Notes under the pieces: generated by a model
Told to the model about the DNA's origin: nothing
What the model saw: only the letters and a program-made list of their open reading frames with translations
Databases searched by the model: none
In this document: one piece after another, positions 1 to 64,000 of the stretch
Position numbering within the stretch: the stretch's first letter is position 1
Layout of the letters: the number at the start of each line of letters is the position of its first letter
Source: a phage
Sequence record: PZ445489.1
Direction: 5' to 3' (one strand)
Length of the DNA: 64,000 nucleotides
Translations under genes and position numbers: made by a program

Positions 1-573
1 ACTTTCGTTGATAGATGTAAATAAGAACTTGATTTGACCCTGAGTTACTTTAACATTAGATTCTAGTATTAAGTGCATTCGGATACCTGGTTTTAGCCCA
101 GCCGAAGATGACGCATGAGCGATAAACCCTGCATCAAGAGGAAACATATCCTCACTAATACTATTTAACATCCTAATAATATGTCGAGCCATGCCAACAA
201 GATCAAACTTGTTACAACCTCCTGTATCTACAATACCATCCACATCCATTGCGATTATATGACTTGGATTAGATACATTAAAGTTGCCCTTCTTACGTCG
301 CACATTATTTTTAGGTGCAAGACATCGACCTCGTACCGCAACGATATGAGGGTCAGACGTTAAACGTCTCATAAGAGGAAGCATTTCTACTAGGGTTTGA
401 GGATCAACTTCATCAATTACATCAAACTTGAAGGGCATTGAAGCTGGTTTACCTTCAGGATGCTTTGAGGAAAATCTTTTAGCAAAAAGATAATCTTCTG
501 CTTTAACTTCTCGCCAATTGCCTGTGGCTAAATCGCGATGAAATCCTGCATGACCTTGTAGGATTGAAAACAC
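1..573 (-). CDS. hypothetical protein, 3' end truncated by window edge
   Basis: Open minus-strand frame running off position 1; GTG at 571-573 with AGGAG 7 nt upstream; absent from ORF track because incomplete. Confidence 0.45.
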   Translation of the reverse strand, partial: MFSILQGHAGFHRDLATGNWREVKAEDYLFAKRFSSKHPEGKPASMPFKFDVIDEVDPQTLVEMLPLMRRLTSDPHIVAVRGRCLAPKNNVRRKKGNFNVSNPSHIIAMDVDGIVDTGGCNKFDLVGMARHIIRMLNSISEDMFPLDAGFIAHASSSAGLKPGIRMHLILESNVKVTQGQIKFLFTSINES

Positions 574-1059
574 AACAATACTCCTGTATTGGAAATGAAA
601 TAAGTTTTCTTTAGGACTATTCAGAAAGAATAGAACAACTGTTACTGTCAATTTCTCAACAAATTAATCGCAAATACTGAAGGGGGGTGGCAACTTCCCC
701 TTTCACGCTACACTGCCGCTTCACTATACCGCACAAATCCTTGAGGATGGCCGCTAAGCCAGATTTGCTCACCTAATGCTTCATGTACTAGCTCATACTA
801 GATGTAGTATACCTTACGTCATCACTTCTCAGAGTTTTTCACTCTTCCCGTCTCACTTCACAACCACCTCACACTAGGTTGCTTCGAGGCCTTACCAGGG
901 TTCCTACGGGATGTAGATCGCTAAGTATTCTATTAACTATTTGTTTAAAAACTAACACGTAACAGTTAAAACAACCCTTAATGGGGCAGCCTAACTGTTC
1001 CGTATCGCGGATTGTAAACAAGAAAAATTAGCAAAATCAATTTTTACTAATGTCTCTCA

Positions 1060-1112
1060 ATTCAATATAAATATTATATCAAGATTTTGGGCATCATGCA
1101 AGTAAAATTTTC
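1060..1112 (-). promoter_or_regulatory. T5-type sigma70 promoter, minus strand
   Basis: On minus strand: TTGCAT (1096-1101), 17-nt spacer, TATAAT (1073-1078), conserved leader. Confidence 0.5.
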
Positions 1113-1139
1113 CGGATGGTGCTATCATTGGTCTTGAGT

Positions 1140-1172
1140 ACGGATAAAACCGAGCCAAAATGACTCGGTTAT
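1140..1172 (-). terminator. hairpin terminator downstream of 1178..1375
   Basis: Minus-strand hairpin aaccgagtcattttggctcggtt followed by T-rich run. Confidence 0.4.
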
Positions 1173-1177
1173 GTGGA

Positions 1178-1375
1178 TTAGACACTTAAAATACTTCTAA
1201 TCTCTTCTATATACTTATCTACTTTTTTAGCATCTACTTTATTTAGTTTTCCTATATCAAAACTAGGATCAGTAAACATTCTAGCTATCTCTATCTCTAG
1301 AGACTTACTAATTTTCCCTGTAGTATTCCACTTAGAAATCTTACCTTTTATTTTCCAAAATTCCTTATTCATCAT
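1178..1375 (-). CDS. hypothetical protein (65 aa)
   Basis: ORF; start overlaps stop of upstream gene (translational coupling). Confidence 0.4.
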   Translation of the reverse strand: MMNKEFWKIKGKISKWNTTGKISKSLEIEIARMFTDPSFDIGKLNKVDAKKVDKYIEEIRSILSV

Positions 1376-1757
1376 TTAATCCCGGAACATATATCCCAAC
1401 ACGGTTTAATTGTTCTTTAGCTTCTTTGAGAATATCTGGAGTGTACTCCCAAATATCATCTTCCACCTGTAAAAGATGGGGCGAACAACCATCATCAGGC
1501 ACACGACATATGGCAAAACCACGTGGATGGAACAAAGAGAAATTTAGTGCAACAATTAAACCCATAGCAGACAATTCATTCCAATCCAATTCCCATTCCC
1601 CAGCGTAGCCTGATAGGCAAACACCAATACAGGGATCGTCTATTTGCTGCTCCGGAAAAGTGAAGGAGACTTGTCTTACTCCCAACCAACGTTGTAGCAG
1701 CTTCTCCGCACGTTTCACCAAACTAGGGTCAATCTGACGCCAATATACTTGTTCCAT
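1365..1757 (-). CDS. hypothetical protein (130 aa), paralog of 1767..2195
   Basis: Shares motifs with neighbour: SF.F....ID.PCIG, W.EL..MGL..ALN..LF.P, G..IPGL. Confidence 0.55.
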   Translation of the reverse strand: MEQVYWRQIDPSLVKRAEKLLQRWLGVRQVSFTFPEQQIDDPCIGVCLSGYAGEWELDWNELSAMGLIVALNFSLFHPRGFAICRVPDDGCSPHLLQVEDDIWEYTPDILKEAKEQLNRVGIYVPGLNDE

Positions 1758-1766
1758 TCTGCCTCC

Positions 1767-2195
1767 TTAAGCAGTTAAACCTGGGATCATATACCCGAAA
1801 CGTCGAAGTTTCTGAATCCCCTCATTTACTTCTTCCGGTGAGTAAGACCAACCATAACGTTCATTAACCTGAAAACCAGGAGATTCACTAGTTTTATAGT
1901 TAACAACGAGGCGATGCTTAGCAGGCATAAACAGCTTATAGTTTAACGCAAAAACTAAGCCCATTTCATCTAACTCTTTCCAGCCAACAATTTCTTCAAG
2001 ACCATCTTCTACCTGCACAATTAAACCAATACAGGGGGCCTCATCAATATCATCTTTAAAAGCAAAGGAGATTTCATTATTCTCACACCATATTTTCAGA
2101 GCATTAATAGCCTCATTGTACAGGTTGGCTGGAAGAGTATGCCAAAAATTAACCAATATTGGGTTAGCTTCTTTAGAGAATACATTATTGAACAT
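1767..2195 (-). CDS. hypothetical protein (142 aa), paralog of 1365..1757
   Basis: Tandem duplicate of downstream gene by shared motifs. Confidence 0.55.
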   Translation of the reverse strand: MFNNVFSKEANPILVNFWHTLPANLYNEAINALKIWCENNEISFAFKDDIDEAPCIGLIVQVEDGLEEIVGWKELDEMGLVFALNYKLFMPAKHRLVVNYKTSESPGFQVNERYGWSYSPEEVNEGIQKLRRFGYMIPGLTA

Positions 2196-2197
2196 AT

Positions 2198-2704
2198 TTA
2201 CACCTTAAATTGTTGTAAGGATTTACACATTTCAAGATCTGGGCTAAATTCTAGCATATAGCTAACAGCTTTTAAATCTTGAAGATTTATTCCAGTTCTA
2301 CCATTGACTATAACTGTTGGATACTGATACATCATAGCACCAGCGTCATCCAGTACACACCAATGTTTGAGCTTATGCTTTTCAACGAAGCGAAGAACAG
2401 AATTACCCCTAGATAGCCCACCACCAGTAAAATCCGTTGTACCAAGAAAACGATCGATAAGACCTAATCCGGTCATAATCTGAACGTTCTCCATCTCATT
2501 CCTGACAGAGAACCATGAGGATACTCCAACAATCATTATCGGAGAAGGACGAATAAAGTCCTGAAAAGCCTTGAGAAGCGGTTTGAAAACCCAGTCACTT
2601 CCAAAGAAAATCTTTTCATCATCAGGTGCATGATGGTGGGAGATGCTCGAATTGAGCACCCCATCAATGTCTAGAAAAATAATTGGAGTATTACTTATTT
2701 CCAT
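2198..2704 (-). CDS. HAD-superfamily phosphatase-like protein
   Basis: N-terminal IIFLDIDGVLN resembles HAD motif I (DxDGT/V). Confidence 0.5.
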   Translation of the reverse strand: MEISNTPIIFLDIDGVLNSSISHHHAPDDEKIFFGSDWVFKPLLKAFQDFIRPSPIMIVGVSSWFSVRNEMENVQIMTGLGLIDRFLGTTDFTGGGLSRGNSVLRFVEKHKLKHWCVLDDAGAMMYQYPTVIVNGRTGINLQDLKAVSYMLEFSPDLEMCKSLQQFKV

Positions 2705-2873
2705 TTTTGTTCCTTTCTAAGAACGTATCATACTCAACCGTATTCACATATATAACACCATAGTCATCGGATTTATAGTCCATTTCCCACAACTCACAGC
2801 GATAGTACCAACTACCGTCCGCCCATACAAATATATCATCAGGGTGTGTATACACAGATTTAATTATGGACAT
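2691..2873 (-). CDS. hypothetical protein (60 aa)
   Basis: ORF with start/stop overlaps to neighbours in operon. Confidence 0.35.
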   Translation of the reverse strand: MSIIKSVYTHPDDIFVWADGSWYYRCELWEMDYKSDDYGVIYVNTVEYDTFLERNKNGNK

Positions 2874-3688
2874 ATTTGTTTCCCTGGCATATAAGGTCTA
2901 CCCTCTAGATGAGCTTCTACACGAGCAATAAAATCAGGGTCACTAAAAGCATCTACCGCACCTTTACTCCAGTAAGGAATACCACGATCTTCCAACTGGT
3001 ACATCTCACTACGAGTCATACCTTGATAGCCCGGTTCTGCCGCTAGGGCACTATCGTAGTAGTTAACTACCATTAATTTGGCAGCAGTCAAATTAAGAAC
3101 AGGAAATAATTCCCAGTAGAAGTTAATTACTTGGTTAGAACAACCAACCACAATGATCATATCTTGACTGGTAATATCATCAAAAACATTGTACATTTCT
3201 GTATATGCTGGAGCATGCTCACCAAAGAAGATTACATTAGGTTTAACCCATTTATAATCATCTGGGTCAATAGAGCTATACCCAACATCAATAATTCGTT
3301 TATTACTACTATTGTAGCTGTCAGCTACAACAACCTCTTTTAAATATCCGTGAATGTGCAGAATGTCACTATGTGGAACGCCAGCACGTTCAATAAGGTC
3401 ATCAACATTGGTAGTCAAGTTTACTACTTGACCTGGATATTGTTTATACCATTCACCAATACGCAAATGTGCAAGATTGGGTTCAACAGTTTTTAGCTCT
3501 TCACGACGCTTGTTGTAAAACATATGGGTTTTATGATAAAAATTACCACGAAAGGCATGAATATTACATACTTCTTCTAGATTATAATCATCCCACAATG
3601 CTTTACCACTAGCAGTATCAGTACGAAAAGCTCGTACACCACTTTCAACACTCAAACCCGCACCGCTAATAATAATTAATCTACGCAT
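2864..3688 (-). CDS. Sir2-family (sirtuin-like) NAD-dependent protein
   Basis: Motifs SGAGLSVESGVRAFR, TTNVDDLIERAG, ILHIHG, IVVGCS match sirtuin signatures. Confidence 0.7.
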   Translation of the reverse strand: MRRLIIISGAGLSVESGVRAFRTDTASGKALWDDYNLEEVCNIHAFRGNFYHKTHMFYNKRREELKTVEPNLAHLRIGEWYKQYPGQVVNLTTNVDDLIERAGVPHSDILHIHGYLKEVVVADSYNSSNKRIIDVGYSSIDPDDYKWVKPNVIFFGEHAPAYTEMYNVFDDITSQDMIIVVGCSNQVINFYWELFPVLNLTAAKLMVVNYYDSALAAEPGYQGMTRSEMYQLEDRGIPYWSKGAVDAFSDPDFIARVEAHLEGRPYMPGKQICP

Positions 3689-3902
3689 TTTTCACCTGTT
3701 CTCTGAAGTTTTGCCCAATACTGTCTAATAGCTCAGCTAATTCTTTATTGCCTTTCTCCATTAAGGTGTTAGCAATAACTTCTAGCATAGTAGCGCAGGA
3801 TTCAACCCCATCCTTATAGCCAGTTTCCCAGTGCTGCATTAATGCGTTTTCCAAAGCGGCGTTTAAACCCTTATCTGGTAGCATCGGCTTCGAGAATGCC
3901 AT
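3681..3902 (-). CDS. hypothetical protein (73 aa)
   Basis: ORF, overlapping start/stop in operon. Confidence 0.4.
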   Translation of the reverse strand: MAFSKPMLPDKGLNAALENALMQHWETGYKDGVESCATMLEVIANTLMEKGNKELAELLDSIGQNFREQVKNA

Positions 3903-4074
3903 AAAGTTTCTCCTCTAGTTCCATAACACGATTTTCATAAGAGGCACGCAACTTTTCAATTGCCAGTGCACGCACTGTAACCTCATTAGAATTAATAGCT
4001 AACTGGGCCAGATCTTCTGTTTCCATACGTCCGTTGTAAATTAAGCGATATTTAAGATGTTTTACGTTTTTCAT
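3871..4074 (-). CDS. hypothetical protein (67 aa)
   Basis: ORF in operon. Confidence 0.4.
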   Translation of the reverse strand: MKNVKHLKYRLIYNGRMETEDLAQLAINSNEVTVRALAIEKLRASYENRVMELEEKLYGILEADATR

Positions 4075-4083
4075 TCTTGTTCC

Positions 4084-4365
4084 TTAGTTCTGTACTGTAA
4101 ATTCATTCTTATCACAGTGAGCATAATAATACCCATACATACGATAAATTTTCACAGCCTTAGTAGACCCCTTCGATTCTTCATAATCAATCCAGAGCCA
4201 CTTGTCTTTACCTACATAATGTACCCGAAACTTCTTAGCTTTCTTATCATTCCATGTTGCAACAACACGACGATAATCAAATCCGCCCAACCAATCTAGA
4301 GCCTTACGTTCTTCACTAGGCTCTCCAAGATGGGAGACATCTACTTTAGGAAGCAATTCGCTCAT
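4084..4365 (-). CDS. hypothetical protein (93 aa)
   Basis: ORF immediately downstream of nrdD; no radical-SAM CxxxCxxC motif. Confidence 0.45.
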   Translation of the reverse strand: MSELLPKVDVSHLGEPSEERKALDWLGGFDYRRVVATWNDKKAKKFRVHYVGKDKWLWIDYEESKGSTKAVKIYRMYGYYYAHCDKNEFTVQN

Positions 4366-4399
4366 AGCTTTCTCCTCTCAAATTTATAAATCTATTATA

Positions 4400-4450
4400 T
4401 ATAAATTTTTGGCTGAAAGCAAATAAAATAAAAGCCAGGTCGACTAGCAA
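4400..4450 (-). terminator. candidate hairpin after nrdD
   Basis: Imperfect hairpin agccgggttgc..ctggct followed by T-rich run on minus strand. Confidence 0.35.
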
Positions 4451-4464
4451 CCCGGCTGATTAGC

Positions 4465-6339
4465 TTACTTAGCTCGAATATCCTGATGCTTCACTCTACC
4501 CATCACCTCGTGCTGTTTGCCAGGGTTAAATGGACGAGCACCCGGATTTCCAAGATACCCACAAACTCGACGAGTTACTTCAAGAGTTTCGGGGTCATGA
4601 TTACCACAGATAGGACACTTAAACCCATCTTCGGATGCTATTGTTTCACCTAAGAATCCGCATTTACCGCAAGAATCCACTGGAGTATTAATACCGAAGT
4701 AATGAACTTTACTAGCAGCATAATTAATAACCCATTCCAGTGCATCTGGGAATCGTTTCATATCCGGTAGTTCTACATAGGAAATGCACCCACCAGAAGC
4801 AATAGGCGTAAAGTTAGATTCATAATCAAATTTCACGTTAGGAGCAACTTTACGCTCTACATCAAGGTGGTGCGAGTTAGTGTAGTATCCTTTAGACAGA
4901 ATATCTTCATGCTCTGGGAAATATTCACGGTCTAAACGGCAAAACCTATCACATAGGGACTCTGACGGTGTAGCATACAGGCTATAACCTAACTTAGTCT
5001 CTTCCTTCTTCTGATCGACTCTATCTCGCATGTACTGCAATACACGCTGAACAAACTTGATGCAGGTCTCTGACATTGTGTCTACATCTTTGCCAAACAT
5101 GAACTGTAGCATTTCATGGCAACCAATATACCCTAGAGATACAGAAGCACGGTTATAGAAATGATCGAATACATATTCATCAGGCTCCAAGCGTAACCCA
5201 AAGGCTCCTGACATATAGAGGATGGGTGCAGCTTTAGCTTGGATGTATTTTAAGCGATCAACTCTCCACTCCAATGCTTTTAACGCTGTATCCACACGTA
5301 GCTCAAGCAAATCAAAGAATAGATCAATATTTCCTTCAGCTTCGATAGCAATTCTAGGCAAGTTTACAGAAACAACACCTAAGTTATTACGGCCAGCAGT
5401 TTCACCATCTTCTGCAGCAGCTAGGAATGAACGGCAGCCCATAGAAACTTTATAGTCTCCAGTAACTTCTACAACCTTGTCATAGCTGATATAATCTGGA
5501 TACATACGTTCAGCAGTACATTTCATAGCTAACTTCTTGATGTCATAATTAACATCTCCTGGTTTCATATTTACGCCATCGCGAAGTACAAATACCAGTT
5601 TCGGGAAGATAGCTGTACGTTTATTGATACCTAAACCATCCATGCGTACTTTCAGTATTGCTTTCTGTACTAGACGTGCTTCCCAGGAAGTTCCTAGACC
5701 AAAACCAAAGGTAATAAATGGACTCTGACCATTAGAGTTGAACATGGTATTGATTTCATATTCTAAACCCTGACAAGCGTCATAGACTTCTTTTTCAGTC
5801 ATCTCCGTAGCCATTACTGATGCTTTGGCTTCATCCTTAGTCCAACGTTTTGCAAACGCATGATTTTTGTCATAGGATTTACGAACATAAGGGGCTAATA
5901 CTTCATCAAGGCGATCTACAGAAGTACCACCGTACTGATGGGAGCTAACCTGAGTGATAATCTGAGCAGTAATAGCCGCCGCAGTAGTGATAGAGTTTGG
6001 AGTGCTAATTTCAGCATTACCAACCTTCATACCATTCTTCAACATATCTTCCAAAGCTACCAGACAACAGTTAGTCATGCCTAATGCAGCATAATCAGCA
6101 TCGTGGAAATGAATATCCCCAATCATATGAGCATTTCGAATCTGAATAGGCATTTCTTCTAGAATTAGATACTTACTCAATTCACCTGCAAGCATATCCC
6201 TTTGTGTAGGGAAACGTTCTGAGGGTTTATTGGCATTATTAAACAGCAGCTCTTCATCTGCTGACCCTTCGATAATCTCTTTGCAGTTTCTAATTAACGC
6301 CTGCATTTCTTTATACTTTAGTTCTTCATTACGATTCAT
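4465..6339 (-). CDS. nrdD: anaerobic ribonucleoside-triphosphate reductase (class III)
   Basis: 624 aa; C-terminal glycyl-radical motif RVCGYLG and Zn-ribbon CGKCG..CPICG. Confidence 0.9.
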   Translation of the reverse strand: MNRNEELKYKEMQALIRNCKEIIEGSADEELLFNNANKPSERFPTQRDMLAGELSKYLILEEMPIQIRNAHMIGDIHFHDADYAALGMTNCCLVALEDMLKNGMKVGNAEISTPNSITTAAAITAQIITQVSSHQYGGTSVDRLDEVLAPYVRKSYDKNHAFAKRWTKDEAKASVMATEMTEKEVYDACQGLEYEINTMFNSNGQSPFITFGFGLGTSWEARLVQKAILKVRMDGLGINKRTAIFPKLVFVLRDGVNMKPGDVNYDIKKLAMKCTAERMYPDYISYDKVVEVTGDYKVSMGCRSFLAAAEDGETAGRNNLGVVSVNLPRIAIEAEGNIDLFFDLLELRVDTALKALEWRVDRLKYIQAKAAPILYMSGAFGLRLEPDEYVFDHFYNRASVSLGYIGCHEMLQFMFGKDVDTMSETCIKFVQRVLQYMRDRVDQKKEETKLGYSLYATPSESLCDRFCRLDREYFPEHEDILSKGYYTNSHHLDVERKVAPNVKFDYESNFTPIASGGCISYVELPDMKRFPDALEWVINYAASKVHYFGINTPVDSCGKCGFLGETIASEDGFKCPICGNHDPETLEVTRRVCGYLGNPGARPFNPGKQHEVMGRVKHQDIRAK

Positions 6340-6426
6340 TATACTCTCCTTCTCTAACTAAGACTACTATTATAACTCATTCGAGGGCGGATGTCAACAA
6401 TATTTTACTATAAAGTTCTGTAACAT

Positions 6427-6480
6427 GATCTGAGTCAAAAAATTTTATTTGCCAATCTCTATTAAAAATTGTATAATCAC
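6427..6480 (+). promoter_or_regulatory. T5-type early promoter
   Basis: TTGCCA 6439-6444, 17-nt spacer, TATAAT 6462-6467. Confidence 0.6.
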
Positions 6481-6576
6481 GCACTCGTGCACGCGATATA
6501 AAATGATTATCTAGTATCACACATCTCACGTTAAAAGCAAGCAAATTTTTTATTTAAATGCAATATCATAGGCTTA

Positions 6577-6630
6577 TTTAAAATTGTAGTTGCTTTTTAC
6601 TGTATATATTGGTATAATATATTTGTAAGT
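6577..6630 (+). promoter_or_regulatory. T5-type early promoter
   Basis: TTGCTT 6589-6594, 17-nt spacer, TATAAT 6612-6617. Confidence 0.65.
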
Positions 6631-6691
6631 TGATAAACAAGATCTTTTTGTTGATCCTCTGTTAGCGAAGTACACTATAGGAGTGTTATTT

Positions 6692-7444
6692 ATGGGAAAA
6701 GCACGTCAAAAAAGAGAGAACCGCAATGGTTCAAGAAAGCGTGGCAACAAATATGAGAATAACGTAATTCAGGCTGATTTTTCTAATGATTACGCTAACC
6801 CAGTTGCTAAATCCCTAGTAGGTAAAAACCGCGAGCAAAAATCATATATCAATATGATCAAGAACAACACAGTGACTGTGGGTATCGGTGAGCCAGGTAC
6901 TGGTAAAACCTTTATTCCGTCCGTTCTTGCAGCTCAGGAACTAGTAGACATTCACTCAGATATTGAGCAAGTGATTCTCGTACGTCCTAATGAACCTCTA
7001 GGTAAGTCTCTTGGTATGCTTCCTGGTGATCTAGCGGAAAAGCTAGAGCCTTGGTTGGAGCCAATAGCTGATGGTATGAAATGGGCCATCGGCGATCATG
7101 CATATAAAGGATATGTCGAACGTCAGAAAATTAAATTTTTGGCTATCGAACATGCTCGTGGCAGAACTTTCAACAACTCCTATGTAATTGTCGACGAAGC
7201 TCAGAATATTTCCGTTGAGGCAATGATTTGTCTCCTAACTCGTGTAGGGCAAGACTGCCGTTTAATTATCTGCGGAGATATAGCTCAGAAAGACATTAAA
7301 GGTGACTCAGGTCTAGCACTCCTTCTGGAAGTCTATGAGAAATATGAAAATGCCCCATTCTCAATGATCGAATTGATTGATAACGTTCGTTCTGTTGAGT
7401 CTAAAGCATTCTATGACATTTTTAAAGACATGGGGAAGGTGTAA
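6692..7444 (+). CDS. phoH: PhoH-like ATPase
   Basis: Walker A GEPGTGKTF, Walker B VIVDEAQN; ATG 6692 after AGGAG (track start 6683 is GTG). Confidence 0.85.
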   Translation: MGKARQKRENRNGSRKRGNKYENNVIQADFSNDYANPVAKSLVGKNREQKSYINMIKNNTVTVGIGEPGTGKTFIPSVLAAQELVDIHSDIEQVILVRPNEPLGKSLGMLPGDLAEKLEPWLEPIADGMKWAIGDHAYKGYVERQKIKFLAIEHARGRTFNNSYVIVDEAQNISVEAMICLLTRVGQDCRLIICGDIAQKDIKGDSGLALLLEVYEKYENAPFSMIELIDNVRSVESKAFYDIFKDMGKV

Positions 7445-7445
7445 T

Positions 7446-7667
7446 ATGGGAAACGTCGTTCATCTGAGCCGTAAAACTAAAATACATCGTACTTCACTGA
7501 GTGCTGCTAATATGATTACACGTAAGGAAGGGGAAGAAAGTCCTAAGACAACCCTAGCGTGGAAAATTGTAACCTCAAACCCAAATAAACCATTCAATTA
7601 TAACGAGCTGAGCACCTCCATAGATATTCTATTAAAAGAAGTAGCTAGAGCTAAAGTAATTGAATAA
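7446..7667 (+). CDS. hypothetical protein (73 aa)
   Basis: ATG overlaps phoH stop (TAATATG); track start 7377 lies inside phoH. Confidence 0.45.
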   Translation: MGNVVHLSRKTKIHRTSLSAANMITRKEGEESPKTTLAWKIVTSNPNKPFNYNELSTSIDILLKEVARAKVIE

Positions 7668-7729
7668 GCTAAAAAGCTAGACTGGTAATATACAGGCCTG
7701 GGTATGAAAATACTCGGGCCTTTTCTATC

Positions 7730-7783
7730 AGAAAATTTTATTTGCCTAATGACCAATAATAATGTAGAATATTCCTTAAATCC
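7730..7783 (+). promoter_or_regulatory. T5-type promoter upstream of nrdA
   Basis: TTGCCT 7742-7747, 17-nt spacer, TAGAAT 7765-7770. Confidence 0.55.
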
Positions 7784-7808
7784 TGATAACTATAAAAAGG
7801 AAAGCCAA

Positions 7809-10139
7809 ATGAGCCATCGCATTGAAAAAGTAATTAAACGTGACGGTACTGTAGAAGACTTTGCTCCTGAAAAACTCAATGGTTGGGCAGAGTATGGTTG
7901 CAAAACAGTTGATGTAAGTTGGTCAGCCATTACTATGGCTGCTCAAAAAACTCTACCTAAAGGGGTTGTAGATTCCGACACTCTGATGGACGCATTAATT
8001 AAAGCTGCTGAAAGTCTTATCAAAGATAATCCAGCATACGATGTGCCAGCAAAGGAATTACGTCTTGCGCAAATGCGTAAACGCCTTTATGATTCTTTCG
8101 AACCACCCTCTCTACGCTTCTTCCATGACCATATGGTTAGCGTAGGTGCATGGGAAGACATGAGTGCATGGATTACCGATGAGCAATTTGAAGCTCTGAA
8201 TCAGGTTATAGACCACGATCGTGACCGTCTTTTTACTAGTGGTGGACTGAAGCAGTTCTTTGATAAGTATTCCCGTCGTAACATAGCCACTGGTGAAATT
8301 TACGAAACCCCGCAGTTTGCCTACATGGGTATGGCAATGGCGATGTTATCTCAACCTAACTGGACAATTCTAGATGCAATCGACCTCTACAACGCAATGT
8401 CACTCCACAAAATCAACGTTCCTACGCCGCCACTGGTTGGTCTGCGCTCTAGTGACCGTGGATTTGCTAGTTGCTGCCTCGTGGATTCCACTGACACGTT
8501 GGATTCAATCGACACCGCCGAGCACATCGTCTTCAAAATGGTCGCAGCCAGAGCGGGAATCGGGTATCATCTTGAAAGCCGATCAATTGCTGATCCGGTG
8601 CGAAATGGGGCATTCCCACATTCCGGAAAACTGCCATATTATCGACACATTGACCGCTCAGTAAAGGCCAATACTCAGCAAACTCGTGGTGGTTCTGCCA
8701 CAGTGTCTTATCCATACTTCGACCCTGAAATCATTCAATTGATGCAGGTTAAGCAACAACGTGCTACAGATGAGAATAAAATCGATAAGATGGATTATTC
8801 TCTGAGCTTTAACAATCTTTTGTTAAAACGTTATCTTAAAAACGAGGATATTACGCTAATGTCATACTTCTATGCTCCAGAAGTTCATGAAGCGTTTTAT
8901 AGTGATGACGAGGCTAAATTTGAAGAAATCTACGTGGCAGCGGAGAAACGTGTGGCATCTCTTACAAAGATCGACCACGAAGGAAAAACAGTTCCTGCAG
9001 CTCCTAAAGTCTCTGCAAAAGAAATCCTAGATACTTGGCTACGTATCCGAATGGAAACAGGACGTATGTATGCTCATCACATCGGGGAATCTAATCGTCA
9101 CGGTAACTTCCTTGATCCAATCCGTATGACAAACCTTTGTGTTGAAATTACTCAGCCTACGCGCCCGTTCCATCATATCACAGAACTGTATAAGACAAAA
9201 GAGCAGCTTGATCAAATGAAGCCGGAGGATATTGGTGAAGTATCTCTGTGTAACTTAGGTGGTGTTGTACTGGGGCGCATGGAATCTCTGGCTGAGTGGG
9301 AAAAAACTTGCTACATCCTCCTGAAATTCGTTGATACAATTATTGAAATTCAGGATTATCCGTTCCCAACTATGGAATATACGGCTAAGAAACGTCGTAA
9401 TGTTGGTATTGGCCTAATGAACGCAGCAGGTGCAATGGCAGCAGAAGGTCTGGCTTATGAAGGTATTGAAGCCCGTAACTGGATTCACCGTGAGGCTGAA
9501 AAACTGTCCTACTTCCTGCATAAAGCCTCTGTACGCCTAGCTAAAGAACAGGGTGCATGTGAGTGGTTTGATCGTACTAAACCATCTAAAGGAATTCTGG
9601 TAATCGACACGTACAAGAAAACTGTTGATGAACTGGTATCCGTAGGTCTAGAAATGGATTGGGAGTCTCTGCGTGCAGATATTCTGAAATACGGTATGCG
9701 TAACTCTGTTCTGACTGCTCAGATGCCAGGAGAAAGTTCTTCTGTTCTGTTAGGTGTTACTAATTCTATTGAACCGCCTCGTAAGATTGTATCTATCAAG
9801 GGTAGTGCAGTGAATAAAGTAATTGCAATTGCTCCGGGTGCAACCGATTGGGAAACGTTAATGAGCTATAAACTGGCTTATGATGTAGATCGTATCGAGT
9901 GGATCAAATGGGTAGCAACTATGCAGAAATTCTTCAGTCAGTCTATCAGTACGAATATGTACTATGACTACACCAAGTTTGAGAATGAAATCATTCCTGG
10001 TCCAGTAGTAGTTCGTGATTTCATGACTGCTGTTAAGTATGGGTGGAAGACTTTCTACTACGCAAACTTCAACACCGCTAATGGTGGTGGTGCAGGGGAA
10101 GAATCCGCAGGCTGCGCTTCTGGTGGTTGTACCATCTAA
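7809..10139 (+). CDS. nrdA: ribonucleoside-diphosphate reductase alpha subunit (class Ia)
   Basis: ATP-cone HRIEKVIKRDGT, NLCVEI active-site region, C-terminal CASGGC; start chosen at ATG 7809 after promoter and RBS. Confidence 0.9.
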   Translation: MSHRIEKVIKRDGTVEDFAPEKLNGWAEYGCKTVDVSWSAITMAAQKTLPKGVVDSDTLMDALIKAAESLIKDNPAYDVPAKELRLAQMRKRLYDSFEPPSLRFFHDHMVSVGAWEDMSAWITDEQFEALNQVIDHDRDRLFTSGGLKQFFDKYSRRNIATGEIYETPQFAYMGMAMAMLSQPNWTILDAIDLYNAMSLHKINVPTPPLVGLRSSDRGFASCCLVDSTDTLDSIDTAEHIVFKMVAARAGIGYHLESRSIADPVRNGAFPHSGKLPYYRHIDRSVKANTQQTRGGSATVSYPYFDPEIIQLMQVKQQRATDENKIDKMDYSLSFNNLLLKRYLKNEDITLMSYFYAPEVHEAFYSDDEAKFEEIYVAAEKRVASLTKIDHEGKTVPAAPKVSAKEILDTWLRIRMETGRMYAHHIGESNRHGNFLDPIRMTNLCVEITQPTRPFHHITELYKTKEQLDQMKPEDIGEVSLCNLGGVVLGRMESLAEWEKTCYILLKFVDTIIEIQDYPFPTMEYTAKKRRNVGIGLMNAAGAMAAEGLAYEGIEARNWIHREAEKLSYFLHKASVRLAKEQGACEWFDRTKPSKGILVIDTYKKTVDELVSVGLEMDWESLRADILKYGMRNSVLTAQMPGESSSVLLGVTNSIEPPRKIVSIKGSAVNKVIAIAPGATDWETLMSYKLAYDVDRIEWIKWVATMQKFFSQSISTNMYYDYTKFENEIIPGPVVVRDFMTAVKYGWKTFYYANFNTANGGGAGEESAGCASGGCTI

Positions 10140-10198
10140 TATTAACAAGGGGACATACGTCCCCTTTATTAGACCTTCTATGGCTGTAATTTTAAATT

Positions 10199-10681
10199 AT
10201 GGAAGAAAAATACAAAGAAATAGTGGGGTTATTTGATTATAATCCAGAAACAGGGATATTTACCCATAAAGCTAGAGAAGATAAATCCTTCAATACTAGA
10301 TTTGCTGGCAAAGAAGCTGGTTCTCTAGAAAAATGCTCTGGATATATTGTAATGCAAGTAAAAGGCACTAAGTATTACGCGCATATCCTAGCATTCCTTA
10401 TCGTTAATGGGTATATTCCAAAGGAAGTAGATCACGATAATAGAATACGGCACGATAACCGAGCTATTAATTTAAAGGCCTCTGACAGACACAGTAATGG
10501 TAAAAATGTCGGGGCGCACAAAGATAATAAATTAGGTATTAAAAATATTCACCAAAAAGCGAGTGGATCTTACCAGGTACAGATAGCCCGTAAAGGTGTA
10601 AAATATACTAAAACATTCAAAGAACTTGAGGATGCTATAGAGTGGCGCGATATGAAACTATTGGAGCTTGATAGTTTATAA
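10199..10681 (+). CDS. HNH homing endonuclease
   Basis: HNH-like VDHDNRIRHDNRAINL plus C-terminal AP2-like DNA-binding region; sits between nrdA and nrdB. Confidence 0.7.
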   Translation: MEEKYKEIVGLFDYNPETGIFTHKAREDKSFNTRFAGKEAGSLEKCSGYIVMQVKGTKYYAHILAFLIVNGYIPKEVDHDNRIRHDNRAINLKASDRHSNGKNVGAHKDNKLGIKNIHQKASGSYQVQIARKGVKYTKTFKELEDAIEWRDMKLLELDSL

Positions 10682-10729
10682 TTTTACTTGCTAATCGCTA
10701 CCAGATTTGCTATAATATTCCTGAAATAG
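10676..10729 (+). promoter_or_regulatory. T5-type early promoter
   Basis: TTGCTA 10688-10693, 17-nt spacer, TATAAT 10711-10716. Confidence 0.6.
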
Positions 10730-10747
10730 TGAGAAAGAGGAAAATCA

Positions 10748-11893
10748 ATGACTACTTTACTAAACCTGAATTGGGATCATACTAATGCTGACCTTTTCCT
10801 GGGAGATTCTCTCGGTATCGCAGATTATGTACGTGTAGCACATCCAGAACTAGAACGTCTGGCACTTCTGCAACGCTCTCAATTTTGGACTGAAACTGAG
10901 ATCAGTCTGGAAGCAGATAAGAAACAATGGCCTAACCTCCCACGGGAAATTCAGGAAATTACACTCCTGAACTTAGCATGGCAGACTCAAACAGACTCCT
11001 TTATCAGTCGTGCTCCTGAAGCAGCTATTATGCCACTTGTAAGTCGTCCAGAATTGGAAGGTATGCTCAAACAGTGGAGCTATTTTGAAGACCTGCATAG
11101 TCGTGCTTATAGCAATATTATTCGTAATGTGCTGACTGACCCAGCAGAATTTATTGATTCTGTAACCAAAAACCAAGAAGCATTCGCACGCATCGCTGAT
11201 TCTGTTGAACTATTCGATGAACTGTACCTGTTAGGTCAGTATTTCATTGCAGTACGCGATCATCGTGGCGACAATACATACCCAGAAACTGAGTTCCCTG
11301 AAGTTAAACGTGAAACTCAGGCTAAACTATTAGACGCTTACTTTGCGATCTACGGTCTGGAAGCAATGCAGTTTTACGCATCCTTTGCATGTACCTTTGC
11401 ATTAGCAGAGAATGATATTCTGCAAGGTATTGCTAAAAATCTGCAATTAATCGCTAAAGATGAAGCTCTGCATACTCAGATGTCCAAAGCAATCATCCAG
11501 ATTATGTTTCAGCAATTTGACAAAGATCTGGTAGATGAAGCAGTGGCTAAAGCACCAGCACAGCTCCTGAAAACTCTGAAAACTGAAATTGAATGGGGTC
11601 ATTTCATTTTCAAAGGTCGTAGTCTGATTGGCTTGAACGCAGAACTTCTAGAAGAATATCTGTACTTTGTGGGGCGTAATGCATTTATGCACATTGGTGT
11701 AGAATGGCCTAGTCACTTACCAGTAATCACCAAAAACCCTATTCCGTGGATCATGAACTGGTTGGATACTACTTCTCTACAGCCTGCTCCACAAGAAATT
11801 CAGATTGGTGCAGCTTACCGTGTAGGTCAGGTAACTGAGACATCTACTGATACTCTGAAAGATCTGGGTAATGAATTTGGAGATTTCTTATGA
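10748..11893 (+). CDS. nrdB: ribonucleoside-diphosphate reductase beta subunit
   Basis: 381 aa; di-iron ligand motifs EDLHSRAY and EALHTQ. Confidence 0.9.
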   Translation: MTTLLNLNWDHTNADLFLGDSLGIADYVRVAHPELERLALLQRSQFWTETEISLEADKKQWPNLPREIQEITLLNLAWQTQTDSFISRAPEAAIMPLVSRPELEGMLKQWSYFEDLHSRAYSNIIRNVLTDPAEFIDSVTKNQEAFARIADSVELFDELYLLGQYFIAVRDHRGDNTYPETEFPEVKRETQAKLLDAYFAIYGLEAMQFYASFACTFALAENDILQGIAKNLQLIAKDEALHTQMSKAIIQIMFQQFDKDLVDEAVAKAPAQLLKTLKTEIEWGHFIFKGRSLIGLNAELLEEYLYFVGRNAFMHIGVEWPSHLPVITKNPIPWIMNWLDTTSLQPAPQEIQIGAAYRVGQVTETSTDTLKDLGNEFGDFL

Positions 11894-12423
11894 TTACAGC
11901 AATGTATGCAGTTGGGCCGAATGGGGAGTTCGGCCTCCGCGGTAAACTTCCATGGGGTTCCTTCAAAGAAGAACTAGATGCTTTCTATTCTCAACTGGAC
12001 GTGTTGAATCCAGATAACATCATCATTGGTGCGGGTACTTATTTAGCTCTTCCATACGCCGTTAGAGAACGTATGATTGGAGCTTCTGACCTATTTATTC
12101 GTGCTGATCGTCCACTGCCAGACGATATTACACATGATATTTACACTCCAATTTCTAAGATTGGGGATGCTTTACCTACATTTCTGAAAGATCAGCAGAC
12201 AGTAGTTCTAGGTGGGGCTAACCTTCTTCTAGAAATGTATATTCATGGACATATTGAAAGTGCTTTTGTATCCACAATCTTTAGTGATCAAAAACTAGAG
12301 GCAGATGTACATCTGGATAATACGATTCTAGATTACAACTACGAATCTACTCGTTTAGTTTACGCAACTGGCGCAAACAGTGATAACAGCCTGCGATTTG
12401 TACAGGAATTGGTTACTTATTAA
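11890..12423 (+). CDS. frd: dihydrofolate reductase
   Basis: 177 aa; N-terminal motif ending LPW; position between nrdB and thyA. Confidence 0.7.
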   Translation: MITAMYAVGPNGEFGLRGKLPWGSFKEELDAFYSQLDVLNPDNIIIGAGTYLALPYAVRERMIGASDLFIRADRPLPDDITHDIYTPISKIGDALPTFLKDQQTVVLGGANLLLEMYIHGHIESAFVSTIFSDQKLEADVHLDNTILDYNYESTRLVYATGANSDNSLRFVQELVTY

Positions 12424-13262
12424 TGCAACAATACTTAAAAATTTTGACAGATGTAACTTTACTAGGTGAACCCCGTAATGACCGTACAGGAACGGGCACA
12501 GTTTCAATTTTTGATTCCTATGCTAAGTTCGACCTACGTGAGGGATTCCCGGCTGTAACTACTAAACGCCTGGCCTGGAAATCAGTAGTAGGAGAACTCT
12601 TATGGTTCTTGTCTGGTTCCACAAATCTCCATGATCTACGTGTATTCACATTTGGTCGTGACGAAGGACAGTGGACCATCTGGACTCCAAATTATGAAGA
12701 CCAAGCTATAAGTATGGGGTATGATAAGGGTAATCTAGGACCAGTATATGGTAAACAGTGGCGCAACTTTGGTGGGCGAGATCAGATTCTAGAACTTATT
12801 GAAGGACTCAAGAATAATCCTCATGGCCGCAGACATCTAGTTTCTGCATGGAACGTAGCTGAACTTGATAAAATGGCATTACCACCCTGTCACTACGGCT
12901 TCCAGTGCTATGTAAGCAACGATGGATACCTAGATCTTAAATGGACACAACGTTCTGTAGACTGTTTTCTAGGCCTACCTTTCAATATTGCTAGTTATGC
13001 TTTATTAACACATATCCTGGCAAAACTGACCGGGTTAAAACCTCGCTACCTTATCTTTAGTGGCGGTGATACTCATATCTATAATGACCATATGGAACAG
13101 GTAGAAGAACAGGTAAAACGTAAACCTCGTTCTTTACCAACTCTAGTAATGCCAGAATTTGTAGATCTCTACGATTTACTGGAGAATAATACTGCAGCTT
13201 GGTCATTCCATTTAGAGGGGTACGATCCTCACCCAGCTCTTAAAGCTAAGATGTCTTCTTAA
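12423..13262 (+). CDS. thyA: thymidylate synthase
   Basis: Active-site LPPCHYGFQ and GGDTHIYNDH. Confidence 0.9.
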   Translation: MQQYLKILTDVTLLGEPRNDRTGTGTVSIFDSYAKFDLREGFPAVTTKRLAWKSVVGELLWFLSGSTNLHDLRVFTFGRDEGQWTIWTPNYEDQAISMGYDKGNLGPVYGKQWRNFGGRDQILELIEGLKNNPHGRRHLVSAWNVAELDKMALPPCHYGFQCYVSNDGYLDLKWTQRSVDCFLGLPFNIASYALLTHILAKLTGLKPRYLIFSGGDTHIYNDHMEQVEEQVKRKPRSLPTLVMPEFVDLYDLLENNTAAWSFHLEGYDPHPALKAKMSS

Positions 13263-13267
13263 CTCAA

Positions 13268-13295
13268 ATAGCCCTTTCGGGGGCTATTATATTTA
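13268..13295 (+). terminator. hairpin terminator after thyA
   Basis: tagccctttcgggggcta hairpin then AT-rich run. Confidence 0.45.
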
Positions 13296-13345
13296 AATTT
13301 CATTTGCTTATTTAGTGAAATTTAAATATAATATATTTTATAAAT
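13292..13345 (+). promoter_or_regulatory. T5-type early promoter
   Basis: TTGCTT 13304-13309, 17-nt spacer, TATAAT 13327-13332. Confidence 0.6.
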
Positions 13346-13357
13346 TGGAGGTATACA

Positions 13358-13639
13358 ATGATTTCAGCCAAAGAAGCCCAAGAACTTGCAGGATTAACAG
13401 AAGTACCCGCATTTCTAAAGTTTATAGAAGAAAAGATTGTAGAAGCTGCTAAGTCTGGAAATACAGAAGTAATTATTCGAGATAATCCTTACGCTAGGTG
13501 GCTATATAATCCTAGAGAAATGCCAGGAGCAGCTAAATCGGTACTAAAAACCTTATCGGATAAGGGGTATCATCTCTCACAATACTACCGAGAAGCCGCC
13601 TTTGTAGACATGGGTCTTAAAATTAGTTGGGAGGTATAA
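13358..13639 (+). CDS. hypothetical protein (93 aa)
   Basis: ORF with GGAGG RBS after promoter. Confidence 0.5.
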   Translation: MISAKEAQELAGLTEVPAFLKFIEEKIVEAAKSGNTEVIIRDNPYARWLYNPREMPGAAKSVLKTLSDKGYHLSQYYREAAFVDMGLKISWEV

Positions 13640-14115
13640 TGTCGGTTTTCCACATTTATACAGATGGTGCTTGTAAGTCTAACCCAGGTCCAGGTGCCTG
13701 GGGTTTTATTGTCTATGATGATAACGACGATCGTTTAGGTTCTAAATCTGGTTATAATCCTAAAACTACAAATAATGAGATGGAACTCACAGCTATCGTA
13801 GAAGCCCTACGTTGGTCTGTTAAAAAAGATAATAGACCAATTGCTATCTATACTGACTCTGCTTATTGCAAAAATGGTATGGAAAGTTGGATGTTTTCTT
13901 GGCAAAGGAAAGGCTGGAAGAAAGCAGATGGTGAAGTTCCTCTTAATCTAGAACTTTGGCAGGAAGCATTTAAATTAACACAGCAGTATATCAACTTTCA
14001 TAATACTAATCCTACCTTTATTAAGGTTAAAGGACATTCTGGTATTAGTGGTAATGAAGCTGTAGATGCATTGTGTAACACAGTTATTACTGAGCAAGAA
14101 CTTGCCGAGATGTGA
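13639..14115 (+). CDS. rnhA: ribonuclease H
   Basis: YTDGACKSNPGPGAWG, TNNEMEL, DSAY motifs; ATG 13639 after GGGAGG (track start 13627 is TTG). Confidence 0.8.
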   Translation: MSVFHIYTDGACKSNPGPGAWGFIVYDDNDDRLGSKSGYNPKTTNNEMELTAIVEALRWSVKKDNRPIAIYTDSAYCKNGMESWMFSWQRKGWKKADGEVPLNLELWQEAFKLTQQYINFHNTNPTFIKVKGHSGISGNEAVDALCNTVITEQELAEM

Positions 14116-14123
14116 TAAATAAA

Positions 14124-14177
14124 TTAAAAATCTTCTTGCTTAAAGCCCTCTAATTTAGTATAATATTCGTATTGAAA
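14124..14177 (+). promoter_or_regulatory. T5-type early promoter
   Basis: TTGCTT 14136-14141, 17-nt spacer, TATAAT 14159-14164. Confidence 0.6.
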
Positions 14178-14191
14178 GTGAGGAGGGCTTT

Positions 14192-14470
14192 ATGCGAATT
14201 TATAACTCAAATTCATTAGGATTTAAACCGTTGAGAAAACGTGCACAATCACCTCGTCAAATAAGAAAGGCTAATATTGGTGAGCCAGAGACACGTCTTC
14301 CGCCTCCTCCAGAACAACGTTTAGTTTATCTGGACGAAGAGTTAGCTGAACGCGAAAGAAAAGCTCAAGAAGAGATTGAGCGTAAGAAAATGTGTACTGC
14401 TCCAGCGTATAATAAAGGAGCGTATCAATATGTTTCCGACGCAGAACAAGCTAAGATGGTTGGTAGATAA
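14192..14470 (+). CDS. hypothetical protein (92 aa)
   Basis: ORF with GAGGAGG RBS. Confidence 0.5.
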   Translation: MRIYNSNSLGFKPLRKRAQSPRQIRKANIGEPETRLPPPPEQRLVYLDEELAERERKAQEEIERKKMCTAPAYNKGAYQYVSDAEQAKMVGR

Positions 14471-14471
14471 T

Positions 14472-14535
14472 TTTTAAAAAATTCATTTGCTAAACGCTTC
14501 AAATTCTTGTATAATATACTTCATAAATTGATAAA
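14472..14535 (+). promoter_or_regulatory. T5-type early promoter
   Basis: TTGCTA 14487-14492, 17-nt spacer, TATAAT 14510-14515, leader CATAAATTGATAAAC. Confidence 0.7.
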
Positions 14536-14553
14536 CAAAAAGGAAAACAAATA

Positions 14554-15069
14554 ATGGCTAAGCAGAAAAACGCAAAAACTCAAGCAGCTACTACAGTTAA
14601 AACTTTCCCGCAGACTGAGGCTAACCGCAAAGCTCGTCTGGAACGCCACCTGCGCAAGCACCCTACTGATGCTCAAGCTGCACAGGCACTGAATCGTCCG
14701 GCTCCGATTCGTCAAAAGCCGAAGGCTAAGAACGCTACTCGTTCTGTAGCCCGCCTTGTGACCTATGTACAAGGTTATGGTCACAAATCTGTTCCAGTAA
14801 CACTGAGTTTCAATGCTGGTGCAGAATTGTTCCCTCGTAATGGCATGGCCATGAAAGATTACGAGAAAGCAGTTAACCAGAAACGCAAACCAACGGCAGA
14901 TGTACTGCGTGATGCTCGTGGACAGTTTGGTTCTGTTAAGCCAAATATCTTCGGTGTAGAGTATAGCAAAGATAACGTTCGTGCTCTGTGTTACGGTGTA
15001 GGCATTAAGTTCACGGGTGATTCTGCTCGTAAATCTGCTAAACCAGCTCGCAAGCGTAAAGCGAAGTAA
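14554..15069 (+). CDS. basic Lys/Arg-rich protein, possible nucleic-acid binding (171 aa)
   Basis: Lys/Arg/Ala-rich composition, host-like codon usage. Confidence 0.5.
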   Translation: MAKQKNAKTQAATTVKTFPQTEANRKARLERHLRKHPTDAQAAQALNRPAPIRQKPKAKNATRSVARLVTYVQGYGHKSVPVTLSFNAGAELFPRNGMAMKDYEKAVNQKRKPTADVLRDARGQFGSVKPNIFGVEYSKDNVRALCYGVGIKFTGDSARKSAKPARKRKAK

Positions 15070-15072
15070 TAG

Positions 15073-15100
15073 ATAAGTAGGGGCGAAAGCCCCTACAATC
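15073..15100 (+). terminator. hairpin gtaggggcgaaagcccctac
   Basis: GC-stem hairpin right after stop; weak T-run. Confidence 0.4.
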
Positions 15101-15133
15101 TACTAATTCTCTAACTAATCAAGGATATTTTTT

Positions 15134-15349
15134 ATGTTCTCTAAGAAACCACGTTCTGTTACTGAAATCGTTGCTTCCTTTACCACTATCACTGATGAGC
15201 TTCAAGCTCGTATTGAGGCTGATCAAAAAATCGCAGCTGATATTCAGAAACAGCAGGAAGAACTCGCTTTAAAGTTGGCTGAAACTAACAAGAGTGAAAA
15301 GTCTGCCCAAACTATTATGGAAAATATCCTTAAACTGCTGGGCAAGTGA
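15134..15349 (+). CDS. hypothetical protein (71 aa)
   Basis: ORF. Confidence 0.45.
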   Translation: MFSKKPRSVTEIVASFTTITDELQARIEADQKIAADIQKQQEELALKLAETNKSEKSAQTIMENILKLLGK

Positions 15350-15355
15350 TTTAAA

Positions 15356-15385
15356 TCAGGGGGCGAAAGCCCCTCTTATTTGGAG
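15356..15385 (+). terminator. hairpin agggggcgaaagccccct
   Basis: Hairpin right after stop, followed by TTATTT. Confidence 0.4.
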
Positions 15386-15390
15386 AAACT

Positions 15391-15627
15391 ATGCGTAATT
15401 TTGTAGCAAAGAATGATTTTAACCGTGCTAGCACCCATAAGTCCACTAGAGATTATACACGACTTTCTAGTCATGAGGTAATGGATACCTGTTATGAAGA
15501 GCTGGAAGGTAGCTGGAATGAATGGCCTGACTTTTCTATGGAAGAGAACTGGGATGTCAGTGAGGATATGCTTCCTGGTTTTAAAGACCCCAAGAAGTGG
15601 GAGTCTATTAAAGAGACAGCTCTTTAA
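15391..15627 (+). CDS. hypothetical acidic protein (78 aa)
   Basis: ORF. Confidence 0.45.
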   Translation: MRNFVAKNDFNRASTHKSTRDYTRLSSHEVMDTCYEELEGSWNEWPDFSMEENWDVSEDMLPGFKDPKKWESIKETAL

Positions 15628-15655
15628 TAGTTTTCTACACAATAAAGGATAAGTT

Positions 15656-16357
15656 ATGAAAGTAAAACCATTTGGTATGCTAGATATTGAATCTCTAGGA
15701 ACTCCGGGAGATTGTGGTACTACTCATATTGTAATGCCTTCTTTCGCTTTTGTGGCTATGCATGGGATTGATAAAGACCCTGATCTAGTGTTTGTTACTT
15801 TAGATGTACAAGATCAGCTTAATTCTGGAGCTAAAGTTACGGCATCTACTCTAGCATTCTGGATGGATCAAGCTAAACATAGCCCGTCTGCTATCCACAT
15901 TATGGAAGCTATGAAGGAACGTAATCCAAAACTGATTGCCTTCCAAAATGGTAAACATCATTGCACTAATAAACTCGGCTCTAACTATGCTGCCTTCTCT
16001 ATGGCTAAAAACATTATGGAATTGGCTCTAGGCGACAATGCTTTGTACTATGGCAATGGCCCAGAGTTTGATATGACTATCTACTCTGCAAATACGTTCC
16101 ATGCTGGAACCAATGAAGAGGTAGTTCCGTGGAAATTCTGGAATTTGGGCAATGTTCGATCTCTTCGTAATCTCTGGATGCAAGCTGGATACAGTTATAA
16201 GGCTCTAGAGACCGAAGGTATTAGCTGGGCAATAGCTAAAATGGAGAAGATGGACACTATTCGTTATGGGATCTATCCGGTTAAGCATGATCCTGCATTT
16301 GATGCCTTAGTTGAAAGCTATTGTGTTGCAGCTATGATCGAAAAAATGAAAATTTGA
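15656..16357 (+). CDS. DEDD-type 3'-5' exonuclease-like protein
   Basis: N-terminal LDIESLG (DxE) and C-terminal HDPAFDAL resemble DnaQ-like exonuclease motifs; weak. Confidence 0.4.
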   Translation: MKVKPFGMLDIESLGTPGDCGTTHIVMPSFAFVAMHGIDKDPDLVFVTLDVQDQLNSGAKVTASTLAFWMDQAKHSPSAIHIMEAMKERNPKLIAFQNGKHHCTNKLGSNYAAFSMAKNIMELALGDNALYYGNGPEFDMTIYSANTFHAGTNEEVVPWKFWNLGNVRSLRNLWMQAGYSYKALETEGISWAIAKMEKMDTIRYGIYPVKHDPAFDALVESYCVAAMIEKMKI

Positions 16358-16405
16358 TTTGCTTCCGGCCCCAAAATTCTGTATAATATATTCATAAATT
16401 TGAGA
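16345..16405 (+). promoter_or_regulatory. T5-type early promoter (overlaps 3' end of previous CDS)
   Basis: TTGCTT 16359-16364, 17-nt spacer, TATAAT 16382-16387. Confidence 0.6.
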
Positions 16406-16427
16406 AAACAATAAAAGGAAAACAAAT

Positions 16428-16610
16428 ATGCCAGTATCTAAAAATGTTCGTAAAAATGGTAAGAAAGCTACTCGTAATCTGGGTATCCGTCGTATGGCTG
16501 AACGTCAATCAGGTATCCAGAAAATCTTTGATCTGCTAAATCGTGCTAATCCTAAAATTGATAACAGTAACGATACTGTTCTGCGCACTCTGCTGGCAAT
16601 TGGTCTGTAA
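16428..16610 (+). CDS. hypothetical basic protein (60 aa)
   Basis: ORF after promoter. Confidence 0.4.
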   Translation: MPVSKNVRKNGKKATRNLGIRRMAERQSGIQKIFDLLNRANPKIDNSNDTVLRTLLAIGL

Positions 16611-16663
16611 TAGACCAAATTTAAACAAATTCAAATCTCAAACTTCATATAAGGAAGCAAATA

Positions 16664-17302
16664 ATGACTACTCGTATCTCTAAAACTCGCGCTCTGGCAA
16701 CTATCAAATCTCTGGAAGCTAAAATCCGTAAAGCTACTGAACAACAGCTTCTGATCGCTGTTGGTGAAGGTAAGGATAAAAATAAGGTTGTAGTTGGCGC
16801 TGCAATCGAAGTAGACGATCTATCTGCTCGTATTAAGGCAGATTTCCAGTCTCTGCTGGATATGATGTCCCAGCGTGATCGTATCAAAGCTGCTCTGATT
16901 AAGAGCAATGCGGAAACAATCGTTGAGATTGGCTCTCGTAAGATGACTGTTGCGGAAGCAATTGAAGCTAAGCGTTCTATGGAACTTAAAGCTCAACTGC
17001 TGGCTAACATGCGTAAGCAGTTCCATGCTGCTACGGTTAAGTTTAACACGCAGAAAGTACAGTTTGATGCTAAATATGAGCGTTTGCAGGATAGCATGGC
17101 TACCCGCGATAAGAAAACTTCCGAAGATGAAGTTAAAATGCAGCTCAACCTGCTGGAACTCAAGAATACTCCATTCTTGATTGATCCGCTGGAACTGGAG
17201 AAGCTGATTAAGCAGCATGACGAGGAATATCAGGACTTTGCAACAAATGTTGACTTTGTTCTGTCCGAGTCTAACGCCTCTACCTTCATTGAAGTAGAGT
17301 AA
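16664..17302 (+). CDS. hypothetical coiled-coil protein (212 aa)
   Basis: ORF with host-like codon usage. Confidence 0.55.
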   Translation: MTTRISKTRALATIKSLEAKIRKATEQQLLIAVGEGKDKNKVVVGAAIEVDDLSARIKADFQSLLDMMSQRDRIKAALIKSNAETIVEIGSRKMTVAEAIEAKRSMELKAQLLANMRKQFHAATVKFNTQKVQFDAKYERLQDSMATRDKKTSEDEVKMQLNLLELKNTPFLIDPLELEKLIKQHDEEYQDFATNVDFVLSESNASTFIEVE

Positions 17303-17671
17303 TAATTTAAAAGCTAGTAAATCGGTAGACGAAAGCCCAAGCATCTTACCTCGCAGCAGCGGTTGAAATACGAGGTTAAATAAGACCGCTGACCATACTA
17401 TAAGGTATAATCTATTGGAGATTATGTTTATTACATCAGACATTTAATCTGACACGTAAAAACAAAGCGTCGTTGATATTACCGACACAACTTCAAAGAT
17501 CAACATTTAAGTATGAAAGCTGAAAAGTTTAAAGAACTCAAACTTCTAAACTTCTAAAGCTAAAAGATGCAAAGTATTCGTTGATGATTCAAACCCTAGA
17601 TCAAAGGTACATGGCTCATAAGATATGGCCTGTGGCGCCTCTAGGCTGTTTATCGGTTTACTAGTTTCACA

Positions 17672-17732
17672 ATTTAAAAATGTATTTGCTAATTTACTAA
17701 ATTATATGTATAATATATTTTTAAATTGATGA
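17672..17732 (+). promoter_or_regulatory. T5-type early promoter
   Basis: TTGCTA 17686-17691, 17-nt spacer, TATAAT 17709-17714. Confidence 0.65.
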
Positions 17733-17744
17733 AACGAGGCTATT

Positions 17745-18062
17745 ATGACTTTTCATATTTTGATTGATGATGTGCGTAATCTTCACGGAATGGACATTAT
17801 CATTCGAACCCCAGAAGCCGCTGTCGAGTTTCTGAATAAAACTGATACCACAGGCCACTTCGTTTATATGGATAATGACTTGGCTGTAGATGGTATGGAA
17901 GGTTATCAAATTCTTCGTTTACTCTTAGAATTTGGGCAGAGACCAAAGAAAGTGGTACTAGTAACCTCGAACCCAGTAGCTAAGCAACATATGCGTAATG
18001 ATTTGCTTGACTTAGGGTACAAAGAAAACCCCAATCGTGTTGAATATGATTGGCAGGAGTAA
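17745..18062 (+). CDS. hypothetical protein (105 aa)
   Basis: ORF after promoter. Confidence 0.5.
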   Translation: MTFHILIDDVRNLHGMDIIIRTPEAAVEFLNKTDTTGHFVYMDNDLAVDGMEGYQILRLLLEFGQRPKKVVLVTSNPVAKQHMRNDLLDLGYKENPNRVEYDWQE

Positions 18063-18067
18063 AAAGA

Positions 18068-18517
18068 ATGAAGGCAGCTTTGCTTTTAGTAGCTGCCCTT
18101 ACCTTCAGCTTTAGTAGTCAGGCATCGCACGATGCAAAAGAAATAGATTGCATTGCTAAAAATATCTATTTCGAAAGTCGTGGTGAGGGCATAAAGGGAA
18201 TGACGGCGATTGCACACGTTACTAAAAACCGTGTAAACTCCGGTAAATTCCCAGATTCCTACTGTAAAGTAGTATATCAGTCTAACCAGTTCTCTTGGGT
18301 ATCTAAGAGACCAAAAGTTGATAAAACTGATGAGGCTTGGCAAACCGCTAAGAATTTAGCTAGAGTGATATACTACGTTGATTTACCACAAGATCCTACA
18401 CATGGAGCACTATACTTCCATAGTGGTAAAGATAAACCTTACTGGACAAAGAAGTTTAAGAAAACAACTAAGATTAAGGGACATACGTTTTATAAACCTG
18501 TTGTCACTAAAACTTAA
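18068..18517 (+). CDS. secreted cell-wall hydrolase (SleB/CwlJ-like)
   Basis: Signal peptide MKAALLLVAALTFSFSSQA, then hydrolase-like region IAKNIYFESRGEG..AIAHVTKNR. Confidence 0.6.
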   Translation: MKAALLLVAALTFSFSSQASHDAKEIDCIAKNIYFESRGEGIKGMTAIAHVTKNRVNSGKFPDSYCKVVYQSNQFSWVSKRPKVDKTDEAWQTAKNLARVIYYVDLPQDPTHGALYFHSGKDKPYWTKKFKKTTKIKGHTFYKPVVTKT

Positions 18518-18572
18518 AAATTTACTTGCTTAAATACTTAAATTTCCGTATAATACTTCCATAAATTAATGA
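18512..18572 (+). promoter_or_regulatory. T5-type early promoter
   Basis: TTGCTT 18525-18530, 18-nt spacer, TATAAT 18549-18554. Confidence 0.6.
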
Positions 18573-18585
18573 GAGGAAGCGAAAT

Positions 18586-18756
18586 ATGAAATCAGTTGTA
18601 ATTATTGGTGTTAACACTCGCGGTATTCGTACTACGAAAATTGTTAAAACTTCTAACGTTGCTGAGATCACTACGAACCCTAAAAAGTTTGATTTCGCCA
18701 AAGTCTCAGCAGTTATGACAGAACAATCTTTTAACCAAGCGTTAGGAATGAAATAA
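18586..18756 (+). CDS. hypothetical protein (56 aa)
   Basis: Small ORF with GAGAGGAAG RBS after promoter; below ORF-track cutoff. Confidence 0.4.
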   Translation: MKSVVIIGVNTRGIRTTKIVKTSNVAEITTNPKKFDFAKVSAVMTEQSFNQALGMK

Positions 18757-19199
18757 TGGAAGAGAATATTTTAGATGTTTTGCGTAGAGCTTTGCAGGAT
18801 TCTAAGTTTAATGGTTCTGATAAAGAAGTCGCTAAAAGCTATCAGACCATAATCGGGGATCTTCAGCGTATTAATAAAGATTTCATCACTTCTGAACAAT
18901 TTGTGTCTTATCTCAAAGCTCAACTAAAAAGCATTAACCAGATGAAAGCTAAACTTCATGGTCAAGATCTTGATAGTTATAGCTTGCAGTCCGCTCAGTA
19001 TGAGTACATTCTAAATAAGTGGTTGCAGGAGTATCTGCCCCCTCAGTTATCTGATACTGAGATTCGTAAATACTTTGCAGAATTAGTTAAGCTAAACCCT
19101 GGAATTACAAAAGGTATGCTGATGAAAGCGATTAAGGAAGAATTTCCTGGGCGTTATGATGGTGGTACTGCTGCTCAGATTGCTGGTGAATTTAATTAA
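18756..19199 (+). CDS. GatB/YqeY-domain protein
   Basis: C-terminal EIRKYFAELVKLNPGITKGMLMKAIKEEFPGRYDG resembles YqeY domain. Confidence 0.5.
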   Translation: MEENILDVLRRALQDSKFNGSDKEVAKSYQTIIGDLQRINKDFITSEQFVSYLKAQLKSINQMKAKLHGQDLDSYSLQSAQYEYILNKWLQEYLPPQLSDTEIRKYFAELVKLNPGITKGMLMKAIKEEFPGRYDGGTAAQIAGEFN

Positions 19200-19254
19200 A
19201 AATTTATTTGCTAAATGCTTATAAATTCTGTATAATATATTCATAAATTAGAGA
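19196..19254 (+). promoter_or_regulatory. T5-type early promoter
   Basis: TTGCTA 19208-19213, 17-nt spacer, TATAAT 19231-19236. Confidence 0.65.
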
Positions 19255-19255
19255 A

Positions 19256-20048
19256 CAGCGAGCCGATTACGCTGAACTTGTCTTAATGTAAGATGCGTCG
19301 AGCACTAAGATTCGTTGAATAGAGTCGGTAGGTTAGTTGTAAAACTAGTACACAGGGGGCGGCAATCCCGGTTAGTGGCTAGAACGTGTAAAATGAGGCG
19401 TCTGAAACCTCTCCCCTAAACTCTTCTCTAATTTATAAATAGTGGGGTGTGGAAATCACTTATGTAGTAACACTGCCGTCCTAGTATAATTGGTATTATC
19501 AAGCCGTAACTGGTGGAAGATATAGATTCGAATCCTACGGTCGGTAAGAACTGGATAACTGATGCTTTTAACGTAAAAGCTTCCGAGGTTAGTTGCGCAC
19601 TGCCTAAACCACGCGGTAGTTGGTTCCAGGCTAACCAACCAGTCTGCTGAATAGTTTTATTACGATTTAACTATGTCCAGGCTAAAGAAGAACTTTAGAA
19701 GGTATTCTAGGATAGTGAAGTTTTTTCTCCATATCGGAGTAGTTTTTCAAGCTATCCACAAAGTGGGAAATGCTGACATGAGAGATGTCACTAATGGTGC
19801 ACAATAGCACAGGTAATTCGCGATAACTCCTGTTGAGTAGCAGCAAAAGGCGGGAAGTCATGACCCCAAGCCTAACCGAGTCCTCAATATACCGCAGGAC
19901 ATAACCACTAAGTCACCCTGACTTAAACTGGAAAATAATAGACGTTACTGTATTTTGTCTTGAAATACTTAATGAGTGAGACTTATGACTCTCCCGGTAT
20001 CGTCTGTATTTTTAAGAGTTTTTACGAGAGTTCTTAAAAATATTTAAA
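19256..20048 (+). ncRNA. promoter-driven ORF-free structured region (function unknown)
   Basis: About 790 nt with no ORF over 10 codons with RBS on + strand; hairpins and a T-loop-like GATTCGAATCC; precedes tRNA-Arg. Confidence 0.3.
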
Positions 20049-20123
20049 CGGGGTGTAGTCTAAGGGAGAGGCAGGAGTCTTCTAAATTCCTTTATGCAGG
20101 TTCGAATCCTGTCACCTCGGCCA
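20049..20123 (+). tRNA. tRNA-Arg (anticodon TCT)
   Basis: Hand-folded cloverleaf: acceptor cggggtg/cacctcg, anticodon loop CTTCTAA, T-loop TTCGAAT, encoded CCA. Confidence 0.7.
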
Positions 20124-20157
20124 ATTTTATTAACTGTAACTAAAACAAAGGAAATAT

Positions 20158-21105
20158 ATGTTTAATACTAAAAATATGAAAGAACTGACTTCTGAGCAGA
20201 AAGTAATTCGTACTATTAAACGTTGGGGTATTGGTGCTGTAGTTGGTTTAGCAGGCTTGATTCTAGCCTTTAATTCATATACTATTGTTTCTGATGGTAC
20301 GGTTAAAACCCAAACATTTCTGGGTAAAGTAGATCCTAACCCAGTATTACCAGGTTTCCATCTTGTAAACCCATTTGCATCTTTCGACACTTTTAGTACA
20401 AAAGATATTGCTGTAAAATTAGATAAACTTCAGGTTCCTAGCCAGGATAAGTTTAAATCCACTGTTGACCTGACTGTTATGTTGCAGTTTGATGGTTCTA
20501 AGGCACCAATTAACCGTATTAACGCAGGTACTCAGGATCAAGCGTTAGACAAATATGTAACTGAAAAATTACTGTCTACTATTCGTGAGTTTGGTAAGTC
20601 TGTACCTAAAGCACAAGATTTGTTTGATGCTAAAATTCAGGCTCAATTGCAAACTGCAATTCAACAGGAAGTTGAAGAGTATGCACGCCCATATGGTTAC
20701 ACAGTTAAGCAGGTATTCCTTCAGGATATTACTTTGCCACCGGTAATCATGGAACAGGTACAGAATACCAAAGTTCGTGAAGAACAGGTTAATGCTGCTA
20801 AAGCTGAATTAGCTCGTGTTGAACAGGAAGCACAGCAAAAAGTTAAACAAGCAGAAGCAGATCGTGAAGCTCGCAACAACCAAGCTATCGCTAATGAACG
20901 TGACGCAGATGCTAAACTGTACGCAGCTAAGAAAGAAGCTGAAGCTAACGCCGCACTGCAACGTACCATTACTCCTGAGATGATTCGTTGGAAACAACTG
21001 GAAGTCGAAATGATTCGTGCTCAGAAATATCAAGGTGGTGTACCACAGACTGTGGTAGGTACTGGCTACGATGGTCAAATGATCATGGATATGCGTAATA
21101 AATAA
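20158..21105 (+). CDS. SPFH/band-7 (prohibitin/HflC-like) membrane protein
   Basis: N-terminal TM helix then SPFH-like region and Ala/Gln/Glu-rich coiled coil. Confidence 0.7.
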   Translation: MFNTKNMKELTSEQKVIRTIKRWGIGAVVGLAGLILAFNSYTIVSDGTVKTQTFLGKVDPNPVLPGFHLVNPFASFDTFSTKDIAVKLDKLQVPSQDKFKSTVDLTVMLQFDGSKAPINRINAGTQDQALDKYVTEKLLSTIREFGKSVPKAQDLFDAKIQAQLQTAIQQEVEEYARPYGYTVKQVFLQDITLPPVIMEQVQNTKVREEQVNAAKAELARVEQEAQQKVKQAEADREARNNQAIANERDADAKLYAAKKEAEANAALQRTITPEMIRWKQLEVEMIRAQKYQGGVPQTVVGTGYDGQMIMDMRNK

Positions 21106-21127
21106 TATCCGCATGTAACATCTGAAG

Positions 21128-21170
21128 TAAGCCCTGCGTTCCCTGGAGAGCGCAGGGCTTTTCTTTTATC
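21128..21170. terminator. rho-independent terminator
   Basis: agccctgcg..cgcagggct stem followed by TTTTCTTTT. Confidence 0.6.
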
Positions 21171-21180
21171 TTAAATACAG

Positions 21181-21220
21181 AAAAGCCCCTAAGTCTTTCG
21201 ACTAGGGGCTTTATTGTTTG
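21181..21220. terminator. rho-independent terminator between convergent genes
   Basis: aaaagcccctag..ctaggggcttt stem with A/T runs on both sides. Confidence 0.6.
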
Positions 21221-21225
21221 GTTCT

Positions 21226-21420
21226 TCAGAACCACACTCTCGGTGTACAGCAACCACCCATACGGGAGGCCAATCTTGACTGAAAATCTACTCTAGGGGG
21301 CAGGATAAGAGTAGGCTTAAAGGCAAAGGGATTGAACGCCGGTATTTGTGTAAACATTGCTGGAGAGCAACAACGTGCTACAGGCATTGGGCAGCACGAA
21401 ACAGGTTTTCTGCAACACAT
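21226..21420 (-). CDS. Cys-rich small protein (64 aa)
   Basis: Strong RBS AAGGAG 5 nt before ATG; four CC pairs. Confidence 0.4.
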   Translation of the reverse strand: MCCRKPVSCCPMPVARCCSPAMFTQIPAFNPFAFKPTLILPPRVDFQSRLASRMGGCCTPRVWF

Positions 21421-21429
21421 AATTTCTCC

Positions 21430-21846
21430 TTAGGAGTTATTACCACCATTTTGAGCTTTTGCAACTTGGCTTTGGCAGAAGCTATTAAACTTACCCATAA
21501 GTGATACAAGCTGCTTCCCATCCTCTGTCTTTGCGAAGTCTTCGAAAAGGGCTAGTACTGCCTGTCCTTCCGCAGAAACCTGCGGTTGTTGGGTTTGCTG
21601 CTGAACTTGCTGCTGCGGCATCTGTTGTTGCATTTGTTGAGGCATTTGCGACTGCCCGCTCATTTGCTGCATCATTTGCATAGGACTCACACTTCCAGGG
21701 TTTTGCTGGAGTTGTTGTTGCATCTGTTGCGCTTCTGCTAAACGCTGTTGCAATTGTTGTAAGTAGGGGTTATCCAGACCCGGAATGGGCTGCTGGGAGC
21801 CCATACTTTGATTAAGTCCGTTATTTACAAAACCATATTTACTCAT
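21430..21846 (-). CDS. Gln-rich low-complexity protein (138 aa)
   Basis: ORF with poly-Q/M repeats and structured C-terminal segment. Confidence 0.5.
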   Translation of the reverse strand: MSKYGFVNNGLNQSMGSQQPIPGLDNPYLQQLQQRLAEAQQMQQQLQQNPGSVSPMQMMQQMSGQSQMPQQMQQQMPQQQVQQQTQQPQVSAEGQAVLALFEDFAKTEDGKQLVSLMGKFNSFCQSQVAKAQNGGNNS

Positions 21847-21867
21847 AATGGGCTCCTCCCCTTAATA

Positions 21868-22860
21868 TTAAGCCGGCAGTTTAGCCTGCAGACCAGCCAG
21901 AGTCTGAGTGATAGCACCAAGACTTACAGCGATTTGATTAATTACCTGACCGTTAGCACCGTTACCCGCAGCGATTGCTTCACGTAGGCGACATGCATCT
22001 AACTCATCCTGAATACGAGCAGTAGTTACACCAGCGATAGCAGTCTGAAGTTCACAGCAACATTCAGCGATCTGACGTTCCAGAGAGTTCTGGTTAGCAC
22101 ACATCTGAGCCTGAACAGCGGCAAACTGGTTATTAGTTTGTAAAGTCTGCTGGAAAGCGATCTGTGCAGAATCAAACTTATCTTGTGCACGAGCTATCTG
22201 ATTAGCTGCGAAAGATTGATCAATCTGGCGAGAAAGATCGAACTGACCCTGAATAACGTTGCGAGTTTCCTGACAGATCTGATTAGACAGATTAGCACCT
22301 GTACCATAGATCGTAGTTAGTACAGACTGAGTATCACGGCTCTGGTTTTGGGATGTCTGGCTAAACCCATTGTTAACTGCGCTTAAAACAGCTCCAGTAC
22401 CCTGGTTAGCTTCTGTACGAGTAGTGTTAATAGCTGCTAGAATACTAGCGGTATCTTGGTTCTGAAGTACTGCATCAACTGCGGTACCATCACCAACTAC
22501 ACCACGTCCACCGAATCCACCGAAACCACCGAATCCGCCTGTTAATAGAGCACCGATTAGGATAGCTCCGAATAGTCCCATACCTTCACCACCGAAAGCA
22601 CCTGCGTTTGCTGGGTAACCACCCAGTAGGCCAGGGAAGCCACTAGTAAATACGTTTACTGGTTCTTGCATTTTATGTTTTCCATATTTATGACAATGTT
22701 CATCGTCATCTTCTTCATCATCGTGTTCACGATGTTTTTCTTCGTAGGCTCTGACCTTCTCCCACTTTTTCTTATCTGATTCCTCGTGACGGTGCAGTTC
22801 TGCTGCAACGCTAGCGACGGTCTCAGGACTCTTAGCTACTTCTTCTGTCATTTTTGACAC
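21868..22860 (-). CDS. membrane protein with His/acidic N-terminus, Gly-zipper TM segment and Q/N/T-rich domain
   Basis: GLFGAILIGALLTGGFGGFGGFGG hydrophobic Gly-rich segment; ECCCELQ cluster; RBS GGAGG. Confidence 0.55.
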   Translation of the reverse strand: MSKMTEEVAKSPETVASVAAELHRHEESDKKKWEKVRAYEEKHREHDDEEDDDEHCHKYGKHKMQEPVNVFTSGFPGLLGGYPANAGAFGGEGMGLFGAILIGALLTGGFGGFGGFGGRGVVGDGTAVDAVLQNQDTASILAAINTTRTEANQGTGAVLSAVNNGFSQTSQNQSRDTQSVLTTIYGTGANLSNQICQETRNVIQGQFDLSRQIDQSFAANQIARAQDKFDSAQIAFQQTLQTNNQFAAVQAQMCANQNSLERQIAECCCELQTAIAGVTTARIQDELDACRLREAIAAGNGANGQVINQIAVSLGAITQTLAGLQAKLPA

Positions 22861-22912
22861 CTCCTAGTATATAGAAAATGTGTGTCTCTTTGATCACTCA
22901 TCCATAACATAT

Positions 22913-22942
22913 ACTTTACACTACCCCAGCGAAAATGTCAAG
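22913..22942 (-). promoter_or_regulatory. candidate sigma70 promoter for leftward operon
   Basis: Minus strand TTGACA (22936-22941), 16-nt spacer, TAAAGT (22914-22919); not the T5 early consensus. Confidence 0.3.
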
Positions 22943-23043
22943 GGGTCTTTAAAAATTGCCCCTGAATTTTTAGTGGGGTCACAAATTTTGGTCCTCACCA
23001 CTTATCTGCTATCCTTAAGTGCCCTATGATTTTCCTCTAAAAA

Positions 23044-23104
23044 GTTAAAAAATTTGATTGCTTGAATGCTAAATTCTCTGTATAATATATCTATAAATTT
23101 GAAA
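23044..23104 (+). promoter_or_regulatory. T5-type early promoter
   Basis: TTGCTT 23058-23063, 17-nt spacer, TATAAT 23081-23086. Confidence 0.65.
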
Positions 23105-23116
23105 GAGGAACCAAAT

Positions 23117-23635
23117 ATGAATGTTGATGAGCTAACACAGCACCTCTTATCTAGAGGATTTGATACAGATAAATATCATTGCTGGTTAAGTCCGGAAGGA
23201 TGGCTAACAGTCCCGTTGTATGACTTCTCTGGGATGTTGAGGGGCTATCAAACTTATAATCCTTCTGCTCCAAAAGGTCATGGTAAGTGCCCCTTTGAAG
23301 CTAAATACTTTACTTATTCTACTACCCAGTGTGTATGGGGACTAGAAACTCTCAATGGAGATGAAAAAGTAGTATTGATTGCTGAATCTGTATTTAAGGC
23401 AGTTGCGTTACATAATGCTGGTTATCCAGCCCTAGCAATGTTGGGTTCTTCTCCAGGAAAAGCGTTATTAAAGCAACTGAAATTACTACCTTTTAAATTG
23501 GTAGCTGTCGGAGATAATGATCCTGCGGGTGAAAAATTTGCTAGAAAATTAAACGGCTTTGTTTCTCCCGTAGATGTGGATGAGATGTCTACCGAAAACT
23601 TGAAAAATTTTCTTGCTATGAAGCTAAATTTCTAA
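23117..23635 (+). CDS. Toprim-domain-like protein (172 aa)
   Basis: VVLIAESVFKAVAL..LVAVGDNDPAGEKFARKL resembles Toprim acidic motifs; ATG 23117 after GAAAGAGG. Confidence 0.45.
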   Translation: MNVDELTQHLLSRGFDTDKYHCWLSPEGWLTVPLYDFSGMLRGYQTYNPSAPKGHGKCPFEAKYFTYSTTQCVWGLETLNGDEKVVLIAESVFKAVALHNAGYPALAMLGSSPGKALLKQLKLLPFKLVAVGDNDPAGEKFARKLNGFVSPVDVDEMSTENLKNFLAMKLNF

Positions 23636-23655
23636 TATAATATATCTTATAAATT
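23600..23655 (+). promoter_or_regulatory. T5-type promoter inside 3' end of CDS, upstream of tRNAs
   Basis: TTGCTA 23613-23618, 17-nt spacer, TATAAT 23636-23641. Confidence 0.55.
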
Positions 23656-23656
23656 C

Positions 23657-23745
23657 GGAAGAATAGCATAACGGTATTGCAGCAGATTGCTAATCTGTCG
23701 GTTTGAAATATAGCCTTGTGGGTTCGATTCCCGCTTCTTCCGCCA
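23657..23745 (+). tRNA. tRNA-Ser (anticodon GCT)
   Basis: Acceptor ggaagaa/ttcttcc, anticodon loop TTGCTAA, 19-nt variable arm, T-loop TTCGATT, CCA. Confidence 0.7.
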
Positions 23746-23751
23746 AATTCT

Positions 23752-23829
23752 GGTTCTCAAGCTCATATGGTATGAGCACCCGGCTCATAACCGGAAGGTA
23801 CGTAGGTTCGAATCCTCGGGGAGCCACCA
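23752..23829 (+). tRNA. tRNA with anticodon CAT (Met, fMet or Ile2 undetermined)
   Basis: Acceptor ggttctc/gggagcc (2 G-U), anticodon loop CTCATAA, T-loop TTCGAAT, CCA; T-stem has 2 mismatches. Confidence 0.55.
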
Positions 23830-23848
23830 AATTAAATAGAGGTCACAA

Positions 23849-24037
23849 ATGGATCTATATATAGTTTATGTTGTGTTTATCCAAGATAGAGAATACCCGG
23901 ATGAATATAAAAAAGGATATAGGTTAGCCAGAGCTACCTCTGAAGCCCAAGCTATGGATAAAGTGGCAGATTATATGATTACGGTAGAAAACATACACTA
24001 TATCGACTACCTTGAAGCCTCAAAAGTAATTGACTAA
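23849..24037 (+). CDS. hypothetical protein (62 aa)
   Basis: ORF with GAGG RBS. Confidence 0.4.
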   Translation: MDLYIVYVVFIQDREYPDEYKKGYRLARATSEAQAMDKVADYMITVENIHYIDYLEASKVID

Positions 24038-24046
24038 GGAGACTAT

Positions 24047-24232
24047 ATGTCTAAGTTTCAAGAACTCAAGCAAGAGCTAGAAGAATGTGCCTGCCCTGAG
24101 TGTAGAGGAATTGGTGAAAGTTCTGATGCAGAAGCAGGAGATACTTTTTGCAATATCTGGGTTTGCCCAAATTGCAATGGTACAGGTATTAATCCTAACT
24201 GTGGTATTTCCCTAGATATTGAACGAGGATAA
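24047..24232 (+). CDS. Cys-rich zinc-ribbon-like protein (61 aa)
   Basis: CACPECRG...CPNCNG paired CxxC motifs. Confidence 0.4.
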   Translation: MSKFQELKQELEECACPECRGIGESSDAEAGDTFCNIWVCPNCNGTGINPNCGISLDIERG

Positions 24233-24333
24233 TACCTGTAAAACTAAAAGATTATTATATTGGTTGGTTTGTGGGACTAGTAGTAGGATTTTCACTAGGC
24301 TATAATATGTATCAACTAATAAACTGATTACAC

Positions 24334-24410
24334 GGGGGTGTAATCGAATTGGCATAGGTACTGGACTTAAAATTCAGGTTTTGTGGGTTCGAATCCCACC
24401 ACCCCTACCA
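24334..24410 (+). tRNA. tRNA, anticodon TAA (Leu codon UUA) with short variable loop
   Basis: Acceptor gggggtg/cacccct, anticodon stem ctgga/ttcag, loop CTTAAAA, T-loop TTCGAAT, CCA. Confidence 0.55.
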
Positions 24411-24425
24411 AACTAAGGAAATAAG

Positions 24426-24593
24426 ATGTATAGACATCCACCTCCGCCAACACGTCGTTCTAGAGAAGTTATCCTCATGGAATTGACTAAAAACTTCAAG
24501 GCAACTCTTGAAGATAGAGATCTAGGTACAGATGAAGACGTTGATTTCATTTGTAAACTATTAAAAATGAAGCTGGAGAAACATCATGGCTAA
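24426..24593 (+). CDS. hypothetical protein (55 aa)
   Basis: ORF with AAGGAA RBS; stop overlaps next start. Confidence 0.4.
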   Translation: MYRHPPPPTRRSREVILMELTKNFKATLEDRDLGTDEDVDFICKLLKMKLEKHHG

Positions 24594-24792
24594 CCGTGAA
24601 ATTACTATGCAACGAATCATGACTAAAGGCATGATAGCCGAGGCAGGTATTGAACAAGAAGTAAAAGGCTATTACGAACAGATTAAGACTATTATAGACT
24701 CTGCTAAAAACACCGGAGAAAAAGAACACGGTGCAGCAATTATGGCTATAACTCTTATTAGCCTAGACTTAGCTGAAGAATCTGGAGTTTAG
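24586..24792 (+). CDS. hypothetical protein (68 aa)
   Basis: ORF, ATGGCTAA overlap with upstream ORF. Confidence 0.45.
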   Translation: MANREITMQRIMTKGMIAEAGIEQEVKGYYEQIKTIIDSAKNTGEKEHGAAIMAITLISLDLAEESGV

Positions 24793-24809
24793 CTCCTCCA
24801 AACAGAATT

Positions 24810-24868
24810 TTTAAAAATGTACTTGCCTTTTGCTTTAAATTTCTGATATAATAGTTGTATAAATTGAT
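24810..24868 (+). promoter_or_regulatory. T5-type early promoter
   Basis: TTGCCT 24823-24828, 18-nt spacer, TATAAT 24847-24852. Confidence 0.6.
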
Positions 24869-24882
24869 GAAGGAGTTAACGA

Positions 24883-25158
24883 ATGCAAAATCGTGTTGTA
24901 GCAACTGGTATTGAAAGTGCAATCTGCAAATCCTGGGAAGACTGGGAAGGTGAGATTGAGTGGCTCTATCTCTATAACGTAGATCTTCTACCGGAGGTTA
25001 AAGCTAAATGTATTGAAGCTGGCATGGCTCCAGATGCAAAAGCTGATATTGATATTTCAATGTCTGAACTTAAAGGTCGTGTAATTACTGTTAGTGATGA
25101 GGGCGAAGAAGTTTTCGAACTTCCGTTCTCCTTAACTGTCACTCCTAAGTTCGACTAA
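24883..25158 (+). CDS. hypothetical protein (91 aa)
   Basis: ORF with AAGGAG RBS. Confidence 0.5.
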   Translation: MQNRVVATGIESAICKSWEDWEGEIEWLYLYNVDLLPEVKAKCIEAGMAPDAKADIDISMSELKGRVITVSDEGEEVFELPFSLTVTPKFD

Positions 25159-25181
25159 CTAATACAGCACTGAGCAAGTTC

Positions 25182-25238
25182 TTTAAAATTTGACTTGCTC
25201 AGTGCCTTAAAACTTGGTATAATATTTACCTAATTTGG
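25182..25238 (+). promoter_or_regulatory. T5-type promoter upstream of tRNA block
   Basis: TTGCTC 25195-25200, 16-nt spacer, TATAAT 25217-25222. Confidence 0.55.
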
Positions 25239-25288
25239 AAACATATTTAAAAGTGTTTAAATGAGAATTTTTGAATACTTCTAAATAT

Positions 25289-25379
25289 GTTGGATTAGTA
25301 TCGTAGAGGTAGCGAAGCAGACTGTAAATCTGCCGACTCGGAAGGGTCTCGGGTGGTTCGACTCCATCATCCAACACCA
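25289..25379 (+). tRNA. tRNA-Tyr (anticodon GTA)
   Basis: Acceptor gttggat/atccaac, anticodon stem gcaga/tctgc, loop CTGTAAA, 18-nt variable arm, T-loop TTCGACT, CCA. Confidence 0.7.
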
Positions 25380-25386
25380 AATTTAA

Positions 25387-25463
25387 GTCCTGTTAGACAA
25401 ACTGGTAAAGTCACTACCCTTTCAAGGTAGGATTTGCGGGTTCGATCCCCGCACAGGACGCCA
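25387..25463 (+). tRNA. tRNA-Glu (anticodon TTC)
   Basis: Acceptor gtcctgt/acaggac, anticodon stem ctacc/ggtag, loop CTTTCAA, T-loop TTCGATC, CCA. Confidence 0.7.
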
Positions 25464-25471
25464 ATTTCTGC

Positions 25472-25548
25472 ATTCCTAGAGTGTTACTGGACAGCATGTC
25501 GGTCTCCAAAACCGTACGGTCTAGGTTCGAGTCCTAGTAGGTTTGCCA
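25472..25548 (+). tRNA. tRNA-Trp (anticodon CCA), possibly degenerate
   Basis: Perfect T-arm ctagg-TTCGAGT-cctag, anticodon loop CTCCAAA, CCA; acceptor stem has two U-U mismatches. Confidence 0.5.
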
Positions 25549-25554
25549 AAATTT

Positions 25555-25629
25555 GCACCTTTAGCTGAGATGGATTAGCGCTTGCCTGAAGAGCTTGAGA
25601 GGTTCGTTCGATACGAACAGGGTGCACCA
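25555..25629 (+). tRNA. tRNA-Phe (anticodon GAA)
   Basis: Acceptor gcacctt/agggtgc, T-arm gttcg-TTCGATA-cgaac, loop CTGAAGA; anticodon stem has 2 mismatches. Confidence 0.5.
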
Positions 25630-25646
25630 AATTGAAGGAGCTGCTG

Positions 25647-25919
25647 ATGCATCCTGAAAACTTCTTTATTTACTGCGCTGATAAGTCGCTAAAACGTAGA
25701 ATTAACAAAGTCTACCATTATCGTGCTAGTCAACAGCCTTATGTATATGCTTTTGACGGTGATCACATTCCATTAGAACAATTATCTTGTGATTACATGA
25801 TATTAAAGAACTTTGACGAGACGAAGATCTCAAGCGTTCACAATCGGCAGAATCCATTAACGTGGAAATATAAGAAGAAAAAGAAAGGCATCAAATTCTT
25901 AAAAAATATAGTTGCTTAG
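25647..25919 (+). CDS. hypothetical protein (90 aa)
   Basis: ATG 25647 after AAGGAG RBS (track start 25632 is TTG). Confidence 0.5.
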   Translation: MHPENFFIYCADKSLKRRINKVYHYRASQQPYVYAFDGDHIPLEQLSCDYMILKNFDETKISSVHNRQNPLTWKYKKKKKGIKFLKNIVA

Positions 25920-25955
25920 TTTCCAAAAGTTCTGTATAATAATTACATAAATTGA
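25898..25955 (+). promoter_or_regulatory. T5-type promoter
   Basis: TTGCTT 25912-25917, 17-nt spacer, TATAAT 25935-25940. Confidence 0.55.
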
Positions 25956-25988
25956 ACTGGAGAAGCAACATGACAGAACAAGATAAAC

Positions 25989-26064
25989 CGACCGTTGGCT
26001 GAATGGCTTAGGCGAAGGATTGCAAATCCTTTTTATGTGAGTTCAAATCTCATGCGGTCGTCCA
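25989..26064 (+). tRNA. tRNA-Cys (anticodon GCA)
   Basis: Acceptor cgaccgt/gcggtcg, anticodon stem aagga/tcctt, loop TTGCAAA, T-loop TTCAAAT, CCA. Confidence 0.65.
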
Positions 26065-26071
26065 AATTTTA

Positions 26072-26154
26072 GGGTCGTTAGCCAAGCGGTTTGGCGGTGG
26101 ACTGTTAATCCATGTCGAAAGACAACGTAGGTTCGAATCCTACACGGCCCGCCA
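26072..26154 (+). tRNA. tRNA-Asn (anticodon GTT) with 13-nt variable hairpin
   Basis: Acceptor gggtcgt/acggccc, D-stem gcca/tggc, anticodon loop CTGTTAA, variable gtcGAAAgac, T-arm gtagg-TTCGAAT-cctac, CCA. Confidence 0.6.
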
Positions 26155-26256
26155 AATTCTGTGTAGAGTTAAGTAAACCGGTAGCCAACCAGCTATCATT
26201 GCTGACATCGAATTCAGCCACAGATACCATTTTCATTAATAACTGAGGAAACAAGC

Positions 26257-26442
26257 ATGTCCAAGAATGTAATTGCGCAGCTAGAAGTTCATCGTGATAG
26301 CACTATCAACAATATTGAAGTTGAAAAGAAATACATCGAAGAACTTAAACATGATATACTAGTGAGTCTCAACCGTCTTAATGTACGAAAAGAGTTTCTT
26401 AAAGAACTTAATGCAGCTATTGAAAAACTCAAAGCTGAGTAA
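26257..26442 (+). CDS. hypothetical protein (61 aa)
   Basis: ORF with GAGGAA RBS. Confidence 0.45.
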   Translation: MSKNVIAQLEVHRDSTINNIEVEKKYIEELKHDILVSLNRLNVRKEFLKELNAAIEKLKAE

Positions 26443-26451
26443 ATGAATTAT

Positions 26452-26528
26452 GCGACCGGGGCTGGCTTGGTAATGGTACTCCCCTGTCACGGGAGAGAAT
26501 GTGGGTTCAAATCCCATCGGTCGCGCCA
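26452..26528 (+). tRNA. tRNA-Asp (anticodon GTC)
   Basis: Perfect acceptor gcgaccg/cggtcgc, anticodon stem ctccc/gggag, loop CTGTCAC, T-loop TTCAAAT, CCA. Confidence 0.75.
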
Positions 26529-26554
26529 AATTAATTTAGTATGAGAAATATGCT

Positions 26555-26902
26555 ATGATTAATGCTAAAGAAGAATTGTTACTTGCCCTAAAGAATACTA
26601 ATTCTGAAGTTAAGTGTATTAAGATAGAATTCGGTTATTATGGAGACAAAGAAGTTTGGGTATTACCCGTAGGTTATACAGAAAAAGATATTGAAGATTT
26701 TCTAAATAATCTAGACTTTAAATATGATTCTGGTTTCGGTGGACAATTGCTTTATGGTAACGTATGGTTTACTGATGGAACTTGGTTAGAACGTGGTGAA
26801 TATGATGGTTCTGAATGGTGGGAATATAAGACTACACCAGCAATTCCAGAGGAATGCCGAACAATTAATGGTGAAGTAGATCGTACTTTACTATTAAATT
26901 AA
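26555..26902 (+). CDS. hypothetical protein (115 aa)
   Basis: ORF. Confidence 0.5.
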   Translation: MINAKEELLLALKNTNSEVKCIKIEFGYYGDKEVWVLPVGYTEKDIEDFLNNLDFKYDSGFGGQLLYGNVWFTDGTWLERGEYDGSEWWEYKTTPAIPEECRTINGEVDRTLLLN

Positions 26903-27024
26903 CAAAATCTCAGTGCAGAACACGGAGCTAGCAATTCGGAAGTGCTGACTCATGATAAGCTGCCTATGTACTTGCGAAGCGGTCGTGTCCAAGACTCGGA
27001 CTCTTGCACTGAAAACAATCAAAC

Positions 27025-27145
27025 ATTCTAGCGTGGTTGATGGGGAAACCAGCTTGGCTAGGGCAGAAGCTCGTTCGATTCGAGTGAAAGAATGGTTCTC
27101 GTAAGTCCGCACAAGTGATAGCAGGTTCGAGTCCTGTCTAGAATG
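27025..27145 (+). ncRNA. tRNA-like RNA with about 50-nt internal expansion (about 121 nt)
   Basis: Perfect 7-bp acceptor pairing attctag/ctagaat 113 nt apart, canonical T-arm gcagg-TTCGAGT-cctgt, D-arm-like hairpin; no normal anticodon arm. Confidence 0.35.
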
Positions 27146-27334
27146 ACATATTCTGGAGGTTTTGTGAATTACAAAGAATTAGATCTTTTAGCAAATAAAT
27201 TCACAGAGCTATCTGATAACGTTGTATCAAAGGACTCCAACATAGATAATTTTATTACTGAATATCGTGATGGTATAATCTCTAAACAAGAGTTGTTAGA
27301 TAAAACGTATAAATATTTAAAGGGGTTCAGCTAA
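27143..27334 (+). CDS. hypothetical protein (63 aa)
   Basis: ORF; start overlaps end of tRNA-like element; weak RBS. Confidence 0.35.
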   Translation: MTYSGGFVNYKELDLLANKFTELSDNVVSKDSNIDNFITEYRDGIISKQELLDKTYKYLKGFS

Positions 27335-27631
27335 ACGGTTAAGCACTGTCCTACTTCGGACAGAGGGAGTAACACGTAGTCTCCCAAACTCCCCCAAATT
27401 TAGATTTCTGCTTCCTAGAGAACGGACTTCTGAATAAACAAGGCGATGAAGTTTCCGGCCGGTTCTAGTCGCTAAAGTCCCTCTAACGGGGCGTAAGTAA
27501 ATGAAAGTTTACTTATTATGTAGGTTCCGATAGATCGGCGGGTCTATTCTGGCATTTAAGAGAGGTCTCGCAAACTTCTTTGTCAGCCGTGGGGTTGGTA
27601 GCCTCCAGGTGGCCTACACAATAAGTAAATT

Positions 27632-27692
27632 TATTAAAAATTCATTTGCTATTCTGCTATATTATCTGTATAATATATTTTATAAAGTGAAG
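27632..27692 (+). promoter_or_regulatory. T5-type early promoter
   Basis: TTGCTA 27646-27651, 17-nt spacer, TATAAT 27669-27674. Confidence 0.65.
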
Positions 27693-27706
27693 AGAAGGAA
27701 AGCAAA

Positions 27707-27865
27707 ATGAAACACAAGATAGCTCAAGTTTTTATGACATTATGGTGTATGCCAATAGCTATAACAGCATTTAATCTAGATACTTTTACTATAGAAGAAA
27801 AATGTATCGGATTAGTTAGCGGCTTTAGTATGCTGGGCTTATCTTTGTTGTGGTTGAAGAAATAA
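27707..27865 (+). CDS. small hydrophobic membrane protein (52 aa)
   Basis: ATG after GAAGGAAAG RBS and promoter; below ORF-track cutoff. Confidence 0.4.
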   Translation: MKHKIAQVFMTLWCMPIAITAFNLDTFTIEEKCIGLVSGFSMLGLSLLWLKK

Positions 27866-27868
27866 TAT

Positions 27869-27946
27869 TCTCCGTGTAGCTCAGTTTGGCCAGAGCGTTT
27901 CGTTTGGGGCGATAGGGTCGGGGGTTCAAATCCTCCCACGGAGACC
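27869..27946 (+). tRNA. tRNA-Pro (anticodon TGG)
   Basis: Acceptor ctccgtg/cacggag, D-arm TAGCTCAGTTTGGCCAGAGC, loop TTTGGGG, T-loop TTCAAAT, CCA. Confidence 0.65.
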
Positions 27947-27952
27947 AAACAA

Positions 27953-28030
27953 TTGCGGGTTAGATCTCTGGTAGAGATCGCTAGTCTCATAAGCTAGAAA
28001 GAGGTAGGTTCGATTCCTGCACCCGCTTCC
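27953..28030 (+). tRNA. tRNA with anticodon CAT (Met, fMet or Ile2 undetermined)
   Basis: D-stem gatc/gatc, anticodon stem ctagt/gctag, loop CTCATAA, T-loop TTCGATT, CCA; position 1:72 is U-U. Confidence 0.6.
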
Positions 28031-28220
28031 ACTTTAATAGAGGATTTCGAAATGAAAGTATTTCGATTAGTAGTAAGTGACAAACGTTTAGGTAATAATA
28101 CCTCAAGATCCTTACTTGCACATTATGGTAAAAATTGGGATGAAGTAATGGCAGAGTTTAATACTAATCACCCTTACTTGAAAGTTCACTCTATTAAAGA
28201 GGTATATAATGGTTACTAAT

Positions 28221-28298
28221 AGATCGCTAGCTCAACTGGATAAGAGTAGCGGACCTTTAATCCGTCAGTTCTGGGTTCGAATCCCAGGCGATCTACCA
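28221..28298 (+). tRNA. tRNA-Lys (anticodon TTT)
   Basis: Acceptor agatcgc/gcgatct, D-arm GCTCAACTGGATAAGAGT, loop CCTTTAA, T-arm ctggg-TTCGAAT-cccag, CCA. Confidence 0.65.
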
Positions 28299-28302
28299 AA
28301 TT

Positions 28303-28376
28303 GCTCGGTTAGTTTAATGGGAGAACCCCGTCTTTACACGGCGGTTGTGATAGTTCGATTCTATCACCGAGTACCA
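28303..28376 (+). tRNA. tRNA-Val (anticodon TAC)
   Basis: Acceptor gctcggt/accgagt, anticodon stem ccgtc/ggcgg, loop TTTACAC, T-arm gatag-TTCGATT-ctatc, CCA. Confidence 0.65.
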
Positions 28377-28395
28377 ATTAACTCAAAATAAGGAA

Positions 28396-28764
28396 TTGCA
28401 AATGCAATTATCAAACAAGATTCAAGGTTATTTCGGTCATGTGACAATGGAGTTCGCATTGCAGCATGGCTGGGATATGGAAAAAGATCTATCGGAATTT
28501 TATGAGTCTCATAAAGAGATTGATCTTAGTTCTGTCTATTTGGGATTATCTACTGGTCAAGAACTTACAGAATATGATGTATTCAAGGCAAGTCAAGGTG
28601 AGATAACACCTAGTTTTGCCGAGTTCTGGCTAGGAATTACCTTGAAGGATAATGCACCAGATGAAGGTGTGGTTATGCAAAGTATGCACTCTGGAAGCTC
28701 TGATTACCTTTACGTTCGTGATGTAAAGGAACTACAGGAAATCGCTAAAAATGTACTTGCTTAA
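28396..28764 (+). CDS. hypothetical protein (122 aa)
   Basis: ORF with AAGGAA RBS. Confidence 0.5.
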   Translation: MQMQLSNKIQGYFGHVTMEFALQHGWDMEKDLSEFYESHKEIDLSSVYLGLSTGQELTEYDVFKASQGEITPSFAEFWLGITLKDNAPDEGVVMQSMHSGSSDYLYVRDVKELQEIAKNVLA

Positions 28765-28803
28765 TGCTTAATTTCTTGTTATAATATTTATATAAATTGA
28801 TGC
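28743..28803 (+). promoter_or_regulatory. T5-type promoter (overlaps 3' end of CDS)
   Basis: TTGCTT 28757-28762, 17-nt spacer, TATAAT 28780-28785. Confidence 0.6.
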
Positions 28804-29124
28804 GAAAATAGCTGCCTAGATACCAGGTGTATGACGTCTACACTAGCAGAGCTACCGAAAAAGAGATCCTCAGGATAAACGTCGTAGCAAAATTAGTCTG
28901 GTATCCATCAATTTAGTTCACTAAGGTATTAGCTCGACCTAGGACTGGCTGCCAAAAAGCACGATCCCTACAATTCGGGAGAAGTTCTAGATTAGTCCAC
29001 TAGATTCAGCGGCAACTGAATAGTGTATCGGGTTTGCGAGATGACGCAGTTCCTTCCGCTCGAAGCGAAGGTGCTGTAGTTACGCCGAGCTAATAGCCTT
29101 AGTAAACTTACAGGGGTTAACGCA

Positions 29125-29511
29125 GTGTGTACAAAAACATGTAGAGCCTGTGGGAATGAATATCCGTTAACAACCGAATATTTTTATTCGAATGGATTTA
29201 CTCCTAATGGCACAAAGAAGTGGAAGCCAACATGTAAAGCATGTGAAAAAGCTGAACGAGTAGCTGGACATGAAGAATTAATTAAAGAAGTATTTCCTGT
29301 ATTAGAATGTAGTATTTGTGGATATAATAGGTGTAAACAAGCCCTAGATTTCCACCGTACTAATCCAGAAGAAAAGGAATACTCCATTGCAAGGTTTAGA
29401 ACTTCTCGTAGAAACAGAGAAGTAGTAATAGCAGAACTTAAAAAGTGCGTACTATTATGCTCTAACTGCCATAGAGAAGTACATGCTGGATTAATAAATT
29501 TGGGCGAATAG
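29125..29511 (+). CDS. HNH endonuclease
   Basis: C-terminal LLCSNCHREVHAG HNH motif plus CxxC pairs; GTG start; stop codon lies inside tRNA-Ala acceptor stem. Confidence 0.6.
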   Translation: MCTKTCRACGNEYPLTTEYFYSNGFTPNGTKKWKPTCKACEKAERVAGHEELIKEVFPVLECSICGYNRCKQALDFHRTNPEEKEYSIARFRTSRRNREVVIAELKKCVLLCSNCHREVHAGLINLGE

Positions 29512-29577
29512 TGTCAGCGGGAGCACACCAGACTTGCAATCTGGTAGGGAGGGTTCGAGTCCCTCTTTGTCCACCAA
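29503..29577 (+). tRNA. tRNA-Ala (anticodon TGC)
   Basis: Acceptor gggcgaa/tttgtcc (2 G-U), anticodon stem ccaga/tctgg, loop CTTGCAA, T-arm gaggg-TTCGAGT-ccctc, CCA. Confidence 0.7.
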
Positions 29578-29582
29578 ATACG

Positions 29583-29659
29583 CGTGATTGATGGAATTGG
29601 CATACATACCGTCCTTAGAAGTCGGGTTTTGAGGGTTCGAATCCCTTGTCACGCACCAA
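29583..29659 (+). tRNA. tRNA, anticodon TAG (Leu codon CUA) with short variable loop
   Basis: Acceptor gcgtgat/gtcacgc, D-loop AATTGGCAT shared with tRNA at 24334, loop CTTAGAA, T-loop TTCGAAT, CCA. Confidence 0.55.
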
Positions 29660-29771
29660 ATTTGATGGTCAGAGTAAATTAAACCTACTATCTCGGTTGA
29701 GCTGTTTTAATGGGTTCGAATCCCAGCGAGGCGTAACTGCCTGGTGTGATAGAGGCATCATCTTATTATTG

Positions 29772-29862
29772 GAAGAGCAAATCGAATTGGCGACGAAAAC
29801 CGCTTGGAAAGTGGCTGACTGGTAAAACGGCTTGAGAGTTCAAATCTCTCCTCTTCCGCCAA
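29772..29862 (+). tRNA. tRNA-Ser (anticodon GGA)
   Basis: Acceptor ggaagag/ctcttcc, anticodon loop TTGGAAA, 18-nt variable arm, T-arm gagag-TTCAAAT-ctctc, CCA; architecture parallels E. coli tRNA-Ser. Confidence 0.65.
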
Positions 29863-29868
29863 ATAATA

Positions 29869-29958
29869 GAAGATAGGACGTAGTGGTACGTAACTGGTCT
29901 TGAAAACCAGCCCGCTGTAGCGATACGGTGATGGTTCGACTCCATTATCTTCTGCCAA
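29869..29958 (+). tRNA. tRNA-Ser (anticodon TGA)
   Basis: Acceptor agaagat/atcttct, perfect anticodon stem ctggt/accag, loop CTTGAAA, 19-nt variable arm, T-loop TTCGACT, CCA. Confidence 0.7.
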
Positions 29959-29977
29959 TTAGCTATAAGGAAACCTT

Positions 29978-30151
29978 ATGAGCAAAACAGTTACTGTAAC
30001 AATGAAGGATGGCAAAAAATTTAAAGCATGTCTTCATGAAACAGATAAGGGATGGATGGCTTACTTGCCACACCTAGATTCCACCGGGTATGGAATGACC
30101 CAACGTGAAGCTATTGTTGATGCTTTAAATGAGGCTTCTGCTGGTTTATAA
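29978..30151 (+). CDS. small protein (57 aa), possible HicB-like fold
   Basis: ATG after AAGGAAACC RBS; KDGKKFKACLHETDKGWMAYLPHLDSTGYG loosely recalls HicB-type antitoxin N-termini; unverified. Confidence 0.3.
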   Translation: MSKTVTVTMKDGKKFKACLHETDKGWMAYLPHLDSTGYGMTQREAIVDALNEASAGL

Positions 30152-30520
30152 AAAATTCTTGAAGTATGCCGGAATCGGTAGACGGGGCTGCCTAAAAGGT
30201 TTATAGGGAACATCCACTCCCTGCAACATACCTCATAAAGCGGCTGAGATAAATGGTCTATCTCGTGAAGGTTCAAGTCCTTCTGCTTCTTGATACATCT
30301 ATGGCTCAAAGTGTAACGGTGCTATTTGATGCTCTTGGTAAGACTTCCCCGACATGCGTTCGGGAGTAAGCTGCTAAGACTAGAGTAGAAGAGTTTCTGA
30401 GAGCCGCCACAATTGAAAATTCGTACTCGTCTTGAGCTGCGTGCAATAGGAGATAACTTGATTAGTATTCTAGAACATGCTAATTGAGGAAGGTTTCGCT
30501 AACCCTGCGAGTTTTCAATT

Positions 30521-30597
30521 GTGGCTATATCATAATTGGTTAATGATCCTGATTGTGAATCAGGCCTATGTGGATTCGAATTCCACTAGCCACCCCA
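30521..30597 (+). tRNA. tRNA-His (anticodon GTG)
   Basis: Acceptor gtggcta/tagccac, D-stem tcat/atga, perfect anticodon stem cctga/tcagg, loop TTGTGAA, T-arm gtgga-TTCGAAT-tccac, CCA. Confidence 0.75.
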
Positions 30598-30622
30598 AAT
30601 TAACTTAAATAGGAAATAAAAT

Positions 30623-30829
30623 ATGGCTGATTTCTGCAAACAATGCTCCATTGATATGTGGGGCAGAGATACTGGTGATCTTTCTGGTTTGATTACAGAA
30701 GCTGAGGTCAAAGAAGGTTATGGTGTAGTTGTGGTTTGCGAAGGGTGCGGAGTTATTCGAGTAGATCATGAAGGCAAACGTTTAGAAGATCCAAAAAGTA
30801 TTAAGAAGAAGGTTAGCCAAGTCGGTTAA
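30623..30829 (+). CDS. Cys-rich small protein (68 aa)
   Basis: CKQCS...CEGCG motifs; 3' end overlaps tRNA-Gln by about 23 nt. Confidence 0.4.
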   Translation: MADFCKQCSIDMWGRDTGDLSGLITEAEVKEGYGVVVVCEGCGVIRVDHEGKRLEDPKSIKKKVSQVG

Positions 30830-30882
30830 GGCTGGGGTCTCTGAAACCCCGATCAGTGGTTCGAACCCACTACCTTCTGCCA
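30807..30882 (+). tRNA. tRNA-Gln (anticodon CTG)
   Basis: Acceptor agaaggt/accttct, perfect anticodon stem ggggt/acccc, loop CTCTGAA, T-arm agtgg-TTCGAAC-ccact, CCA. Confidence 0.7.
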
Positions 30883-30888
30883 AACAGT

Positions 30889-30966
30889 TGGGGATTAGCT
30901 TAGCCTGGTCTAAAGCTTCGGCCTTTGAAGTCGAGATCATTGGTTCAAATCCAATATCCCCTGCCA
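30889..30966 (+). tRNA. tRNA-Gln (anticodon TTG)
   Basis: D-stem gctt/aagc, anticodon loop CTTTGAA, T-arm attgg-TTCAAAT-ccaat, CCA; position 1:72 is U-U. Confidence 0.6.
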
Positions 30967-30974
30967 AACAATAA

Positions 30975-31050
30975 GCGGTTAAGCACACGGGTTGTGTCGC
31001 AGGCCTTCCAAGCCTCGCTGAGTAGGGTTCGATTCCCTCTAGCCGCTCCA
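30975..31050 (+). tRNA. tRNA-Gly (anticodon TCC)
   Basis: Acceptor gcggtta/tagccgc, anticodon loop CTTCCAA, T-loop TTCGATT, CCA. Confidence 0.6.
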
Positions 31051-31066
31051 ACTTTAAGGGAACATT

Positions 31067-31288
31067 ATGCACGTTTTTGAGTTTCGTAATAAAAGTACTG
31101 ATAAACGAGTTATTGTTATTGGGGAAACATACCGAGCATACGAACAAACTGACGGTTCTGTTATCCTGAATGATGAGAAAGGAGGTTTTAGCTTTTATCC
31201 CAAAGAAACTTACGAAGAATTTCGTACAAAGTTTCTTCTACCAGACTGGCTAGAAGTAGCGCAGCAACGAGAACCCGAAGATGGCTGA
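31067..31288 (+). CDS. hypothetical protein (73 aa)
   Basis: ORF. Confidence 0.45.
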   Translation: MHVFEFRNKSTDKRVIVIGETYRAYEQTDGSVILNDEKGGFSFYPKETYEEFRTKFLLPDWLEVAQQREPEDG

Positions 31289-31445
31289 CAACCTAAAAGT
31301 CAAGATCGATAAACAAAAGAAACGTGTAGAAGTAGAGATTGGTGAAGAACGTGTAGCCTTCACCTTTGAATTTCTACAACAAATGGCAATGACAGTTATG
31401 ACTGATAAGTCTCCTGTTATTGAAAAAGAAATCCCGTTGAAATAA
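31281..31445 (+). CDS. hypothetical protein (54 aa)
   Basis: ATGGCTGA overlap with upstream stop; below ORF-track cutoff. Confidence 0.3.
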   Translation: MADNLKVKIDKQKKRVEVEIGEERVAFTFEFLQQMAMTVMTDKSPVIEKEIPLK

Positions 31446-31455
31446 CGGGATCATC

Positions 31456-31530
31456 GCTCCTAAAGCATTGCTGGCGATGCAGTTGCCTTGTAAGCATCTG
31501 AACCGGGTTCGATTCCTGGTGGGAGCACCA
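31456..31530 (+). tRNA. tRNA-Thr (anticodon TGT)
   Basis: Acceptor gctccta/tgggagc, D-stem gcat/atgc, anticodon loop CTTGTAA, T-loop TTCGATT, CCA. Confidence 0.65.
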
Positions 31531-31531
31531 A

Positions 31532-31592
31532 ATTTAAAAATTCATTTGCCTTCTCTCTTATTTCTTGTTATAATATCTATATAAATTAATGA
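31532..31592 (+). promoter_or_regulatory. T5-type early promoter
   Basis: TTGCCT 31546-31551, 17-nt spacer, TATAAT 31569-31574. Confidence 0.65.
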
Positions 31593-31604
31593 GAGGGAAA
31601 CCAA

Positions 31605-31895
31605 ATGAAACGTTATCTTTCTGTAGTATTCCAAACTGGTGGTCAAAGATATACCTATGAATTTCCATCTTCTTGGAAAATCAAAGAAGGTGATCAAGTA
31701 GTAGTGTTAACACCGCGTGAAGGATATAAAGTAGTAACGGTTAAACAAGTATTCCCAAAAGATCATGAACCAGCTAAAGGCATTCGCTATAAGATGATTC
31801 ATGGTGTGGTTCGTCAAGTACCACGAACTGAGGTAGAAGTAGATAAGACTGGAGAAGCTAAATTCCATTATACTTCTTACTTAGACAGTGTATGA
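31605..31895 (+). CDS. hypothetical protein (96 aa)
   Basis: ORF with GAGAGGGAAA RBS. Confidence 0.5.
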   Translation: MKRYLSVVFQTGGQRYTYEFPSSWKIKEGDQVVVLTPREGYKVVTVKQVFPKDHEPAKGIRYKMIHGVVRQVPRTEVEVDKTGEAKFHYTSYLDSV

Positions 31896-31910
31896 TGTAA
31901 ATATTCTAAT

Positions 31911-31987
31911 ACTTCGGTAGCTTAGCGATCTAAAGCACTCGGCTGATAACCGAGAGATCGGGGGTTTAAATCCCTCCCGGAGTACCA
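31911..31987 (+). tRNA. tRNA-Ile (anticodon GAT)
   Basis: Acceptor acttcgg/ccggagt, D-stem gctt/aagc, perfect anticodon stem ctcgg/ccgag, loop CTGATAA, T-loop TTTAAAT (atypical), CCA. Confidence 0.65.
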
Positions 31988-32083
31988 AATCTAGGAATTA
32001 AGACTATGCGTCCAGGAAAGTTTAAAAAAGCTAATTGGTCTAAAGAGTATAAAGAATACTTACTTAGTCTAGTAAAACATAAC

Positions 32084-32159
32084 AGTTAGTTGGCAGAGTG
32101 GTTATGCACCTCCTTCATACGGAGCGACTACAGTGGTTCAAATCCACTACTAACTACCA
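32084..32159 (+). tRNA. tRNA with anticodon CAT (Met, fMet or Ile2 undetermined)
   Basis: Perfect acceptor agttagt/actaact, anticodon loop TTCATAC, T-arm agtgg-TTCAAAT-ccact, CCA. Confidence 0.6.
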
Positions 32160-32196
32160 TTAAAAGAGCTAGAGATAGCTAAATATAGGAGCAATT

Positions 32197-32391
32197 ATGT
32201 TAACAGTTAAAATAATGTCCACTGATGGTGGTGAGCAGATTCATGTTGGTAAAAGCGTAGGGTTTAATCCCAGAAATAAAAGCATAGCTATTTCTGGAAT
32301 AGATCAAGCAATCTTCTTAAAAGAAGATGAAGTAGCATACGTTATGAACCAAACTGGTAAGACAGTTTCTGTATATCGTGGTAAACTATAG
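32197..32391 (+). CDS. hypothetical protein (64 aa)
   Basis: ORF with AGGAG RBS. Confidence 0.4.
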   Translation: MLTVKIMSTDGGEQIHVGKSVGFNPRNKSIAISGIDQAIFLKEDEVAYVMNQTGKTVSVYRGKL

Positions 32392-32433
32392 ACAATAAAG
32401 AGCTGAGCCAAATTCTAACATCAGGGAGATCTA

Positions 32434-32802
32434 ATGAAAGCATATCAAAATCTTAAGTCTGGCGTAATTAACCTTGTTCATGAAAATCAGATTATTCAGC
32501 TATACTCCGACAATGGTGAACTTAAACAGAAAGTTCTAGTTGAAGATCTAGAAGGTATCACACCACAATTCGATCCCGAAGCCTTCCGTGAAGTTAAGGT
32601 GGAAGTCGCCCCTCAAATCGAAGGTGGTCAGCACCTAAATGTCAATGTGTTAAGCCGTGATCAGCTTTTGGATGCGCAGAAACATCCTGAAAAATATCCT
32701 CAGTTGACCATCCGTGTCTCTGGCTACGCTGTTCGATTTAATGCACTGACTCGTGAACAACAGAACGACGTTATTAGTCGTACATTTACTCAGGCGATGT
32801 AA
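32434..32802 (+). CDS. grcA: autonomous glycyl-radical cofactor (GrcA/YfiD-like)
   Basis: C-terminal [34 protein letters not shown] closely matches the E. coli GrcA glycyl-radical region as I recall it. Confidence 0.8.
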
Positions 32803-32883
32803 TGGGGTTTGGATACGATTTCTCCCAGCTACGCAAGGTAGTCGAGCAAACTCCGTTTATCTCCCAAGTTTTAGGAGAAATGT

Positions 32884-33198
32884 GTGGATCGAGCATTAAG
32901 ACGCCATCACCGGCAACGTGTGAAGAACAACCGCAAGAAGTATTGGACAGTCTTCCCACATGAAGAAAGCCCTAAGCGGTTAGGTATTATCACTACTACT
33001 CCTTGCATCTGTTCTTGTTGGATGTGCGGGAACCCTCGCAAATATTATAAGAATAGTAAAGCAGGCATGAAAATTTCGGAGATTAGGAAAATGGAAGCAA
33101 TGATTATGGGCATCTCAAATGATGAATTTGATGGCTTTGTAGGATTCGGAGAAGGAATTAGCTCAGGCTGTTTCGAAGATGAACGCCCCGATCTGTAA
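32884..33198 (+). CDS. hypothetical Cys-containing basic protein (104 aa)
   Basis: ORF. Confidence 0.4.
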   Translation: MDRALRRHHRQRVKNNRKKYWTVFPHEESPKRLGIITTTPCICSCWMCGNPRKYYKNSKAGMKISEIRKMEAMIMGISNDEFDGFVGFGEGISSGCFEDERPDL

Positions 33199-33202
33199 TT
33201 AA

Positions 33203-33243
33203 TAACAAACCCCAGCTATTGAATAAGTAGTCTGGGGTTTTTC
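33203..33243 (+). terminator. rho-independent terminator
   Basis: ccccag...ctgggg stem followed by TTTTTCTG. Confidence 0.55.
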
Positions 33244-33319
33244 TGTATAAAGGTACATAATATATGTATAACAAAATTCATCCACATTAGGTTAATTTAA
33301 AAGACTTAATGGAGGTAAT

Positions 33320-33667
33320 ATGAGCCGTACTTATCGTAAACAATCTGGTGATCAGTGGTGGAAGTCTAAAGAACAATTCTCTCAAGAATATTCTTTCATC
33401 AAAGAAAATGGCTACTGGATTCGTGTTATTTATGCTAAATCCTGGGATGATGTAGAACAGGAAATGAAGGAAGCAACCATTCGTAATGAGAAAAAGGATG
33501 GTTATAACTGGAATTCTATTAGTAAGAATGTTAAGTGGCATTCTAATAAAATGGTTCGTCAAGGGAATCGTCAAGAACTCCACCGCGTGATGAAAGATCC
33601 AGAAAATTATGATTATAATCGCGATCATGACATGCGTAAGCGTGGATTATGGTGGTGCTATGACTAA
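33320..33667 (+). CDS. hypothetical Trp-rich protein (115 aa)
   Basis: ORF with GGAGG RBS. Confidence 0.5.
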   Translation: MSRTYRKQSGDQWWKSKEQFSQEYSFIKENGYWIRVIYAKSWDDVEQEMKEATIRNEKKDGYNWNSISKNVKWHSNKMVRQGNRQELHRVMKDPENYDYNRDHDMRKRGLWWCYD

Positions 33668-33670
33668 ATT

Positions 33671-33731
33671 CTGAAATAATTCATTTGCTAAACCTCTCTT
33701 TTCTTGCTATAATATATTTATAAATTGATGA
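33671..33731 (+). promoter_or_regulatory. T5-type early promoter
   Basis: TTGCTA 33685-33690, 17-nt spacer, TATAAT 33708-33713. Confidence 0.65.
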
Positions 33732-33743
33732 GAGAGGTTTGAA

Positions 33744-34025
33744 ATGAAAACTCGTCTAGACTGTGCTGTTCATGTTCTTGAACATGATGTTGTGGGAACC
33801 TGTATGTCTTATCACGAAGCAGGTCGTTTAATTAAAGAACGTGTGGCAGATGTGTGCGGATTGAAGATTACTGCTGAGGAAGCTGATGATCTTTTAGGTC
33901 AAGCACTAGAGAAAACCGAAATGTTTCTCTGCGATTCTTGTTCTTGGTGGTGTGAAGCTCACGAACGTTCTTTCAACGATTATGATGTATGTCGTGATTG
34001 TAGTGGGGAGGATGAAGATGAATAA
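33744..34025 (+). CDS. Cys-rich acidic protein (93 aa)
   Basis: CDSCSWWCEAHE..CRDCSG motifs. Confidence 0.5.
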   Translation: MKTRLDCAVHVLEHDVVGTCMSYHEAGRLIKERVADVCGLKITAEEADDLLGQALEKTEMFLCDSCSWWCEAHERSFNDYDVCRDCSGEDEDE

Positions 34026-34317
34026 GTTTATTATTGCACTGATGATCTCCACAGTTAGTTTCGGTTCTCTGGCATCTATCAAAGTTTCTATGAAAAATGG
34101 TAATGTTAAAGTCCAACAGAACGGCATTATTACCGAGTATGGTAAAGTTCGTGATGTTAAGGAACGTAATGGTAAAGTAGAAATATATACTAATAAAAAC
34201 TTCTCTACTCCAGCCGTTACTATTAGCAAACGCGGTGAAATAACCACTCAACGTACTAATAGCTCCAGTTCTTTTACTTGTCGTTATGATTGCGACTTTG
34301 AAGGTGAAGATGAATAA
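34018..34317 (+). CDS. secreted small protein (99 aa)
   Basis: Signal-peptide-like MNKFIIALMISTVSFGSLAS; ATG overlaps upstream stop. Confidence 0.45.
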   Translation: MNKFIIALMISTVSFGSLASIKVSMKNGNVKVQQNGIITEYGKVRDVKERNGKVEIYTNKNFSTPAVTISKRGEITTQRTNSSSSFTCRYDCDFEGEDE

Positions 34318-34729
34318 TTTAGACCCTAGAATTAAATTTGCAATTACAGAAATCCAAGATCAAATTGATGAGGATTTCACTGTTTGGTCAAGATCTGGTA
34401 ATGGAGAATATTGCCAGCTTTATAGCATGAAAATGGGTATCTCAATTGATCTTAATATCAACTCTGAAGGTAGAGTGGAAGCCCAACCCATGTTCAGTGT
34501 TCCAGGCTTCTCTGGATTTGTTGCAGGTATAAAATTGTGTCTACCAAATAACCATCTTCATCGAGTTATTTGTCAGCTAGAGACTATTAAGCATTTCTTG
34601 CCAGAAGGTAACATTAATGACTACTACCATGAAGTTGTAGCAGCTCATATGATGAAAGAATGCAAACGTAGGAGAGAAGAACGTGAAAAAGCTAAACATC
34701 AACAGCACGGTGCAGATTCCAGCAACTAA
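34310..34729 (+). CDS. hypothetical protein (139 aa)
   Basis: ATG overlapping upstream stop. Confidence 0.45.
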   Translation: MNNLDPRIKFAITEIQDQIDEDFTVWSRSGNGEYCQLYSMKMGISIDLNINSEGRVEAQPMFSVPGFSGFVAGIKLCLPNNHLHRVICQLETIKHFLPEGNINDYYHEVVAAHMMKECKRRREEREKAKHQQHGADSSN

Positions 34730-34979
34730 GGATGTTTTAACATTCCTACGTAGTGAGAATACCCAGTTTTGGCATGACTATATTCAGGAAAATAAAAATA
34801 ATCCAGATGTAGTTGCCTTTGCCAAAAAACGTATCGAAGAATATAAAGATCCAGAGATTAAAGATGGGATGATCACTATGCAGCTGTGGGTAGCTATGAA
34901 TACGTTTGGACCTGCTATGAGTCTAGGGGTTATTCCACTGTTTACTAATATTCTAATTAATGAAAAGGATCTGAAATGA
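34683..34979 (+). CDS. hypothetical protein (98 aa)
   Basis: ORF. Confidence 0.45.
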   Translation: MKKLNINSTVQIPATKDVLTFLRSENTQFWHDYIQENKNNPDVVAFAKKRIEEYKDPEIKDGMITMQLWVAMNTFGPAMSLGVIPLFTNILINEKDLK

Positions 34980-35260
34980 TTATCTCTCCATTTGCTCTTT
35001 GGTTCGTCATTGGATCTATAGTAGCTATTTACAGCTTGGTTGATGATCTGTATATTTCTAAGAATAAAGATGTAATATTATACGTTATACATAAAACTCG
35101 ACCGTTAGATCTGCCTCCTCTTGATGATAAAACATTACTCAGATGTGCTAGATCTATGATATTTATTGTGGATATTCTTCTAGGCCCAACATCTGTGTTT
35201 TTCTTTTATAGAAAGACTCGTAATATGAAAAAATTTAAAGCTGAAATGCAGAATACCTAA
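34976..35260 (+). CDS. small membrane protein (94 aa)
   Basis: Hydrophobic N-terminus; ATGA overlap with upstream gene. Confidence 0.45.
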   Translation: MIISPFALWFVIGSIVAIYSLVDDLYISKNKDVILYVIHKTRPLDLPPLDDKTLLRCARSMIFIVDILLGPTSVFFFYRKTRNMKKFKAEMQNT

Positions 35261-35370
35261 AGAACTCGCGTAGGACCGAGTTGCGTCACCTGCAACTGTT
35301 ACGGATAAGGGAGTCGTGCCCCTTAGTGCGGTAAGTGGTGAGTTGGTCGCTGACCTTAACTGGAGATTAT

Positions 35371-35715
35371 ATGACTATAATACTAATTCTTGTTACCACT
35401 TGGTTTTTAATTGGCGCTGGGTATGCAGTAGCTATACTTAGACACTTAGATGAATATTCTGCTGAATGGTTCATTAAACACCTTCGTATAGACAACAAGG
35501 AGCACGAGTTTGAAAACGAAAAACAAAGAAAAGCAGTTGAAGAAATGACAGGCGAAGAATGCTTGTTCTATATGCGTGCAATAGGATTCTTAGGGTTATT
35601 TAGTGCTGGCCCACTAGGTTTTACCATAGCTCCTTATAAAGAAACAGTAGACGATATTAAGTTATGGAGAAATGCAGGGGTACTACGCAAAGCTAGAGAA
35701 ACTAATATTACATAA
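35371..35715 (+). CDS. membrane protein (114 aa)
   Basis: ATG after GGAG RBS; two hydrophobic segments. Confidence 0.45.
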   Translation: MTIILILVTTWFLIGAGYAVAILRHLDEYSAEWFIKHLRIDNKEHEFENEKQRKAVEEMTGEECLFYMRAIGFLGLFSAGPLGFTIAPYKETVDDIKLWRNAGVLRKARETNIT

Positions 35716-35754
35716 GATTGACACTAAGTCAACTTACTAGCAAAAGCAAATAAT

Positions 35755-35795
35755 GACAAAGCCCAGCACGCACTTTTGCGACTGGGCTATTTTTA
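35755..35795 (+). terminator. rho-independent terminator
   Basis: gcccag...ctgggc stem followed by TATTTTTAT. Confidence 0.55.
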
Positions 35796-35856
35796 TAATA
35801 AAATTTTAGTTGCTTAGATGCCCAAACTTTTGTATAATATGTTTATAGATTGAGGC
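35796..35856 (+). promoter_or_regulatory. T5-type early promoter
   Basis: TTGCTT 35810-35815, 17-nt spacer, TATAAT 35833-35838. Confidence 0.65.
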
Positions 35857-35869
35857 AAGAGGATTAAAT

Positions 35870-36568
35870 ATGAGGATTATTTCTAAGTTCGCCGATGTGT
35901 ATGATTTGCAGAACAGTTTGTTCGACCCCGATCGTGTTTGGGAGCGTAAAACTGAAGAGCTACTGGTTAAGGTAACTGATGATGCAGAAAAGAACATTGT
36001 GCATACTCGCCAAGTATTTCGGGATGGTTCACTATCTTTCCGTGGCGACTTCGAATACTTTGTAAACCCACTGTTTGTTGCAGGTGAAGTTTACTGGTTA
36101 CACGAGCTGTACTGCTGGCATCCAGCATTTAGCTTCAAAACGTTTAATCTCGACACTATGTTTGATAAAATGGAAGAGATGGGATTACATGCTCGCTCTT
36201 ACTTAATGGATAAGAGTCGTGGAGATGTTCGTGAAACAATGCGTGATCTGCTCGCTGAAGCAAAACCTAAAGCAGAACGTATCTTATCCGAACTGCGTGT
36301 ACCAATTGCATATGTGAAAGGTATTAAAAAGAACGATAACGATGATGTTCGTAACTTCGTAATTCAGACTAACATTCGTTTCCATCAGTCCGGTATTCCG
36401 TGGCAGGAAATTGAAAGTAACTTATACCGTTTACACCAAGTTCTCGAACAGTATATCTTCGGTGTACTAGGAACTGGTGAGCCTGATATGATTAAAGTAT
36501 CAGATAAAGACAGGTTAGCAGCGCATGGATTTGATACAAAAACTTCTTTCAGGAATATGGCACGGTAA
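35870..36568 (+). CDS. hypothetical protein (232 aa)
   Basis: ORF with GAGGATT RBS and host-like codon usage. Confidence 0.55.
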   Translation: MRIISKFADVYDLQNSLFDPDRVWERKTEELLVKVTDDAEKNIVHTRQVFRDGSLSFRGDFEYFVNPLFVAGEVYWLHELYCWHPAFSFKTFNLDTMFDKMEEMGLHARSYLMDKSRGDVRETMRDLLAEAKPKAERILSELRVPIAYVKGIKKNDNDDVRNFVIQTNIRFHQSGIPWQEIESNLYRLHQVLEQYIFGVLGTGEPDMIKVSDKDRLAAHGFDTKTSFRNMAR

Positions 36569-36974
36569 GTGGTGTATCCTGGGAGCAGGTCTAGCGATAG
36601 GCATCGGGTTCGGTGCTTATCACTTAGTAGATAAAGTGGAGACTTTAGCGGGTGATCTTGCGGTAGCTACTAAAAAGATCTCTTCTCTAGAAACTTCCTT
36701 GAATAATGTAAAAGTTGAGAGTGAACGTCGTGAGACACGCATGAATCAATATTTTACACTGAATAATGTATCTCAAGCAGATCTAGACAAAAAGATTAAG
36801 CAGCTAGATAAAGCTCTTAGTCGCCAAGATGTTATCGCTGCAAAGCCTGGATTGGTAACATTAATTGCTAAAAAGCAGAATAAAGAGTTCGAGGAAAGAT
36901 TAGCGTGTTTAACTGGAAACTTGGAGTACTGCTCGCAGCCACAATCACAATCACAGGCTGTGCAGAAGAAATAA
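36525..36974 (+). CDS. membrane-anchored coiled-coil protein (149 aa)
   Basis: N-terminal hydrophobic segment then heptad-like region. Confidence 0.45.
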   Translation: MDLIQKLLSGIWHGKWCILGAGLAIGIGFGAYHLVDKVETLAGDLAVATKKISSLETSLNNVKVESERRETRMNQYFTLNNVSQADLDKKIKQLDKALSRQDVIAAKPGLVTLIAKKQNKEFEERLACLTGNLEYCSQPQSQSQAVQKK

Positions 36975-37258
36975 AACCAGAGCCATCTCATGAGTTAAAG
37001 CAAGCTCATGTAGACTGGCCTAAAGGACTTCAACCTTGTAGCTTTGACTTTAAGTTTGAAAAGAAATTAGCTACAAATGGAGAAGATGGCGTAGTAGTTG
37101 TTGTACCGTATAAAGATTGGAATGCAAAAGCAAAATGTGAGGAAGCAGTTTACTCTTACATTTCACGACTGACTGGTATGGTTTGCTTCTATCGCCAAGA
37201 TTTACAAGAAAAACGTTGCTTAGTTTACTATCCACCAATTAACAATAGGAAAGATTAA
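36905..37258 (+). CDS. putative lipoprotein (117 aa)
   Basis: Signal peptide with lipobox-like ITGC; GTG start. Confidence 0.45.
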   Translation: MFNWKLGVLLAATITITGCAEEIKPEPSHELKQAHVDWPKGLQPCSFDFKFEKKLATNGEDGVVVVVPYKDWNAKAKCEEAVYSYISRLTGMVCFYRQDLQEKRCLVYYPPINNRKD

Positions 37259-38010
37259 TGTCAGTATTAGTCGGTTTACATGGTGAAGCTGGTTCGGGAA
37301 AAGATACCGTTGCAAAATTAATTATCGATTGGTGTAATGACACGTATCCAACGTGTTTATCCCGTCGTTATAGTTTTGCTAAGCCCGTTTATGAACTTGC
37401 ATCCGTAATCCTCGGTGTAACTCCAGAGTTTTTAGGAGAGCGCAGGGGAAAAGAGATTGACCAATGGTTTACGGTCACACAATCTCAATTGGAGCGAGCC
37501 AGAGATGTGTGGTTTAAGTACGGTATCGATAAGTTTGAAGACTTCTCGTACGTTTGGCCTATTTTTGAGGAAAAATATCTTAATCCTCAACAACTTATCT
37601 CAGAGAATAAAGAAGACGGACTTTATAGTTTATTTAGTTCTCCGAGAAAAATGTTACAGCTCATAGGGACAGAGCTAGGAAGGCAGCTGGTGCATGAACG
37701 CATTTGGCTCATAATTCTGGAGCAATCCATCGCTAAAGACGACCCAGACGTCGCCGTAATAACAGATGTTAGATTCCCCAATGAAGGAGAGTTACTCAGA
37801 GAAACAAACCATTTAGATATGGATTCTTTGATAGTAAATGTAGTACCCGCTGAGCAGAAGTTCACTATTAAATCAGATCATCCATCTGAAAGTGGTATTC
37901 CTGCAAAATATATTACTCACGAATTAGTTAATAAATTCGATGGTATCAATAACCTTAAACTAGAAGTTTATAACTTCTGTGACTTAGAGCTAGAACCACT
38001 AGTTGGATAA
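37258..38010 (+). CDS. dnk: deoxynucleoside monophosphate kinase-like P-loop protein
   Basis: P-loop GEAGSGKDT near N-terminus; 250 aa matches the T5 dNMP kinase size as I recall it. Confidence 0.6.
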   Translation: MSVLVGLHGEAGSGKDTVAKLIIDWCNDTYPTCLSRRYSFAKPVYELASVILGVTPEFLGERRGKEIDQWFTVTQSQLERARDVWFKYGIDKFEDFSYVWPIFEEKYLNPQQLISENKEDGLYSLFSSPRKMLQLIGTELGRQLVHERIWLIILEQSIAKDDPDVAVITDVRFPNEGELLRETNHLDMDSLIVNVVPAEQKFTIKSDHPSESGIPAKYITHELVNKFDGINNLKLEVYNFCDLELEPLVG

Positions 38011-38022
38011 TCAAGGATCGCT

Positions 38023-38622
38023 ATGACTAATAAAAAAGAAGAAAAGACTAACCTGTTTCACTCCATTCGCCAATCTAATGAGTATACCTTTTTCTTTGAT
38101 GAAGAATTAGGCCCGCCGGATGAATACCGTGATTTATCAATGGTACTTATGCAAGCAAATGAGGACGACGAAATTAATCTGATGATTAATGGCCCGGGTG
38201 GTTATGTTGATACTGCTGCACAGTTATCTAACTTAATTGCTAATTGCCGTGGAACAGTTATAGGGCATCTGATTGGTCCTAGTGCTTCTGCTTACTGCAC
38301 AATTTTCCTATCTTGCCATGGATGGGTAGTACATCCACATGCTACGCTAATGGGACACACGTTCTCTGGCGGGTTCTGTGAGAAAGGTCAAGAAATCAAG
38401 AAAGCCTATGAATCTTACAACAAGTTTGTAGAAGATATGATGCTAGATGTCTACTATCCGTTCTTCTCAATAGATGAAATCGACGAGATGGTAAAAGACA
38501 ACAAAAATATCTATCTAGATAGCAAGGAAATCCGTAAGCGTATTGAAATCTTGGCAAAATATCGATCTGAGCAATATAATAAAGCCCAGTTACCTCAATC
38601 AGAGGAGCATAACGAAGAGTAA
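38023..38622 (+). CDS. ClpP-like serine peptidase
   Basis: INGPGGYVDTAAQL resembles the ClpP INSPGG motif region. Confidence 0.5.
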   Translation: MTNKKEEKTNLFHSIRQSNEYTFFFDEELGPPDEYRDLSMVLMQANEDDEINLMINGPGGYVDTAAQLSNLIANCRGTVIGHLIGPSASAYCTIFLSCHGWVVHPHATLMGHTFSGGFCEKGQEIKKAYESYNKFVEDMMLDVYYPFFSIDEIDEMVKDNKNIYLDSKEIRKRIEILAKYRSEQYNKAQLPQSEEHNEE

Positions 38623-38624
38623 GT

Positions 38625-38660
38625 AATTTTAAGCCAGGGTTTAACGACCCTGGCTTTTCT
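38625..38660 (+). terminator. rho-independent terminator
   Basis: agccagggt...accctggct stem followed by TTTCTTTTAT. Confidence 0.55.
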
Positions 38661-38713
38661 TTTATCTAAAATTCTTCTTGACAACGACAAAATTTTATGC
38701 TCCAGAAGTGATC

Positions 38714-38768
38714 TTTAAAAACACATTGTAATTTTCCTCCAAAATTAGTATAATGGTATTGGTTAGAG
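38714..38768 (+). promoter_or_regulatory. sigma70 promoter upstream of lysis genes
   Basis: TTGTAA 38726-38731, 17-nt spacer, TATAAT 38749-38754; an additional TTGACA at 38678. Confidence 0.5.
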
Positions 38769-38778
38769 GAGGTTACAA

Positions 38779-39435
38779 TTGGAAAAGTTCTTACAATTAT
38801 TAACGGTACTGCTCCAAGAAGCGAAAGATCCAGCATCGCTTCTTAAACGTCTGCTAACTATCTTAGTTGCTGTCATTATTTTCTTATTTGTTAGTAATAC
38901 TAGCGAGGTGATGTCATTCTTAAAGACTTTCTCCACGTCTGCGGTTCTACAGGATGTTCAAACTCAAAGGATAGATAACTTTCCTAATGTAGCTAGAGAA
39001 AAGAGCATGGTACTCTTTTCTCAAACGGGTGCGGATGCTGTTTTTGTCGTCAAGTATAAACCCGATGCCATTAATGATTATTCTAACATTATTGCATGGG
39101 AAAGCAATGCGCAATTAGATAGGGCTGACTTGGCCGATAAAGCGGTAAATAAAACGTCTGAGCTATATAGACGTCACTTGGAAGGCTTTAACTACGCATC
39201 GGATTTAAGTGTAAAAGTAAATAAATACATGGGGTTAAATATACCTGCGTTTAAGAACGTTACTTTTAATTACATATACACTTGTCCGTATTTCAATCTA
39301 AACAATATCTATGCTGGATATATTGGTATTGCTTGGAAAGATAACCCTGTAGATGCAGCCGATTCTGAGAAATTTAAGGAATATTTAACAAAGCTCTGTT
39401 CACCACAACAGAGATCTTTAGGTAGATCAATATGA
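38779..39435 (+). CDS. putative holin (218 aa)
   Basis: N-terminal TM helix LLTILVAVIIFLFV; sits directly upstream of endolysin with 4-nt overlap; TTG start after AGAGGAGG. Confidence 0.45.
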   Translation: MEKFLQLLTVLLQEAKDPASLLKRLLTILVAVIIFLFVSNTSEVMSFLKTFSTSAVLQDVQTQRIDNFPNVAREKSMVLFSQTGADAVFVVKYKPDAINDYSNIIAWESNAQLDRADLADKAVNKTSELYRRHLEGFNYASDLSVKVNKYMGLNIPAFKNVTFNYIYTCPYFNLNNIYAGYIGIAWKDNPVDAADSEKFKEYLTKLCSPQQRSLGRSI

Positions 39436-39845
39436 GTTTTAAATTTGGTAAAAATAGCGAAAAACAATTAGCTACCGTCAAGCCAGAGCTACAAAAAGTA
39501 GCTCGTAGAGCTTTAGAATTATCTCCATATGATTTTACGATCGTACAGGGTATTCGTACAGTAGCACAAAGTGCCCAGAATATTGCTAATGGTACTTCAT
39601 TTTTAAAAGATCCTAGTAAAAGTAAGCATATTACTGGGGATGCTCTTGATTTTGCTCCATACATTAATGGCAAAATTGATTGGAATGATTTAGAAGCATT
39701 TTGGGCAGTTAAGAAGGCTTTTGAACAAGCTGGTAAAGAGCTAGGCATTAAACTTCGTTTTGGTGCTGATTGGAATGCTTCGGGAGACTATCACGATGAA
39801 ATAAAACGTGGTACCTATGATGGCGGTCATGTCGAACTAGTTTAA
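39432..39845 (+). CDS. lys: endolysin, L-alanyl-D-glutamate peptidase (M15-like)
   Basis: 137 aa; HITGDALDF ... DGGHVEL zinc-peptidase motifs; same size as the T5 endolysin as I recall it. Confidence 0.8.
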   Translation: MSFKFGKNSEKQLATVKPELQKVARRALELSPYDFTIVQGIRTVAQSAQNIANGTSFLKDPSKSKHITGDALDFAPYINGKIDWNDLEAFWAVKKAFEQAGKELGIKLRFGADWNASGDYHDEIKRGTYDGGHVELV

Positions 39846-39851
39846 TTAATA

Positions 39852-39880
39852 ACTTAGGCGGGAGTATTCCCGCCTTTTTA
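39852..39880 (+). terminator. rho-independent terminator
   Basis: ggcgggagtattcccgcc hairpin followed by TTTTTAGG. Confidence 0.55.
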
Positions 39881-39923
39881 GGCAAAGGGGGCTTTAATAA
39901 TTTTTTGAAGATAGGAGAAAGCC

Positions 39924-40340
39924 ATGTTTGCAGAACTATTCACTATGATGCTGCTAGGTATCTGGAAAATAAGTCTAGTAGTATTCGTTTTAATGATAGT
40001 CTTTACTATCATTGCATTAACTACCCGAAATAGCTTATTAATAAAGGTTATTCACGGACTAGAGTATATAATTATGGGTTCATTCGGCGTTTGTAAATGC
40101 AATTGCCATAGAGATACGAAATATTGTTGGTTATGGATGGAACTAGAGAATCCTATATCCATAGCTTTGGCTGTTTCATTCGGCATGATTCTTATGGCCC
40201 TTACTCTAGCATTAATACCTTTGATGTTAGCTGGGGGAGTTACAGCGTATTTCACCCTTTTCTCCCCGATACTTATGTACTCAATTTACCCAATAACTAT
40301 GTATCTAGTTAGGAAAAGATTTATACATGCAGTAGATTAA
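39924..40340 (+). CDS. polytopic membrane protein (138 aa)
   Basis: Four hydrophobic segments; just downstream of lysis genes. Confidence 0.45.
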   Translation: MFAELFTMMLLGIWKISLVVFVLMIVFTIIALTTRNSLLIKVIHGLEYIIMGSFGVCKCNCHRDTKYCWLWMELENPISIALAVSFGMILMALTLALIPLMLAGGVTAYFTLFSPILMYSIYPITMYLVRKRFIHAVD

Positions 40341-40400
40341 GATAAAAAAGTAGTTGACTTTTAGCCCTAGTTATTATATAATATATACATAAATTAGTTA
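40341..40400 (+). promoter_or_regulatory. T5-type early promoter
   Basis: TTGACT 40354-40359, 17-nt spacer, TATAAT 40377-40382. Confidence 0.6.
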
Positions 40401-40415
40401 AGAGAGGTATATAAT

Positions 40416-40847
40416 ATGTCTGATCGTTTCTACACTCAAATGGCGGAACATTTTCGTATACCACATTACGAGCTAAACATTGCACTCCGCGATCATGACT
40501 CTCCTGAGTACAAAAAGCTCGAAAAGAAAGCGGAAAAATCTATTGATACAAAGGTAGGTGCATCTATGTCTAAGGGCAAAAAGTTAACTCGTCTTGATCT
40601 TAATAAAATTTTAACTGAACTTTTGGGTACTGATATTGAGGGTGCTAAATTACCGCTTCTTGTACTAGAGACTATGATTAAAAAGGTCAAAAATAAAGAA
40701 TATAAGAAGGTAGAAGTCCCAGAAGGCAGATTAAAGGCTCCTTATCAGGAAGCATTAACCGAGTGTTTGGGTGTAAATCTTGATCTGAGCACCGCAACCG
40801 TAAAAACTATGAAAAACTTCTTAGAGGCCATTAATAACTATGAGTAA
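40416..40847 (+). CDS. hypothetical protein (143 aa)
   Basis: ORF with GAGAGG RBS. Confidence 0.5.
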   Translation: MSDRFYTQMAEHFRIPHYELNIALRDHDSPEYKKLEKKAEKSIDTKVGASMSKGKKLTRLDLNKILTELLGTDIEGAKLPLLVLETMIKKVKNKEYKKVEVPEGRLKAPYQEALTECLGVNLDLSTATVKTMKNFLEAINNYE

Positions 40848-41130
40848 ATTAGTATATCTATTGAAAGGTTCTACTTGCAATCCTTGCAAAATGTTTGAGC
40901 CAGTATTTGATAAAGTAGTCAATGACTATAATTTGGAAGTCCATAAAGAGACTGATAATACAGAATTAATGCAGAAATTTGGTGTACGCCAAGTTCCTGT
41001 AGTAGTTCTAGCGGATCGCTTACCTAATGGTCGAGTAGAAGCTAATCATATTTTGATTGGACGCCAGCTTCGTAAAGAAACTATGCACGAAGCTATTAAA
41101 AATTTCCTGGATGATAATCCAGAGGATTAA
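40840..41130 (+). CDS. thioredoxin/glutaredoxin-like protein
   Basis: CNPC CxxC motif near N-terminus and RQVPVVVL beta-strand typical of the Trx fold. Confidence 0.5.
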   Translation: MSKLVYLLKGSTCNPCKMFEPVFDKVVNDYNLEVHKETDNTELMQKFGVRQVPVVVLADRLPNGRVEANHILIGRQLRKETMHEAIKNFLDDNPED

Positions 41131-41137
41131 TAAACCA

Positions 41138-41168
41138 AGCCTGATCTTAGCGGATCAGGCTTTTATTT
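41138..41168 (+). terminator. rho-independent terminator
   Basis: agcctgatc..gatcaggct stem followed by TTTTATTTT. Confidence 0.55.
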
Positions 41169-41218
41169 TACTTGCTTTTTGCTAAAAATTTTGGTATAAT
41201 AATTATATAAATTGATAA
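41160..41218 (+). promoter_or_regulatory. T5-type early promoter
   Basis: TTGCTT 41172-41177, 17-nt spacer, TATAAT 41195-41200. Confidence 0.6.
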
Positions 41219-41257
41219 GAAGGCTATCTACACACTACAAGAAATAGGGGTATTCCA

Positions 41258-41635
41258 ATGAACTATGCATATCTAATTATTAATAATAACGTAGTTTGTG
41301 GTACTCGCGCTGTTGAGATGGGTATTACAGAAGAAAAGTATAAGTCACTTCCAGAAAAGGAACAACAATATTATGTTGAAGAAGCTGCTTGGGAGTATGC
41401 TGAGGTTTATCCCGAAGAACGTGAAGATTGTCTTACTCTTGTTGTGTCTCTGGGTTTGGTTGGCTGTGATACCGAAGTTGATACAGACCTAGAGACTTTA
41501 GAGGAGTGGGAAGAGTTAGATATTTCAGCTAAAAACTCCTTAATCCGTGAAGCCTTTTGGGAAGCTGTAGATTGCCACGTAGTATTTGAACCTAATGATG
41601 AAGAGGCTGAAAAACATACTAACCATTGGGGATAA
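41258..41635 (+). CDS. acidic protein (125 aa)
   Basis: ORF; Glu/Asp-rich. Confidence 0.45.
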   Translation: MNYAYLIINNNVVCGTRAVEMGITEEKYKSLPEKEQQYYVEEAAWEYAEVYPEEREDCLTLVVSLGLVGCDTEVDTDLETLEEWEELDISAKNSLIREAFWEAVDCHVVFEPNDEEAEKHTNHWG

Positions 41636-41639
41636 TTAA

Positions 41640-41885
41640 ATGTTAGCAGAACAAGCAAAACGTTTAGCTAGAATAAATAGAGCTGCACTCCTTAAGAGCC
41701 GAAAGAAGCCGTATAGATACGTTAAAAGACGGATTCTAGCTTCTGTAGAGGCTGGGGGTTCTTTTATACAATTTAATCGTGATGAAATTAGTTATGAAGC
41801 TATAAAAGCCCTCTATAAAGATGGTTATACTCTAAAACTATCAAATAATTATGGTACAACTATTTTAAATGTTATTTGGGAATAA
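41640..41885 (+). CDS. hypothetical protein (81 aa)
   Basis: ORF. Confidence 0.4.
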   Translation: MLAEQAKRLARINRAALLKSRKKPYRYVKRRILASVEAGGSFIQFNRDEISYEAIKALYKDGYTLKLSNNYGTTILNVIWE

Positions 41886-41887
41886 TT

Positions 41888-42751
41888 ATGAAAAAAGAAT
41901 TTAATGTGCATAAAACACTAGTAGTACCTGATGACGTTAATTTATTCTTTGTTGGTGATATTCATGGATGCAACGATTTACTAGAAGATGCACTACAATT
42001 AGCTGGCTATAACGGCAAGAAAGACTGCGTTGTATGCGTGGGGGATTTAATTGATCGAGGCACGCAGAACCTACAAGTTTTAGCCAAATTCCTGTATAAT
42101 CCACGCTTTATCAGTGTCCGTGGTAATCATGACCAATTTATGATTGTGGGAGATTGGGCTAACTGGATGTATAACGGTGGTATGTGGGCCATGAATGAAC
42201 TAGATGCAGATACCATTAAAAATATTGCTGAAGACATGGCTGAAAAAATGCCAGTATTTCTGACTGTATTGCATCGTGGTAAAAAGTATGGTGTTGTTCA
42301 TGGTGGTGTACCTTTTACGTACAAAGAATGCGGTAACGAAGTAGAAACCCCAGTATGGGATAGTCTTATTGCACAAGTAGAAGCAGCTAAGGAAGACCCC
42401 CATGACCATCCTGGATACCATGTTGAGCCATACTTATGGGATCGAGATGTAATCCAAGAAATAGGTTTTCACTTAGCTAAAAATGGTGAAGAACACTCAT
42501 ATTTCCAGCGTTATGCAGGGTTTAAAGAGAAATACATGGTAGAAGTACCTCCAGTTAAAGGTGTAGATTTCGTGTTTCACGGACATACTGGAGTTCCTTA
42601 CCCACTTCTTTATAAGAACCGTGTTTATCTTGATACTGGCGGTGTTTTCAACGGGCAGTTGACGGTTGCGCAGGTTAACGATGAAACTGGCAAAATCACC
42701 ACATTTACCACAGACAAAAATGATAGCTGCGGTGTACAGAGGATCCTTTAA
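41888..42751 (+). CDS. Ser/Thr protein phosphatase (PPP family, calcineurin-like)
   Basis: GDIHGC, GDLIDRG, RGNHD signature motifs; ATG 41888 (track start 41876 is TTG). Confidence 0.8.
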   Translation: MKKEFNVHKTLVVPDDVNLFFVGDIHGCNDLLEDALQLAGYNGKKDCVVCVGDLIDRGTQNLQVLAKFLYNPRFISVRGNHDQFMIVGDWANWMYNGGMWAMNELDADTIKNIAEDMAEKMPVFLTVLHRGKKYGVVHGGVPFTYKECGNEVETPVWDSLIAQVEAAKEDPHDHPGYHVEPYLWDRDVIQEIGFHLAKNGEEHSYFQRYAGFKEKYMVEVPPVKGVDFVFHGHTGVPYPLLYKNRVYLDTGGVFNGQLTVAQVNDETGKITTFTTDKNDSCGVQRIL

Positions 42752-43050
42752 TGAATGATAGAATGAAAGAAGTACAAGAAGAATTACGAGCAATGCGTAT
42801 TGATGCCCTTCGTTGGAGGGCATTAGTTAATGCTTTCGTCAAAGGAGACACCGGAGTAATATATTCTGGAATAGCAGTCAATTTTTGTTTTAATTCTCCT
42901 GCTGAAATAGAGATAGAAACAAGGCTTACTACCTACCTTAATGAGGTAGATCTTAAGGAAGGAGAGACTCCCGAGGAGTTTAAAACCAAAGTGTTAACCT
43001 CTTGGGTTGATAGTTTAATACAGAATAAGGAAAAGAGTAATGAAAGTTAA
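42751..43050 (+). CDS. hypothetical protein (99 aa)
   Basis: ORF. Confidence 0.45.
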   Translation: MNDRMKEVQEELRAMRIDALRWRALVNAFVKGDTGVIYSGIAVNFCFNSPAEIEIETRLTTYLNEVDLKEGETPEEFKTKVLTSWVDSLIQNKEKSNES

Positions 43051-43630
43051 ATTCTGGTCAGACTTGCATCTAGACCACCCTGGAGCGTTACGTTTCCGTC
43101 CGTGGTTTAAGAACATGAAAGAGCACGATGAGTATATTCTAGATACTTTGTCTAAGCATATTGGTAAACGAACAAAACTTATTTTGCTAGGAGATATTGC
43201 AGTAGGTCGTGAAGGTCTAACCAAATTAAAGTCGGTTATCCACAATGTCCCTAATCAACTTATTATGGGTAATCATGATGCGGAACGTCAAGGACTGAGC
43301 ATCAGGGATTTAGCGGAAGTTTATGACGATATCCAGGCTCTAGGTAAACAGACTGGAGGCGGCAAAAAGTTTTGGCTATCTCACTGCCCTTTGCACCCTA
43401 ATGAACTTCGTGGCAAACTAAATATTCACGGACATGTACATACTACTTCTCTACGTGATCCACGTTATATTAATGTCTCATTTGAAATGAGTAAAACTCC
43501 AATCCCACTGGAGGATATTGTATCTGGTAAGTTTACTAGCTATGATAGAGTAGTTAATTGTACTACCGGCGAAGTATTACAAATAGGGGAAGATGTAGCT
43601 GCCGTATTGCGTGGAGATATAAATGTCTAA
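43040..43630 (+). CDS. metallophosphoesterase
   Basis: DLHLDHP, LGDIAVGREG, MGNHD motifs. Confidence 0.6.
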   Translation: MKVKFWSDLHLDHPGALRFRPWFKNMKEHDEYILDTLSKHIGKRTKLILLGDIAVGREGLTKLKSVIHNVPNQLIMGNHDAERQGLSIRDLAEVYDDIQALGKQTGGGKKFWLSHCPLHPNELRGKLNIHGHVHTTSLRDPRYINVSFEMSKTPIPLEDIVSGKFTSYDRVVNCTTGEVLQIGEDVAAVLRGDINV

Positions 43631-43716
43631 GTATATAGCTGAGGCTATTATTAAACGAATCATACAAACAGTAGCAATACTTATAATCATTTGTATTGCT
43701 ATTGGCACAGGATTAG

Positions 43717-43777
43717 GCATTTTAACTAAAAGTTTTATTTGCTAAAATGCTTAAGTTTCTGTATAATTACTTTATAA
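43717..43777 (+). promoter_or_regulatory. T5-type early promoter
   Basis: TTGCTA 43731-43736, 17-nt spacer, TATAAT 43754-43759. Confidence 0.65.
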
Positions 43778-43797
43778 ATTGATGAGAAGGAATCAAA

Positions 43798-44229
43798 ATG
43801 AACAAAGTTGATAAAGCTCTAGTTTTCGCAGCAGCAGATAAGTTTGAACAAGTTAAGGCAACTTTCCGAACCCTGTTTCAGTCTTACGTTCAGGATAAGT
43901 CTAATCCTATTTCTGAACGCTTGATGGTTTGGGAGTGTCATGCTTGCAATGCCCTATTAATTGCGGATTATCGTAGCGATATAGATAAAGATCTTTGTGA
44001 AATCCTTATCCCCGAGGAAGCAGAACGTTATCAGCTAATCTCTTTCCAAGATTTGGCGGAGCACATCATCCCCGATGATCTTTGGGATAAATACTATGGT
44101 GATCCTGAAGATGAAGGAATGACTCCAGAAGCATGCATTGAGCTGATCTGCAAAGATCATCCTGAAATTACAGAGAAATTTGAAAAAGTTTTTGCTTCTG
44201 AGTTCTCCGGCGTTGTTAATGATTGGTAA
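43798..44229 (+). CDS. hypothetical protein (143 aa)
   Basis: ORF. Confidence 0.5.
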   Translation: MNKVDKALVFAAADKFEQVKATFRTLFQSYVQDKSNPISERLMVWECHACNALLIADYRSDIDKDLCEILIPEEAERYQLISFQDLAEHIIPDDLWDKYYGDPEDEGMTPEACIELICKDHPEITEKFEKVFASEFSGVVNDW

Positions 44230-44232
44230 GTA

Positions 44233-44293
44233 ATTAAAAAATTCAGTTGCTTTAAGCCTTAAAATTCTGTATAATAAGTTCATAAATTAATGA
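44233..44293 (+). promoter_or_regulatory. T5-type early promoter
   Basis: TTGCTT 44247-44252, 17-nt spacer, TATAAT 44270-44275. Confidence 0.65.
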
Positions 44294-44307
44294 GAGAGGA
44301 AATTCTA

Positions 44308-44559
44308 ATGGAAAACATGACTAAAAATGAAATGGCTAACGTTCTGGCAATTCTCCTCGACATGCAGGGTTTTGAGGGTCAGCTCATGAAGATGTCTATT
44401 CCGGCAATGAAAAAGATGTATGATTCTCTGAATAAGAATGCTATGGCATTCAACCTTGCAAAACAGGAAGCACGTTTTGCTAAAGAGCATCAAGCGACTG
44501 CCGAACGTCGTGCAGCATCTTTTGAGCGTGAAGTTAAGCAACTGAAAGGTAAGAAATAA
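44308..44559 (+). CDS. hypothetical protein (83 aa)
   Basis: ATG 44308 after GAGAGAGG; track start 44290 lies in promoter leader. Confidence 0.5.
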   Translation: MENMTKNEMANVLAILLDMQGFEGQLMKMSIPAMKKMYDSLNKNAMAFNLAKQEARFAKEHQATAERRAASFEREVKQLKGKK

Positions 44560-44723
44560 TGGAAAGAGTATCAATTTCAATACTGTCATTCCTTATAGGA
44601 ATACTAATATATAATATGGTTTCTCTTAACATACGCTTAACTGAAGTAGACAAGTCTCTTCATGAGCTAAACGTAGAGATTTGCAAAGTAACGCCAAATA
44701 ACGAAAAATGTAGGGGCATTTAA
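44559..44723 (+). CDS. small membrane protein (54 aa)
   Basis: TAATG overlap with upstream gene; hydrophobic; below ORF-track cutoff. Confidence 0.35.
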   Translation: MERVSISILSFLIGILIYNMVSLNIRLTEVDKSLHELNVEICKVTPNNEKCRGI

Positions 44724-45004
44724 TGTTAACTGAAATTCTCATTGGATTGCTAGTGCTTATGACACTAGTAGCGATTGGCGGGATTATTGGTATTGTAAGC
44801 ATGCGAAAAAATATAGAGAGTATGCTTACTACTAATAGTGGACTTCACTGCCGCTTAATAGAACAAGAACAAGATATTGAACTAGCACAGAGACGCTCAG
44901 ATATTCTAAAAGAAAAACTAAATAATATTGAAGCAATAGCTGGGAATACAAAATTACCTAATAAAGTAATGCGTGCACAGATAATTACGGAGATTAAAAA
45001 ATGA
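44723..45004 (+). CDS. membrane-anchored protein (93 aa)
   Basis: TAATG overlap; N-terminal TM segment. Confidence 0.45.
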   Translation: MLTEILIGLLVLMTLVAIGGIIGIVSMRKNIESMLTTNSGLHCRLIEQEQDIELAQRRSDILKEKLNNIEAIAGNTKLPNKVMRAQIITEIKK

Positions 45005-45246
45005 TGATGTTTATTCTAGCGTTTTATCTAATTGTGGTTGGTGTACTGGTTACCAAGTACCACACATGGACGCCAAAGAATGTTGTTAAGGTAGCTTTAT
45101 TTGTTATTCCAGTCCCACTTATTATATTTTCTATGTTACTGGTGATGTTAATCGGTAGAGTGACGAAGACCGATATTAAGCGCATTGCTGACGAATTGCA
45201 ACAGTCCTGTGATATGGTTGAGGATATTCTTAAAGATGAAGCTTAA
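45001..45246 (+). CDS. membrane protein (81 aa)
   Basis: ATGA overlap; two hydrophobic segments. Confidence 0.45.
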   Translation: MMMFILAFYLIVVGVLVTKYHTWTPKNVVKVALFVIPVPLIIFSMLLVMLIGRVTKTDIKRIADELQQSCDMVEDILKDEA

Positions 45247-45562
45247 TTTTAATGAATTAAATACCTTACATGAGATATTACAGTTTGTGAATAATAATAT
45301 TAGTATTCCAGATGATACACTAGAAGTCCTCATGGTAATCGAGAAAAAGGTAGGAATTGAGATTGAGGACTTCTGGAAACCGCTTTCTGTATTAACACCT
45401 CTTAATATGAAAGTGATAGTTAAAAATATCGATACTGGTGAAGAATGTAAGATGATTCGTAAAGAGCTAGCTGATAGCTATTCACCAAAGTCTGTAGTAA
45501 TGTATCATGATGACACACCTAAGGTTCTACAGACAGCTAATTACGTATGGCGTCTCCCATGA
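45236..45562 (+). CDS. hypothetical protein (108 aa)
   Basis: ATG overlapping upstream stop; track start 45185 is upstream in-frame. Confidence 0.45.
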   Translation: MKLNFNELNTLHEILQFVNNNISIPDDTLEVLMVIEKKVGIEIEDFWKPLSVLTPLNMKVIVKNIDTGEECKMIRKELADSYSPKSVVMYHDDTPKVLQTANYVWRLP

Positions 45563-45661
45563 TTGATTTAGTACCAATTACTGCGGGGCTAATAGCACTA
45601 TTAGTGCTCGCAGTTTTCATTATTGTGGAGCAGGCCAAAGTAATAAGGAGACTTAAAAACA

Positions 45662-45862
45662 ATGATAAAACGTCTTGTTTATCGGGCACCAAAGATTGTA
45701 ACTGAGTATTTTGTATTACTGCCCCAGATTGTATTTCTAACAGCATTATTTAATATACTTTTTCGACATCTAGGAATAACGGAAAATATCTTCTACACTT
45801 CTGAACTACTTCCTTTTATGTATGAAGGCATCATCGTGGCAATTAACGGAGTTCGTAAATGA
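45662..45862 (+). CDS. hypothetical protein (66 aa)
   Basis: ATG after AAGGAG RBS. Confidence 0.45.
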   Translation: MIKRLVYRAPKIVTEYFVLLPQIVFLTALFNILFRHLGITENIFYTSELLPFMYEGIIVAINGVRK

Positions 45863-46320
45863 CAGCACTACAACAACTACAGAATTACTGGTTTGATAAC
45901 CAATTTAACGATCTTTTCATCCAGTTGTTTGTCGAAACGAACGGACGCTTCAACTACCGATTCTTTAATAAGTTTCACGAAACAAAATTCTCGCATACAG
46001 AAATTAATGCAGCGATCCAAGACCTAACTGGTTCTAAAGTAGTTCAATATCGTGAAGTAGACTTTACACCAGATTGTTTTGGGTTTGAATTGTTTAAGAA
46101 AGCATATAAATTTGGTAAGTTTGAGGATGCTCGTCAATGGGTTCATGATTTCTGGTACAACACTGATATTGTTCCTAGTCGTGTACTGATTCTTAGCTGG
46201 ATTGCTAAACAACATCCGCCTAAAGCTCAATCATCCTTCTTACCGACTGACACAGGAAACCTCTACCATGACAGAAAAGAAAAATCCATTATTGGAGCAG
46301 ATGAAGGAGTGGGAGAGTAA
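45859..46320 (+). CDS. hypothetical protein (153 aa)
   Basis: ORF, ATGA overlap. Confidence 0.5.
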   Translation: MTALQQLQNYWFDNQFNDLFIQLFVETNGRFNYRFFNKFHETKFSHTEINAAIQDLTGSKVVQYREVDFTPDCFGFELFKKAYKFGKFEDARQWVHDFWYNTDIVPSRVLILSWIAKQHPPKAQSSFLPTDTGNLYHDRKEKSIIGADEGVGE

Positions 46321-46639
46321 TATTGAATCTGGTCTAATAGATGGTGAAGATATTGTTAACTCCATGCTAGAAGTAACAGTAGATAATATTAATCCTATTC
46401 TGGCTGGAGAAACCTCAGATCTTATAGGACTCTCTAGCACATTTGATTCTTTGGCTAAATTAGCCTTAGACGATGAAGAGATAACCAAAGAAGATCTCGC
46501 TACAGCTATGAATATGGCTATTAACGCTTACATTGGTAAACGTACCGATGAACTCGGTAAACAGATCAATAAGCGTGATACTACGCTAGGTCTTATGGAA
46601 ACGGCCACTATGTTAAGAAGTGGTAAACAACTTCATTAA
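46268..46639 (+). CDS. hypothetical acidic protein (123 aa)
   Basis: Internal ATG chosen to minimise overlap with upstream ORF. Confidence 0.45.
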   Translation: MTEKKNPLLEQMKEWESNIESGLIDGEDIVNSMLEVTVDNINPILAGETSDLIGLSSTFDSLAKLALDDEEITKEDLATAMNMAINAYIGKRTDELGKQINKRDTTLGLMETATMLRSGKQLH

Positions 46640-46641
46640 TT

Positions 46642-46680
46642 TTAAGGGGCCAGGACTTAGTTGTTCTGGCCTTTTGTGCT
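46642..46680 (+). terminator. rho-independent terminator
   Basis: ggccag...ctggcc stem followed by TTTTGTG. Confidence 0.5.
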
Positions 46681-46694
46681 TCAAGGAACTTCAA

Positions 46695-46898
46695 ATGCAA
46701 GTATATGTCCTTACTAGAGATATAAATGAGTATAATCAGGATGGTGAGTATTTTGTAAAAGTATTCGCTGAAAAGCCAAGTAAACAACAATTATTAGATG
46801 CTGGAGTACCGGAAGACCAAGCTAAGTGTTTACTGCAGGATAAAGAGTTTACTGGGGATGCTTACGAATGTTTCTACCTTAACTGTGAGACTATTTAA
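46695..46898 (+). CDS. hypothetical protein (67 aa)
   Basis: ATG after AAGGAA; follows terminator. Confidence 0.45.
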   Translation: MQVYVLTRDINEYNQDGEYFVKVFAEKPSKQQLLDAGVPEDQAKCLLQDKEFTGDAYECFYLNCETI

Positions 46899-46899
46899 T

Positions 46900-47346
46900 A
46901 TGAGAGAGAAAGTAAATGAATTATTAATCGAGGAAGCTAACAACTTTCCAATAAATAGGTTCATTAAATCGGATGGATCTATTAATAGAACTAAGATTAA
47001 GCAGCTACACCCCGACTTTCAACAAGAAGCACTAAACCTTATATTTATCAAGAAAGCCGTTGCAGCTCACGGGGCTTTCTTCGGATATGAGCGTGTAAAT
47101 TATAAAACAATGCAGCAGCAAGTCGAGATTTATTGTCCAGATCATGATGGTTATTACTGGCAGACTGCTAGATCTCATTTAGAAGGGCATGGTTGTCGAC
47201 TGTGTGCACACAAGGTTGTGCAGCGCGTCACGGATTATGGAACTTATACCGTACCAGCATGTTACCATAAATTTGTGATTGACGATAATCATATAGTTTG
47301 GTATAATAAGTTTTCAAAGCTAAGAATGGAGATAAATAGTGAGTAG
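46900..47346 (+). CDS. hypothetical Cys/His-containing protein (148 aa)
   Basis: CPDHDGYYWQ..HGCRLCAH cluster suggests metal binding. Confidence 0.45.
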   Translation: MREKVNELLIEEANNFPINRFIKSDGSINRTKIKQLHPDFQQEALNLIFIKKAVAAHGAFFGYERVNYKTMQQQVEIYCPDHDGYYWQTARSHLEGHGCRLCAHKVVQRVTDYGTYTVPACYHKFVIDDNHIVWYNKFSKLRMEINSE

Positions 47347-47629
47347 CTATATTGTATGGTCAAACCCACTAGCAGCACTTAGTAACAAACTATTTAAAAC
47401 AACGTGGGGATATAATGAGATAGACTTAGGTAGTCGCCCAATACCAAACAAACACCCCTTAGTTCCAGAGCTGTATAGGGTAGTAATAAATGGCGCAGAG
47501 TATTTGGTTGATAAATTTGACAGAAAACGTTTACTAGAGGGTATCTACGATAATTCTACATCAATAAATGAATTAGTAGAACATGCTCAAATATATGATA
47601 AAAGCTGGATGTTAATATGGAGATCATAG
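47339..47629 (+). CDS. hypothetical protein (96 aa)
   Basis: ORF; GTG start. Confidence 0.45.
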   Translation: MSSYIVWSNPLAALSNKLFKTTWGYNEIDLGSRPIPNKHPLVPELYRVVINGAEYLVDKFDRKRLLEGIYDNSTSINELVEHAQIYDKSWMLIWRS

Positions 47630-47850
47630 TAATTATTTTAGCAGTTATGTTATTTATTGTAACATTTGTATCATTTGCTATTATGCGCAGAGCTAGAGAA
47701 CTAGCGGAAGATATAACAAAATTACGTGGTGAGTTAGCTGCTCTTAAATTACAGCGTGAGGCTTTAAAGTTGTTTGTGGTTCAGGGTAGCGTAGAACATA
47801 CAACAGAAGACTTCATCACGTATCTCAAACGTTACATGGGAATTAAATAA
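47617..47850 (+). CDS. membrane-anchored protein (77 aa)
   Basis: N-terminal TM segment. Confidence 0.45.
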   Translation: MEIIVIILAVMLFIVTFVSFAIMRRARELAEDITKLRGELAALKLQREALKLFVVQGSVEHTTEDFITYLKRYMGIK

Positions 47851-48035
47851 TGGAAACTCTTTTTCTTTTAATGCTCGTAGGTTCCCTGCTAGTTATACTA
47901 GCACTTCTACTAATCTGTAATATTCTTAATAATAAGAATTTAGAGTTAAAGTGTGAGAACCAAATCCTTAACCGTGAACTTAAACAATATAACCTAGCAG
48001 CTCATAAGCTGTTAGACAAACTGGAGAATAAATAA
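47850..48035 (+). CDS. membrane-anchored protein (61 aa)
   Basis: N-terminal TM segment; ATGG overlap. Confidence 0.45.
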   Translation: METLFLLMLVGSLLVILALLLICNILNNKNLELKCENQILNRELKQYNLAAHKLLDKLENK

Positions 48036-48655
48036 TGACTTTATATGCACAACAATCTATTCAAGTAGTACCAGAGCATGAACTGAATACATGGGATTAT
48101 AGCTTTAAAGATTTAACTGCTACTGTACAATTCAAATCTATGAAGCTAACCTTTGCACACACTAGTATTAAAGCATGTAAAGATCTTGAAGGTAAGCTCG
48201 AAGATGCTCGCAAGATTTTTGGTACGGCTCGCATCCCGGCGGATAACCTGATTAATGCACTGATCGATGCAGGGTACAAACTTGTGAAGACTGAGGTGAA
48301 CCGCCCCAGTACTCCAGTGACTATTAGAGATCCGTGGCAGTCAGGGACAATCTCAATGCTGAATAACTCCGATAAAAGATTAATGTCGGATATGCACAAT
48401 GTTCCTTGTGGGGGTGTGGTAAGTAGTACGAAGTCATATAAGTTTGGGGAAGATTACGGCCCTTCTGTACAGTTGAAACATACCCAAGAAGCTTTTGAAT
48501 CTGATATGCGAAGCGTAGCACCTGTGGATGCTGGAGTTTCTAGGAGTTCTGTTTGTACTATTCATTTTAATAATCCTAGTAAACATGGAAGTCTAGAAGA
48601 TGCAATTATGGAAGCACTGGGAGCTGTTATTAATGAAGATAAGAGGGGTAATTAA
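48035..48655 (+). CDS. hypothetical protein (206 aa)
   Basis: ORF. Confidence 0.5.
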   Translation: MTLYAQQSIQVVPEHELNTWDYSFKDLTATVQFKSMKLTFAHTSIKACKDLEGKLEDARKIFGTARIPADNLINALIDAGYKLVKTEVNRPSTPVTIRDPWQSGTISMLNNSDKRLMSDMHNVPCGGVVSSTKSYKFGEDYGPSVQLKHTQEAFESDMRSVAPVDAGVSRSSVCTIHFNNPSKHGSLEDAIMEALGAVINEDKRGN

Positions 48656-49386
48656 TGAAAGATTTGGCAGTAAAATTTAAGAATATTCTAGCCCTCGCTA
48701 AGGGGGCTGATCATCGCTGTTTCTCTGATCTAACTGCTCAAGAGAAACATGCAGTAATGTTTGTTTGTGAGATGTTCCCAGCTAGGTGGGAAGGTGGTAA
48801 GATTAAGTATGATAACAAAGCTGCAAAAGCTGACCTTGCTTACTCTTATGTTGATATGAATAAACTTCTCAAGTCTTTAGATCCAACTGCTAAAGGTCAC
48901 ATGGGAAACTATATTCATGTTATTATTGATGAACCTCTCCCAGCGTATAGAGAAACATCCGCTAGAGAAGCGTTAGAAGCGTATCCTGAGCAACTTCTTA
49001 TCCCACCTAAGAAATGTAAGTTCGATCATCTTCCAGCATTAGCTTTTGAAACTAGCATTACGTTTGAAGATATTTATAGAACGATTGGAGCTGTAGTAGC
49101 ACGGATTGCAGTGGCACATCATCGTGATATAGAACTAACTACAGCGGAAGATTACATTCTATATGCTATCCACGATGAAAAGGACTCCTTCAAACGTTTA
49201 ATGGATGCGCTAGGATTAGGTAGTCTCACTGCACTTGTGCTTAACCAGGCTCCTAGAACTAAGCGTTATGCAAAAGGATCTATTACTCTTGAAGAAACAG
49301 GATCTACATCTTCATTCCTTGCTACGTATATTTATCTAGCATCTAAAGGAATCTATCTAAAGGCTAGAAAGAATGTCACTATATAA
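48655..49386 (+). CDS. hypothetical protein (243 aa)
   Basis: ORF. Confidence 0.5.
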   Translation: MKDLAVKFKNILALAKGADHRCFSDLTAQEKHAVMFVCEMFPARWEGGKIKYDNKAAKADLAYSYVDMNKLLKSLDPTAKGHMGNYIHVIIDEPLPAYRETSAREALEAYPEQLLIPPKKCKFDHLPALAFETSITFEDIYRTIGAVVARIAVAHHRDIELTTAEDYILYAIHDEKDSFKRLMDALGLGSLTALVLNQAPRTKRYAKGSITLEETGSTSSFLATYIYLASKGIYLKARKNVTI

Positions 49387-49729
49387 AGTATATATTCTTG
49401 CAAATAGGGATCTGACGAAGATCCCTAAGAGAACAAAGATCGGTATTAGTATGAATCCACATAATAGGATTCAAACACTAAACTTAGATAAGATAGTTTA
49501 TCGTGGTTTTGACGATTTATACGTGTATGGGATCTATGAAACCCATAATCCTAGAGATCTAGAAGCCGCTGCACATATCTACTTTAAGAAATACCGCTGT
49601 AATTTAAAGGGATTCGAAGGATGCACAGAGTTCTTTGATATTCACCCACAACTTGCAGAACGATTCCTATTAAATACAGGAGCCAAGAAGATTTACGACC
49701 CCAATATCAATCTCGAAGGAGATGTATAA
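49373..49729 (+). CDS. GIY-YIG-like nuclease domain protein (118 aa)
   Basis: YKVYIL...KIGISMNPHNRIQTL resembles the GIY-(N10)-YIG-..R..N pattern; weak. Confidence 0.4.
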   Translation: MSLYKVYILANRDLTKIPKRTKIGISMNPHNRIQTLNLDKIVYRGFDDLYVYGIYETHNPRDLEAAAHIYFKKYRCNLKGFEGCTEFFDIHPQLAERFLLNTGAKKIYDPNINLEGDV

Positions 49730-49734
49730 ACGTT

Positions 49735-49790
49735 AACAAAATCTTCTTGACAACTCATTGCGGAACATGTTATAATAATCTCATAGATTA
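49735..49790 (+). promoter_or_regulatory. near-consensus sigma70 promoter with no downstream ORF
   Basis: TTGACA 49747-49752, 18-nt spacer, TATAAT 49771-49776. Confidence 0.5.
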
Positions 49791-49815
49791 AAAACAACTC
49801 TTGTTTTGAACTCTA

Positions 49816-49911
49816 GGGGCGATGATTATTACACTTAGTATTACGTCTATACGTTGCGACAGCACGAGTATAGATCTAATTACTAAGTCTTCCGTAATAC
49901 TCACGCGCCCC
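49816..49911. repeat. imperfect nested palindrome (about 95 bp)
   Basis: ggggcg..gtattacg..ctatac..gtatag..cgtaatac..cgcccc. Confidence 0.5.
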
Positions 49912-50224
49912 ACGAGGAATCTCACATGAAATGGGGGTATATTTACTTTTAAATAACTAAAAATATTTAAAGGCAATATCTGTGTTCAAGATGATACACC
50001 TGTTGCCGCTCATCTGCTAGGATGGCACAACACTTTCTAGTAGACTCCTAAGTTTCTAGGAATAGTTGAGCACTAACTCTAGAGTTTACATTAAACTTTA
50101 AATCTGTTTCTCTAGCCAACTCAGGCGGTTTTCATTGTTCCTAGAAACTCTAGCAATAGGCGGTTATAGGGAGGGCGGTTATTTCTAGAAGACATTTTTT
50201 GAAAACACATTTCCAGAAATTACT

Positions 50225-50825
50225 GTCGGATTTGCACACTGCATTTCTAGAAATTTATGGTCGGATTTGCACAAACGCCTAAGTTTTTAGGGACACATAA
50301 TCTCCTGAAAATAGCAGCATTATTTCGGGCCGAAGGCCCATGATTGCCTGAGTTTTTAGAGCCACAGAAATTTTCACTTGTCAAGCTATTTTGCCCCGTT
50401 TAGCTAATAAAATTTTACTTTTTCTGCACCTATCTCAAATTAACCCAAATTATCTCACATCTTCCCCAAAATCCCCGCAAATCAGGTGCTCCGCACCAAA
50501 CATGCGCCCCATCCTTCTAGCCTCCCAAATTTCTCTCACTCTCTCATCTTCTCCTCAAACCCACACAATCACACACCCTCCAATCGAAGTCACAAAAATC
50601 TTGTCGGATTCGCACAAATAAACCCATGTCGGATTTGCACATATTCTAGCTAATTCCACAGGATTGATGCGCAGCATCGGATTGCTGGAGTTTTTGGGAA
50701 AATTCATTGTCGGATTTGCACACTATAAAAATTTTTCGGGTCGGATTTGCACACTACCAAAAATTGTCGGATTCGCACATACATGCCCGCACGTAACACC
50801 CGTGGAGCAATGTCGGATTTGCACA
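50225..50825 (+). repeat. eight direct copies of 14-bp box GTCGGATT(T/C)GCACA
   Basis: Copies at 50225, 50260, 50603, 50628, 50709, 50740, 50766, 50812, all same orientation. Confidence 0.8.
50510..50585 (+). other. G-free C/T/A tract on + strand (about 75 nt)
   Basis: cctcccaaatttctctcactctctcatcttctcctcaaacccacacaatcacacaccctc has no G. Confidence 0.7.
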
Positions 50826-50871
50826 AAAGCGCAGGGCAATTGCCCTGCTAGCCTGAATGCGAATGATAATA

Positions 50872-51000
50872 AGAATCATTATCATTTAAAAAGCGAAATG
50901 AGAACTATTCAAAAAGTGAAATGATTCTCATTTAGGAAAGGAAATGATTATCGGTTAGAAAGTGAAATGCGAATGAGAATAATTCTCATTTAAGAATGGA
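50872..51000. promoter_or_regulatory. cluster of palindromic AATGAGAAT-N-ATTCTCATT-type operator-like boxes
   Basis: Palindromes at 50872-50896, 50928-50943, 50982-51000 plus GAAATGA half-site repeats. Confidence 0.55.
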
Positions 51001-51023
51001 AGTGAGAAACACTGTTATTTAAG

Positions 51024-51105
51024 TTATCCACAGACTTATTAACAGCACGATTTGACTTGACAGAATCCTAGCCATTTTGAGGCGTTATTAACAGACTTAT
51101 CCACA
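51024..51105 (+). promoter_or_regulatory. two DnaA-box-like TTATCCACA sites
   Basis: TTATCCACA at 51024-51032 and 51097-51105. Confidence 0.5.
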
Positions 51106-51129
51106 GCTTATCCTACTGTATAAATATAC
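51094..51129. repeat. 36-bp inverted repeat, left copy (partner 54637-54672)
   Basis: gacttatccacagcttatcctactgtataaatatac; 34 of 36 match reverse complement of right copy. Confidence 0.7.
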
Positions 51130-51327
51130 AGTATTCCTACGTAGTGAATAATTCTAATATACCGCTAAAACGTCCTAGATCGCATTCTAACGCGTTTAAT
51201 TTTGGTGGGGATACTAAAACAAGGGCAAAATTGGAGGAGGCTTAAAAATTAGTTAGCCCGCTAACGATCACACAAGTCGACACGTAACACCCTAATCATT
51301 AGCAGGCTAACCATCGCGGGCGCGCTC

Positions 51328-51348
51328 AAATGAGAATGATTCTCATTT
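51328..51348. promoter_or_regulatory. palindromic operator-like box AAATGAGAATGATTCTCATTT
   Basis: 10-bp arms, same family as the 50.9-kb boxes; just beyond 3' end of leftward operon. Confidence 0.5.
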
Positions 51349-51389
51349 GAGAATTGGGGGCACTCCCTGGTAGTTGCGCCCCGTTATTA

Positions 51390-51584
51390 TTAATCCGGTA
51401 ATTGATGCGTGATCTTCTCCTCTTCCCCATAGGAATCGACCAAATGCTGATAATAACCATCGGCATCATAAATAACGCTATCATATTCCCCCCGCTCGAC
51501 CGCTTGCCGGTTTTCCGGCGTATCGGGCACGTAAAAAACATCAACCATTGTACTGATTTTGGTTACAACAATTTTATTGCTCAT
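51390..51584 (-). CDS. hypothetical pre-early protein (64 aa)
   Basis: ORF, last gene of leftward operon; ATGA overlap with upstream gene. Confidence 0.45.
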   Translation of the reverse strand: MSNKIVVTKISTMVDVFYVPDTPENRQAVERGEYDSVIYDADGYYQHLVDSYGEEEKITHQLPD

Positions 51585-51925
51585 TGCGCCACCTTTCGAA
51601 ACGCTGTTTCAATACTATCCGCAGTGGATTGAATATACGCGCCTTTCATTACTAGGCGCTCGGTGCATACCTTGCGGAAAATATTAATAAAATCATCTTC
51701 ATTTTCTGCAATTAATGCTTCACCCATAACCTGAACGTCACAAGATGCAAAGGTCAAAAATTGAAACGCTAGTTCACGGGCAACGACCGCATTAATCTTA
51801 TAATGCGCTTTGCCCTCATAAATATTAATAACGCCCTTATAAGCTGGTGAAAGCTGGTTTAAATAGTTTGCTAACAATGCCGGGCGGCAATTAGCAACAA
51901 AGCGGTTGCCCTCATAAATAACCAT
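51581..51925 (-). CDS. hypothetical pre-early protein (114 aa)
   Basis: ATG after GGGAGG RBS (track start 51940 is upstream in-frame). Confidence 0.5.
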   Translation of the reverse strand: MVIYEGNRFVANCRPALLANYLNQLSPAYKGVINIYEGKAHYKINAVVARELAFQFLTFASCDVQVMGEALIAENEDDFINIFRKVCTERLVMKGAYIQSTADSIETAFRKVAQ

Positions 51926-51926
51926 T

Positions 51927-52052
51927 TTATAACCTCCCAATCAGATAGCCAGATAAAAGCATAAAAACCCCCAGTAAAAGGGGATCATTCTTAAATAGGG
52001 TGGCGGTAAAACCGCCAACCATTGCAAGGATAATAATAATAACGCTTTTCAT
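51927..52052 (-). CDS. small hydrophobic membrane peptide (41 aa)
   Basis: Single TM helix; stop overlaps next start; below ORF-track cutoff. Confidence 0.3.
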   Translation of the reverse strand: MKSVIIIILAMVGGFTATLFKNDPLLLGVFMLLSGYLIGRL

Positions 52053-52261
52053 AGTACCCCACGAAACGCAGCGTAAAAGGTGGCAAAGTGTTTAACCGTT
52101 TCAGCGATCACGTTGCCGCGCTTGTCAAATTTCTTTTCTGTAACACGAAAGGCATTCTTATTACGTGCTACATATTCGATTTTACAATCTTCACGCTCGA
52201 ACGTGTTAACATCCACCAGCTTAAAGCCTTTCGAACGGGCAAGGGAAACATTGCGGATCAT
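52049..52261 (-). CDS. hypothetical pre-early protein (70 aa)
   Basis: ATG after AAGGAG RBS. Confidence 0.5.
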   Translation of the reverse strand: MIRNVSLARSKGFKLVDVNTFEREDCKIEYVARNKNAFRVTEKKFDKRGNVIAETVKHFATFYAAFRGVL

Positions 52262-52263
52262 TT

Positions 52264-52419
52264 TTATTCTCCTTTACTAGTCATGCAGCCCAGCAGATAA
52301 GAAAATGCAGCGATACCTGCGCCAATAATAACCGCGTGAACGCCGAAAGCTATTGCAAACAACGATAAAATAGCGCCCAAGATACCCGCTAAAATAGCTC
52401 GAAAAATAACCATTTTCAT
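52264..52419 (-). CDS. small hydrophobic membrane peptide (51 aa)
   Basis: Single TM helix; below ORF-track cutoff. Confidence 0.3.
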   Translation of the reverse strand: MKMVIFRAILAGILGAILSLFAIAFGVHAVIIGAGIAAFSYLLGCMTSKGE

Positions 52420-52460
52420 TCCCCCTAGTTAGTGGGGCGAAAATAACGCCCCGTTATTAA

Positions 52461-52769
52461 TTACATTAAAACAATTTTAGCCGCTTGTTTTTTGGTGCAA
52501 TGTTCTGCTTTCAGGGTATCCAGCAAAAAGCCCGCCGTTTGCTGATCGATTTGATCATTATCATAAAGCGCCTGAATGGTAGTGTATGTTTTAGCAATGC
52601 CATATTCTTGCACCATTTCGTGAATAATAACGCGGTTAGATACCCAGCCTTGAGCGGTGAACAGATGACTAGCAGAAGAATAAGCAACCATTTTAAGCCT
52701 CCAATTTTTGGGAAAATTTTCAACCGTCCTCAAACGGTGTAAAGGCATTATAACAAAAAAGGCCACCAT
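52461..52769 (-). CDS. hypothetical pre-early protein (102 aa)
   Basis: ORF. Confidence 0.5.
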   Translation of the reverse strand: MVAFFVIMPLHRLRTVENFPKNWRLKMVAYSSASHLFTAQGWVSNRVIIHEMVQEYGIAKTYTTIQALYDNDQIDQQTAGFLLDTLKAEHCTKKQAAKIVLM

Positions 52770-52796
52770 AAAAGGCGACCTTTACAAAACTTTACA

Positions 52797-53291
52797 TTAG
52801 ACTACTTGTAGGGATTCAATATTGAAACATCGTTTCAATTCGTCATGCAAAACAGCATATTCATCCCATCGGGTACTATCAGGAATATAAACAAGCTGTT
52901 TTAATCGATTTGCGTATATTACCGCTTTGTTACCAACTATCTCGACGCCACCATATTTAATAATTAATCTCATGACGGAATTAATAGGATCGCCGCCGTT
53001 TACATATGTGCCGGATTTACTTAATTGATAATGATAAAGGCTTGCATATACGTTTTCATTTTCATACCATTCGCCAGTTTCTTCGTCTTCGTAACCATCG
53101 CTACCAAAACGAGAAGCATTATCAATAGCCATTTCCTGAGCGAAAGCGTCCAGATTACAGCCAGCTGGAACAAAATGTTCCTCCGTCCAACCTTCCCCGC
53201 AATAGCCAGTATGACAATCGACCAAAATGATCATATCATGTTTTGCCATGCTCACTTCTCCCAGTGAGAAGCCATATTTTTCATCAGCCAT
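52797..53291 (-). CDS. hypothetical pre-early protein (164 aa)
   Basis: ORF with GGAGG RBS. Confidence 0.55.
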   Translation of the reverse strand: MADEKYGFSLGEVSMAKHDMIILVDCHTGYCGEGWTEEHFVPAGCNLDAFAQEMAIDNASRFGSDGYEDEETGEWYENENVYASLYHYQLSKSGTYVNGGDPINSVMRLIIKYGGVEIVGNKAVIYANRLKQLVYIPDSTRWDEYAVLHDELKRCFNIESLQVV

Positions 53292-53356
53292 TTATTAGCC
53301 TCCTATTAATTAACAAGGGAATACTAAAGCGGGGTAACAATCCCCGCTTAGTATTA

Positions 53357-54367
53357 TTACTCGCTTTCGGTGTTAGTAGTAAAAGTAGAAATATCAATAC
53401 CTTTTACCATTTCATCAATCATTTCAGCGATGTTAAAACTTTGCACCATTTCTAACATAGCCGCTTCCATAGCCGCGCCTGCTACCGCTTTCGCTTTCTG
53501 GTTACTCGGGGCATACTGGTCAACCGCTACACTCAGCAGGTTGGCAATCACTACCCGACCAATCGGTGTATCAATATAACCTTTGATCATAAACGGTGCT
53601 TTTTTAGCCGCTACTTTCGTGATTTGAGTCAATGCAATTTTACCTGCTTCCAGTTTTGCAGCATTTACAACAGCGGATTTATTAGCGGCAACAATATTAG
53701 CGATCTTGGTCATGGTGTTTTTTCCTTTGTTTTCAGTAGTTTGAATTTTAACGCTTTGAGTGTTAGAATTTACAGCATGGTTTTCTACGCTGTCAATAAT
53801 CTGATCTTCATCTTTCCAGAAAGAAAAACCAGCGCTTTCTATATCCCCATCATAAATATATGGGTATAGCTCCCGTGGTAACAAAAAATTACCGTCGCCA
53901 TCAAAAGCCATTATACCGGTATATTGAGATCCGTCGTTATCCGGCTTATGCCATCCAGCCGGTAAATACTTCCAGATAACATCTAAAAATCCCTCAATAC
54001 TAGAAAGTCCGTTTATCAGATCAAGCCCAATAAGCTCAAAACCATTTATATTAAATGATTGACGGCCTGAATTGCTATGATACGCAACAATATTATTACC
54101 CTGTGCAACAATAAAATCGGTATCCGGCCCCGCTCCCCTGCCAGTAAAGATATGGCAATCACGGTTATATAAAACTAGCGTTGCCCCGTACTTATATAAT
54201 GGCAAAAAACCTTCCATATCATAGGCGTCATAGTCATCAAAAAAGTTTTGATGAATAGTTTCAGCCTTGTTAATAAAATGTTTAATGCTGGTTGACTTGC
54301 TACCGTCCAGCAGGTTACGCAGCGCACCTTTTAAGACGGTAGCATTATCAGGTTTATACAGCCTCAT
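53357..54367 (-). CDS. hypothetical pre-early protein (336 aa)
   Basis: First and largest gene of leftward operon; RBS GGAGG. Confidence 0.55.
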   Translation of the reverse strand: MRLYKPDNATVLKGALRNLLDGSKSTSIKHFINKAETIHQNFFDDYDAYDMEGFLPLYKYGATLVLYNRDCHIFTGRGAGPDTDFIVAQGNNIVAYHSNSGRQSFNINGFELIGLDLINGLSSIEGFLDVIWKYLPAGWHKPDNDGSQYTGIMAFDGDGNFLLPRELYPYIYDGDIESAGFSFWKDEDQIIDSVENHAVNSNTQSVKIQTTENKGKNTMTKIANIVAANKSAVVNAAKLEAGKIALTQITKVAAKKAPFMIKGYIDTPIGRVVIANLLSVAVDQYAPSNQKAKAVAGAAMEAAMLEMVQSFNIAEMIDEMVKGIDISTFTTNTESE

Positions 54368-54636
54368 TTGTTCGGCCTCCCTCGTTAATCGGTGAGTGAA
54401 TGATATAGATATTTTCTTTCTAGGGGCAAATATTATTTTACCTTTTTATTTTCCTTGCCTAGCGCCTAGTTTTATGCTAACCGCGCAGCGGTGCAATAAA
54501 GAGCAAAACACGGCGAAGCCCCCAGGGCGACGGGTGAAGGCTTTACTTTAATATTACCCCACCGCATTTAGCTCGTTAGAAAGCGTTTTAGGCCGCTTAA
54601 AATTGATTGCAGTTGTTAACACTACCTTTTTACCTT

Positions 54637-54672
54637 GTATATTTATACAGTAGGATAACATGTGGATAAGTC
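54637..54672. repeat. 36-bp inverted repeat, right copy (partner 51094-51129)
   Basis: gtatatttatacagtaggataacatgtggataagtc. Confidence 0.7.
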
Positions 54673-54742
54673 TGTGGATAAGCCCTTATATCGCCGCCTA
54701 TTGTGTCAAATCATTTTGTGCTGTGGATAACGTTGTGGATAA
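54661..54742 (-). promoter_or_regulatory. cluster of four DnaA-box-like sites
   Basis: TGTGGATAA on + strand at 54661, 54673, 54722, 54734 (TTATCCACA on minus). Confidence 0.55.
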
Positions 54743-55025
54743 CTTAAATGATAGTGGTTCTCACTTAGGCCGATAGTTTCTTATAGTTATTATTTCTATT
54801 GGTTACGATTTCTTATAATTATTATTTCTCATTAATTTATATGTATATTATATATCATGAAATAGTTAGTTGGCTAATGAGATTTTCCGTGATTAATAGT
54901 CTGCTAATAATTTAAGCCGTTACAATCCACCAGCACGATTATCATCCTAGCAATTATAAGCCTGCTATTCTCCCAATACACACTAACAAACAAAAGTCAA
55001 TTAATTTATTTCATAAAATAAGTAG

Positions 55026-55058
55026 TTATCCACTGGAAAATAAAAGTCAAGTGGATAA
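55026..55058. promoter_or_regulatory. inverted pair of DnaA-box-like sites
   Basis: agttatccact and agtggataact, 11-bp arms 14 nt apart. Confidence 0.5.
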
Positions 55059-55459
55059 CTAGGAAAATTTCATTTTTGCTTTTTGGGGATAAGTTATCAA
55101 CAAGGCTAGAATGCGCCTAAAACGCCCTAGAACGCGATGAAAGTTTTAGCCATGCCATTGCATTGCCTACCCTCGTTTATCGCTGCCACGAGCTTTTTAA
55201 GTTTTGTCAATACCCCCAAAGCAAATATAGATGAAAAAATTACTTGCCAACCTGCTGGGTTTTATGGTATTCGCGCGCCCGTTTCTTTTAATTTTAGTGC
55301 GGCGCGCCCAGGTCGCCGCACGCCGTCCGGTTAATCGTGTCTTTACGTTTCTTTACAAAAATAAGGTTGCGCCATTTTTGGTATTTGCTATTATTTACCA
55401 CGTAGGGCGGCAATGACGAACTACACGGCGGGAAGTTTACCGCCGCGCTCTTTAAAAAT

Positions 55460-55483
55460 TGGGTACATCTTAAAGCCTATCGG
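55460..55483. repeat. 24-bp perfect inverted repeat, left arm
   Basis: tgggtacatcttaaagcctatcgg; exact reverse complement at 55729-55752. Confidence 0.8.
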
Positions 55484-55516
55484 CGGTAAACTTATTCATT
55501 ATAAGGAATCGACGAT

Positions 55517-55720
55517 ATGAAACAAACTTTATTGATCACTGGTAAACCTAGCAAGGCACTGGACAGCAAAACAAAAAATTTGTTGACAGTAGCGCAAAGA
55601 TCGGTAAAATATCGATTTAAGCAGTACAAGAAAGGCCGCCAGCAAGGTCTGGAAATGATCTGGCGTAATATTATGATTGACTTAAAAGAAAATCATAAAA
55701 AACTGCAAAAAATTGTTTGA
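55517..55720 (+). CDS. small basic protein (67 aa) bracketed by 24-bp inverted repeat
   Basis: ATG with weak purine-rich RBS (GGAATCGACGAT upstream); Lys/Arg-rich. Confidence 0.45.
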   Translation: MKQTLLITGKPSKALDSKTKNLLTVAQRSVKYRFKQYKKGRQQGLEMIWRNIMIDLKENHKKLQKIV

Positions 55721-55728
55721 CACCCTAG

Positions 55729-55752
55729 CCGATAGGCTTTAAGATGTACCCA
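55729..55752. repeat. 24-bp perfect inverted repeat, right arm
   Basis: ccgataggctttaagatgtaccca. Confidence 0.8.
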
Positions 55753-55947
55753 GTTCGATAAGAGCGATAACTTGATAAAATTTGACGGTCGGCACTTACC
55801 ATAATGTGCCCCGCCCCCTAACTGGGATATAGCGGCCTGCGTGGAGTTCTTTAAATTGATTATATTGGCGAGCGGATTGTTGCTTATTACCTGCTAGAAA
55901 GTAGCAGGTAATGCGGAACAATCCCCTAAATAACTGGAGTTTATACT

Positions 55948-56199
55948 ATGCAAAACGTTATCATTACGCCGAAAGTTGGTCAATCCGTTTTTATTCCTTT
56001 CGTTACTAAAACGGATGAATTAACCGGAAAGGCCGAACGCATTAAAGGCGCGGCGCTTATGCCGTTCGATACAATCGACGCGGTATACGCTGAAACGGAA
56101 CGGAGTAACAACGGCAAAACCGTTTTTAGCGTTCGCGTTAAATCCGGCGACGTTGTAAAGGTTGTCCAGCGTAACGAAAAATGGGAAGCTGTAGCGTAA
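55948..56199 (+). CDS. hypothetical pre-early protein (83 aa)
   Basis: ATG after GGAG RBS. Confidence 0.5.
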   Translation: MQNVIITPKVGQSVFIPFVTKTDELTGKAERIKGAALMPFDTIDAVYAETERSNNGKTVFSVRVKSGDVVKVVQRNEKWEAVA

Positions 56200-56300
56200 T
56201 ATAGTGTTAACTTTATATTCCTCTGAAATATGGGGAATATAATGATTAACATTAAGTTAATCATTAAATCCCTTAAATTAAACTAACAGGAGCTACAATC

Positions 56301-56708
56301 ATGACTAACGTTAAAACCGCAAAATTCTCATGGAATGAAGAAAACACCCAAAAAGCTGTTACCATGTACCAGCAGTTAATTAATGAAAACGGTTTAGATT
56401 TCGCAAATAGCGACGGCCTGAAAGAGATTGCAAAAGCAGTTGGCGCGGCCTCCCCCGTGTCCGTTCGCTCAAAATTGACCAGCGCGAAAGCGTATCAGAA
56501 AAGCGATAAGCCGCGCAAAGTTGGCGGCGGTAGCTCAATCCGCAAAGCGCATTATGTGCGCGTTATTGCAAAACACGCTATCGATTCCGGCATTATCAAA
56601 GACGCCGACGATCTGGCATCACTGGAAAGCGCAAAACTGGAAACGCTGGACGCCGTGGCGCAACTGTTAGGCGTTGCCGATGAAGTGAAACAAGCCGCAG
56701 GCGAATAA
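56301..56708 (+). CDS. A2: pre-early protein, A2-like by size and position
   Basis: 135 aa, AGGAG RBS, directly upstream of A1-like gene; assignment by synteny and size only. Confidence 0.4.
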   Translation: MTNVKTAKFSWNEENTQKAVTMYQQLINENGLDFANSDGLKEIAKAVGAASPVSVRSKLTSAKAYQKSDKPRKVGGGSSIRKAHYVRVIAKHAIDSGIIKDADDLASLESAKLETLDAVAQLLGVADEVKQAAGE

Positions 56709-56765
56709 ATTTAATTAGTGGGGAATATTCCCCACTATAATTTCCCTTTGACTGGAGTTATTAAA

Positions 56766-56963
56766 ATGATCTTTTACCCTACTGAATCCTTAATTCTAGG
56801 CTTATTTATTATGGCGGCCTCATTACTATTCGCTTATTTTCAAAATGATTTAGATTCATATTATTTTAAACGTAAATCTAAGTTAGCAAAGCGTTTAGGT
56901 CTGATTTGTTTTATTGCCGCCGTTGTTTGTGGTGTTAGTTCTAGCCTTATGCCTTTAAATTAA
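56766..56963 (+). CDS. small membrane protein (65 aa)
   Basis: ATG after GGAG RBS; two hydrophobic segments (track start 56718 is upstream). Confidence 0.45.
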   Translation: MIFYPTESLILGLFIMAASLLFAYFQNDLDSYYFKRKSKLAKRLGLICFIAAVVCGVSSSLMPLN

Positions 56964-57060
56964 TGTTGCAAATTATAACGCCTCAAATAATAGGCGTTAT
57001 ATTTGGCAATATTTGCCAATAACAAACGTTTTTTAATCCCTTTAATGGAGTTTTATTACT

Positions 57061-58725
57061 ATGATTATTTCCGCAGAAAAACAAACCGTTATCCTGAAAA
57101 TGGCCGCTGACTTTAATTTCTACGGTAAACGTCTGCGCGCTACTAAACTGGAGGTCTGCGACGATATATCAAAAGCGGTTTACGATACTCCAAAACATTC
57201 CACCGCTATTTGTGATTGGCTGGAAGCAAATAAACCAGCGAAACCGAAAGCGGCGAAAGTAGCAAAAGCCATTAAAAACGATGAGCGCCCAGAAGCGGCG
57301 GGGATTGTTTCTAGCACGGTGGAAAGCTGGGAAGTAAAACAAGGCAAACGCTTTATTATTACATCGATTCAGAATAATACGTTCCCGCATAAAAACTTTT
57401 TAGCCTCACTGGAGCAATTTGCTAAATATATCGGCGCTGATTTGCTGGTTAGCAAGTATATTTATAATAAAAACGGATTCCAAAATGGCGAGGGCGCGGA
57501 TGGAATAAAATATGATTCCGCGTTCGATAAATATATTTGCAGCAAAAACGTGTTTTTGAATAATCGCCGTTTTGCTTTCATGGCTGAAATTAATGTTTTG
57601 CCCACCGCAGATTATCCGCTTTCTGGATTCGCTGAAACTGCAACCGCGCTTAATCTGGAAGGTCTGGCAATTGGTCACGCTAAAATCACCGCCGAAAGCG
57701 TGCCAGCTTTAAAAGGTGAAGTAGTGCGCCGCATGTATTCAACTGGCACGGCAACGCTTAAAAATTACATCCAGCAGAAAGCAGGACAGAAAGCGGAAGC
57801 ACTGCATAACTTCGGTGCGCTGATTGTTGAGTTCGACGAAGACGGTGAGTTTTTTGTTCGCCAGCTTGAAACAATGGACGAAAGCGGGGTGTTTTATGAT
57901 CTGAATGTTTGCGCTACTCCCGCCGGATGCTATGAAACATCGGGGCATGTTTTAGGCTTACAATACGGCGATATTCACGCAGAAAAATTAGATGAAGAGT
58001 GCGCCGCCGCGTCATGGGCTGGCGAAAATAGCTTGCTTGATATTCTTAAACCAAAATATCAGTTTATCCATGACGTTCACGACTTTACATCACGCAACCA
58101 TCACAACCGCGCTTCGGGTGTATTCCTAGCAAAACAATACGCCGCCGGACGTGATAAAGTTCTGGATGATCTTATCGATACCGGTCGCGTGCTGGAATCA
58201 ATGGAACGTGATTTCTCGCAAACAATCATTGTTGAATCTAATCACGATCTGGCGCTATCCCGTTGGCTGGATGATCGTAATGCTAACATTAAAGACGACC
58301 CCGCAAACGCGGAACTATATCACCGCCTTAATGCCGCGATTTATGGCGCTATTGCAGAAAAAGACGATACTTTCAACGTGCTAGATTATGCGCTGCGTAA
58401 GGTTGCAGGTTGCGAGTTTAACGCCATTTTCCTAACGACTGACCAATCATTTAAAATTGCAGGCATTGAATGCGGCGTACACGGTCACAATGGCATAAAC
58501 GGCAGCCGTGGCAATCCGAAACAGTTTAAGAAATTGGGCAAATTAAACACGGGGCACACTCATACCGCCAGCATTTACGGCGGGGTATATACCGCTGGCG
58601 TGGCTGGTAGTCTGGACATGGGTTACAACGTTGGCGCGTCAAGCTGGACACAAACGCATTTAATTACCTATGCAAATGGTCAGCGTACTTTGATCGACTT
58701 TAAGAACGGTAAATTTTTTGCGTAA
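57061..58725 (+). CDS. A1: pre-early protein A1-like with calcineurin-like phosphoesterase motifs
   Basis: 554 aa; GDIHAE, ESNHD and GHTHTAS resemble Mre11/SbcD-type metallophosphoesterase motifs; size matches T5 A1 as I recall it. Confidence 0.55.
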   Translation: MIISAEKQTVILKMAADFNFYGKRLRATKLEVCDDISKAVYDTPKHSTAICDWLEANKPAKPKAAKVAKAIKNDERPEAAGIVSSTVESWEVKQGKRFIITSIQNNTFPHKNFLASLEQFAKYIGADLLVSKYIYNKNGFQNGEGADGIKYDSAFDKYICSKNVFLNNRRFAFMAEINVLPTADYPLSGFAETATALNLEGLAIGHAKITAESVPALKGEVVRRMYSTGTATLKNYIQQKAGQKAEALHNFGALIVEFDEDGEFFVRQLETMDESGVFYDLNVCATPAGCYETSGHVLGLQYGDIHAEKLDEECAAASWAGENSLLDILKPKYQFIHDVHDFTSRNHHNRASGVFLAKQYAAGRDKVLDDLIDTGRVLESMERDFSQTIIVESNHDLALSRWLDDRNANIKDDPANAELYHRLNAAIYGAIAEKDDTFNVLDYALRKVAGCEFNAIFLTTDQSFKIAGIECGVHGHNGINGSRGNPKQFKKLGKLNTGHTHTASIYGGVYTAGVAGSLDMGYNVGASSWTQTHLITYANGQRTLIDFKNGKFFA

Positions 58726-58781
58726 ATAATTAATACCCTAGCGGCTTGAAATATAGCCGCTATTATAGGAGCTAAATTAGA

Positions 58782-59039
58782 ATGAAAGTTACATTACCCA
58801 AAACGCTGGACGAAAAAGCATTTATTTCACCGGATGAAATGGAATCCGATAAAGTTTACAGCTTCGGGCCTATCCTAGCCGCCAAAACTAATACGGATGG
58901 GATTATTACGGTCGATTATCGTGATAATGATATTATCCCTTTTGACGATGATGACGCTTTTTATGAGTGGCTAAGCGATAATAATTTACCCGTAAATGGT
59001 GAATTAACGCCGTATCAAATGCAGATTATTATCAAGTAA
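58782..59039 (+). CDS. hypothetical pre-early protein (85 aa)
   Basis: ATG after AGGAG RBS. Confidence 0.5.
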   Translation: MKVTLPKTLDEKAFISPDEMESDKVYSFGPILAAKTNTDGIITVDYRDNDIIPFDDDDAFYEWLSDNNLPVNGELTPYQMQIIIK

Positions 59040-59079
59040 ATTAAATACCCTTTATTAAATTAATTGGAGTTTTATAAAT

Positions 59080-59472
59080 ATGAAAAAGCAAAATATCCCA
59101 TTCGATCGCGCTCAATCTTCCATTGTTCTGGTTTATTCTAATGGTGAACGTTACCACGTCGAGGCGGGGCACGTTATTGATGAGCTATTGGACTTTAACG
59201 ACGCTTTGCAGGTTACTACCTTTGCCTATACGCAAGGTAAACTAACTAGCCATATTAAAGCAAAAGGTGTTTATGTTGACACTGTGAAACAAGAAACGAT
59301 TATCATCGACGCCGTAAAATCCGGCCTAGCCTTTGCAGTTGTCGCGCCTTGCCCCGCTTGCCTCGATGATCAATTGACCAGCGCAAAGGTATATACCTGC
59401 GCGGGCATTCGTTCCGGTGTATCTGGTGAAGATATTAGTTTTATTGCTGATGCGTTGGCGTATGGTCTTTAA
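59080..59472 (+). CDS. hypothetical pre-early protein (130 aa)
   Basis: ATG after GGAG RBS. Confidence 0.5.
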   Translation: MKKQNIPFDRAQSSIVLVYSNGERYHVEAGHVIDELLDFNDALQVTTFAYTQGKLTSHIKAKGVYVDTVKQETIIIDAVKSGLAFAVVAPCPACLDDQLTSAKVYTCAGIRSGVSGEDISFIADALAYGL

Positions 59473-59552
59473 TAGTTAATTTATTATTACCCGCTTATAA
59501 ATAGCGGGTAATGCTGAATTAATCTAATCCCTTAAATGGAGAACGTAACAAA

Positions 59553-60287
59553 ATGAATCAAGTTAAAACGAATATTACCCGTAATTTCCCGCATATTTCC
59601 CGCGTCATGATTTGGGATCTGGACGGAACTATCATTAATTCTTTCCATCGCGTAGCGCCTTGCTTTGATAGCGAGGGCAATTTAGATTTAAATAAGTATA
59701 AAAATGAAGCATGTAAACATGATTTAATAATGCAAGATACACTATTGCCGCTTGTTACATATATGCGCCAGTGCATGAATGATGTTAGTACGTTAAACAT
59801 TATTTGCACCGCTCGACTGATGAGCAAGTCGGACTATTATTATTTGCGCAAACAAGGATTGCGAGGGCGTGGGGATAGTAATATCCGTGTATTTTCCCGC
59901 GATACACTACACAAATATTTTGAGGCTGATAAAGTTAGCGAGATATACCACAGCAAAGACGCTATTTATAAAAGCCATTACTTTGAGTTATTTAAACAAT
60001 TATATCCGAACGCTGATTTCACGATGATTGATGATCATAAAGGCGTGCTATCAGCGGCGGCGTCATACGGATTTAAAACGCTGGACGCGCAAGCCGTTAA
60101 CGATATTCTATCGATTGGGGTTACATTGATAGGTGAAACCTTTATCGATGAATCTCTTGAGGATGATAATGATTATCAGTTCCTAGCCGACCGCCTGCAA
60201 TTATGTTGGGAAGGTATGACCGAAGAAGAACGCGCAGAATATAGTTGCAGCCCGCAACAATATATTGAGAAATTAAAAGTTGCGTAA
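59553..60287 (+). CDS. dmp: HAD-family 5'-deoxyribonucleotidase-like protein (Dmp-like)
   Basis: 244 aa; HAD motif I IWDLDGTIIN; size and position match T5 dmp as I recall it. Confidence 0.55.
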   Translation: MNQVKTNITRNFPHISRVMIWDLDGTIINSFHRVAPCFDSEGNLDLNKYKNEACKHDLIMQDTLLPLVTYMRQCMNDVSTLNIICTARLMSKSDYYYLRKQGLRGRGDSNIRVFSRDTLHKYFEADKVSEIYHSKDAIYKSHYFELFKQLYPNADFTMIDDHKGVLSAAASYGFKTLDAQAVNDILSIGVTLIGETFIDESLEDDNDYQFLADRLQLCWEGMTEEERAEYSCSPQQYIEKLKVA

Positions 60288-60299
60288 TAATTAAAGTTG

Positions 60300-60345
60300 A
60301 AATAGTCACGGTGTGTAATGATAACATGCCGTGACTATTAGCCTG
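60300..60345 (+). terminator. hairpin after dmp-like gene
   Basis: agtcacggtgtgtaatgataacatgccgtgact stem-loop; no clear T-run. Confidence 0.35.
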
Positions 60346-60438
60346 CTAAGTACCGGGCGGTAATGAGACTCATTCTCATCTGGAGGGCCACTGGACACAC
60401 CTCCATGTGTAATCTTATGAAATTTGGCAAAAAGTCAA

Positions 60439-60684
60439 TTAGCGCATAGAAGGGTCATCAAAACGATGTTCAGGTTTAAACTCACGAAATCTCTTCCGCG
60501 ACGCCCGAGATCCATCCGACCATTCTCGCTCAAACTCCGCACGTTTCTCGTCAAACTTCCGCTCCCTATCCGCAATCTCCCGCGTCACTCCCGCAATATA
60601 TTTACGATGCTTGTTGATTGCCGCAGTTGTCCCGAAAACCCCCGCGAGTATCCCGATAATAAAAGCAATTACAATACTAAACAT
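60439..60684 (-). CDS. small membrane protein (81 aa)
   Basis: N-terminal TM helix then charged tail. Confidence 0.45.
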   Translation of the reverse strand: MFSIVIAFIIGILAGVFGTTAAINKHRKYIAGVTREIADRERKFDEKRAEFEREWSDGSRASRKRFREFKPEHRFDDPSMR

Positions 60685-60871
60685 CTAATTCCCTCTCAAT
60701 TTGCAGAATACGGGTACTATCACAACGTTGCAGTAGTGCTAGCTTTTCTAGAGTAACTTGTTGTTGTTTTACCTGAGCTTCTAGCGTTTTTAGGCGAACG
60801 TACACGGTGTAAGAAATAATGAAAACTGCCCAGACTAGTATTACTGTTAGTGTAGCTACTACCTCCATCAT
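60677..60871 (-). CDS. small membrane protein (64 aa)
   Basis: N-terminal TM helix; overlaps downstream gene start. Confidence 0.45.
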   Translation of the reverse strand: MMEVVATLTVILVWAVFIISYTVYVRLKTLEAQVKQQQVTLEKLALLQRCDSTRILQIERELDV

Positions 60872-60974
60872 TTACATTTCTCCGATAGTAAGGTTTCGAT
60901 TCTAGCTAAGTGATTATCTAAGATACATTGCCCAATAATCACAATCCCTAGTAATGCAATAATTACCCATTCCA

Positions 60975-61160
60975 TTAAATCCATCCCGCCATAGCTGCTA
61001 ACCAAAAACCTACGAAGATTAGGAATAATACAAAACCAAATCCGTAAATATTAATCCACTCTTCGTACACCTCTCCGCGTCTGTTCTTTCTTTTGTTGCC
61101 GTTTGACATGTCTTTCATACTCCCGTAAATGTGGTATTTGGAATATTCTAGCAATTGCAC
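60975..61160 (-). CDS. small membrane protein (61 aa)
   Basis: C-terminal TM helix. Confidence 0.4.
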   Translation of the reverse strand: MQLLEYSKYHIYGSMKDMSNGNKRKNRRGEVYEEWINIYGFGFVLFLIFVGFWLAAMAGWI

Positions 61161-61272
61161 AAGTCATAACATTTTATCTTATATGATGTTCTGAATGACC
61201 TCAATTGCATTGTGAACTAGTTTTGACCTAGGATCCACCCTAAGTGGCATGGGTTTATGGGAGGGATTCTCC

Positions 61273-61506
61273 TCAGAAAACTCCTTCACATGTATTCCCC
61301 TCGGTAAAGTAGCTTACTGGAGCCCAGAAAGATCCATAGGCCATGATTGGTGCCACCAGGAACATATCCCCTTTTCTATCAAAAACATTAGCCTTATATT
61401 TCACATGATCTTGTACATAGTAGGCCTCACATTTAATATCTTTAGGCCCAAAAGTAGAGCAAGCCGAAAGAAGTACCACTGCCATAGCTAAAAATAATTT
61501 TTTCAT
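61273..61506 (-). CDS. llp: lytic-conversion lipoprotein Llp-like
   Basis: 77 aa; signal peptide with lipobox LSAC; AGGAG RBS; divergent from pb5-like gene as in T5. Confidence 0.75.
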   Translation of the reverse strand: MKKLFLAMAVVLLSACSTFGPKDIKCEAYYVQDHVKYKANVFDRKGDMFLVAPIMAYGSFWAPVSYFTEGNTCEGVF

Positions 61507-61585
61507 TTACATTCTCCTCTGTTTAATTTATAATACTATTATACAGAATTATAGCAACATAAGCAATTAAATTTTTGGAGAACTT

Positions 61586-63508
61586 ATGAGTTTTTTCGCT
61601 GGCAAGCTAAATAACAAATCTATACTCTCTCTACGCAGGGGTAGTGGCGGAGATACTAATCAACATATTAATCCTGACTCTCAGACCATATTCCATTCAG
61701 ATATGCCCCATGTTATCATAACAGAAACTCACTCCACAGGGTTGAGGCTAGATCAAGGTGCTGGAGATTACTACTGGTCTGATATGCCTAGCAGAATTAC
61801 CCAGTTACATAATAATGATCCTAATAGGGTTGTGCTGACAGAGATTGAGTTCTCAGATGGCTCTAGACATATGCTATCTGGCATGTCTATGGGGGTAGGA
61901 GCTAAAGCGTATGGAATTATAAATCCGCAGGTCATGTCTCAAGGTGGTTTAAAAACACAAATAACAGCTAGTGCTGATCTATCTCTTGATGTAGGCTATT
62001 TTAATAGTGGTACTAGCGGTACGATCCCCCAGAAGCTTAGAGATGGTACTGGATGTCAGCATATGTTTGGAGCCTTTAGTGGGCGTAGAGGATTTGCATC
62101 TAGTGCAATGTACTTAGGCGGTGCCGCTCTTTACAAATCTGCCTGGGATGGTTCAGGATATGTAGTGCCGGATTCAGGAACTCTAACTATCCCTAGCGAC
62201 TACGTTAGGCATCCAGGAGCTAGAAACTTTGGATTTAACGCCATATATGTTCGTGGTAGGTCTTGTAATAGAGTTCTTTATGGTATGGAAGGGCCCAACT
62301 ACACCACTGCTGGAGCTGTACATGGGGCGTCGAGTTCAGGGGCTCTTAACTTTATGTCTAATCCTAGCAATCCCTCGGCTCCTAAGTACTCTGTAGGTTT
62401 CGCACGTGCTGATCCCACTAACTATGCGTATTGGGAAAGTATGGGTGATCCGAATGATGCTGCTAATGGGCCCATAGGTATATATAGTGAGCACCTCGGT
62501 ATTTATCCATCTAAAATTACCTGGTATGTTACTAACTTAGTGTATAATGGTTCAGGTTATAGTATTGATGCTGGATTATTTACAGGTAATGATATAAAAT
62601 TAAGCCCCACTGAATTTATTATTAAAGGTATTAACGTTAATAATACATCTTGGAAGTTTATCAACTTTGTTGAGAAAAACTTTAATGTAGGGAGCAGAGC
62701 TGATTTTCGTGATGTTGGGTGTAACTTGAGTATGGGTGGCCCCTCTACTGGGATCTCTGGCATAGCAACATTTGGACTACCAACCACAGAAAGCAATAAC
62801 GCACCAAGTATTAAGGGTGGTAACGTTGGTGGTTTAAATACTAATGTAGTTAGTATTTATAACTTTTTACCTTCAGCATCTTGGTATGTTTCTAGTAATC
62901 CTCCAAAAATAGGGAGTAATTATGGGGACGTTTGGAGTGAAAATCTTCTACCTTTAAGACTTCTAGGTGGTAGCGGAAGTACTGTACTATCTGGTAACAT
63001 AGTATTTCAGGGTAATGGTTCCGTGCATGTTGGTACCGTGGGACTAGATCTTAATAGTAGTAGAAATGGTGCAATTGTATGTACTATGGAGTTCCTAGAT
63101 GACACATGGTTGTCTGCAGGAGGTATTGGCTGCTTTAATCCTACGGAAATGCTATCTAAAGGCGCTGAATATGGCGATAGTAGGTTTAGAATGGGTGGCA
63201 ATACTATTGATAAAAAACTTCACCAAATATTGTCCCTACCTGCAGGAGAATATGTACCATTTTTTACTATTAAAGGTACTGTAGTAAATGCTTGTAAATT
63301 ACAGGCTGCTGGGTATACTCCAACTCCGTACTGGGTATCTGGGTTGCCAGGATCCGTAGGTCAAACGGGTTACTATACTCTAACATACTATATGAGAAAT
63401 GATGGAAATAATAATATCTCTATTTGGTTAGAATCCTCTATGAGCAATATAATTGGCATGAAAGCATGCTTACCAAATATTAAACTTATAATTCAACGCC
63501 TTACCTAA
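61586..63508 (+). CDS. oad: receptor-binding tail protein pb5-like
   Basis: 640 aa, the size of T5 pb5 as I recall it; Gly/Ser/Asn-rich; adjacent and divergent to llp-like gene. Confidence 0.65.
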
Positions 63509-63518
63509 AGGAGGAAAT

Positions 63519-64000
63519 ATGGCAAATGATGTATTAGTACCAGATCTTATGTCCCCTGAAGGGATGGATGTAATTGAAGCTTATTTACAGTGCGGCAGCG
63601 ATGTGCCTTCTGCCGCACGTAGTCTTGGAATGTCCGAAATTGCTTTCCGAGATATTATGAATCGTAGTGAGGTTAAGAACTACTTAAATGGTATTTTTAT
63701 GGAGAGTGGTTTCCGTAATAGGGATCGTTTATTTGGTGTTCTGGATGAAGTTATTAAGCGTAAGCTGGAGGAACTAGAAGAAACTGGCATGGGTTCTGAC
63801 CAGGATATTATGGATATTCTCTGGAAAGCACACAAAATGAAGATGGAAGAAATGAAGATGATGGTGGAGTTAGAAAAAGCTAAAGCTGCCATCCGAGCTC
63901 CTGCTAATCAGACTAATATCCAGAATAACATTATTGCTGGAGCCGGGGATCAAAACTACATGGATTTAATTACTTCCCTAGCTACTGGAGGTAAGAAGTA
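63519..64000 (+). CDS. late-region protein with HTH-like N-terminus, possibly terminase small subunit; 3' end beyond window
   Basis: Open frame from ATG 63519 to window end; RBS AGGAGG; [16 protein letters not shown] helix-turn-helix-like segment. Confidence 0.35.

What the first reader, a model, noticed from the sequence alone, without database searches (positions are those of the whole stretch)
23657..32159. tRNA cluster composition and interleaving with small ORFs and promoters
I fold 26 tRNA genes here plus tRNA-Arg at 20049. They include three with anticodon CAT, three Ser, two Gln and one with a 13-nt variable hairpin (Asn, 26072-26154). Several have mismatched stems. Small ORFs and T5-type promoters are interleaved, and two ORFs overlap tRNA ends. 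This is broadly what is reported for the T5 tRNA region, but boundaries and isotypes need software confirmation.
Basis: partly seen in the sequence, partly recalled or inferred. Interest (0 to 1): 0.35.

Follow-up and report, generated by a model that had tools for sequence, protein, structure and literature searches.

The report
T5-type phage tRNA gene cluster
This is the well-known tRNA-rich early region of a T5-like coliphage (25 tRNA genes plus tRNA-Arg, with small genes, strong promoters and stable RNAs between them), so the finding is ordinary, although its tRNA-Asn carries an extra hairpin arm that turns out to be common in phages and nearly absent from cellular genomes.

Summary

The three CAU, three Ser and two Gln tRNAs, the 83-nt Asn with a 13-nt variable hairpin, the mismatched stems and the ORF/tRNA overlaps are all confirmed. 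Homologues of eight annotated T5 promoters are present.

The window is a Tequintavirus, 99% identical to phage vB_EcoD-Elw. It is collinear with the annotated T5 tRNA region, including T5's eight "stable RNAs of unknown function".

It is not the T5 set exactly. Leu(UAA) is extra, and seven slots (Asn, Lys, Tyr, Pro, Trp, Leu-UAG, Ser-GGA) hold alleles unlike T5's.

Function is established in the literature. The tRNAs supply A/U-rich codons and replace host tRNAs cut by PARIS, retron-Eco7, PrrC and P2 OLD.

Verdict: already known, low interest.

One side result may be new. The long-arm tRNA-Asn is a conserved, GNRA-capped, phage-associated tRNA type: more than 120 viral contigs against 30 pattern matches (19 confirmed long-arm tRNA-Asn genes) in 185,579 species genomes.

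The parts
19419..20048 (+). Homologue of T5 'RNAX' (stable RNA of unknown function). It contains a weak tRNA-like element at 19475-19546.
   Evidence: 589/626 identity to T5 rnaX. Rfam tRNA 22.3 bits, sub-threshold.
20049..20123 (+). tRNA-Arg(UCU)
   Evidence: 49.3 bits. 75/75 identical to T5 tRNA-Arg.
23038..23110 (+). Promoter homologous to T5 P15a
   Evidence: 69/73 identity. TTGCTT-17-TATAAT followed by ATAAAT.
23066..23635 (+). Toprim/primase-like ORF (T5.076 homologue). 100% identical to SP15 E0157_075, probably the anti-retron 'ORF75'.
   Evidence: Toprim_2; PHROG DNA primase. (189/189 identity). PMC11555353. Equating locus tag E0157_075 with the paper's ORF75 is my inference.
23593..23668 (+). 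Promoter homologous to T5 P15b, immediately upstream of Ser(GCU)
   Evidence: 75/75 identity..
23657..23745 (+). tRNA-Ser(GCU), class II
   Evidence: 88/89 identical to T5 Ser3.
23752..23829 (+). tRNA with anticodon CAU, homologue of T5 tRNA-Ile2(CAU). Elongator-type C11:G24 pair.
   Evidence: 40.3 bits. (ARAGORN at relaxed threshold only). (76/78 identity).
23849..24232 (+). Two small ORFs: 23849-24037 (62 aa) and 24047-24232 (61 aa, Q-like PHROG). They occupy the slot where T5 has hegA.
   Evidence: Segment 24038-24328 is absent from the closest relative, Elw.
24334..24410 (+). tRNA-Leu(UAA). Absent from T5, present in 20 T5-like loci as a single allele.
24426..24792 (+). Small ORFs homologous to T5.074 (24426-24593) and T5.073 (24586-24792)
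24804..24878 (+). Promoter homologous to T5 P15c
   Evidence: 75/75 identity.
24883..25158 (+). Small ORF homologous to T5.072
25177..25246 (+). Promoter homologous to T5 P14a. In SP15 the promoter ahead of tRNA-Tyr is reported to be exceptionally strong.
   Evidence: 67/70 identity. PMC11555353.
25289..25379 (+). tRNA-Tyr(GUA), a non-T5 allele. Its anticodon stem-loop is identical to E. coli tyrU; its variable arm differs.
   Evidence: (60/72 identity to T5).
25387..25463 (+). tRNA-Glu(UUC)
   Evidence: 75/77 identical to T5.
25472..25548 (+). tRNA-Trp(CCA), a non-T5 allele with two U.U mismatches in the acceptor stem
   Evidence: (36.3 bits).
25555..25629 (+). tRNA-Phe(GAA), with two mismatches in the anticodon stem
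25647..25919 (+). Small ORF homologous to T5.071
25892..25966 (+). Promoter homologous to T5 P14b
   Evidence: 73/75 identity.
25989..26064 (+). tRNA-Cys(GCA)
   Evidence: 76/76 identical to T5.
26072..26154 (+). tRNA-Asn(GUU), 83 nt, with a 13-nt variable region that forms a GUC/GAC stem capped by GAAA. Non-T5 allele.
   Evidence: (59 bits).
26157..26229 (+). Homologue of T5 'RNA3' (putative tRNA-like RNA)
   Evidence: 73/73 identity. (fold z-score -3.0).
26257..26442 (+). Small ORF (DUF7337), T5.068 homologue
26452..26528 (+). tRNA-Asp(GUC)
   Evidence: 77/77 identical to T5.
26555..26902 (+). ORF homologous to T5.067
27024..27148 (+). Homologue of T5 'RNA2' (tRNA-like stable RNA)
   Evidence: 121/125 identity. 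One search gives weak tRNA-like calls here.
27143..27517 (+). Variable insert: a 63-aa ORF (27143-27334) plus a degenerate tRNA-like remnant (27349-27427). It occupies the slot where other T5-like phages carry tRNA-Gly(GCC).
27518..27620 (+). Homologue of T5 'RNAIV'
   Evidence: 101/103 identity.
27627..27701 (+). Promoter homologous to T5 P13a
   Evidence: 66/75 identity..
27707..27865 (+). Small ORF homologous to T5.066
27870..27947 (+). tRNA-Pro(UGG), a non-T5 allele
   Evidence: 57/77 identity.
27954..28031 (+). Initiator-type tRNA-fMet(CAU): U1.U72 mismatch and A11:U24 pair
   Evidence: 78/78 identical to T5 tRNAfM.
28052..28219 (+). Small ORF homologous to T5.065
28221..28298 (+). tRNA-Lys(UUU), a non-T5 allele. 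Anticodon loop CCUUUAA, so C33 in place of U33. Also C16 and C41.
   Evidence: (58.5 bits).
28303..28376 (+). tRNA-Val(UAC)
   Evidence: 72/74 identical to T5.
28402..28764 (+). ORF (120 aa, PHROG 7572) with no T5 counterpart in this slot
28738..28802 (+). Promoter homologous to T5 P13b
   Evidence: 59/64 identity.
28927..29098 (+). Homologue of T5 'RNA2H'. The preceding 28800-28926 segment is found in only 3 of 30 related loci.
   Evidence: 167/172 identity..
29125..29511 (+). HNH homing-endonuclease ORF inserted between RNA2H and tRNA-Ala. It overlaps Ala by 10 nt and is absent from this site in T5.
   Evidence: PHROG 2255, E=4.6e-31..
29502..29576 (+). tRNA-Ala(UGC)
   Evidence: 75/75 identical to T5.
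29582..29658 (+). tRNA-Leu(UAG), 77 nt, with a short (class I-like) variable region. Non-T5 allele; T5's is 85 nt.
29771..29861 (+). tRNA-Ser(GGA), a weak-scoring non-T5 allele
   Evidence: relaxed ARAGORN only. (19.7 bits). (25 of 28 loci).
29868..29957 (+). tRNA-Ser(UGA)
   Evidence: 32.2 bits.
29978..30151 (+). Small ORF homologous to T5.063
30158..30302 (+). Homologue of T5 'RNA1' (tRNA-like stable RNA). Cloverleaf-like fold with a roughly 60-nt extra domain.
   Evidence: 125/143 identity. (25.2 bits)..
30303..30409 (+). Homologue of T5 'RNAI'
   Evidence: 98/107 identity.
30414..30519 (+). Homologue of T5 'RNAIII'
   Evidence: 105/106 identity. (z-score -2.9).
30521..30597 (+). tRNA-His(GUG). 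The base at -1 (position 30520) is U, not G.
   Evidence: 78/78 identical to T5.
30623..30829 (+). Small ORF homologous to T5.062. Its last 23 nt overlap tRNA-Gln(CUG). Its 3' end equals the 3' end of T5 hegD.
30807..30882 (+). tRNA-Gln(CUG). It has intact stems here; the T5 copy is annotated as a pseudogene.
30889..30966 (+). tRNA-Gln(UUG)
30975..31050 (+). tRNA-Gly(UCC), low-scoring but 76/76 identical to T5 tRNA-Gly1. The T5 annotation notes that tRNA works as an amber suppressor after an anticodon change.
31067..31445 (+). Small ORFs homologous to T5.060 (31067-31288) and T5.059 (31281-31445, DUF7293)
31456..31530 (+). tRNA-Thr(UGU), identical to the Thr tRNA of phage Bas32 (IrisVonRoten). 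G39 disrupts the UAAU motif next to the AriB cleavage site.
   Evidence: bioRxiv 10.64898/2026.07.10.737580.
31526..31600 (+). Promoter homologous to T5 P11. It overlaps the 3' end of tRNA-Thr, as in T5.
   Evidence: 69/75 identity..
31605..31895 (+). ORF homologous to T5.058
31911..31987 (+). tRNA-Ile(GAU)
   Evidence: 65.5 bits. 77/77 identical to T5.
32006..32089 (+). 27-aa ORF homologous to T5.057. It overlaps tRNA-Met by 6 nt.
32084..32159 (+). Elongator tRNA-Met(CAU)
   Evidence: 76/76 identical to T5.

Best explanation
This is the tRNA-rich early region of a Tequintavirus (T5-like phage).

Anatomy: 25 tRNA genes, plus tRNA-Arg 3.5 kb upstream, all lie on one strand and all encode their CCA end. 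They sit in short runs behind at least eight strong sigma-70 early promoters of the T5 type. Between them are about twenty small ORFs, one HNH homing-endonuclease gene, and eight stable or tRNA-like RNAs of unknown function.

Expression (inferred by homology): host RNA polymerase makes polycistronic tRNA-mRNA transcripts, and host RNase P and other processing enzymes release the tRNAs.

Function: the tRNAs give the phage its own near-complete decoding set, which does two things.
1. It raises capacity for the A/U-ending codons that this 39% G+C genome uses far more than E. coli does (AGA, CUA, AUA, GGA, ACA, UUA, GUA).
2. It replaces host tRNAs that abortive-infection nucleases destroy. The phage copies are only 49-67% identical to the host's, carry changes at or near known cleavage sites, and are strongly expressed. 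[quoted passage not shown]

Variation: individual tRNA slots are exchanged as cassettes between otherwise nearly identical phages, probably helped by homing endonucleases. This window therefore carries several alleles that T5 does not have.

What is shown here: gene content, homology, allele structure, codon bias. What is shown by others on near-identical sequences: anti-defence function. What is inferred: processing, and the behaviour of this window's particular Lys, Asn and Tyr alleles.
For: - Gene calls.
- Identity of the window: 99% to vB_EcoD-Elw and matches in 615 phage records, mostly Salmonella and Escherichia T5-like phages.
- Collinearity with the annotated T5 region, including promoters and stable RNAs.
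- Codon bias: window 39.4% G+C against 52%. AGA is 5.4x, CUA 4.3x, AUA 3.5x, GGA 2.4x, ACA 2.1x, UUA 2.0x and GUA 1.9x enriched over E. coli, and each has a cognate phage tRNA.
- Divergence from the host and state of the AriB site. Lys has C41 and C16, two of the three protective substitutions defined in PMC12409363. Thr has G39, as in T5.
- The window's Thr(UGU) is identical to the Bas32 tRNA. That tRNA stayed intact and rescued phages from P2 OLD (bioRxiv 10.64898/2026.07.10.737580).
- Literature: PMC11464382 and PMC12409363 (PARIS); PMC11555353 (retron-Eco7, PrrC170, the strong Tyr promoter, the 'TRR' name, ORF75).
- The flanking Toprim ORF is 189/189 identical to SP15 E0157_075.
- Cassette mosaicism. 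2-8 alleles at 58-77% identity per slot among about 30 loci whose flanks are about 95% identical. The 97-99% identical phage Elw carries the other Asn allele and an extra Lys(CUU).
Against: - The codon-supply test is only suggestive. Watson-Crick codons of the phage tRNAs against all other codons give Mann-Whitney p=0.075. With wobble the set covers almost the whole code, so the test has little power.
- The window's Asn allele keeps the host's AriB site (UAAUCC) and its Tyr keeps the host's anticodon stem-loop. Sequence alone does not show resistance for these two.
- Its Lys allele lacks the strongest protective change, U39A.
- Several genes score poorly or have mismatched stems (Trp, Ser-GGA, Gly-UCC, Phe). 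They may be weak or inactive. The T5 annotation itself marks Gln(CUG) as a pseudogene.
- No expression data exist for this window.
Confidence: 0.9

Rival explanations
1. Codon compensation only. The cluster exists solely to match tRNA supply to the phage's A/T-rich codon usage, and any protection from tRNA-cutting defences is incidental.
For: The codons most enriched in the phage relative to E. coli (AGA, CUA, AUA, GGA, ACA, UUA, GUA) each have a phage tRNA. Most anticodons start with U.
Against: The cluster also supplies tRNAs for codons that are not enriched or are depleted in the phage: GAA 0.99x, AAC 0.88x, GAC 0.64x, CAC 0.57x, AUC 0.55x, CAG 0.70x. Experiments show that T5-family Lys, Thr, Asn and Tyr tRNAs are required to plate on hosts with PARIS, retron-Eco7 or OLD (PMC11464382, PMC12409363, PMC11555353, bioRxiv 10.64898/2026.07.10.737580). 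Deep allelic divergence within one slot is not what codon matching predicts.
Confidence: 0.1
2. Largely selfish or neutral cargo. The tRNA cassettes and tRNA-like RNAs persist because homing endonucleases and recombination spread them, and many are decaying pseudogenes with no benefit to the phage.
For: An HNH endonuclease gene sits in the cluster and T5 has three more. There are degenerate tRNA-like remnants at 27349-27427, RNA2, RNA3 and RNA1. Whole-region deletions are viable in T5 (T5Mos, T5123; PMC11464382). Loci L021, L022, L024, L026 and L027 carry only 7-18 tRNAs.
Against: Most genes keep intact cloverleaves, an encoded CCA and Rfam scores of 42-65 bits. Most slots are retained across hundreds of phages. 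Deletion mutants lose the ability to infect defence-carrying hosts, according to the literature above.
Confidence: 0.15
3. The tRNAs and tRNA-like RNAs act mainly as RNA-processing punctuation. RNase P and RNase E sites would cut out and stabilise the small-ORF mRNAs, so decoding is secondary.
For: tRNAs and small ORFs alternate tightly, with gaps of 5-25 nt and some overlaps. Stable RNAs of unknown function lie exactly between coding units.
Against: No direct evidence from any call. Complete isoacceptor coverage, conserved anticodons and identity elements, and the rescue experiments done with isolated tRNA genes all argue that decoding is the selected function.
Confidence: 0.05

Closest known systems
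Bacteriophage T5 tRNA gene region (NC_005859 / AY543070, about 28.0-37.3 kb, plus tRNA-Arg at 40.8 kb)
   Same: Same gene order. Same promoters (P11, P13a/b, P14a/b, P15a/b/c). Same eight stable RNAs. Eighteen tRNAs at 96-100% identity. Same ORF/tRNA overlaps.
   Different: The window has Leu(UAA), which T5 lacks. It lacks hegA, hegC, hegD and T5.069. It has an HNH ORF at 29125-29511, an insert at 27143-27517 and an ORF at 28402-28764. Its Asn, Lys(UUU), Tyr, Pro, Trp, Leu(UAG) and Ser(GGA) are different alleles. Its Gln(CUG) looks intact, whereas T5's is annotated as a pseudogene.
'tRNA-rich region' (TRR) of T5-like phage SP15 and the BASEL Tequintaviruses (PMC11555353; Bas32 IrisVonRoten, MZ501075)
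   Same: Same region and the same flanking Toprim ORF (100% identical to SP15 E0157_075). Bas32 shares the window's Thr allele (identical), its long-arm Asn type and its C33 Lys type.
   Different: SP15 carries the majority Lys(UUU) allele, 79 nt with U33. Bas32 has an extra Lys(CUU) and more homing-endonuclease genes.
Phage T4 tRNA cluster with the SegB homing endonuclease
   Same: A clustered set of phage tRNA genes with stable RNAs of unknown function and an embedded homing endonuclease that promotes inheritance of the region (PMC2330249, PMC13096335).
   Different: T4 has 8 tRNAs, not 26, and belongs to an unrelated phage family. There is no sequence homology. (The T4 tRNA count is from my own knowledge.)
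Class II (long variable arm) tRNAs: Leu, Ser, Tyr, Sec
   Same: The window's tRNA-Asn has a base-paired extra arm in the variable region, like class II tRNAs.
   Different: The isotype is Asn. The arm is a short 3-4 bp stem, usually capped by GNRA. The D-stem has 4 bp, as in class I. No cellular class II tRNA-Asn is known to me, and 596 Gbp of cellular genomes gave only 19 confirmed long-arm tRNA-Asn genes among 30 pattern matches, more than half of them in large tRNA arrays.
[quoted passage not shown] 2023, PMC10264068)
   Same: The window's Lys(UUU) has a non-canonical anticodon loop (C33), and its Thr and Lys have stem changes next to the AriB site.
   Different: That study concerned mycobacteriophage tRNAs. 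A text search of it found no mention of T5, position 33 or variable arms.

Membership tests
Tequintavirus (T5-type) tRNA-rich early region | DNA homology and gene order shared with T5 28.0-37.3 kb | tested here: met
   T5 features map in order, most at 90-100% identity.
Tequintavirus (T5-type) tRNA-rich early region | T5 early promoters P11, P13a/b, P14a/b, P15a/b/c interleaved with the tRNAs | tested here: met
   all eight map at 88-100% identity. The extended motif TTGCT-N15-19-TATAAT-N7-12-ATAAA occurs 4 times in the window against 0.00 expected.
Tequintavirus (T5-type) tRNA-rich early region | The T5 tRNA complement (24 in the cluster plus Arg) | tested here: met
   Every T5 isoacceptor is present, plus Leu(UAA). 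Seven are divergent alleles.
Tequintavirus (T5-type) tRNA-rich early region | Stable RNAs RNAX, RNA3, RNA2, RNAIV, RNA2H, RNA1, RNAI, RNAIII | tested here: met
   (87-100% identity). Conserved in 23-26 of 30 related loci.
Tequintavirus (T5-type) tRNA-rich early region | Early transcription by host RNA polymerase and processing to mature, charged tRNAs | not testable with these tools
   Needs RNA data from infected cells.
Bacterial initiator tRNA (gene at 27954-28031) | Unpaired 1:72 position | tested here: met
   U1.U72.
Bacterial initiator tRNA (gene at 27954-28031) | A11:U24 pair in the D-stem | tested here: met
   The D-stem is GAUC/GAUC. The rule itself is from established knowledge of E. 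coli tRNA-fMet.
Bacterial initiator tRNA (gene at 27954-28031) | Three consecutive G:C pairs (29-31:39-41) in the anticodon stem | tested here: not met
   The stem is CUAGU/GCUAG, so only G30:C40 is a G:C pair. The gene is nevertheless 78/78 identical to the gene annotated tRNAfM in T5.
tRNA-Ile2 read through lysidine (gene at 23752-23829) | Homology to a tRNA assigned as Ile2(CAU) | tested here: met
   76/78 identical to T5 tRNAI2(CAU). AUA is 3.5x enriched in the phage and no UAU-anticodon tRNA is present.
tRNA-Ile2 read through lysidine (gene at 23752-23829) | TilS recognition and lysidine at position 34 | not testable with these tools
   Needs modification mapping or a TilS assay. Most genome annotations call this gene tRNA-Met.
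Class II (long variable arm) tRNA (Asn at 26072-26154) | Variable region longer than 10 nt that forms a stem-loop | tested here: met
   13 nt, GUC-GAAA-GAC. Compensatory changes in relatives. 54 variable regions fold far better than shuffles.
Class II (long variable arm) tRNA (Asn at 26072-26154) | Isotype Leu, Ser, Tyr or Sec, with a class II D-arm (3-bp D-stem) | tested here: not met
   Anticodon GUU, discriminator G73, 4-bp D-stem GCCA/UGGC.
AriB (PARIS)-resistant phage tRNA variants, as defined in PMC12409363 | Lys(UUU): U39A, A41C and U16C | tested here: inconclusive
   The window's Lys has C41 and C16 but keeps U39. It also has C33.
AriB (PARIS)-resistant phage tRNA variants, as defined in PMC12409363 | Thr(UGU): a substitution in U36-A-A-U-C|A41 | tested here: met
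   UAAGCA, the same as T5.
AriB (PARIS)-resistant phage tRNA variants, as defined in PMC12409363 | Asn(GUU): a substitution in U36-A-A-U-C|C41 | tested here: not met
   The window allele is UAAUCC, identical to E. coli asnT. T5's is UAAGUU.
AriB (PARIS)-resistant phage tRNA variants, as defined in PMC12409363 | Actual resistance to cleavage | not testable with these tools
   Needs an in vitro AriB assay.

The most novel reading that the evidence does not exclude
The extra arm of the window's tRNA-Asn marks an undescribed, phage-associated structural class of tRNA. These are class I tRNAs that have gained a short, usually GNRA-capped hairpin in the variable region. Asn(GUU) is the main case; some phage Thr(UGU), Cys, Trp and Ile(GAU) tRNAs have it too.

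Under this reading the arm is selected because it blocks recognition by a host tRNA-targeting nuclease or toxin while leaving aminoacylation and decoding intact. It would be an alternative to mutating the cleavage site.

A more extreme variant is that the arm together with G73 redirects charging, for example towards SerRS.

The existence, conservation and phage bias of the arm are shown here. Its function is not.
Probability: 0.2. Interest if true: 0.6.

Novelty: already known. Interest (0 to 1): 0.3.

Why it matters
As posed, the finding only re-identifies a textbook feature: the T5 tRNA region, annotated since 2004-2005. A 99%-identical annotated genome is already in GenBank.

The region matters because it is now an active research subject. 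T5-family tRNAs are the best-studied example of viral tRNAs neutralising tRNA-cutting immunity (PARIS, retron-Eco7, PrrC, P2 OLD).

The comparison made here adds three practical points for that field:
- The alleles in one slot differ as much from each other as from the host's, so results obtained with T5's own tRNAs cannot be transferred to other Tequintaviruses without checking.
- The commonest Asn allele in these phages is a long-arm tRNA that keeps the host's AriB site.
- About a hundred phage records carry a Lys(UUU) allele with C33.

If the extra arm proves to be a shield against nucleases, it would be a second, structural route of tRNA-based immune evasion.

Tried and rejected
- **Generic sigma-70 scan.** It gave 27 sites against 34.8 expected, so no enrichment. 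I replaced it with homology to T5's annotated promoters and a T5-specific extended motif.
- **Covariation in the eight stable RNAs.** Their copies in 30 loci are 90-100% identical, too little variation to test a structure. Single-sequence folds are only mildly better than shuffles, with z-scores of -0.9 to -3.0.
- **Long arm as compensation for an unmutated AriB site.** In the unselected Thr(UGU) sample, 6 of 9 long-arm and 11 of 28 short tRNAs keep UAAUC. That is no clear association, so I lowered the probability of an AriB-specific role.
- **Bas34 as a natural test of the long-arm Asn against PARIS.** Its annotated 'tRNA-Asn' is a deletion chimera: Asn 5' part joined to the fMet 3' part. It says nothing either way.
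- **Literature on a long-arm phage tRNA-Asn.** Nothing was found in the searchable library. This is absence of evidence only.
- **ARAGORN artefacts.** Its intron mode and 80% threshold produced many spurious calls, including minus-strand and intron-containing ones. I ignored any call without support from homology. The 'Arg(cct)' in the Phe slot of L023 and the 'Stop(tta)' calls in the RNA1 slot are register artefacts or weak calls.
- **Pfam on the small ORFs.** It gave only DUF7337, DUF7293, Toprim and Gly_radical.

Full report

Yes. ARAGORN at default settings finds 22 tRNA genes between 23657 and 32159 and tRNA-Arg(UCU) at 20049-20123, all on the + strand.

Rfam's tRNA model at its curated threshold finds the same genes plus one more, 23752-23826 (40.3 bits, anticodon CAU). 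E-values range from 5e-12 to 8e-3, far beyond chance.

At a relaxed ARAGORN threshold two further genes appear: Ser(GGA) 29771-29861 and Gly(UCC) 30975-31050. I accept both on independent grounds.
- The Gly gene is 76/76 identical to T5 tRNA-Gly1. The T5 record notes that this tRNA becomes an effective amber suppressor after an anticodon change.
- The Ser(GGA) allele is present in 25 of 28 related loci.

The supported count is therefore 25 plus Arg. The surplus is most likely one of the tRNA-like stable RNAs. RNA1 at 30160-30291 scores 25.2 bits on the tRNA model, which is sub-threshold.

The other details hold:
- Three CAU anticodons (23752, 27954, 32084), three Ser (GCU, GGA, UGA), two Gln (CUG, UUG).
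- An 83-nt Asn whose 13-nt variable region is GUC-GAAA-GAC-AAC.
- Mismatches in the stems of Trp, Phe, Pro, Thr, Leu(UAG), Gly, Ser(GGA), the Ile2-type tRNA, Tyr, Met and the initiator.
- All 26 genes encode CCA.
- At least three ORFs run into the 5' end of a tRNA: 30623-30829 into Gln(CUG), 32006-32089 into Met, 29125-29511 into Ala.

**2. What the window is**

The 10 kb around the cluster matches 615 phage records. Nearly all are Salmonella or Escherichia T5-like phages. The best is Escherichia phage vB_EcoD-Elw at 99% identity (Demerecviridae, Tequintavirus).

The richly annotated T5 reference, NC_005859, maps onto the window feature by feature.
- Eighteen tRNAs map at 96-100% identity.
- Promoters P15a, P15b, P15c, P14a, P14b, P13a, P13b and P11 map at 88-100%.
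- Fifteen of the small ORFs map.
- All eight RNAs that T5's annotators list as 'stable RNA with unknown functions' or 'tRNA-like' map: RNAX, RNA3, RNA2, RNAIV, RNA2H, RNA1, RNAI, RNAIII.

A generic sigma-70 scan is not enriched here (27 sites against 34.8 expected). The T5-specific extended promoter motif is: 4 exact matches against 0.00 expected, and 9 matches in positions 18001-36000 with a slightly looser form.

**3. How it differs from T5**

- Leu(UAA) at 24334 has no T5 counterpart; T5 has hegA in that neighbourhood.
- T5's hegA, hegC, hegD and T5.069 are missing.
- The window has an HNH endonuclease ORF at 29125-29511 (PHROG 2255, E=4.6e-31), wedged between RNA2H and tRNA-Ala.
- An insert at 27143-27517 occupies the slot where other relatives carry tRNA-Gly(GCC).
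- An ORF at 28402-28764 has no T5 counterpart in that slot.

More striking, seven tRNAs are not T5's alleles: Lys(UUU) 44/59 identity, Pro 57/77, Tyr 60/72, Ser(GGA) 68/90, Leu(UAG) only a partial match, and Asn and Trp with no alignable match.

I clustered ARAGORN calls from 30 T5-like loci. The loci were 26 IMG/VR contigs fetched through the flanking Toprim ORF, plus Elw, IrisVonRoten and T5. This is general: most slots hold 2-8 alleles that are only 58-77% identical, while the flanks are about 95% identical. Only His, Phe, Val, Trp and Leu(UAA) are single-allele; Arg(UCU) and the initiator are nearly so (27 of 28 and 22 copies in one cluster).

Even Elw, which is 97-99% identical over the aligned blocks, carries the T5-type Asn plus a 565-bp segment where the window has the long-arm Asn. 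Elw also has an extra Lys(CUU). The cluster is a mosaic of exchangeable cassettes.

**4. What it does**

This rests on established work with T5 and close relatives, plus checks made here.

*(a) Codon supply.* The window is 39.4% G+C against 52% for an E. coli sample. The codons most over-used relative to E. coli each have a cognate phage tRNA: AGA 5.4x, CUA 4.3x, AUA 3.5x, GGA 2.4x, ACA 2.1x, UUA 2.0x, GUA 1.9x. The overall test is only suggestive (p=0.075). Several supplied tRNAs read codons the phage does not favour, so codon supply is not the whole story.

*(b) Replacement of host tRNAs destroyed by abortive-infection nucleases.*
- T5 tRNA-Lys(UUU), Thr(UGU) and Asn(GUU) together neutralise PARIS AriB, which cuts between positions 40 and 41 (PMC11464382, PMC12409363).
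- T5-family tRNA-Tyr, driven by a very strong promoter, overcomes retron-Eco7 PtuAB (PMC11555353).
- SP15 tRNA-Lys overcomes PrrC170 (PMC11555353).
- P2 OLD depletes Thr(UGU), Gly(UCC), fMet, Val(UAC) and Pro(UGG). Phage Thr(UGU) rescues sensitive phages (bioRxiv 10.64898/2026.07.10.737580).

All nine of these isoacceptors are in the window.

Sequence checks:
- The window's tRNAs are 49-67% identical to their E. coli counterparts.
- Its Thr has G39, which breaks the UAAU motif as in T5. It is identical to the Bas32 tRNA that stayed intact under OLD.
- Its Lys has C41 and C16, two of the three protective substitutions defined for T5, but not A39.
- Its Asn keeps the host site UAAUCC, and its Tyr keeps the host anticodon stem-loop. 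Resistance of these two cannot be read from sequence.

The Toprim ORF at the head of the cluster is 189/189 identical to SP15 E0157_075. This is probably the 'ORF75' that inhibits retrons Eco2 and Eco7 in PMC11555353. Equating the locus tag with the paper's ORF number is my inference.

**5. The three CAU tRNAs**

- 27954-28031 is the initiator. It has a U1.U72 mismatch and the A11:U24 pair, and it is 78/78 identical to T5 tRNAfM. It lacks the three G:C pairs of the E. coli initiator anticodon stem.
- 32084-32159 is an elongator Met, 76/76 identical to T5.
- 23752-23829 is 76/78 identical to the gene T5's annotators call tRNA-Ile2(CAU). AUA is enriched 3.5x and there is no UAU anticodon, which fits. 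Lysidine cannot be tested here, and most genome records call this gene Met.

**6. The long-arm tRNA-Asn**

This is the one item that goes beyond the known picture.
- The allele is the commoner one in T5-like phages, 16 of 25 loci. It matches 651 phage records.
- Full-length relatives at 77-89% identity occur in unrelated phage groups: Straboviridae (Winklervirus), Marfavirus and Epseptimavirus. A Phapecoctavirus phage carries an 85-nt long-arm tRNA-Asn whose BLAST match covers only about 63% of the query.
- In those relatives the arm changes by compensatory substitutions: GUC-GAAA-GAC, AUCC-GCAA-GGAU, GUCA-GAAA-UGAC, GUUC-GAAA-GAAC.
It hit only 30 places in 596 Gbp covering 185,579 species.
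- Of those 30, 19 are long-arm tRNA-Asn genes. Eleven of the 19 lie in arrays of 7-36 tRNAs, and several others are in metagenome bins.
- The 54 distinct variable regions fold far better than shuffles: mean -3.08 against -0.50 kcal/mol (sd 0.13). A hairpin of at least 3 bp forms in 78% against 20%. There are 24 different stems. 30 of 42 loops are GNRA.

The same kind of mini-arm occurs in some phage Thr(UGU) (9/37), Cys (6/31), Trp (4/34) and Ile(GAU) (2/44). It does not occur in Lys(UUU) (0/45), His (0/29) or Arg(UCU) (0/37).

I found no paper describing this. The library is incomplete, so this is weak evidence of novelty.

Function is unknown. A role as a shield against a tRNA nuclease is attractive because the allele keeps the host's AriB site. 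However, an association test in Thr was negative, and the only 'natural experiment', Bas34, turned out to be a chimeric gene.

**7. C33 in tRNA-Lys**

The window's Lys(UUU) has the anticodon loop CCUUUAA. About 97 phage records hold this allele at 95% identity or more, and Bas32 has it too.

C33 is not unique to Lys. 37 of 1022 distinct phage tRNAs in my sample have it, including 12 of 44 Ile(GAU). PrrC cuts between positions 33 and 34 (established knowledge), so an effect on that enzyme is conceivable but untested.

**8. Verdict**

The finding is a correct reading of a known structure. It is off by one in the count, and it is right that the region is T5-like.

- Novelty: already known.
- Interest: low (0.3).

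Noticed in passing
L012 12065-12141 (IMGVR_UViG_2974654585_000001): The tRNA in the Trp slot is identical to the window's tRNA-Trp except for one base, which turns the anticodon CCA into CUA. This could be a natural amber-suppressor tRNA in a T5-like phage, or a sequencing error.
   Followed up: partly
L181 10605-10681 (Escherichia phage SelmaRatti = Bas34, MZ501103): The gene annotated tRNA-Asn is a deletion chimera. The D-arm, anticodon arm and long variable arm come from the Asn gene, fused to the T-arm and 3' acceptor strand of the fMet gene, and the 5' acceptor strand is missing. This may explain why Bas34's own 'tRNA-Asn' did not protect it from PARIS in PMC12409363.
   Followed up: partly
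L059-L138 and L004-L029 (phage tRNA arrays): Short GNRA-capped hairpins in the variable region also occur in phage Thr(UGU) (9/37 distinct genes), Cys (6/31), Trp (4/34), Ile(GAU) (2/44) and Phe (3/29). None occur in Lys(UUU), His or Arg(UCU).
   Followed up: partly
window 28221-28298; L004-L138: C at position 33 of the anticodon loop, instead of the near-universal U, is found in 37 of 1022 distinct phage tRNAs. It is concentrated in Ile(GAU), 12 of 44.
   Followed up: partly
window 30520-30521: tRNA-His has U, not G, at position -1 opposite C73. T5's annotators include this base in the 78-nt gene. E. coli HisRS normally depends on G-1, so how this tRNA is charged is unclear.
   Followed up: no
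window 19419-20048, 26157-26229, 27024-27148, 27518-27620, 28927-29098, 30158-30519: Eight RNAs that the T5 record calls stable RNAs of unknown function are conserved at 90-100% in 23-26 of 30 related loci. RNA1 folds as a cloverleaf with a roughly 60-nt extra domain. RNA2 looks like two overlapping degenerate tRNAs. Their function is still unknown.
   Followed up: partly
window 23066-23635: The Toprim/primase-like ORF at the head of the cluster is 100% identical to SP15 E0157_075, probably the 'ORF75' reported to inhibit retrons Eco2 and Eco7 (PMC11555353).
   Followed up: partly
L183, L184, L188, L207 (Verrucosispora and Micromonospora genomes): Actinobacterial chromosomes carry arrays of 23-36 tRNA genes within 8 kb. 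These arrays include a 89-90-nt long-arm tRNA-Asn.
   Followed up: no
window 29582-29658: The window's tRNA-Leu(UAG) and tRNA-Leu(UAA) are 77 nt with a 5-nt variable region, so they lack the long arm that defines cellular tRNA-Leu. T5's Leu(UAG) is 85 nt with the arm. This is the reverse of the situation in Asn.
   Followed up: no
window 32434-32802: Just downstream of the cluster lies a GrcA-like glycyl-radical ORF (Pfam Gly_radical, E=3.7e-18). Relatives annotate it variously as formate acetyltransferase or pyruvate formate-lyase.
   Followed up: no
window 13304-13344 and 14487-14527: Two more exact matches to the extended T5-type promoter motif lie outside the finding's range.
   Followed up: no

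Follow-up and report, generated by a model that had tools for sequence, protein, structure and literature searches.

Two tRNA genes with leucine anticodons, UAA and UAG, lie in the window (the whole stretch of 64,000 nucleotides of phage DNA analyzed here, record PZ445489.1), and both fold without the long variable arm expected for bacterial tRNA-Leu. The question is whether such genes are functional and which amino acid their products carry. The window belongs to a T5-like phage (Tequintavirus). Both genes were called by ARAGORN and by the Rfam model RF00005, for which the gathering score is 29 (Table 1). The Rfam scores are 57.4 bits (E 1.9e-10) for tRNA-Leu(UAA) and 47.5 bits (E 1.1e-7) for tRNA-Leu(UAG), so the two belong to RF00005 both by their cloverleaves and by scores above the curated threshold. 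The original prediction, made from the sequence alone, had located the first gene exactly; for the second its anticodon was right, but its interval, 29583-29659, was one base too far to the right. ARAGORN, which it had proposed as a check, did not shift either anticodon. When each sequence was folded by itself, the structure of lowest energy was not the cloverleaf, a point counted against the leucine explanation given below.

Table 1. Positions of the two Leu-anticodon tRNA genes, their parts and the upstream promoter in the window
Feature	Position	Strand	Description	Basis
Promoter P15b	23594..23668	+		75/75 identity to 'promoter P15b' feature of AJ604531 (phage 5)
tRNA-Leu(UAA), class I	24334..24410	+	74-nt body + encoded CCA	ARAGORN, Rfam
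D loop GAATTGGCATA, UAA tRNA	24346..24356	+	leucine-type, 11 nt on 3-bp D stem	ARAGORN cloverleaf
Anticodon TAA in loop CTTAAAA	24368..24370	+		ARAGORN anticodon position 35
Variable loop GTTTT, UAA tRNA	24378..24382	+	5 nt; final base U48 = A15 partner (Levitt pair)	
Discriminator A73 + encoded CCA, UAA tRNA	24407..24410	+	A73 at 24407	cloverleaf, sequence
tRNA-Leu(UAG), class I	29582..29658	+	74-nt body + encoded CCA	ARAGORN, Rfam
D loop GAATTGGCATA, UAG tRNA	29594..29604	+		cloverleaf, sequence
Anticodon TAG in loop CTTAGAA	29616..29618	+		ARAGORN, sequence
Variable loop GTTTT, UAG tRNA	29626..29630	+	5 nt	cloverleaf
Discriminator A73 + encoded CCA, UAG tRNA	29655..29658	+	A73 at 29655	cloverleaf, sequence

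The ARAGORN cloverleaves of both tRNAs have an acceptor stem of 7 bp, a D stem of 3 bp and an anticodon stem of 5 bp, and they share an identical 11-nt D loop, the T loop TTCGAAT, A73 and an encoded CCA. The variable loops, predicted to be of 4-5 nt, are 5 nt long in each case. Neither tRNA has the stem-loop of at least 10 nt that marks class II; both combine a leucine anticodon and leucine determinants with a variable loop of 4-5 nt and are thus class I tRNA-Leu. The Ser tRNAs (89-90 nt) and the Tyr tRNA (91 nt) of the same window retain their long arms (ARAGORN). In a search with the architecture pattern, the two Leu sites were the sole matches in the window and 100 shuffles gave none. These cloverleaves and this unique pattern establish the anticodon position and confirm the class I layout. 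In the UAG tRNA the anticodon stem contains a U30.U40 mismatch, and position 37 is A, versus G37 in E. coli leuW. The U.U mismatch and the A37 in place of an m1G37 site were counted against the leucine explanation.

Both genes are known from Salmonella phage 5 (AJ604531), tRNA-Leu(UAA) being identical to tRNAL2 at 77 of 77 positions and tRNA-Leu(UAG) to tRNAL1, also at 77 of 77. According to that record, phage 5 tRNAL1 is identical to its BF23 counterpart, and tRNAL2 (UAA) becomes an effective amber suppressor when its anticodon is swapped to CUA. Amber suppression by the CUA variant implies that this tRNA is aminoacylated and accepted by the ribosome. Transfer RNAs with a CUA anticodon are open to mischarging. 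The suppressor note in AJ604531 is silent on the inserted amino acid. Promoter P15b lies upstream of a co-oriented run of tRNA-Ser(GCU), tRNA-Ile2(CAU), small ORFs and tRNA-Leu(UAA), and it probably drives transcription of the last of these. The UAG gene starts 5 nt past tRNA-Ala(UGC).

The features by which leucyl-tRNA synthetase (LeuRS) recognizes its substrates may be compared with these bodies directly. The E. coli enzyme requires A73, A15-U48, G18G19, A20a and the tertiary pairs between D and T loops; it needs neither the long arm nor the anticodon, and variants without the arm stay active (PMC9976931). In the UAA tRNA the D-loop region is numbered G13 A14 A15 U16 U17 G18 G19 C20 A20a U21 A22, and both window tRNAs have U8, A14, A15 with U48, G18G19, A20a, the T loop UUCGAAU and A73 as in E. 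coli tRNA-Leu. When they are aligned without gaps to five Leu genes of E. coli, both show the tertiary core in place (U8-A14, A15:U48, G18G19 placement, A20a, U54-A58 and U55C56), in terms of positions rather than of 3D pairing. The D arm has a 3-bp stem and an 11-nt loop, GAAUUGGCAUA in both window tRNAs versus GAAUUGGUAGA in E. coli class II tRNA-Leu; parsed together with the five Leu genes from E. coli K-12, the loop reads GAATTGGCATA versus GAATTGGTAGA. A 3-bp D stem with a large loop was seen in all class II tRNA-Leu parsed (E. coli K-12, T5 L1 and Aeromonas phage 4_4572). Both anticodons, TAA and TAG, are of the leucine form, NAA or NAG with A35.

Profile comparisons point in the same direction. 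When the Leu profiles were built from class II tRNAs only, masking the anticodon and leaving out the variable region, Leu ranked first for the UAA tRNA (44.6 vs 30.6 bits, a margin of 14.0) and for the UAG tRNA (38.1 vs 26.6 bits, a margin of 11.5); the classifier correctly assigned 16 of the 21 other tRNAs in the window. A combined signature of A73, A14, A15:U48 and a D arm of at least 17 nt is present in 116/143 armless and 36/50 class II Leu tRNAs, versus about 4% of the other class I tRNAs of the same loci. Taken singly, A73 occurs in 137 and A15:U48 in 133 of the 143 armless phage Leu tRNAs. The alanine mark G3:U70 is absent, the 3-70 pair being G-C in both window tRNAs, and UAA and UAG are not the anticodons needed by the Ile, Val, Met, Lys, Phe, Thr, Pro, Arg or Tyr systems. 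Judged from these sequence features, other identities are unlikely, since there is no G3:U70 and neither anticodon fits an anticodon-reading synthetase that accepts A73. The charging identity of both tRNAs is probably leucine, because the LeuRS determinants are kept, the arm is dispensable, the body is of the leucine type and the amber-suppressor note indicates charging. The doubt expressed earlier about charging is formally justified, and no aminoacylation result for these phage tRNAs was found, but the doubt is smaller than had been supposed.

The D loop common to the two tRNAs, which the original prediction had correctly noticed, had been taken as a sign that they are paralogs. This conclusion does not follow from it. 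The 11-nt length is that of all five Leu tRNAs retrieved from E. coli K-12, and the sequence agrees with leuV and leuU at 9/11 positions, with leuW and leuZ at 8/11 and with leuX at 7/11. Among 84 diverse armless Leu tRNAs, A14, A15, U16, U17, G18 and G19 are each at least 90% conserved. The loops of the two window genes are all identical except for the third anticodon base, and their stems agree at 20 of 40 positions, to be set against a background of 46% among unrelated armless Leu tRNAs. Because the D loop is conserved in Leu tRNAs and the stems are at background identity, sharing of the loop is not evidence of recent paralogy; the loop is instead a leucine identity motif that reflects function. 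Common descent of the two genes is possible, but it would be old.

Taken together, the two loci are very probably functional Leu tRNA genes of a T5-like phage which have lost the long variable arm and kept the rest of the leucine body. Their transcription would take place along with that of the remaining early genes in the tRNA region of the phage, and processing would yield 77-nt tRNAs with a gene-encoded CCA. Host LeuRS may then charge both. In E. coli this enzyme reads A73 and the elbow and core shape (U8-A14, A15:U48, G18G19 against U55C56, A20a and U54-A58) and ignores the anticodon and the long arm; the elements that it reads are all in the phage tRNAs. The amino acid so attached by the host enzyme would be leucine, and we infer that the arm was lost because this pairing with the host enzyme has no need of it. 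The charged UAA tRNA would decode UUA and UUG, and the charged UAG tRNA CUA and other CUN codons, which would match the UUA and CUA demand of the AT-rich phage. TTA makes up 24.0% and CTA 21.2% of the Leu codons in the 57 long ORFs of the window, and these two, together 45%, are its most-used Leu codons. In E. coli, UUA and CUA are rare and read by minor tRNAs. In NrdA and NrdB, the phage codon is aligned with E. coli Leu in 6/14 cases for TTA and 7/15 for CTA, and in 38/101 for all Leu codons.

Armless Leu tRNAs are common in phages, and the two window genes belong to an already known type. In a sample of viral contigs, about 19-25% of Leu genes are armless. Such tRNAs were also found in Felixounavirus, in actinobacterial chromosomes and in tRNA arrays. 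In a genome scan they occurred in arrays of 12-29 tRNAs per 8 kb, and in many Actinomycetota as single-copy chromosomal genes.

Could these genes be decaying pseudogenes, derived from class II Leu tRNAs by deletion? The original prediction had named pseudogenes as a possible refutation, in one GenBank record the UAG copy carries the label 'tRNA-Pseudo-TAG' (other copies are labeled 'tRNA-OTHER'), and the UAG tRNA has its anticodon-stem mismatch. However, 292 phage records contain the UAA gene at 99% identity or more, often between unrelated flanking sequences, 162 contain the UAG gene at 95% or more, and identity is 100% in many genomes with differing flanks. Broken stems and drift are not what is seen; instead there is near-invariance in 162-325 phage genomes together with compensatory changes. 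The Felixounavirus homologue shows compensatory pair changes at 2-71, 4-69 and 29-41, and the U30.U40 mismatch is itself conserved between T5-like phages and Felixounavirus, next to a pair that covaries. In a set of 84 different armless Leu tRNAs, pairing is found in 98.2% of stem cells and double changes occur at 20/20 stem pairs, giving a covariation score of 0.989 versus 0.234 when shuffled and at most 0.19 with partners slid. The acceptor stem, T arm and CCA are intact, suppressor activity is noted in AJ604531, and most stem positions differ from the class II allele of T5, so that the genes are no simple deletion derivative. Decay, contradicted by conservation and covariation, has practically no chance of being the explanation. 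It is also very improbable that the amino acid carried is not leucine, or that the tRNAs act as uncharged decoys or regulators, in either case with anticodons that do not report identity. The 'Pseudo' and 'OTHER' labels come from isotype-aware pipelines, and E. coli LeuRS was unable to charge a different type I tRNALeu from nature, that of Streptomyces coelicolor (PMC6614811); both points were counted against the leucine explanation. In addition, a crude profile test with the variable region kept gave the UAG tRNA a better rank for Gly than for Leu, an ambiguous result. Once that region is removed, though, both bodies are clearly Leu-like, and the positive LeuRS determinants are all present, whereas those of alanyl- and anticodon-reading synthetases are absent. 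Mischarging would be costly, as TTA and CTA are 45% of the phage Leu codons and stand at Leu-conserved positions. Across hundreds of genomes the genes hardly vary, and the suppressing CUA variant must be charged and used by the ribosome.

A different account accepts leucine as the amino acid and supposes that the armless form was selected as a counter-defence, by removing the handle that toxins use on class II tRNAs; the altered anticodon stem and position 37 would also help leucine decoding by the phage to survive an attack on host tRNA-Leu. MenT is related to AbiEii. The toxin MenT3 anchors on the long variable loop of class II tRNAs, and the paper describing this cites the phage abortive-infection toxin-antitoxin family AbiE (PMC11541572). 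It is known that phages can escape defences directed at tRNAs by means of their own tRNAs, whose sequences are altered (PMC10264068; PMC12445682; PMC11555353). The enrichment of armless Leu genes in phage tRNA clusters and the long-kept mismatch with its covarying neighbor are consistent with this account. Nevertheless, we consider it unlikely. Among the bacterial nucleases and toxins found, none targets tRNA-Leu via the long arm: MenT3 prefers tRNA-Ser (PMC11541572), the bacterial Schlafen Cash cuts the T loops of 28 tRNAs, and the Gifsy-1 terminase cuts the anticodon region of tRNA-Leu. Moreover, the phage Ser and Tyr tRNAs retain their arms, class I and class II alleles coexist in one phage genus, and the logic of phage counter-defence is inapplicable to the single-copy chromosomal genes of Actinomycetota.

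The reading of the genes as functional, armless Leu tRNAs may be set beside the leucine tRNAs already described. The class II tRNAs of E. coli (leuZ UAA, leuW UAG, leuQPV CAG, leuU GAG and leuX CAA) share with them the Leu anticodons, A73, U8/A14, A15:U48, G18G19, the 3-bp D stem with 11-nt loop, U54-A58 and the encoded CCA. They differ in having variable arms of 13-15 nt and a length of 85-87 nt, versus 5 nt and 77 nt in the phage tRNAs; outside the loops the bodies are 58-61% identical, and the phage UAG tRNA has C32 and A37 in place of the host U32 and the G37 of leuW. Comparison with the annotated T5 tRNAs, another proposed check, was informative, for T5 has a Leu(UAG) gene in the matching slot. 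This tRNAL1 (AY543070) likewise stands directly past tRNA-Ala(UGC), agrees in anticodon, D-arm type, A73 and CCA, and is also convertible to an amber suppressor; unlike the class I window tRNA, it is a class II molecule of 85 nt with a 13-nt variable arm. Its type is found in 52 records. The stems of the two differ at most positions, so they are alternative alleles and not a deletion pair; the class I and class II forms of Leu(UAG) are exchanged as alleles. At the position corresponding to Leu(UAA), T5 (AY543070) has no such gene.

Short variable loops occur in other natural leucine tRNAs. The type I tRNALeu(CAA) of S. coelicolor is also bacterial and coexists with class II isoacceptors, and armless actinobacterial Leu genes from the genome scan have A73, A15:U48 and a long D arm, as the phage tRNAs do. 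In contrast to the phage genes, that of S. coelicolor is chromosomal and is served by a LeuRS that has co-evolved with it, whose leucine-specific domain makes the charging of type I possible and for which A73 is no determinant (PMC6614811). Fan et al. 2019 stated that E. coli LeuRS 'only charges type II tRNALeu', its leucine-specific domain favoring a large variable loop (PMC6614811). The armless tRNALeu(CAA) genes of Streptomyces from the genome scan (not S. coelicolor) have a D loop of 12 nt versus 11 nt in the phage; one might guess that a 12-nt D loop caused the failure of the E. coli enzyme on the S. coelicolor tRNA. An armless Leu(UAG) lies, with an HNH endonuclease gene, in a horizontally acquired tRNA cluster described by Behra et al. 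2019 (PMC6582537), where it is mentioned in passing, for mycobacteria, with no link to enterobacterial phages and no analysis of identity. Animal mitochondrial tRNA-Leu also has a short variable loop, with A73 and A14 as determinants, but it is served by a dedicated LeuRS that also touches the anticodon stem and its structures are reduced and fragile, whereas the D- and T-loop elements of the phage tRNAs are canonical. Finally, the engineered armless E. coli tRNA-Leu of Asahara and of Larkin, as far as the summary in PMC9976931 goes, indicate that the enzyme needs A73 and the D/T-loop core and not the arm; these are laboratory constructs studied in vitro, and the phage genes resemble natural counterparts of them.

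T5-like phages (Tequintavirus), for example Escherichia phages Es2 and EC100, are 99-100% identical to the window over 251-base stretches around both leucine tRNA genes. The tRNA cluster of the window comprises 23 genes called by ARAGORN or 24 called by Rfam, and its features correspond one-to-one with the annotated tRNA region of Salmonella phage 5 (GenBank AJ604531). Over all 77 positions, tRNA-Leu(UAA) is identical to tRNAL2 of phage 5 and tRNA-Leu(UAG) to tRNAL1. They score 57.4 and 47.5 bits, respectively, with the Rfam tRNA model (threshold 29). ARAGORN places the UAA gene, with its TAA anticodon, exactly where it was originally predicted; for the UAG gene it returns the predicted TAG anticodon, and the predicted interval (29583-29659) proves to be shifted by one base. 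Both ARAGORN cloverleaves have a 7-bp acceptor stem, a 3-bp D stem with an 11-nt loop (GAATTGGCATA), a 5-bp anticodon stem (U30.U40 is unpaired in the UAG tRNA), the 5-nt variable loop GTTTT, the T loop TTCGAAT, A73 and a gene-encoded CCA. The position of the anticodon, which was to be checked by a software fold, is unambiguous in both, and the predicted class I (armless) architecture is real. The serine (89-90 nt) and tyrosine (91 nt) tRNAs of the window retain their long arms in the ARAGORN folds. In single-sequence folding the minimum-energy structures are not cloverleaves (z-scores -1.2 to -1.4), the D stems are weak, and the cloverleaves lie 3.8-3.9 kcal/mol above the minimum. Because this measure is uninformative for tRNAs with weak D stems, we relied on covariance-model and covariation evidence.

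Positions of the features discussed in the text
Feature	Position	Strand	Remarks
NrdA and NrdB homologues	7704-11893	+	40% and 33% identical to the E. coli proteins
tRNAI2, anticodon CAT (tRNA-Ile in the T5 annotation)	23752-23829	+	Rfam 40.3 bits; missed by ARAGORN
Extra bases (~290) relative to phage 5	24038-24333		AJ604531 4842-4848; between ORF trn2.2* and tRNA-Leu(UAA)
ORF of 61 aa	24047-24232		within the extra bases upstream of tRNA-Leu(UAA)
tRNA-Leu(UAA)	24334-24410	+	77 nt including CCA
tRNA-Asn(GTT)	26072-26154	+	83 nt; 13-nt variable region GTCGAAAGACAAC
tRNA-Ala(TGC)	29502-29576	+	T5-type allele; 88% over a stretch from tRNA-Ala into the Leu gene
tRNA-Leu(UAG)	29582-29658	+	77 nt including CCA
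U30.U40 of tRNA-Leu(UAG)	29611 and 29621	+
Position 37 of tRNA-Leu(UAG)	29619	+	A, after G36
tRNAS2 (Ser, GGA) stretch	29771-29861	+	91/91 identical to phage 5 tRNAS2
Receptor-binding protein	61586-63508	+	full-length match to T5 pb5, 1400 bits; PDB 8b14, 8a8c

Five E. coli K-12 leucine genes were parsed beside the phage genes, and in all five a 3-bp D stem carries an 11-nt D loop of the form G/A-AAU(U/C)GGUAGA. The phage loop, GAAUUGGCAUA, is equally long and departs from those of leuV and leuU at only two positions. Both phage tRNAs also have U8, A14, A15 together with U48, which ends the variable loop, G18G19, the equivalent of A20a, U54-U55-C56, A58 and A73. According to a review of tRNA identity, these are exactly the determinants of the E. 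coli leucyl-tRNA synthetase (LeuRS), for which the anticodon and the long variable arm are both dispensable, armless variants staying active (PMC9976931). Therefore, the shared D loop is a leucine identity motif.

Isotype profiles, one per isotype, were built from about 1,800 ARAGORN-called tRNAs with the anticodons masked, leucine being trained on class II tRNAs only. When the variable region was kept, Leu was the top profile for the UAA tRNA and Gly for the UAG tRNA, because the missing arm splits the local class II leucine profile. When it was removed from all sequences, Leu came first for both the UAA tRNA (44.6 versus 30.6 bits) and the UAG tRNA (38.1 versus 26.6 bits); this classifier was correct for 16 of the 21 other tRNAs in the window. 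By these profiles, each of the two phage tRNAs has the body of a leucine tRNA.

The two genes are also highly conserved. For the UAA gene, 292 phage records hold copies of at least 99% identity and another 33 hold copies of 95-99%, often between unrelated flanks. For the UAG gene, copies of at least 95% identity occur in 162 records, and relatives at 80-90% in about 300 others, mostly Felixounavirus. In the homologue from the Felixounavirus KhF2 there are compensatory pairs at 2-71, 4-69 and 29-41, and the U30.U40 mismatch is kept. The adjacent 29-41 pair covaries there from G-C to A-U, and the class II Leu(UAG) of T5 has a C31.U39 mismatch in place of U30.U40. The weakened anticodon stem of Leu(UAG) may be a selected feature, for which the resistance of a phage tRNA-Thr to P2-OLD (PMC12445682) offers a comparison. 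Regarding function, the AJ604531 record notes that swapping a CUA anticodon into tRNAL2 'converts this tRNA into effective amber suppressor', which implies that tRNAL2 is processed, charged by some synthetase and used by the ribosome.

Codon usage indicates what these tRNAs would be needed for. The G+C content of the window is 39.4%, and TTA (24.0%) and CTA (21.2%) are the two commonest leucine codons in its 57 long ORFs. Both are rare in E. coli, where they are read by minor tRNAs. When the phage NrdA and NrdB were aligned to the E. coli proteins, TTA stood opposite leucine in 6 of 14 cases and CTA in 7 of 15, compared with 38 of 101 for all leucine codons. Since TTA and CTA face E. coli leucine at least as often as leucine codons overall, selection expects leucine there. 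Taken together, both genes are very probably functional leucine tRNAs of the short-loop type, a type that is rare but known, here in coliphages. The original prediction had left their charging identity uncertain. This doubt is largely settled, and the two would be ordinary working parts of the phage translation toolkit, not recoding devices.

The original prediction also took the two genes for paralogs on account of their shared D loop. The loop is indeed shared; the paralogy does not follow from it, since the loop is the leucine motif and the stems agree only at background level. Overall, 52 of 74 positions are identical, and the loops are all identical but for the third anticodon base. In the stems, 20 of 40 positions agree, against a background of 46% between unrelated armless leucine tRNAs. 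Any common origin of the two genes is old, and their identical loops are better read as a shared functional constraint. Descent of the UAG gene by a simple deletion from the class II gene of T5 is rejected, the stems differing throughout. A BLAST search of 5,426 E. coli genomes found no chromosomal relative of the UAA gene, the only matches being of 23 nt, to the T arm of plasmid genes annotated as 'tRNA-OTHER'; therefore, the phage leucine genes are not recent host copies. These 'tRNA-OTHER' genes occur on 22 E. coli plasmids (for example, NZ_CP065971.1, 116625-116647), share 22 of 23 T-arm bases with the phage Leu(UAA), and may be phage-plasmid tRNA genes of unusual structure.

Several other genes of the cluster deserve mention. 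The 13-nt variable region of tRNA-Asn(GTT) can fold into a 3-bp stem capped by GAAA, a class II-like arm. The Asn isotype is normally class I, and the tRNA-Asn of T5 has 78 nt and is unrelated in sequence to the 83-nt form, whose CUA variant is recorded in AJ604531 as an amber suppressor. Long variable regions were called in 8 of 44 Asn and 11 of 50 Ile tRNAs among the IMG/VR loci listed. The window tRNAI2 is identical to that of phage 5 and homologous to that of T5; a compensatory change in the anticodon stem (G-C versus A-T) separates it from the latter. The tRNAS2 stretch escaped both ARAGORN and Rfam at the gathering threshold; its D loop, GAATTGGCGAC, is similar to that of the leucine tRNAs, and T5 tRNAS2 is recorded as not suppressor-convertible. 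HNH homing endonuclease genes are present in the tRNA regions of T5 and phage 5, and many relatives have in common only the Leu(UAA) tRNA and a few flanking bases. The 80-nt tRNA-Ala allele of phage 5 has no match in the window, where a T5-type Ala gene lies beside the class I Leu(UAG). Among relatives, then, adjacent tRNA genes assort independently of one another. The tRNA genes behave as conserved modules of a mosaic region.

Armless leucine tRNAs are not confined to these phages. In KhF2, the leucine genes for UAG, CAA and UAA all have 78-79 nt, alongside a Tyr gene of 88 nt and a Ser gene of 90 nt. Vibrio phage Thalassa has a Leu(UAG) of 77 nt, and Aeromonas phage 4_4572 has leucine genes of both 84 nt and 77 nt. 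A class I-spacing pattern found at least 143 distinct armless Leu-anticodon tRNAs in IMG/VR. Among the matches listed, A73 is present in 137 of 143, A15:U48 in 133 and a 17-nt D arm in 95; the combined leucine signature occurs in 116 of 143 armless and 36 of 50 class II leucine tRNAs, but in only about 4% of the remaining class I tRNAs at those loci. In 84 distinct armless sequences of the same layout among these matches, 98.2% of stem cells are paired, somewhat inflated by the choice of the set with a cloverleaf-finding program, and double changes occur at 20 of 20 pairs. The covariation score is 0.989, versus 0.234 for shuffled sequences and at most 0.19 for slid partners. A pattern admitting either class matched 18 class I and 79 class II genes in viral loci, and all distinct leucine genes in those loci number 38 and 115, respectively. 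The class I share of leucine genes on viral contigs is thus roughly one fifth to one quarter. This estimate depends on the pattern used, and host tRNA-Leu genes at the ends of prophages may dilute it.

In bacterial genomes, the class I pattern found at least 94 armless leucine genes. Among the matches listed, 66 are solitary chromosomal genes, mostly from Actinomycetota (UAA in Nocardia, Mycobacterium, Gordonia, Rhodococcus and Arthrobacter; CAA in Streptomyces), and the remaining ones, from cyanobacteria, Acidobacteriota and other groups, belong to arrays with 12-29 tRNAs per 8 kb. This agrees with the type I tRNALeu(CAA) of S. coelicolor (Fan et al. 2019; PMC6614811) and with a remark made in passing about a tRNA cluster of mycobacteria (PMC6582537), the only related items in the literature searched. 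Moreover, only Leu-2, -3 and -5 of M. tuberculosis are named as long-loop leucine tRNAs (PMC11541572), which suggests that its other leucine tRNAs lack the long loop. Both genes of the window have been annotated for two decades, one of them with suppressor data; the class I nature and phage breadth of such tRNAs do not appear in the literature searched.

Why was the arm lost? Most simply, no component of the E. coli system requires the arm. The long arm is a recognition element for bacterial TyrRS. It is likewise one for SerRS (PMC9976931). That these two synthetases use the arm and the E. coli leucine system does not would explain why the phage Ser and Tyr tRNAs keep theirs. Alternatively, loss of the arm is possibly a counter-defence against toxins that grip long variable loops, as MenT3 does by anchoring on them (PMC11541572). 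However, no system attacking tRNA-Leu via its long arm was found in the literature searched, MenT3 acting on tRNA-Ser being the nearest precedent. A broader reading would join these threads: armless leucine tRNAs would be a general, largely unremarked part of phage tRNA clusters (about one fifth of viral leucine genes), natural type I substrates of E. coli LeuRS in coliphages such as T5 relatives and Felixounavirus, and spread by escape from arm-gripping toxins or nucleases, a counter-defence open to leucine alone as SerRS and TyrRS need the arm. We consider this combination improbable as a whole, and dispensability of the arm remains the simplest account.

More generally, these genes amount to a natural experiment in tRNA identity. 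Leucine is the only one of the three long-armed families from which phages drop the arm, and in E. coli it is the one family whose synthetase is documented as arm-independent. The genes also pose an annotation problem, armless leucine genes being mislabelled 'pseudo' or 'other' by isotype-aware pipelines. If E. coli LeuRS charges them, they would provide a compact, orthogonal-looking leucine scaffold, already an amber suppressor, usable for engineering, and the published statement that this enzyme charges only type II tRNA-Leu would need qualifying. That statement comes from Fan et al. 2019, where E. coli LeuRS failed on the Streptomyces type I tRNA (PMC6614811). The armless Streptomyces CAA genes from our genome scan have a D loop of 12 nt, versus 11 nt in the phage genes, and our guess is that this difference may matter for the failure.

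At position 37 of Leu(UAG), where the window has A, E. coli leuW has G37, a site of m1G37. Among the matches listed, armless phage leucine tRNAs with NAG anticodons have A37 in 44 cases versus G37 in 25, and class II phage leucine tRNAs have 15 versus 11 among the loci listed. Since A37 is the commoner, many CUN-reading phage leucine tRNAs would not be TrmD substrates. The Leu(UAG) of T5 (GenBank AY543070), an allele of a type present in 52 records, occupies the same slot after tRNA-Ala and is also suppressor-convertible, but it is a class II tRNA of 85 nt with a 13-nt arm. The coexistence of class I and class II Leu(UAG) alleles in one genus argues that both do the same job.
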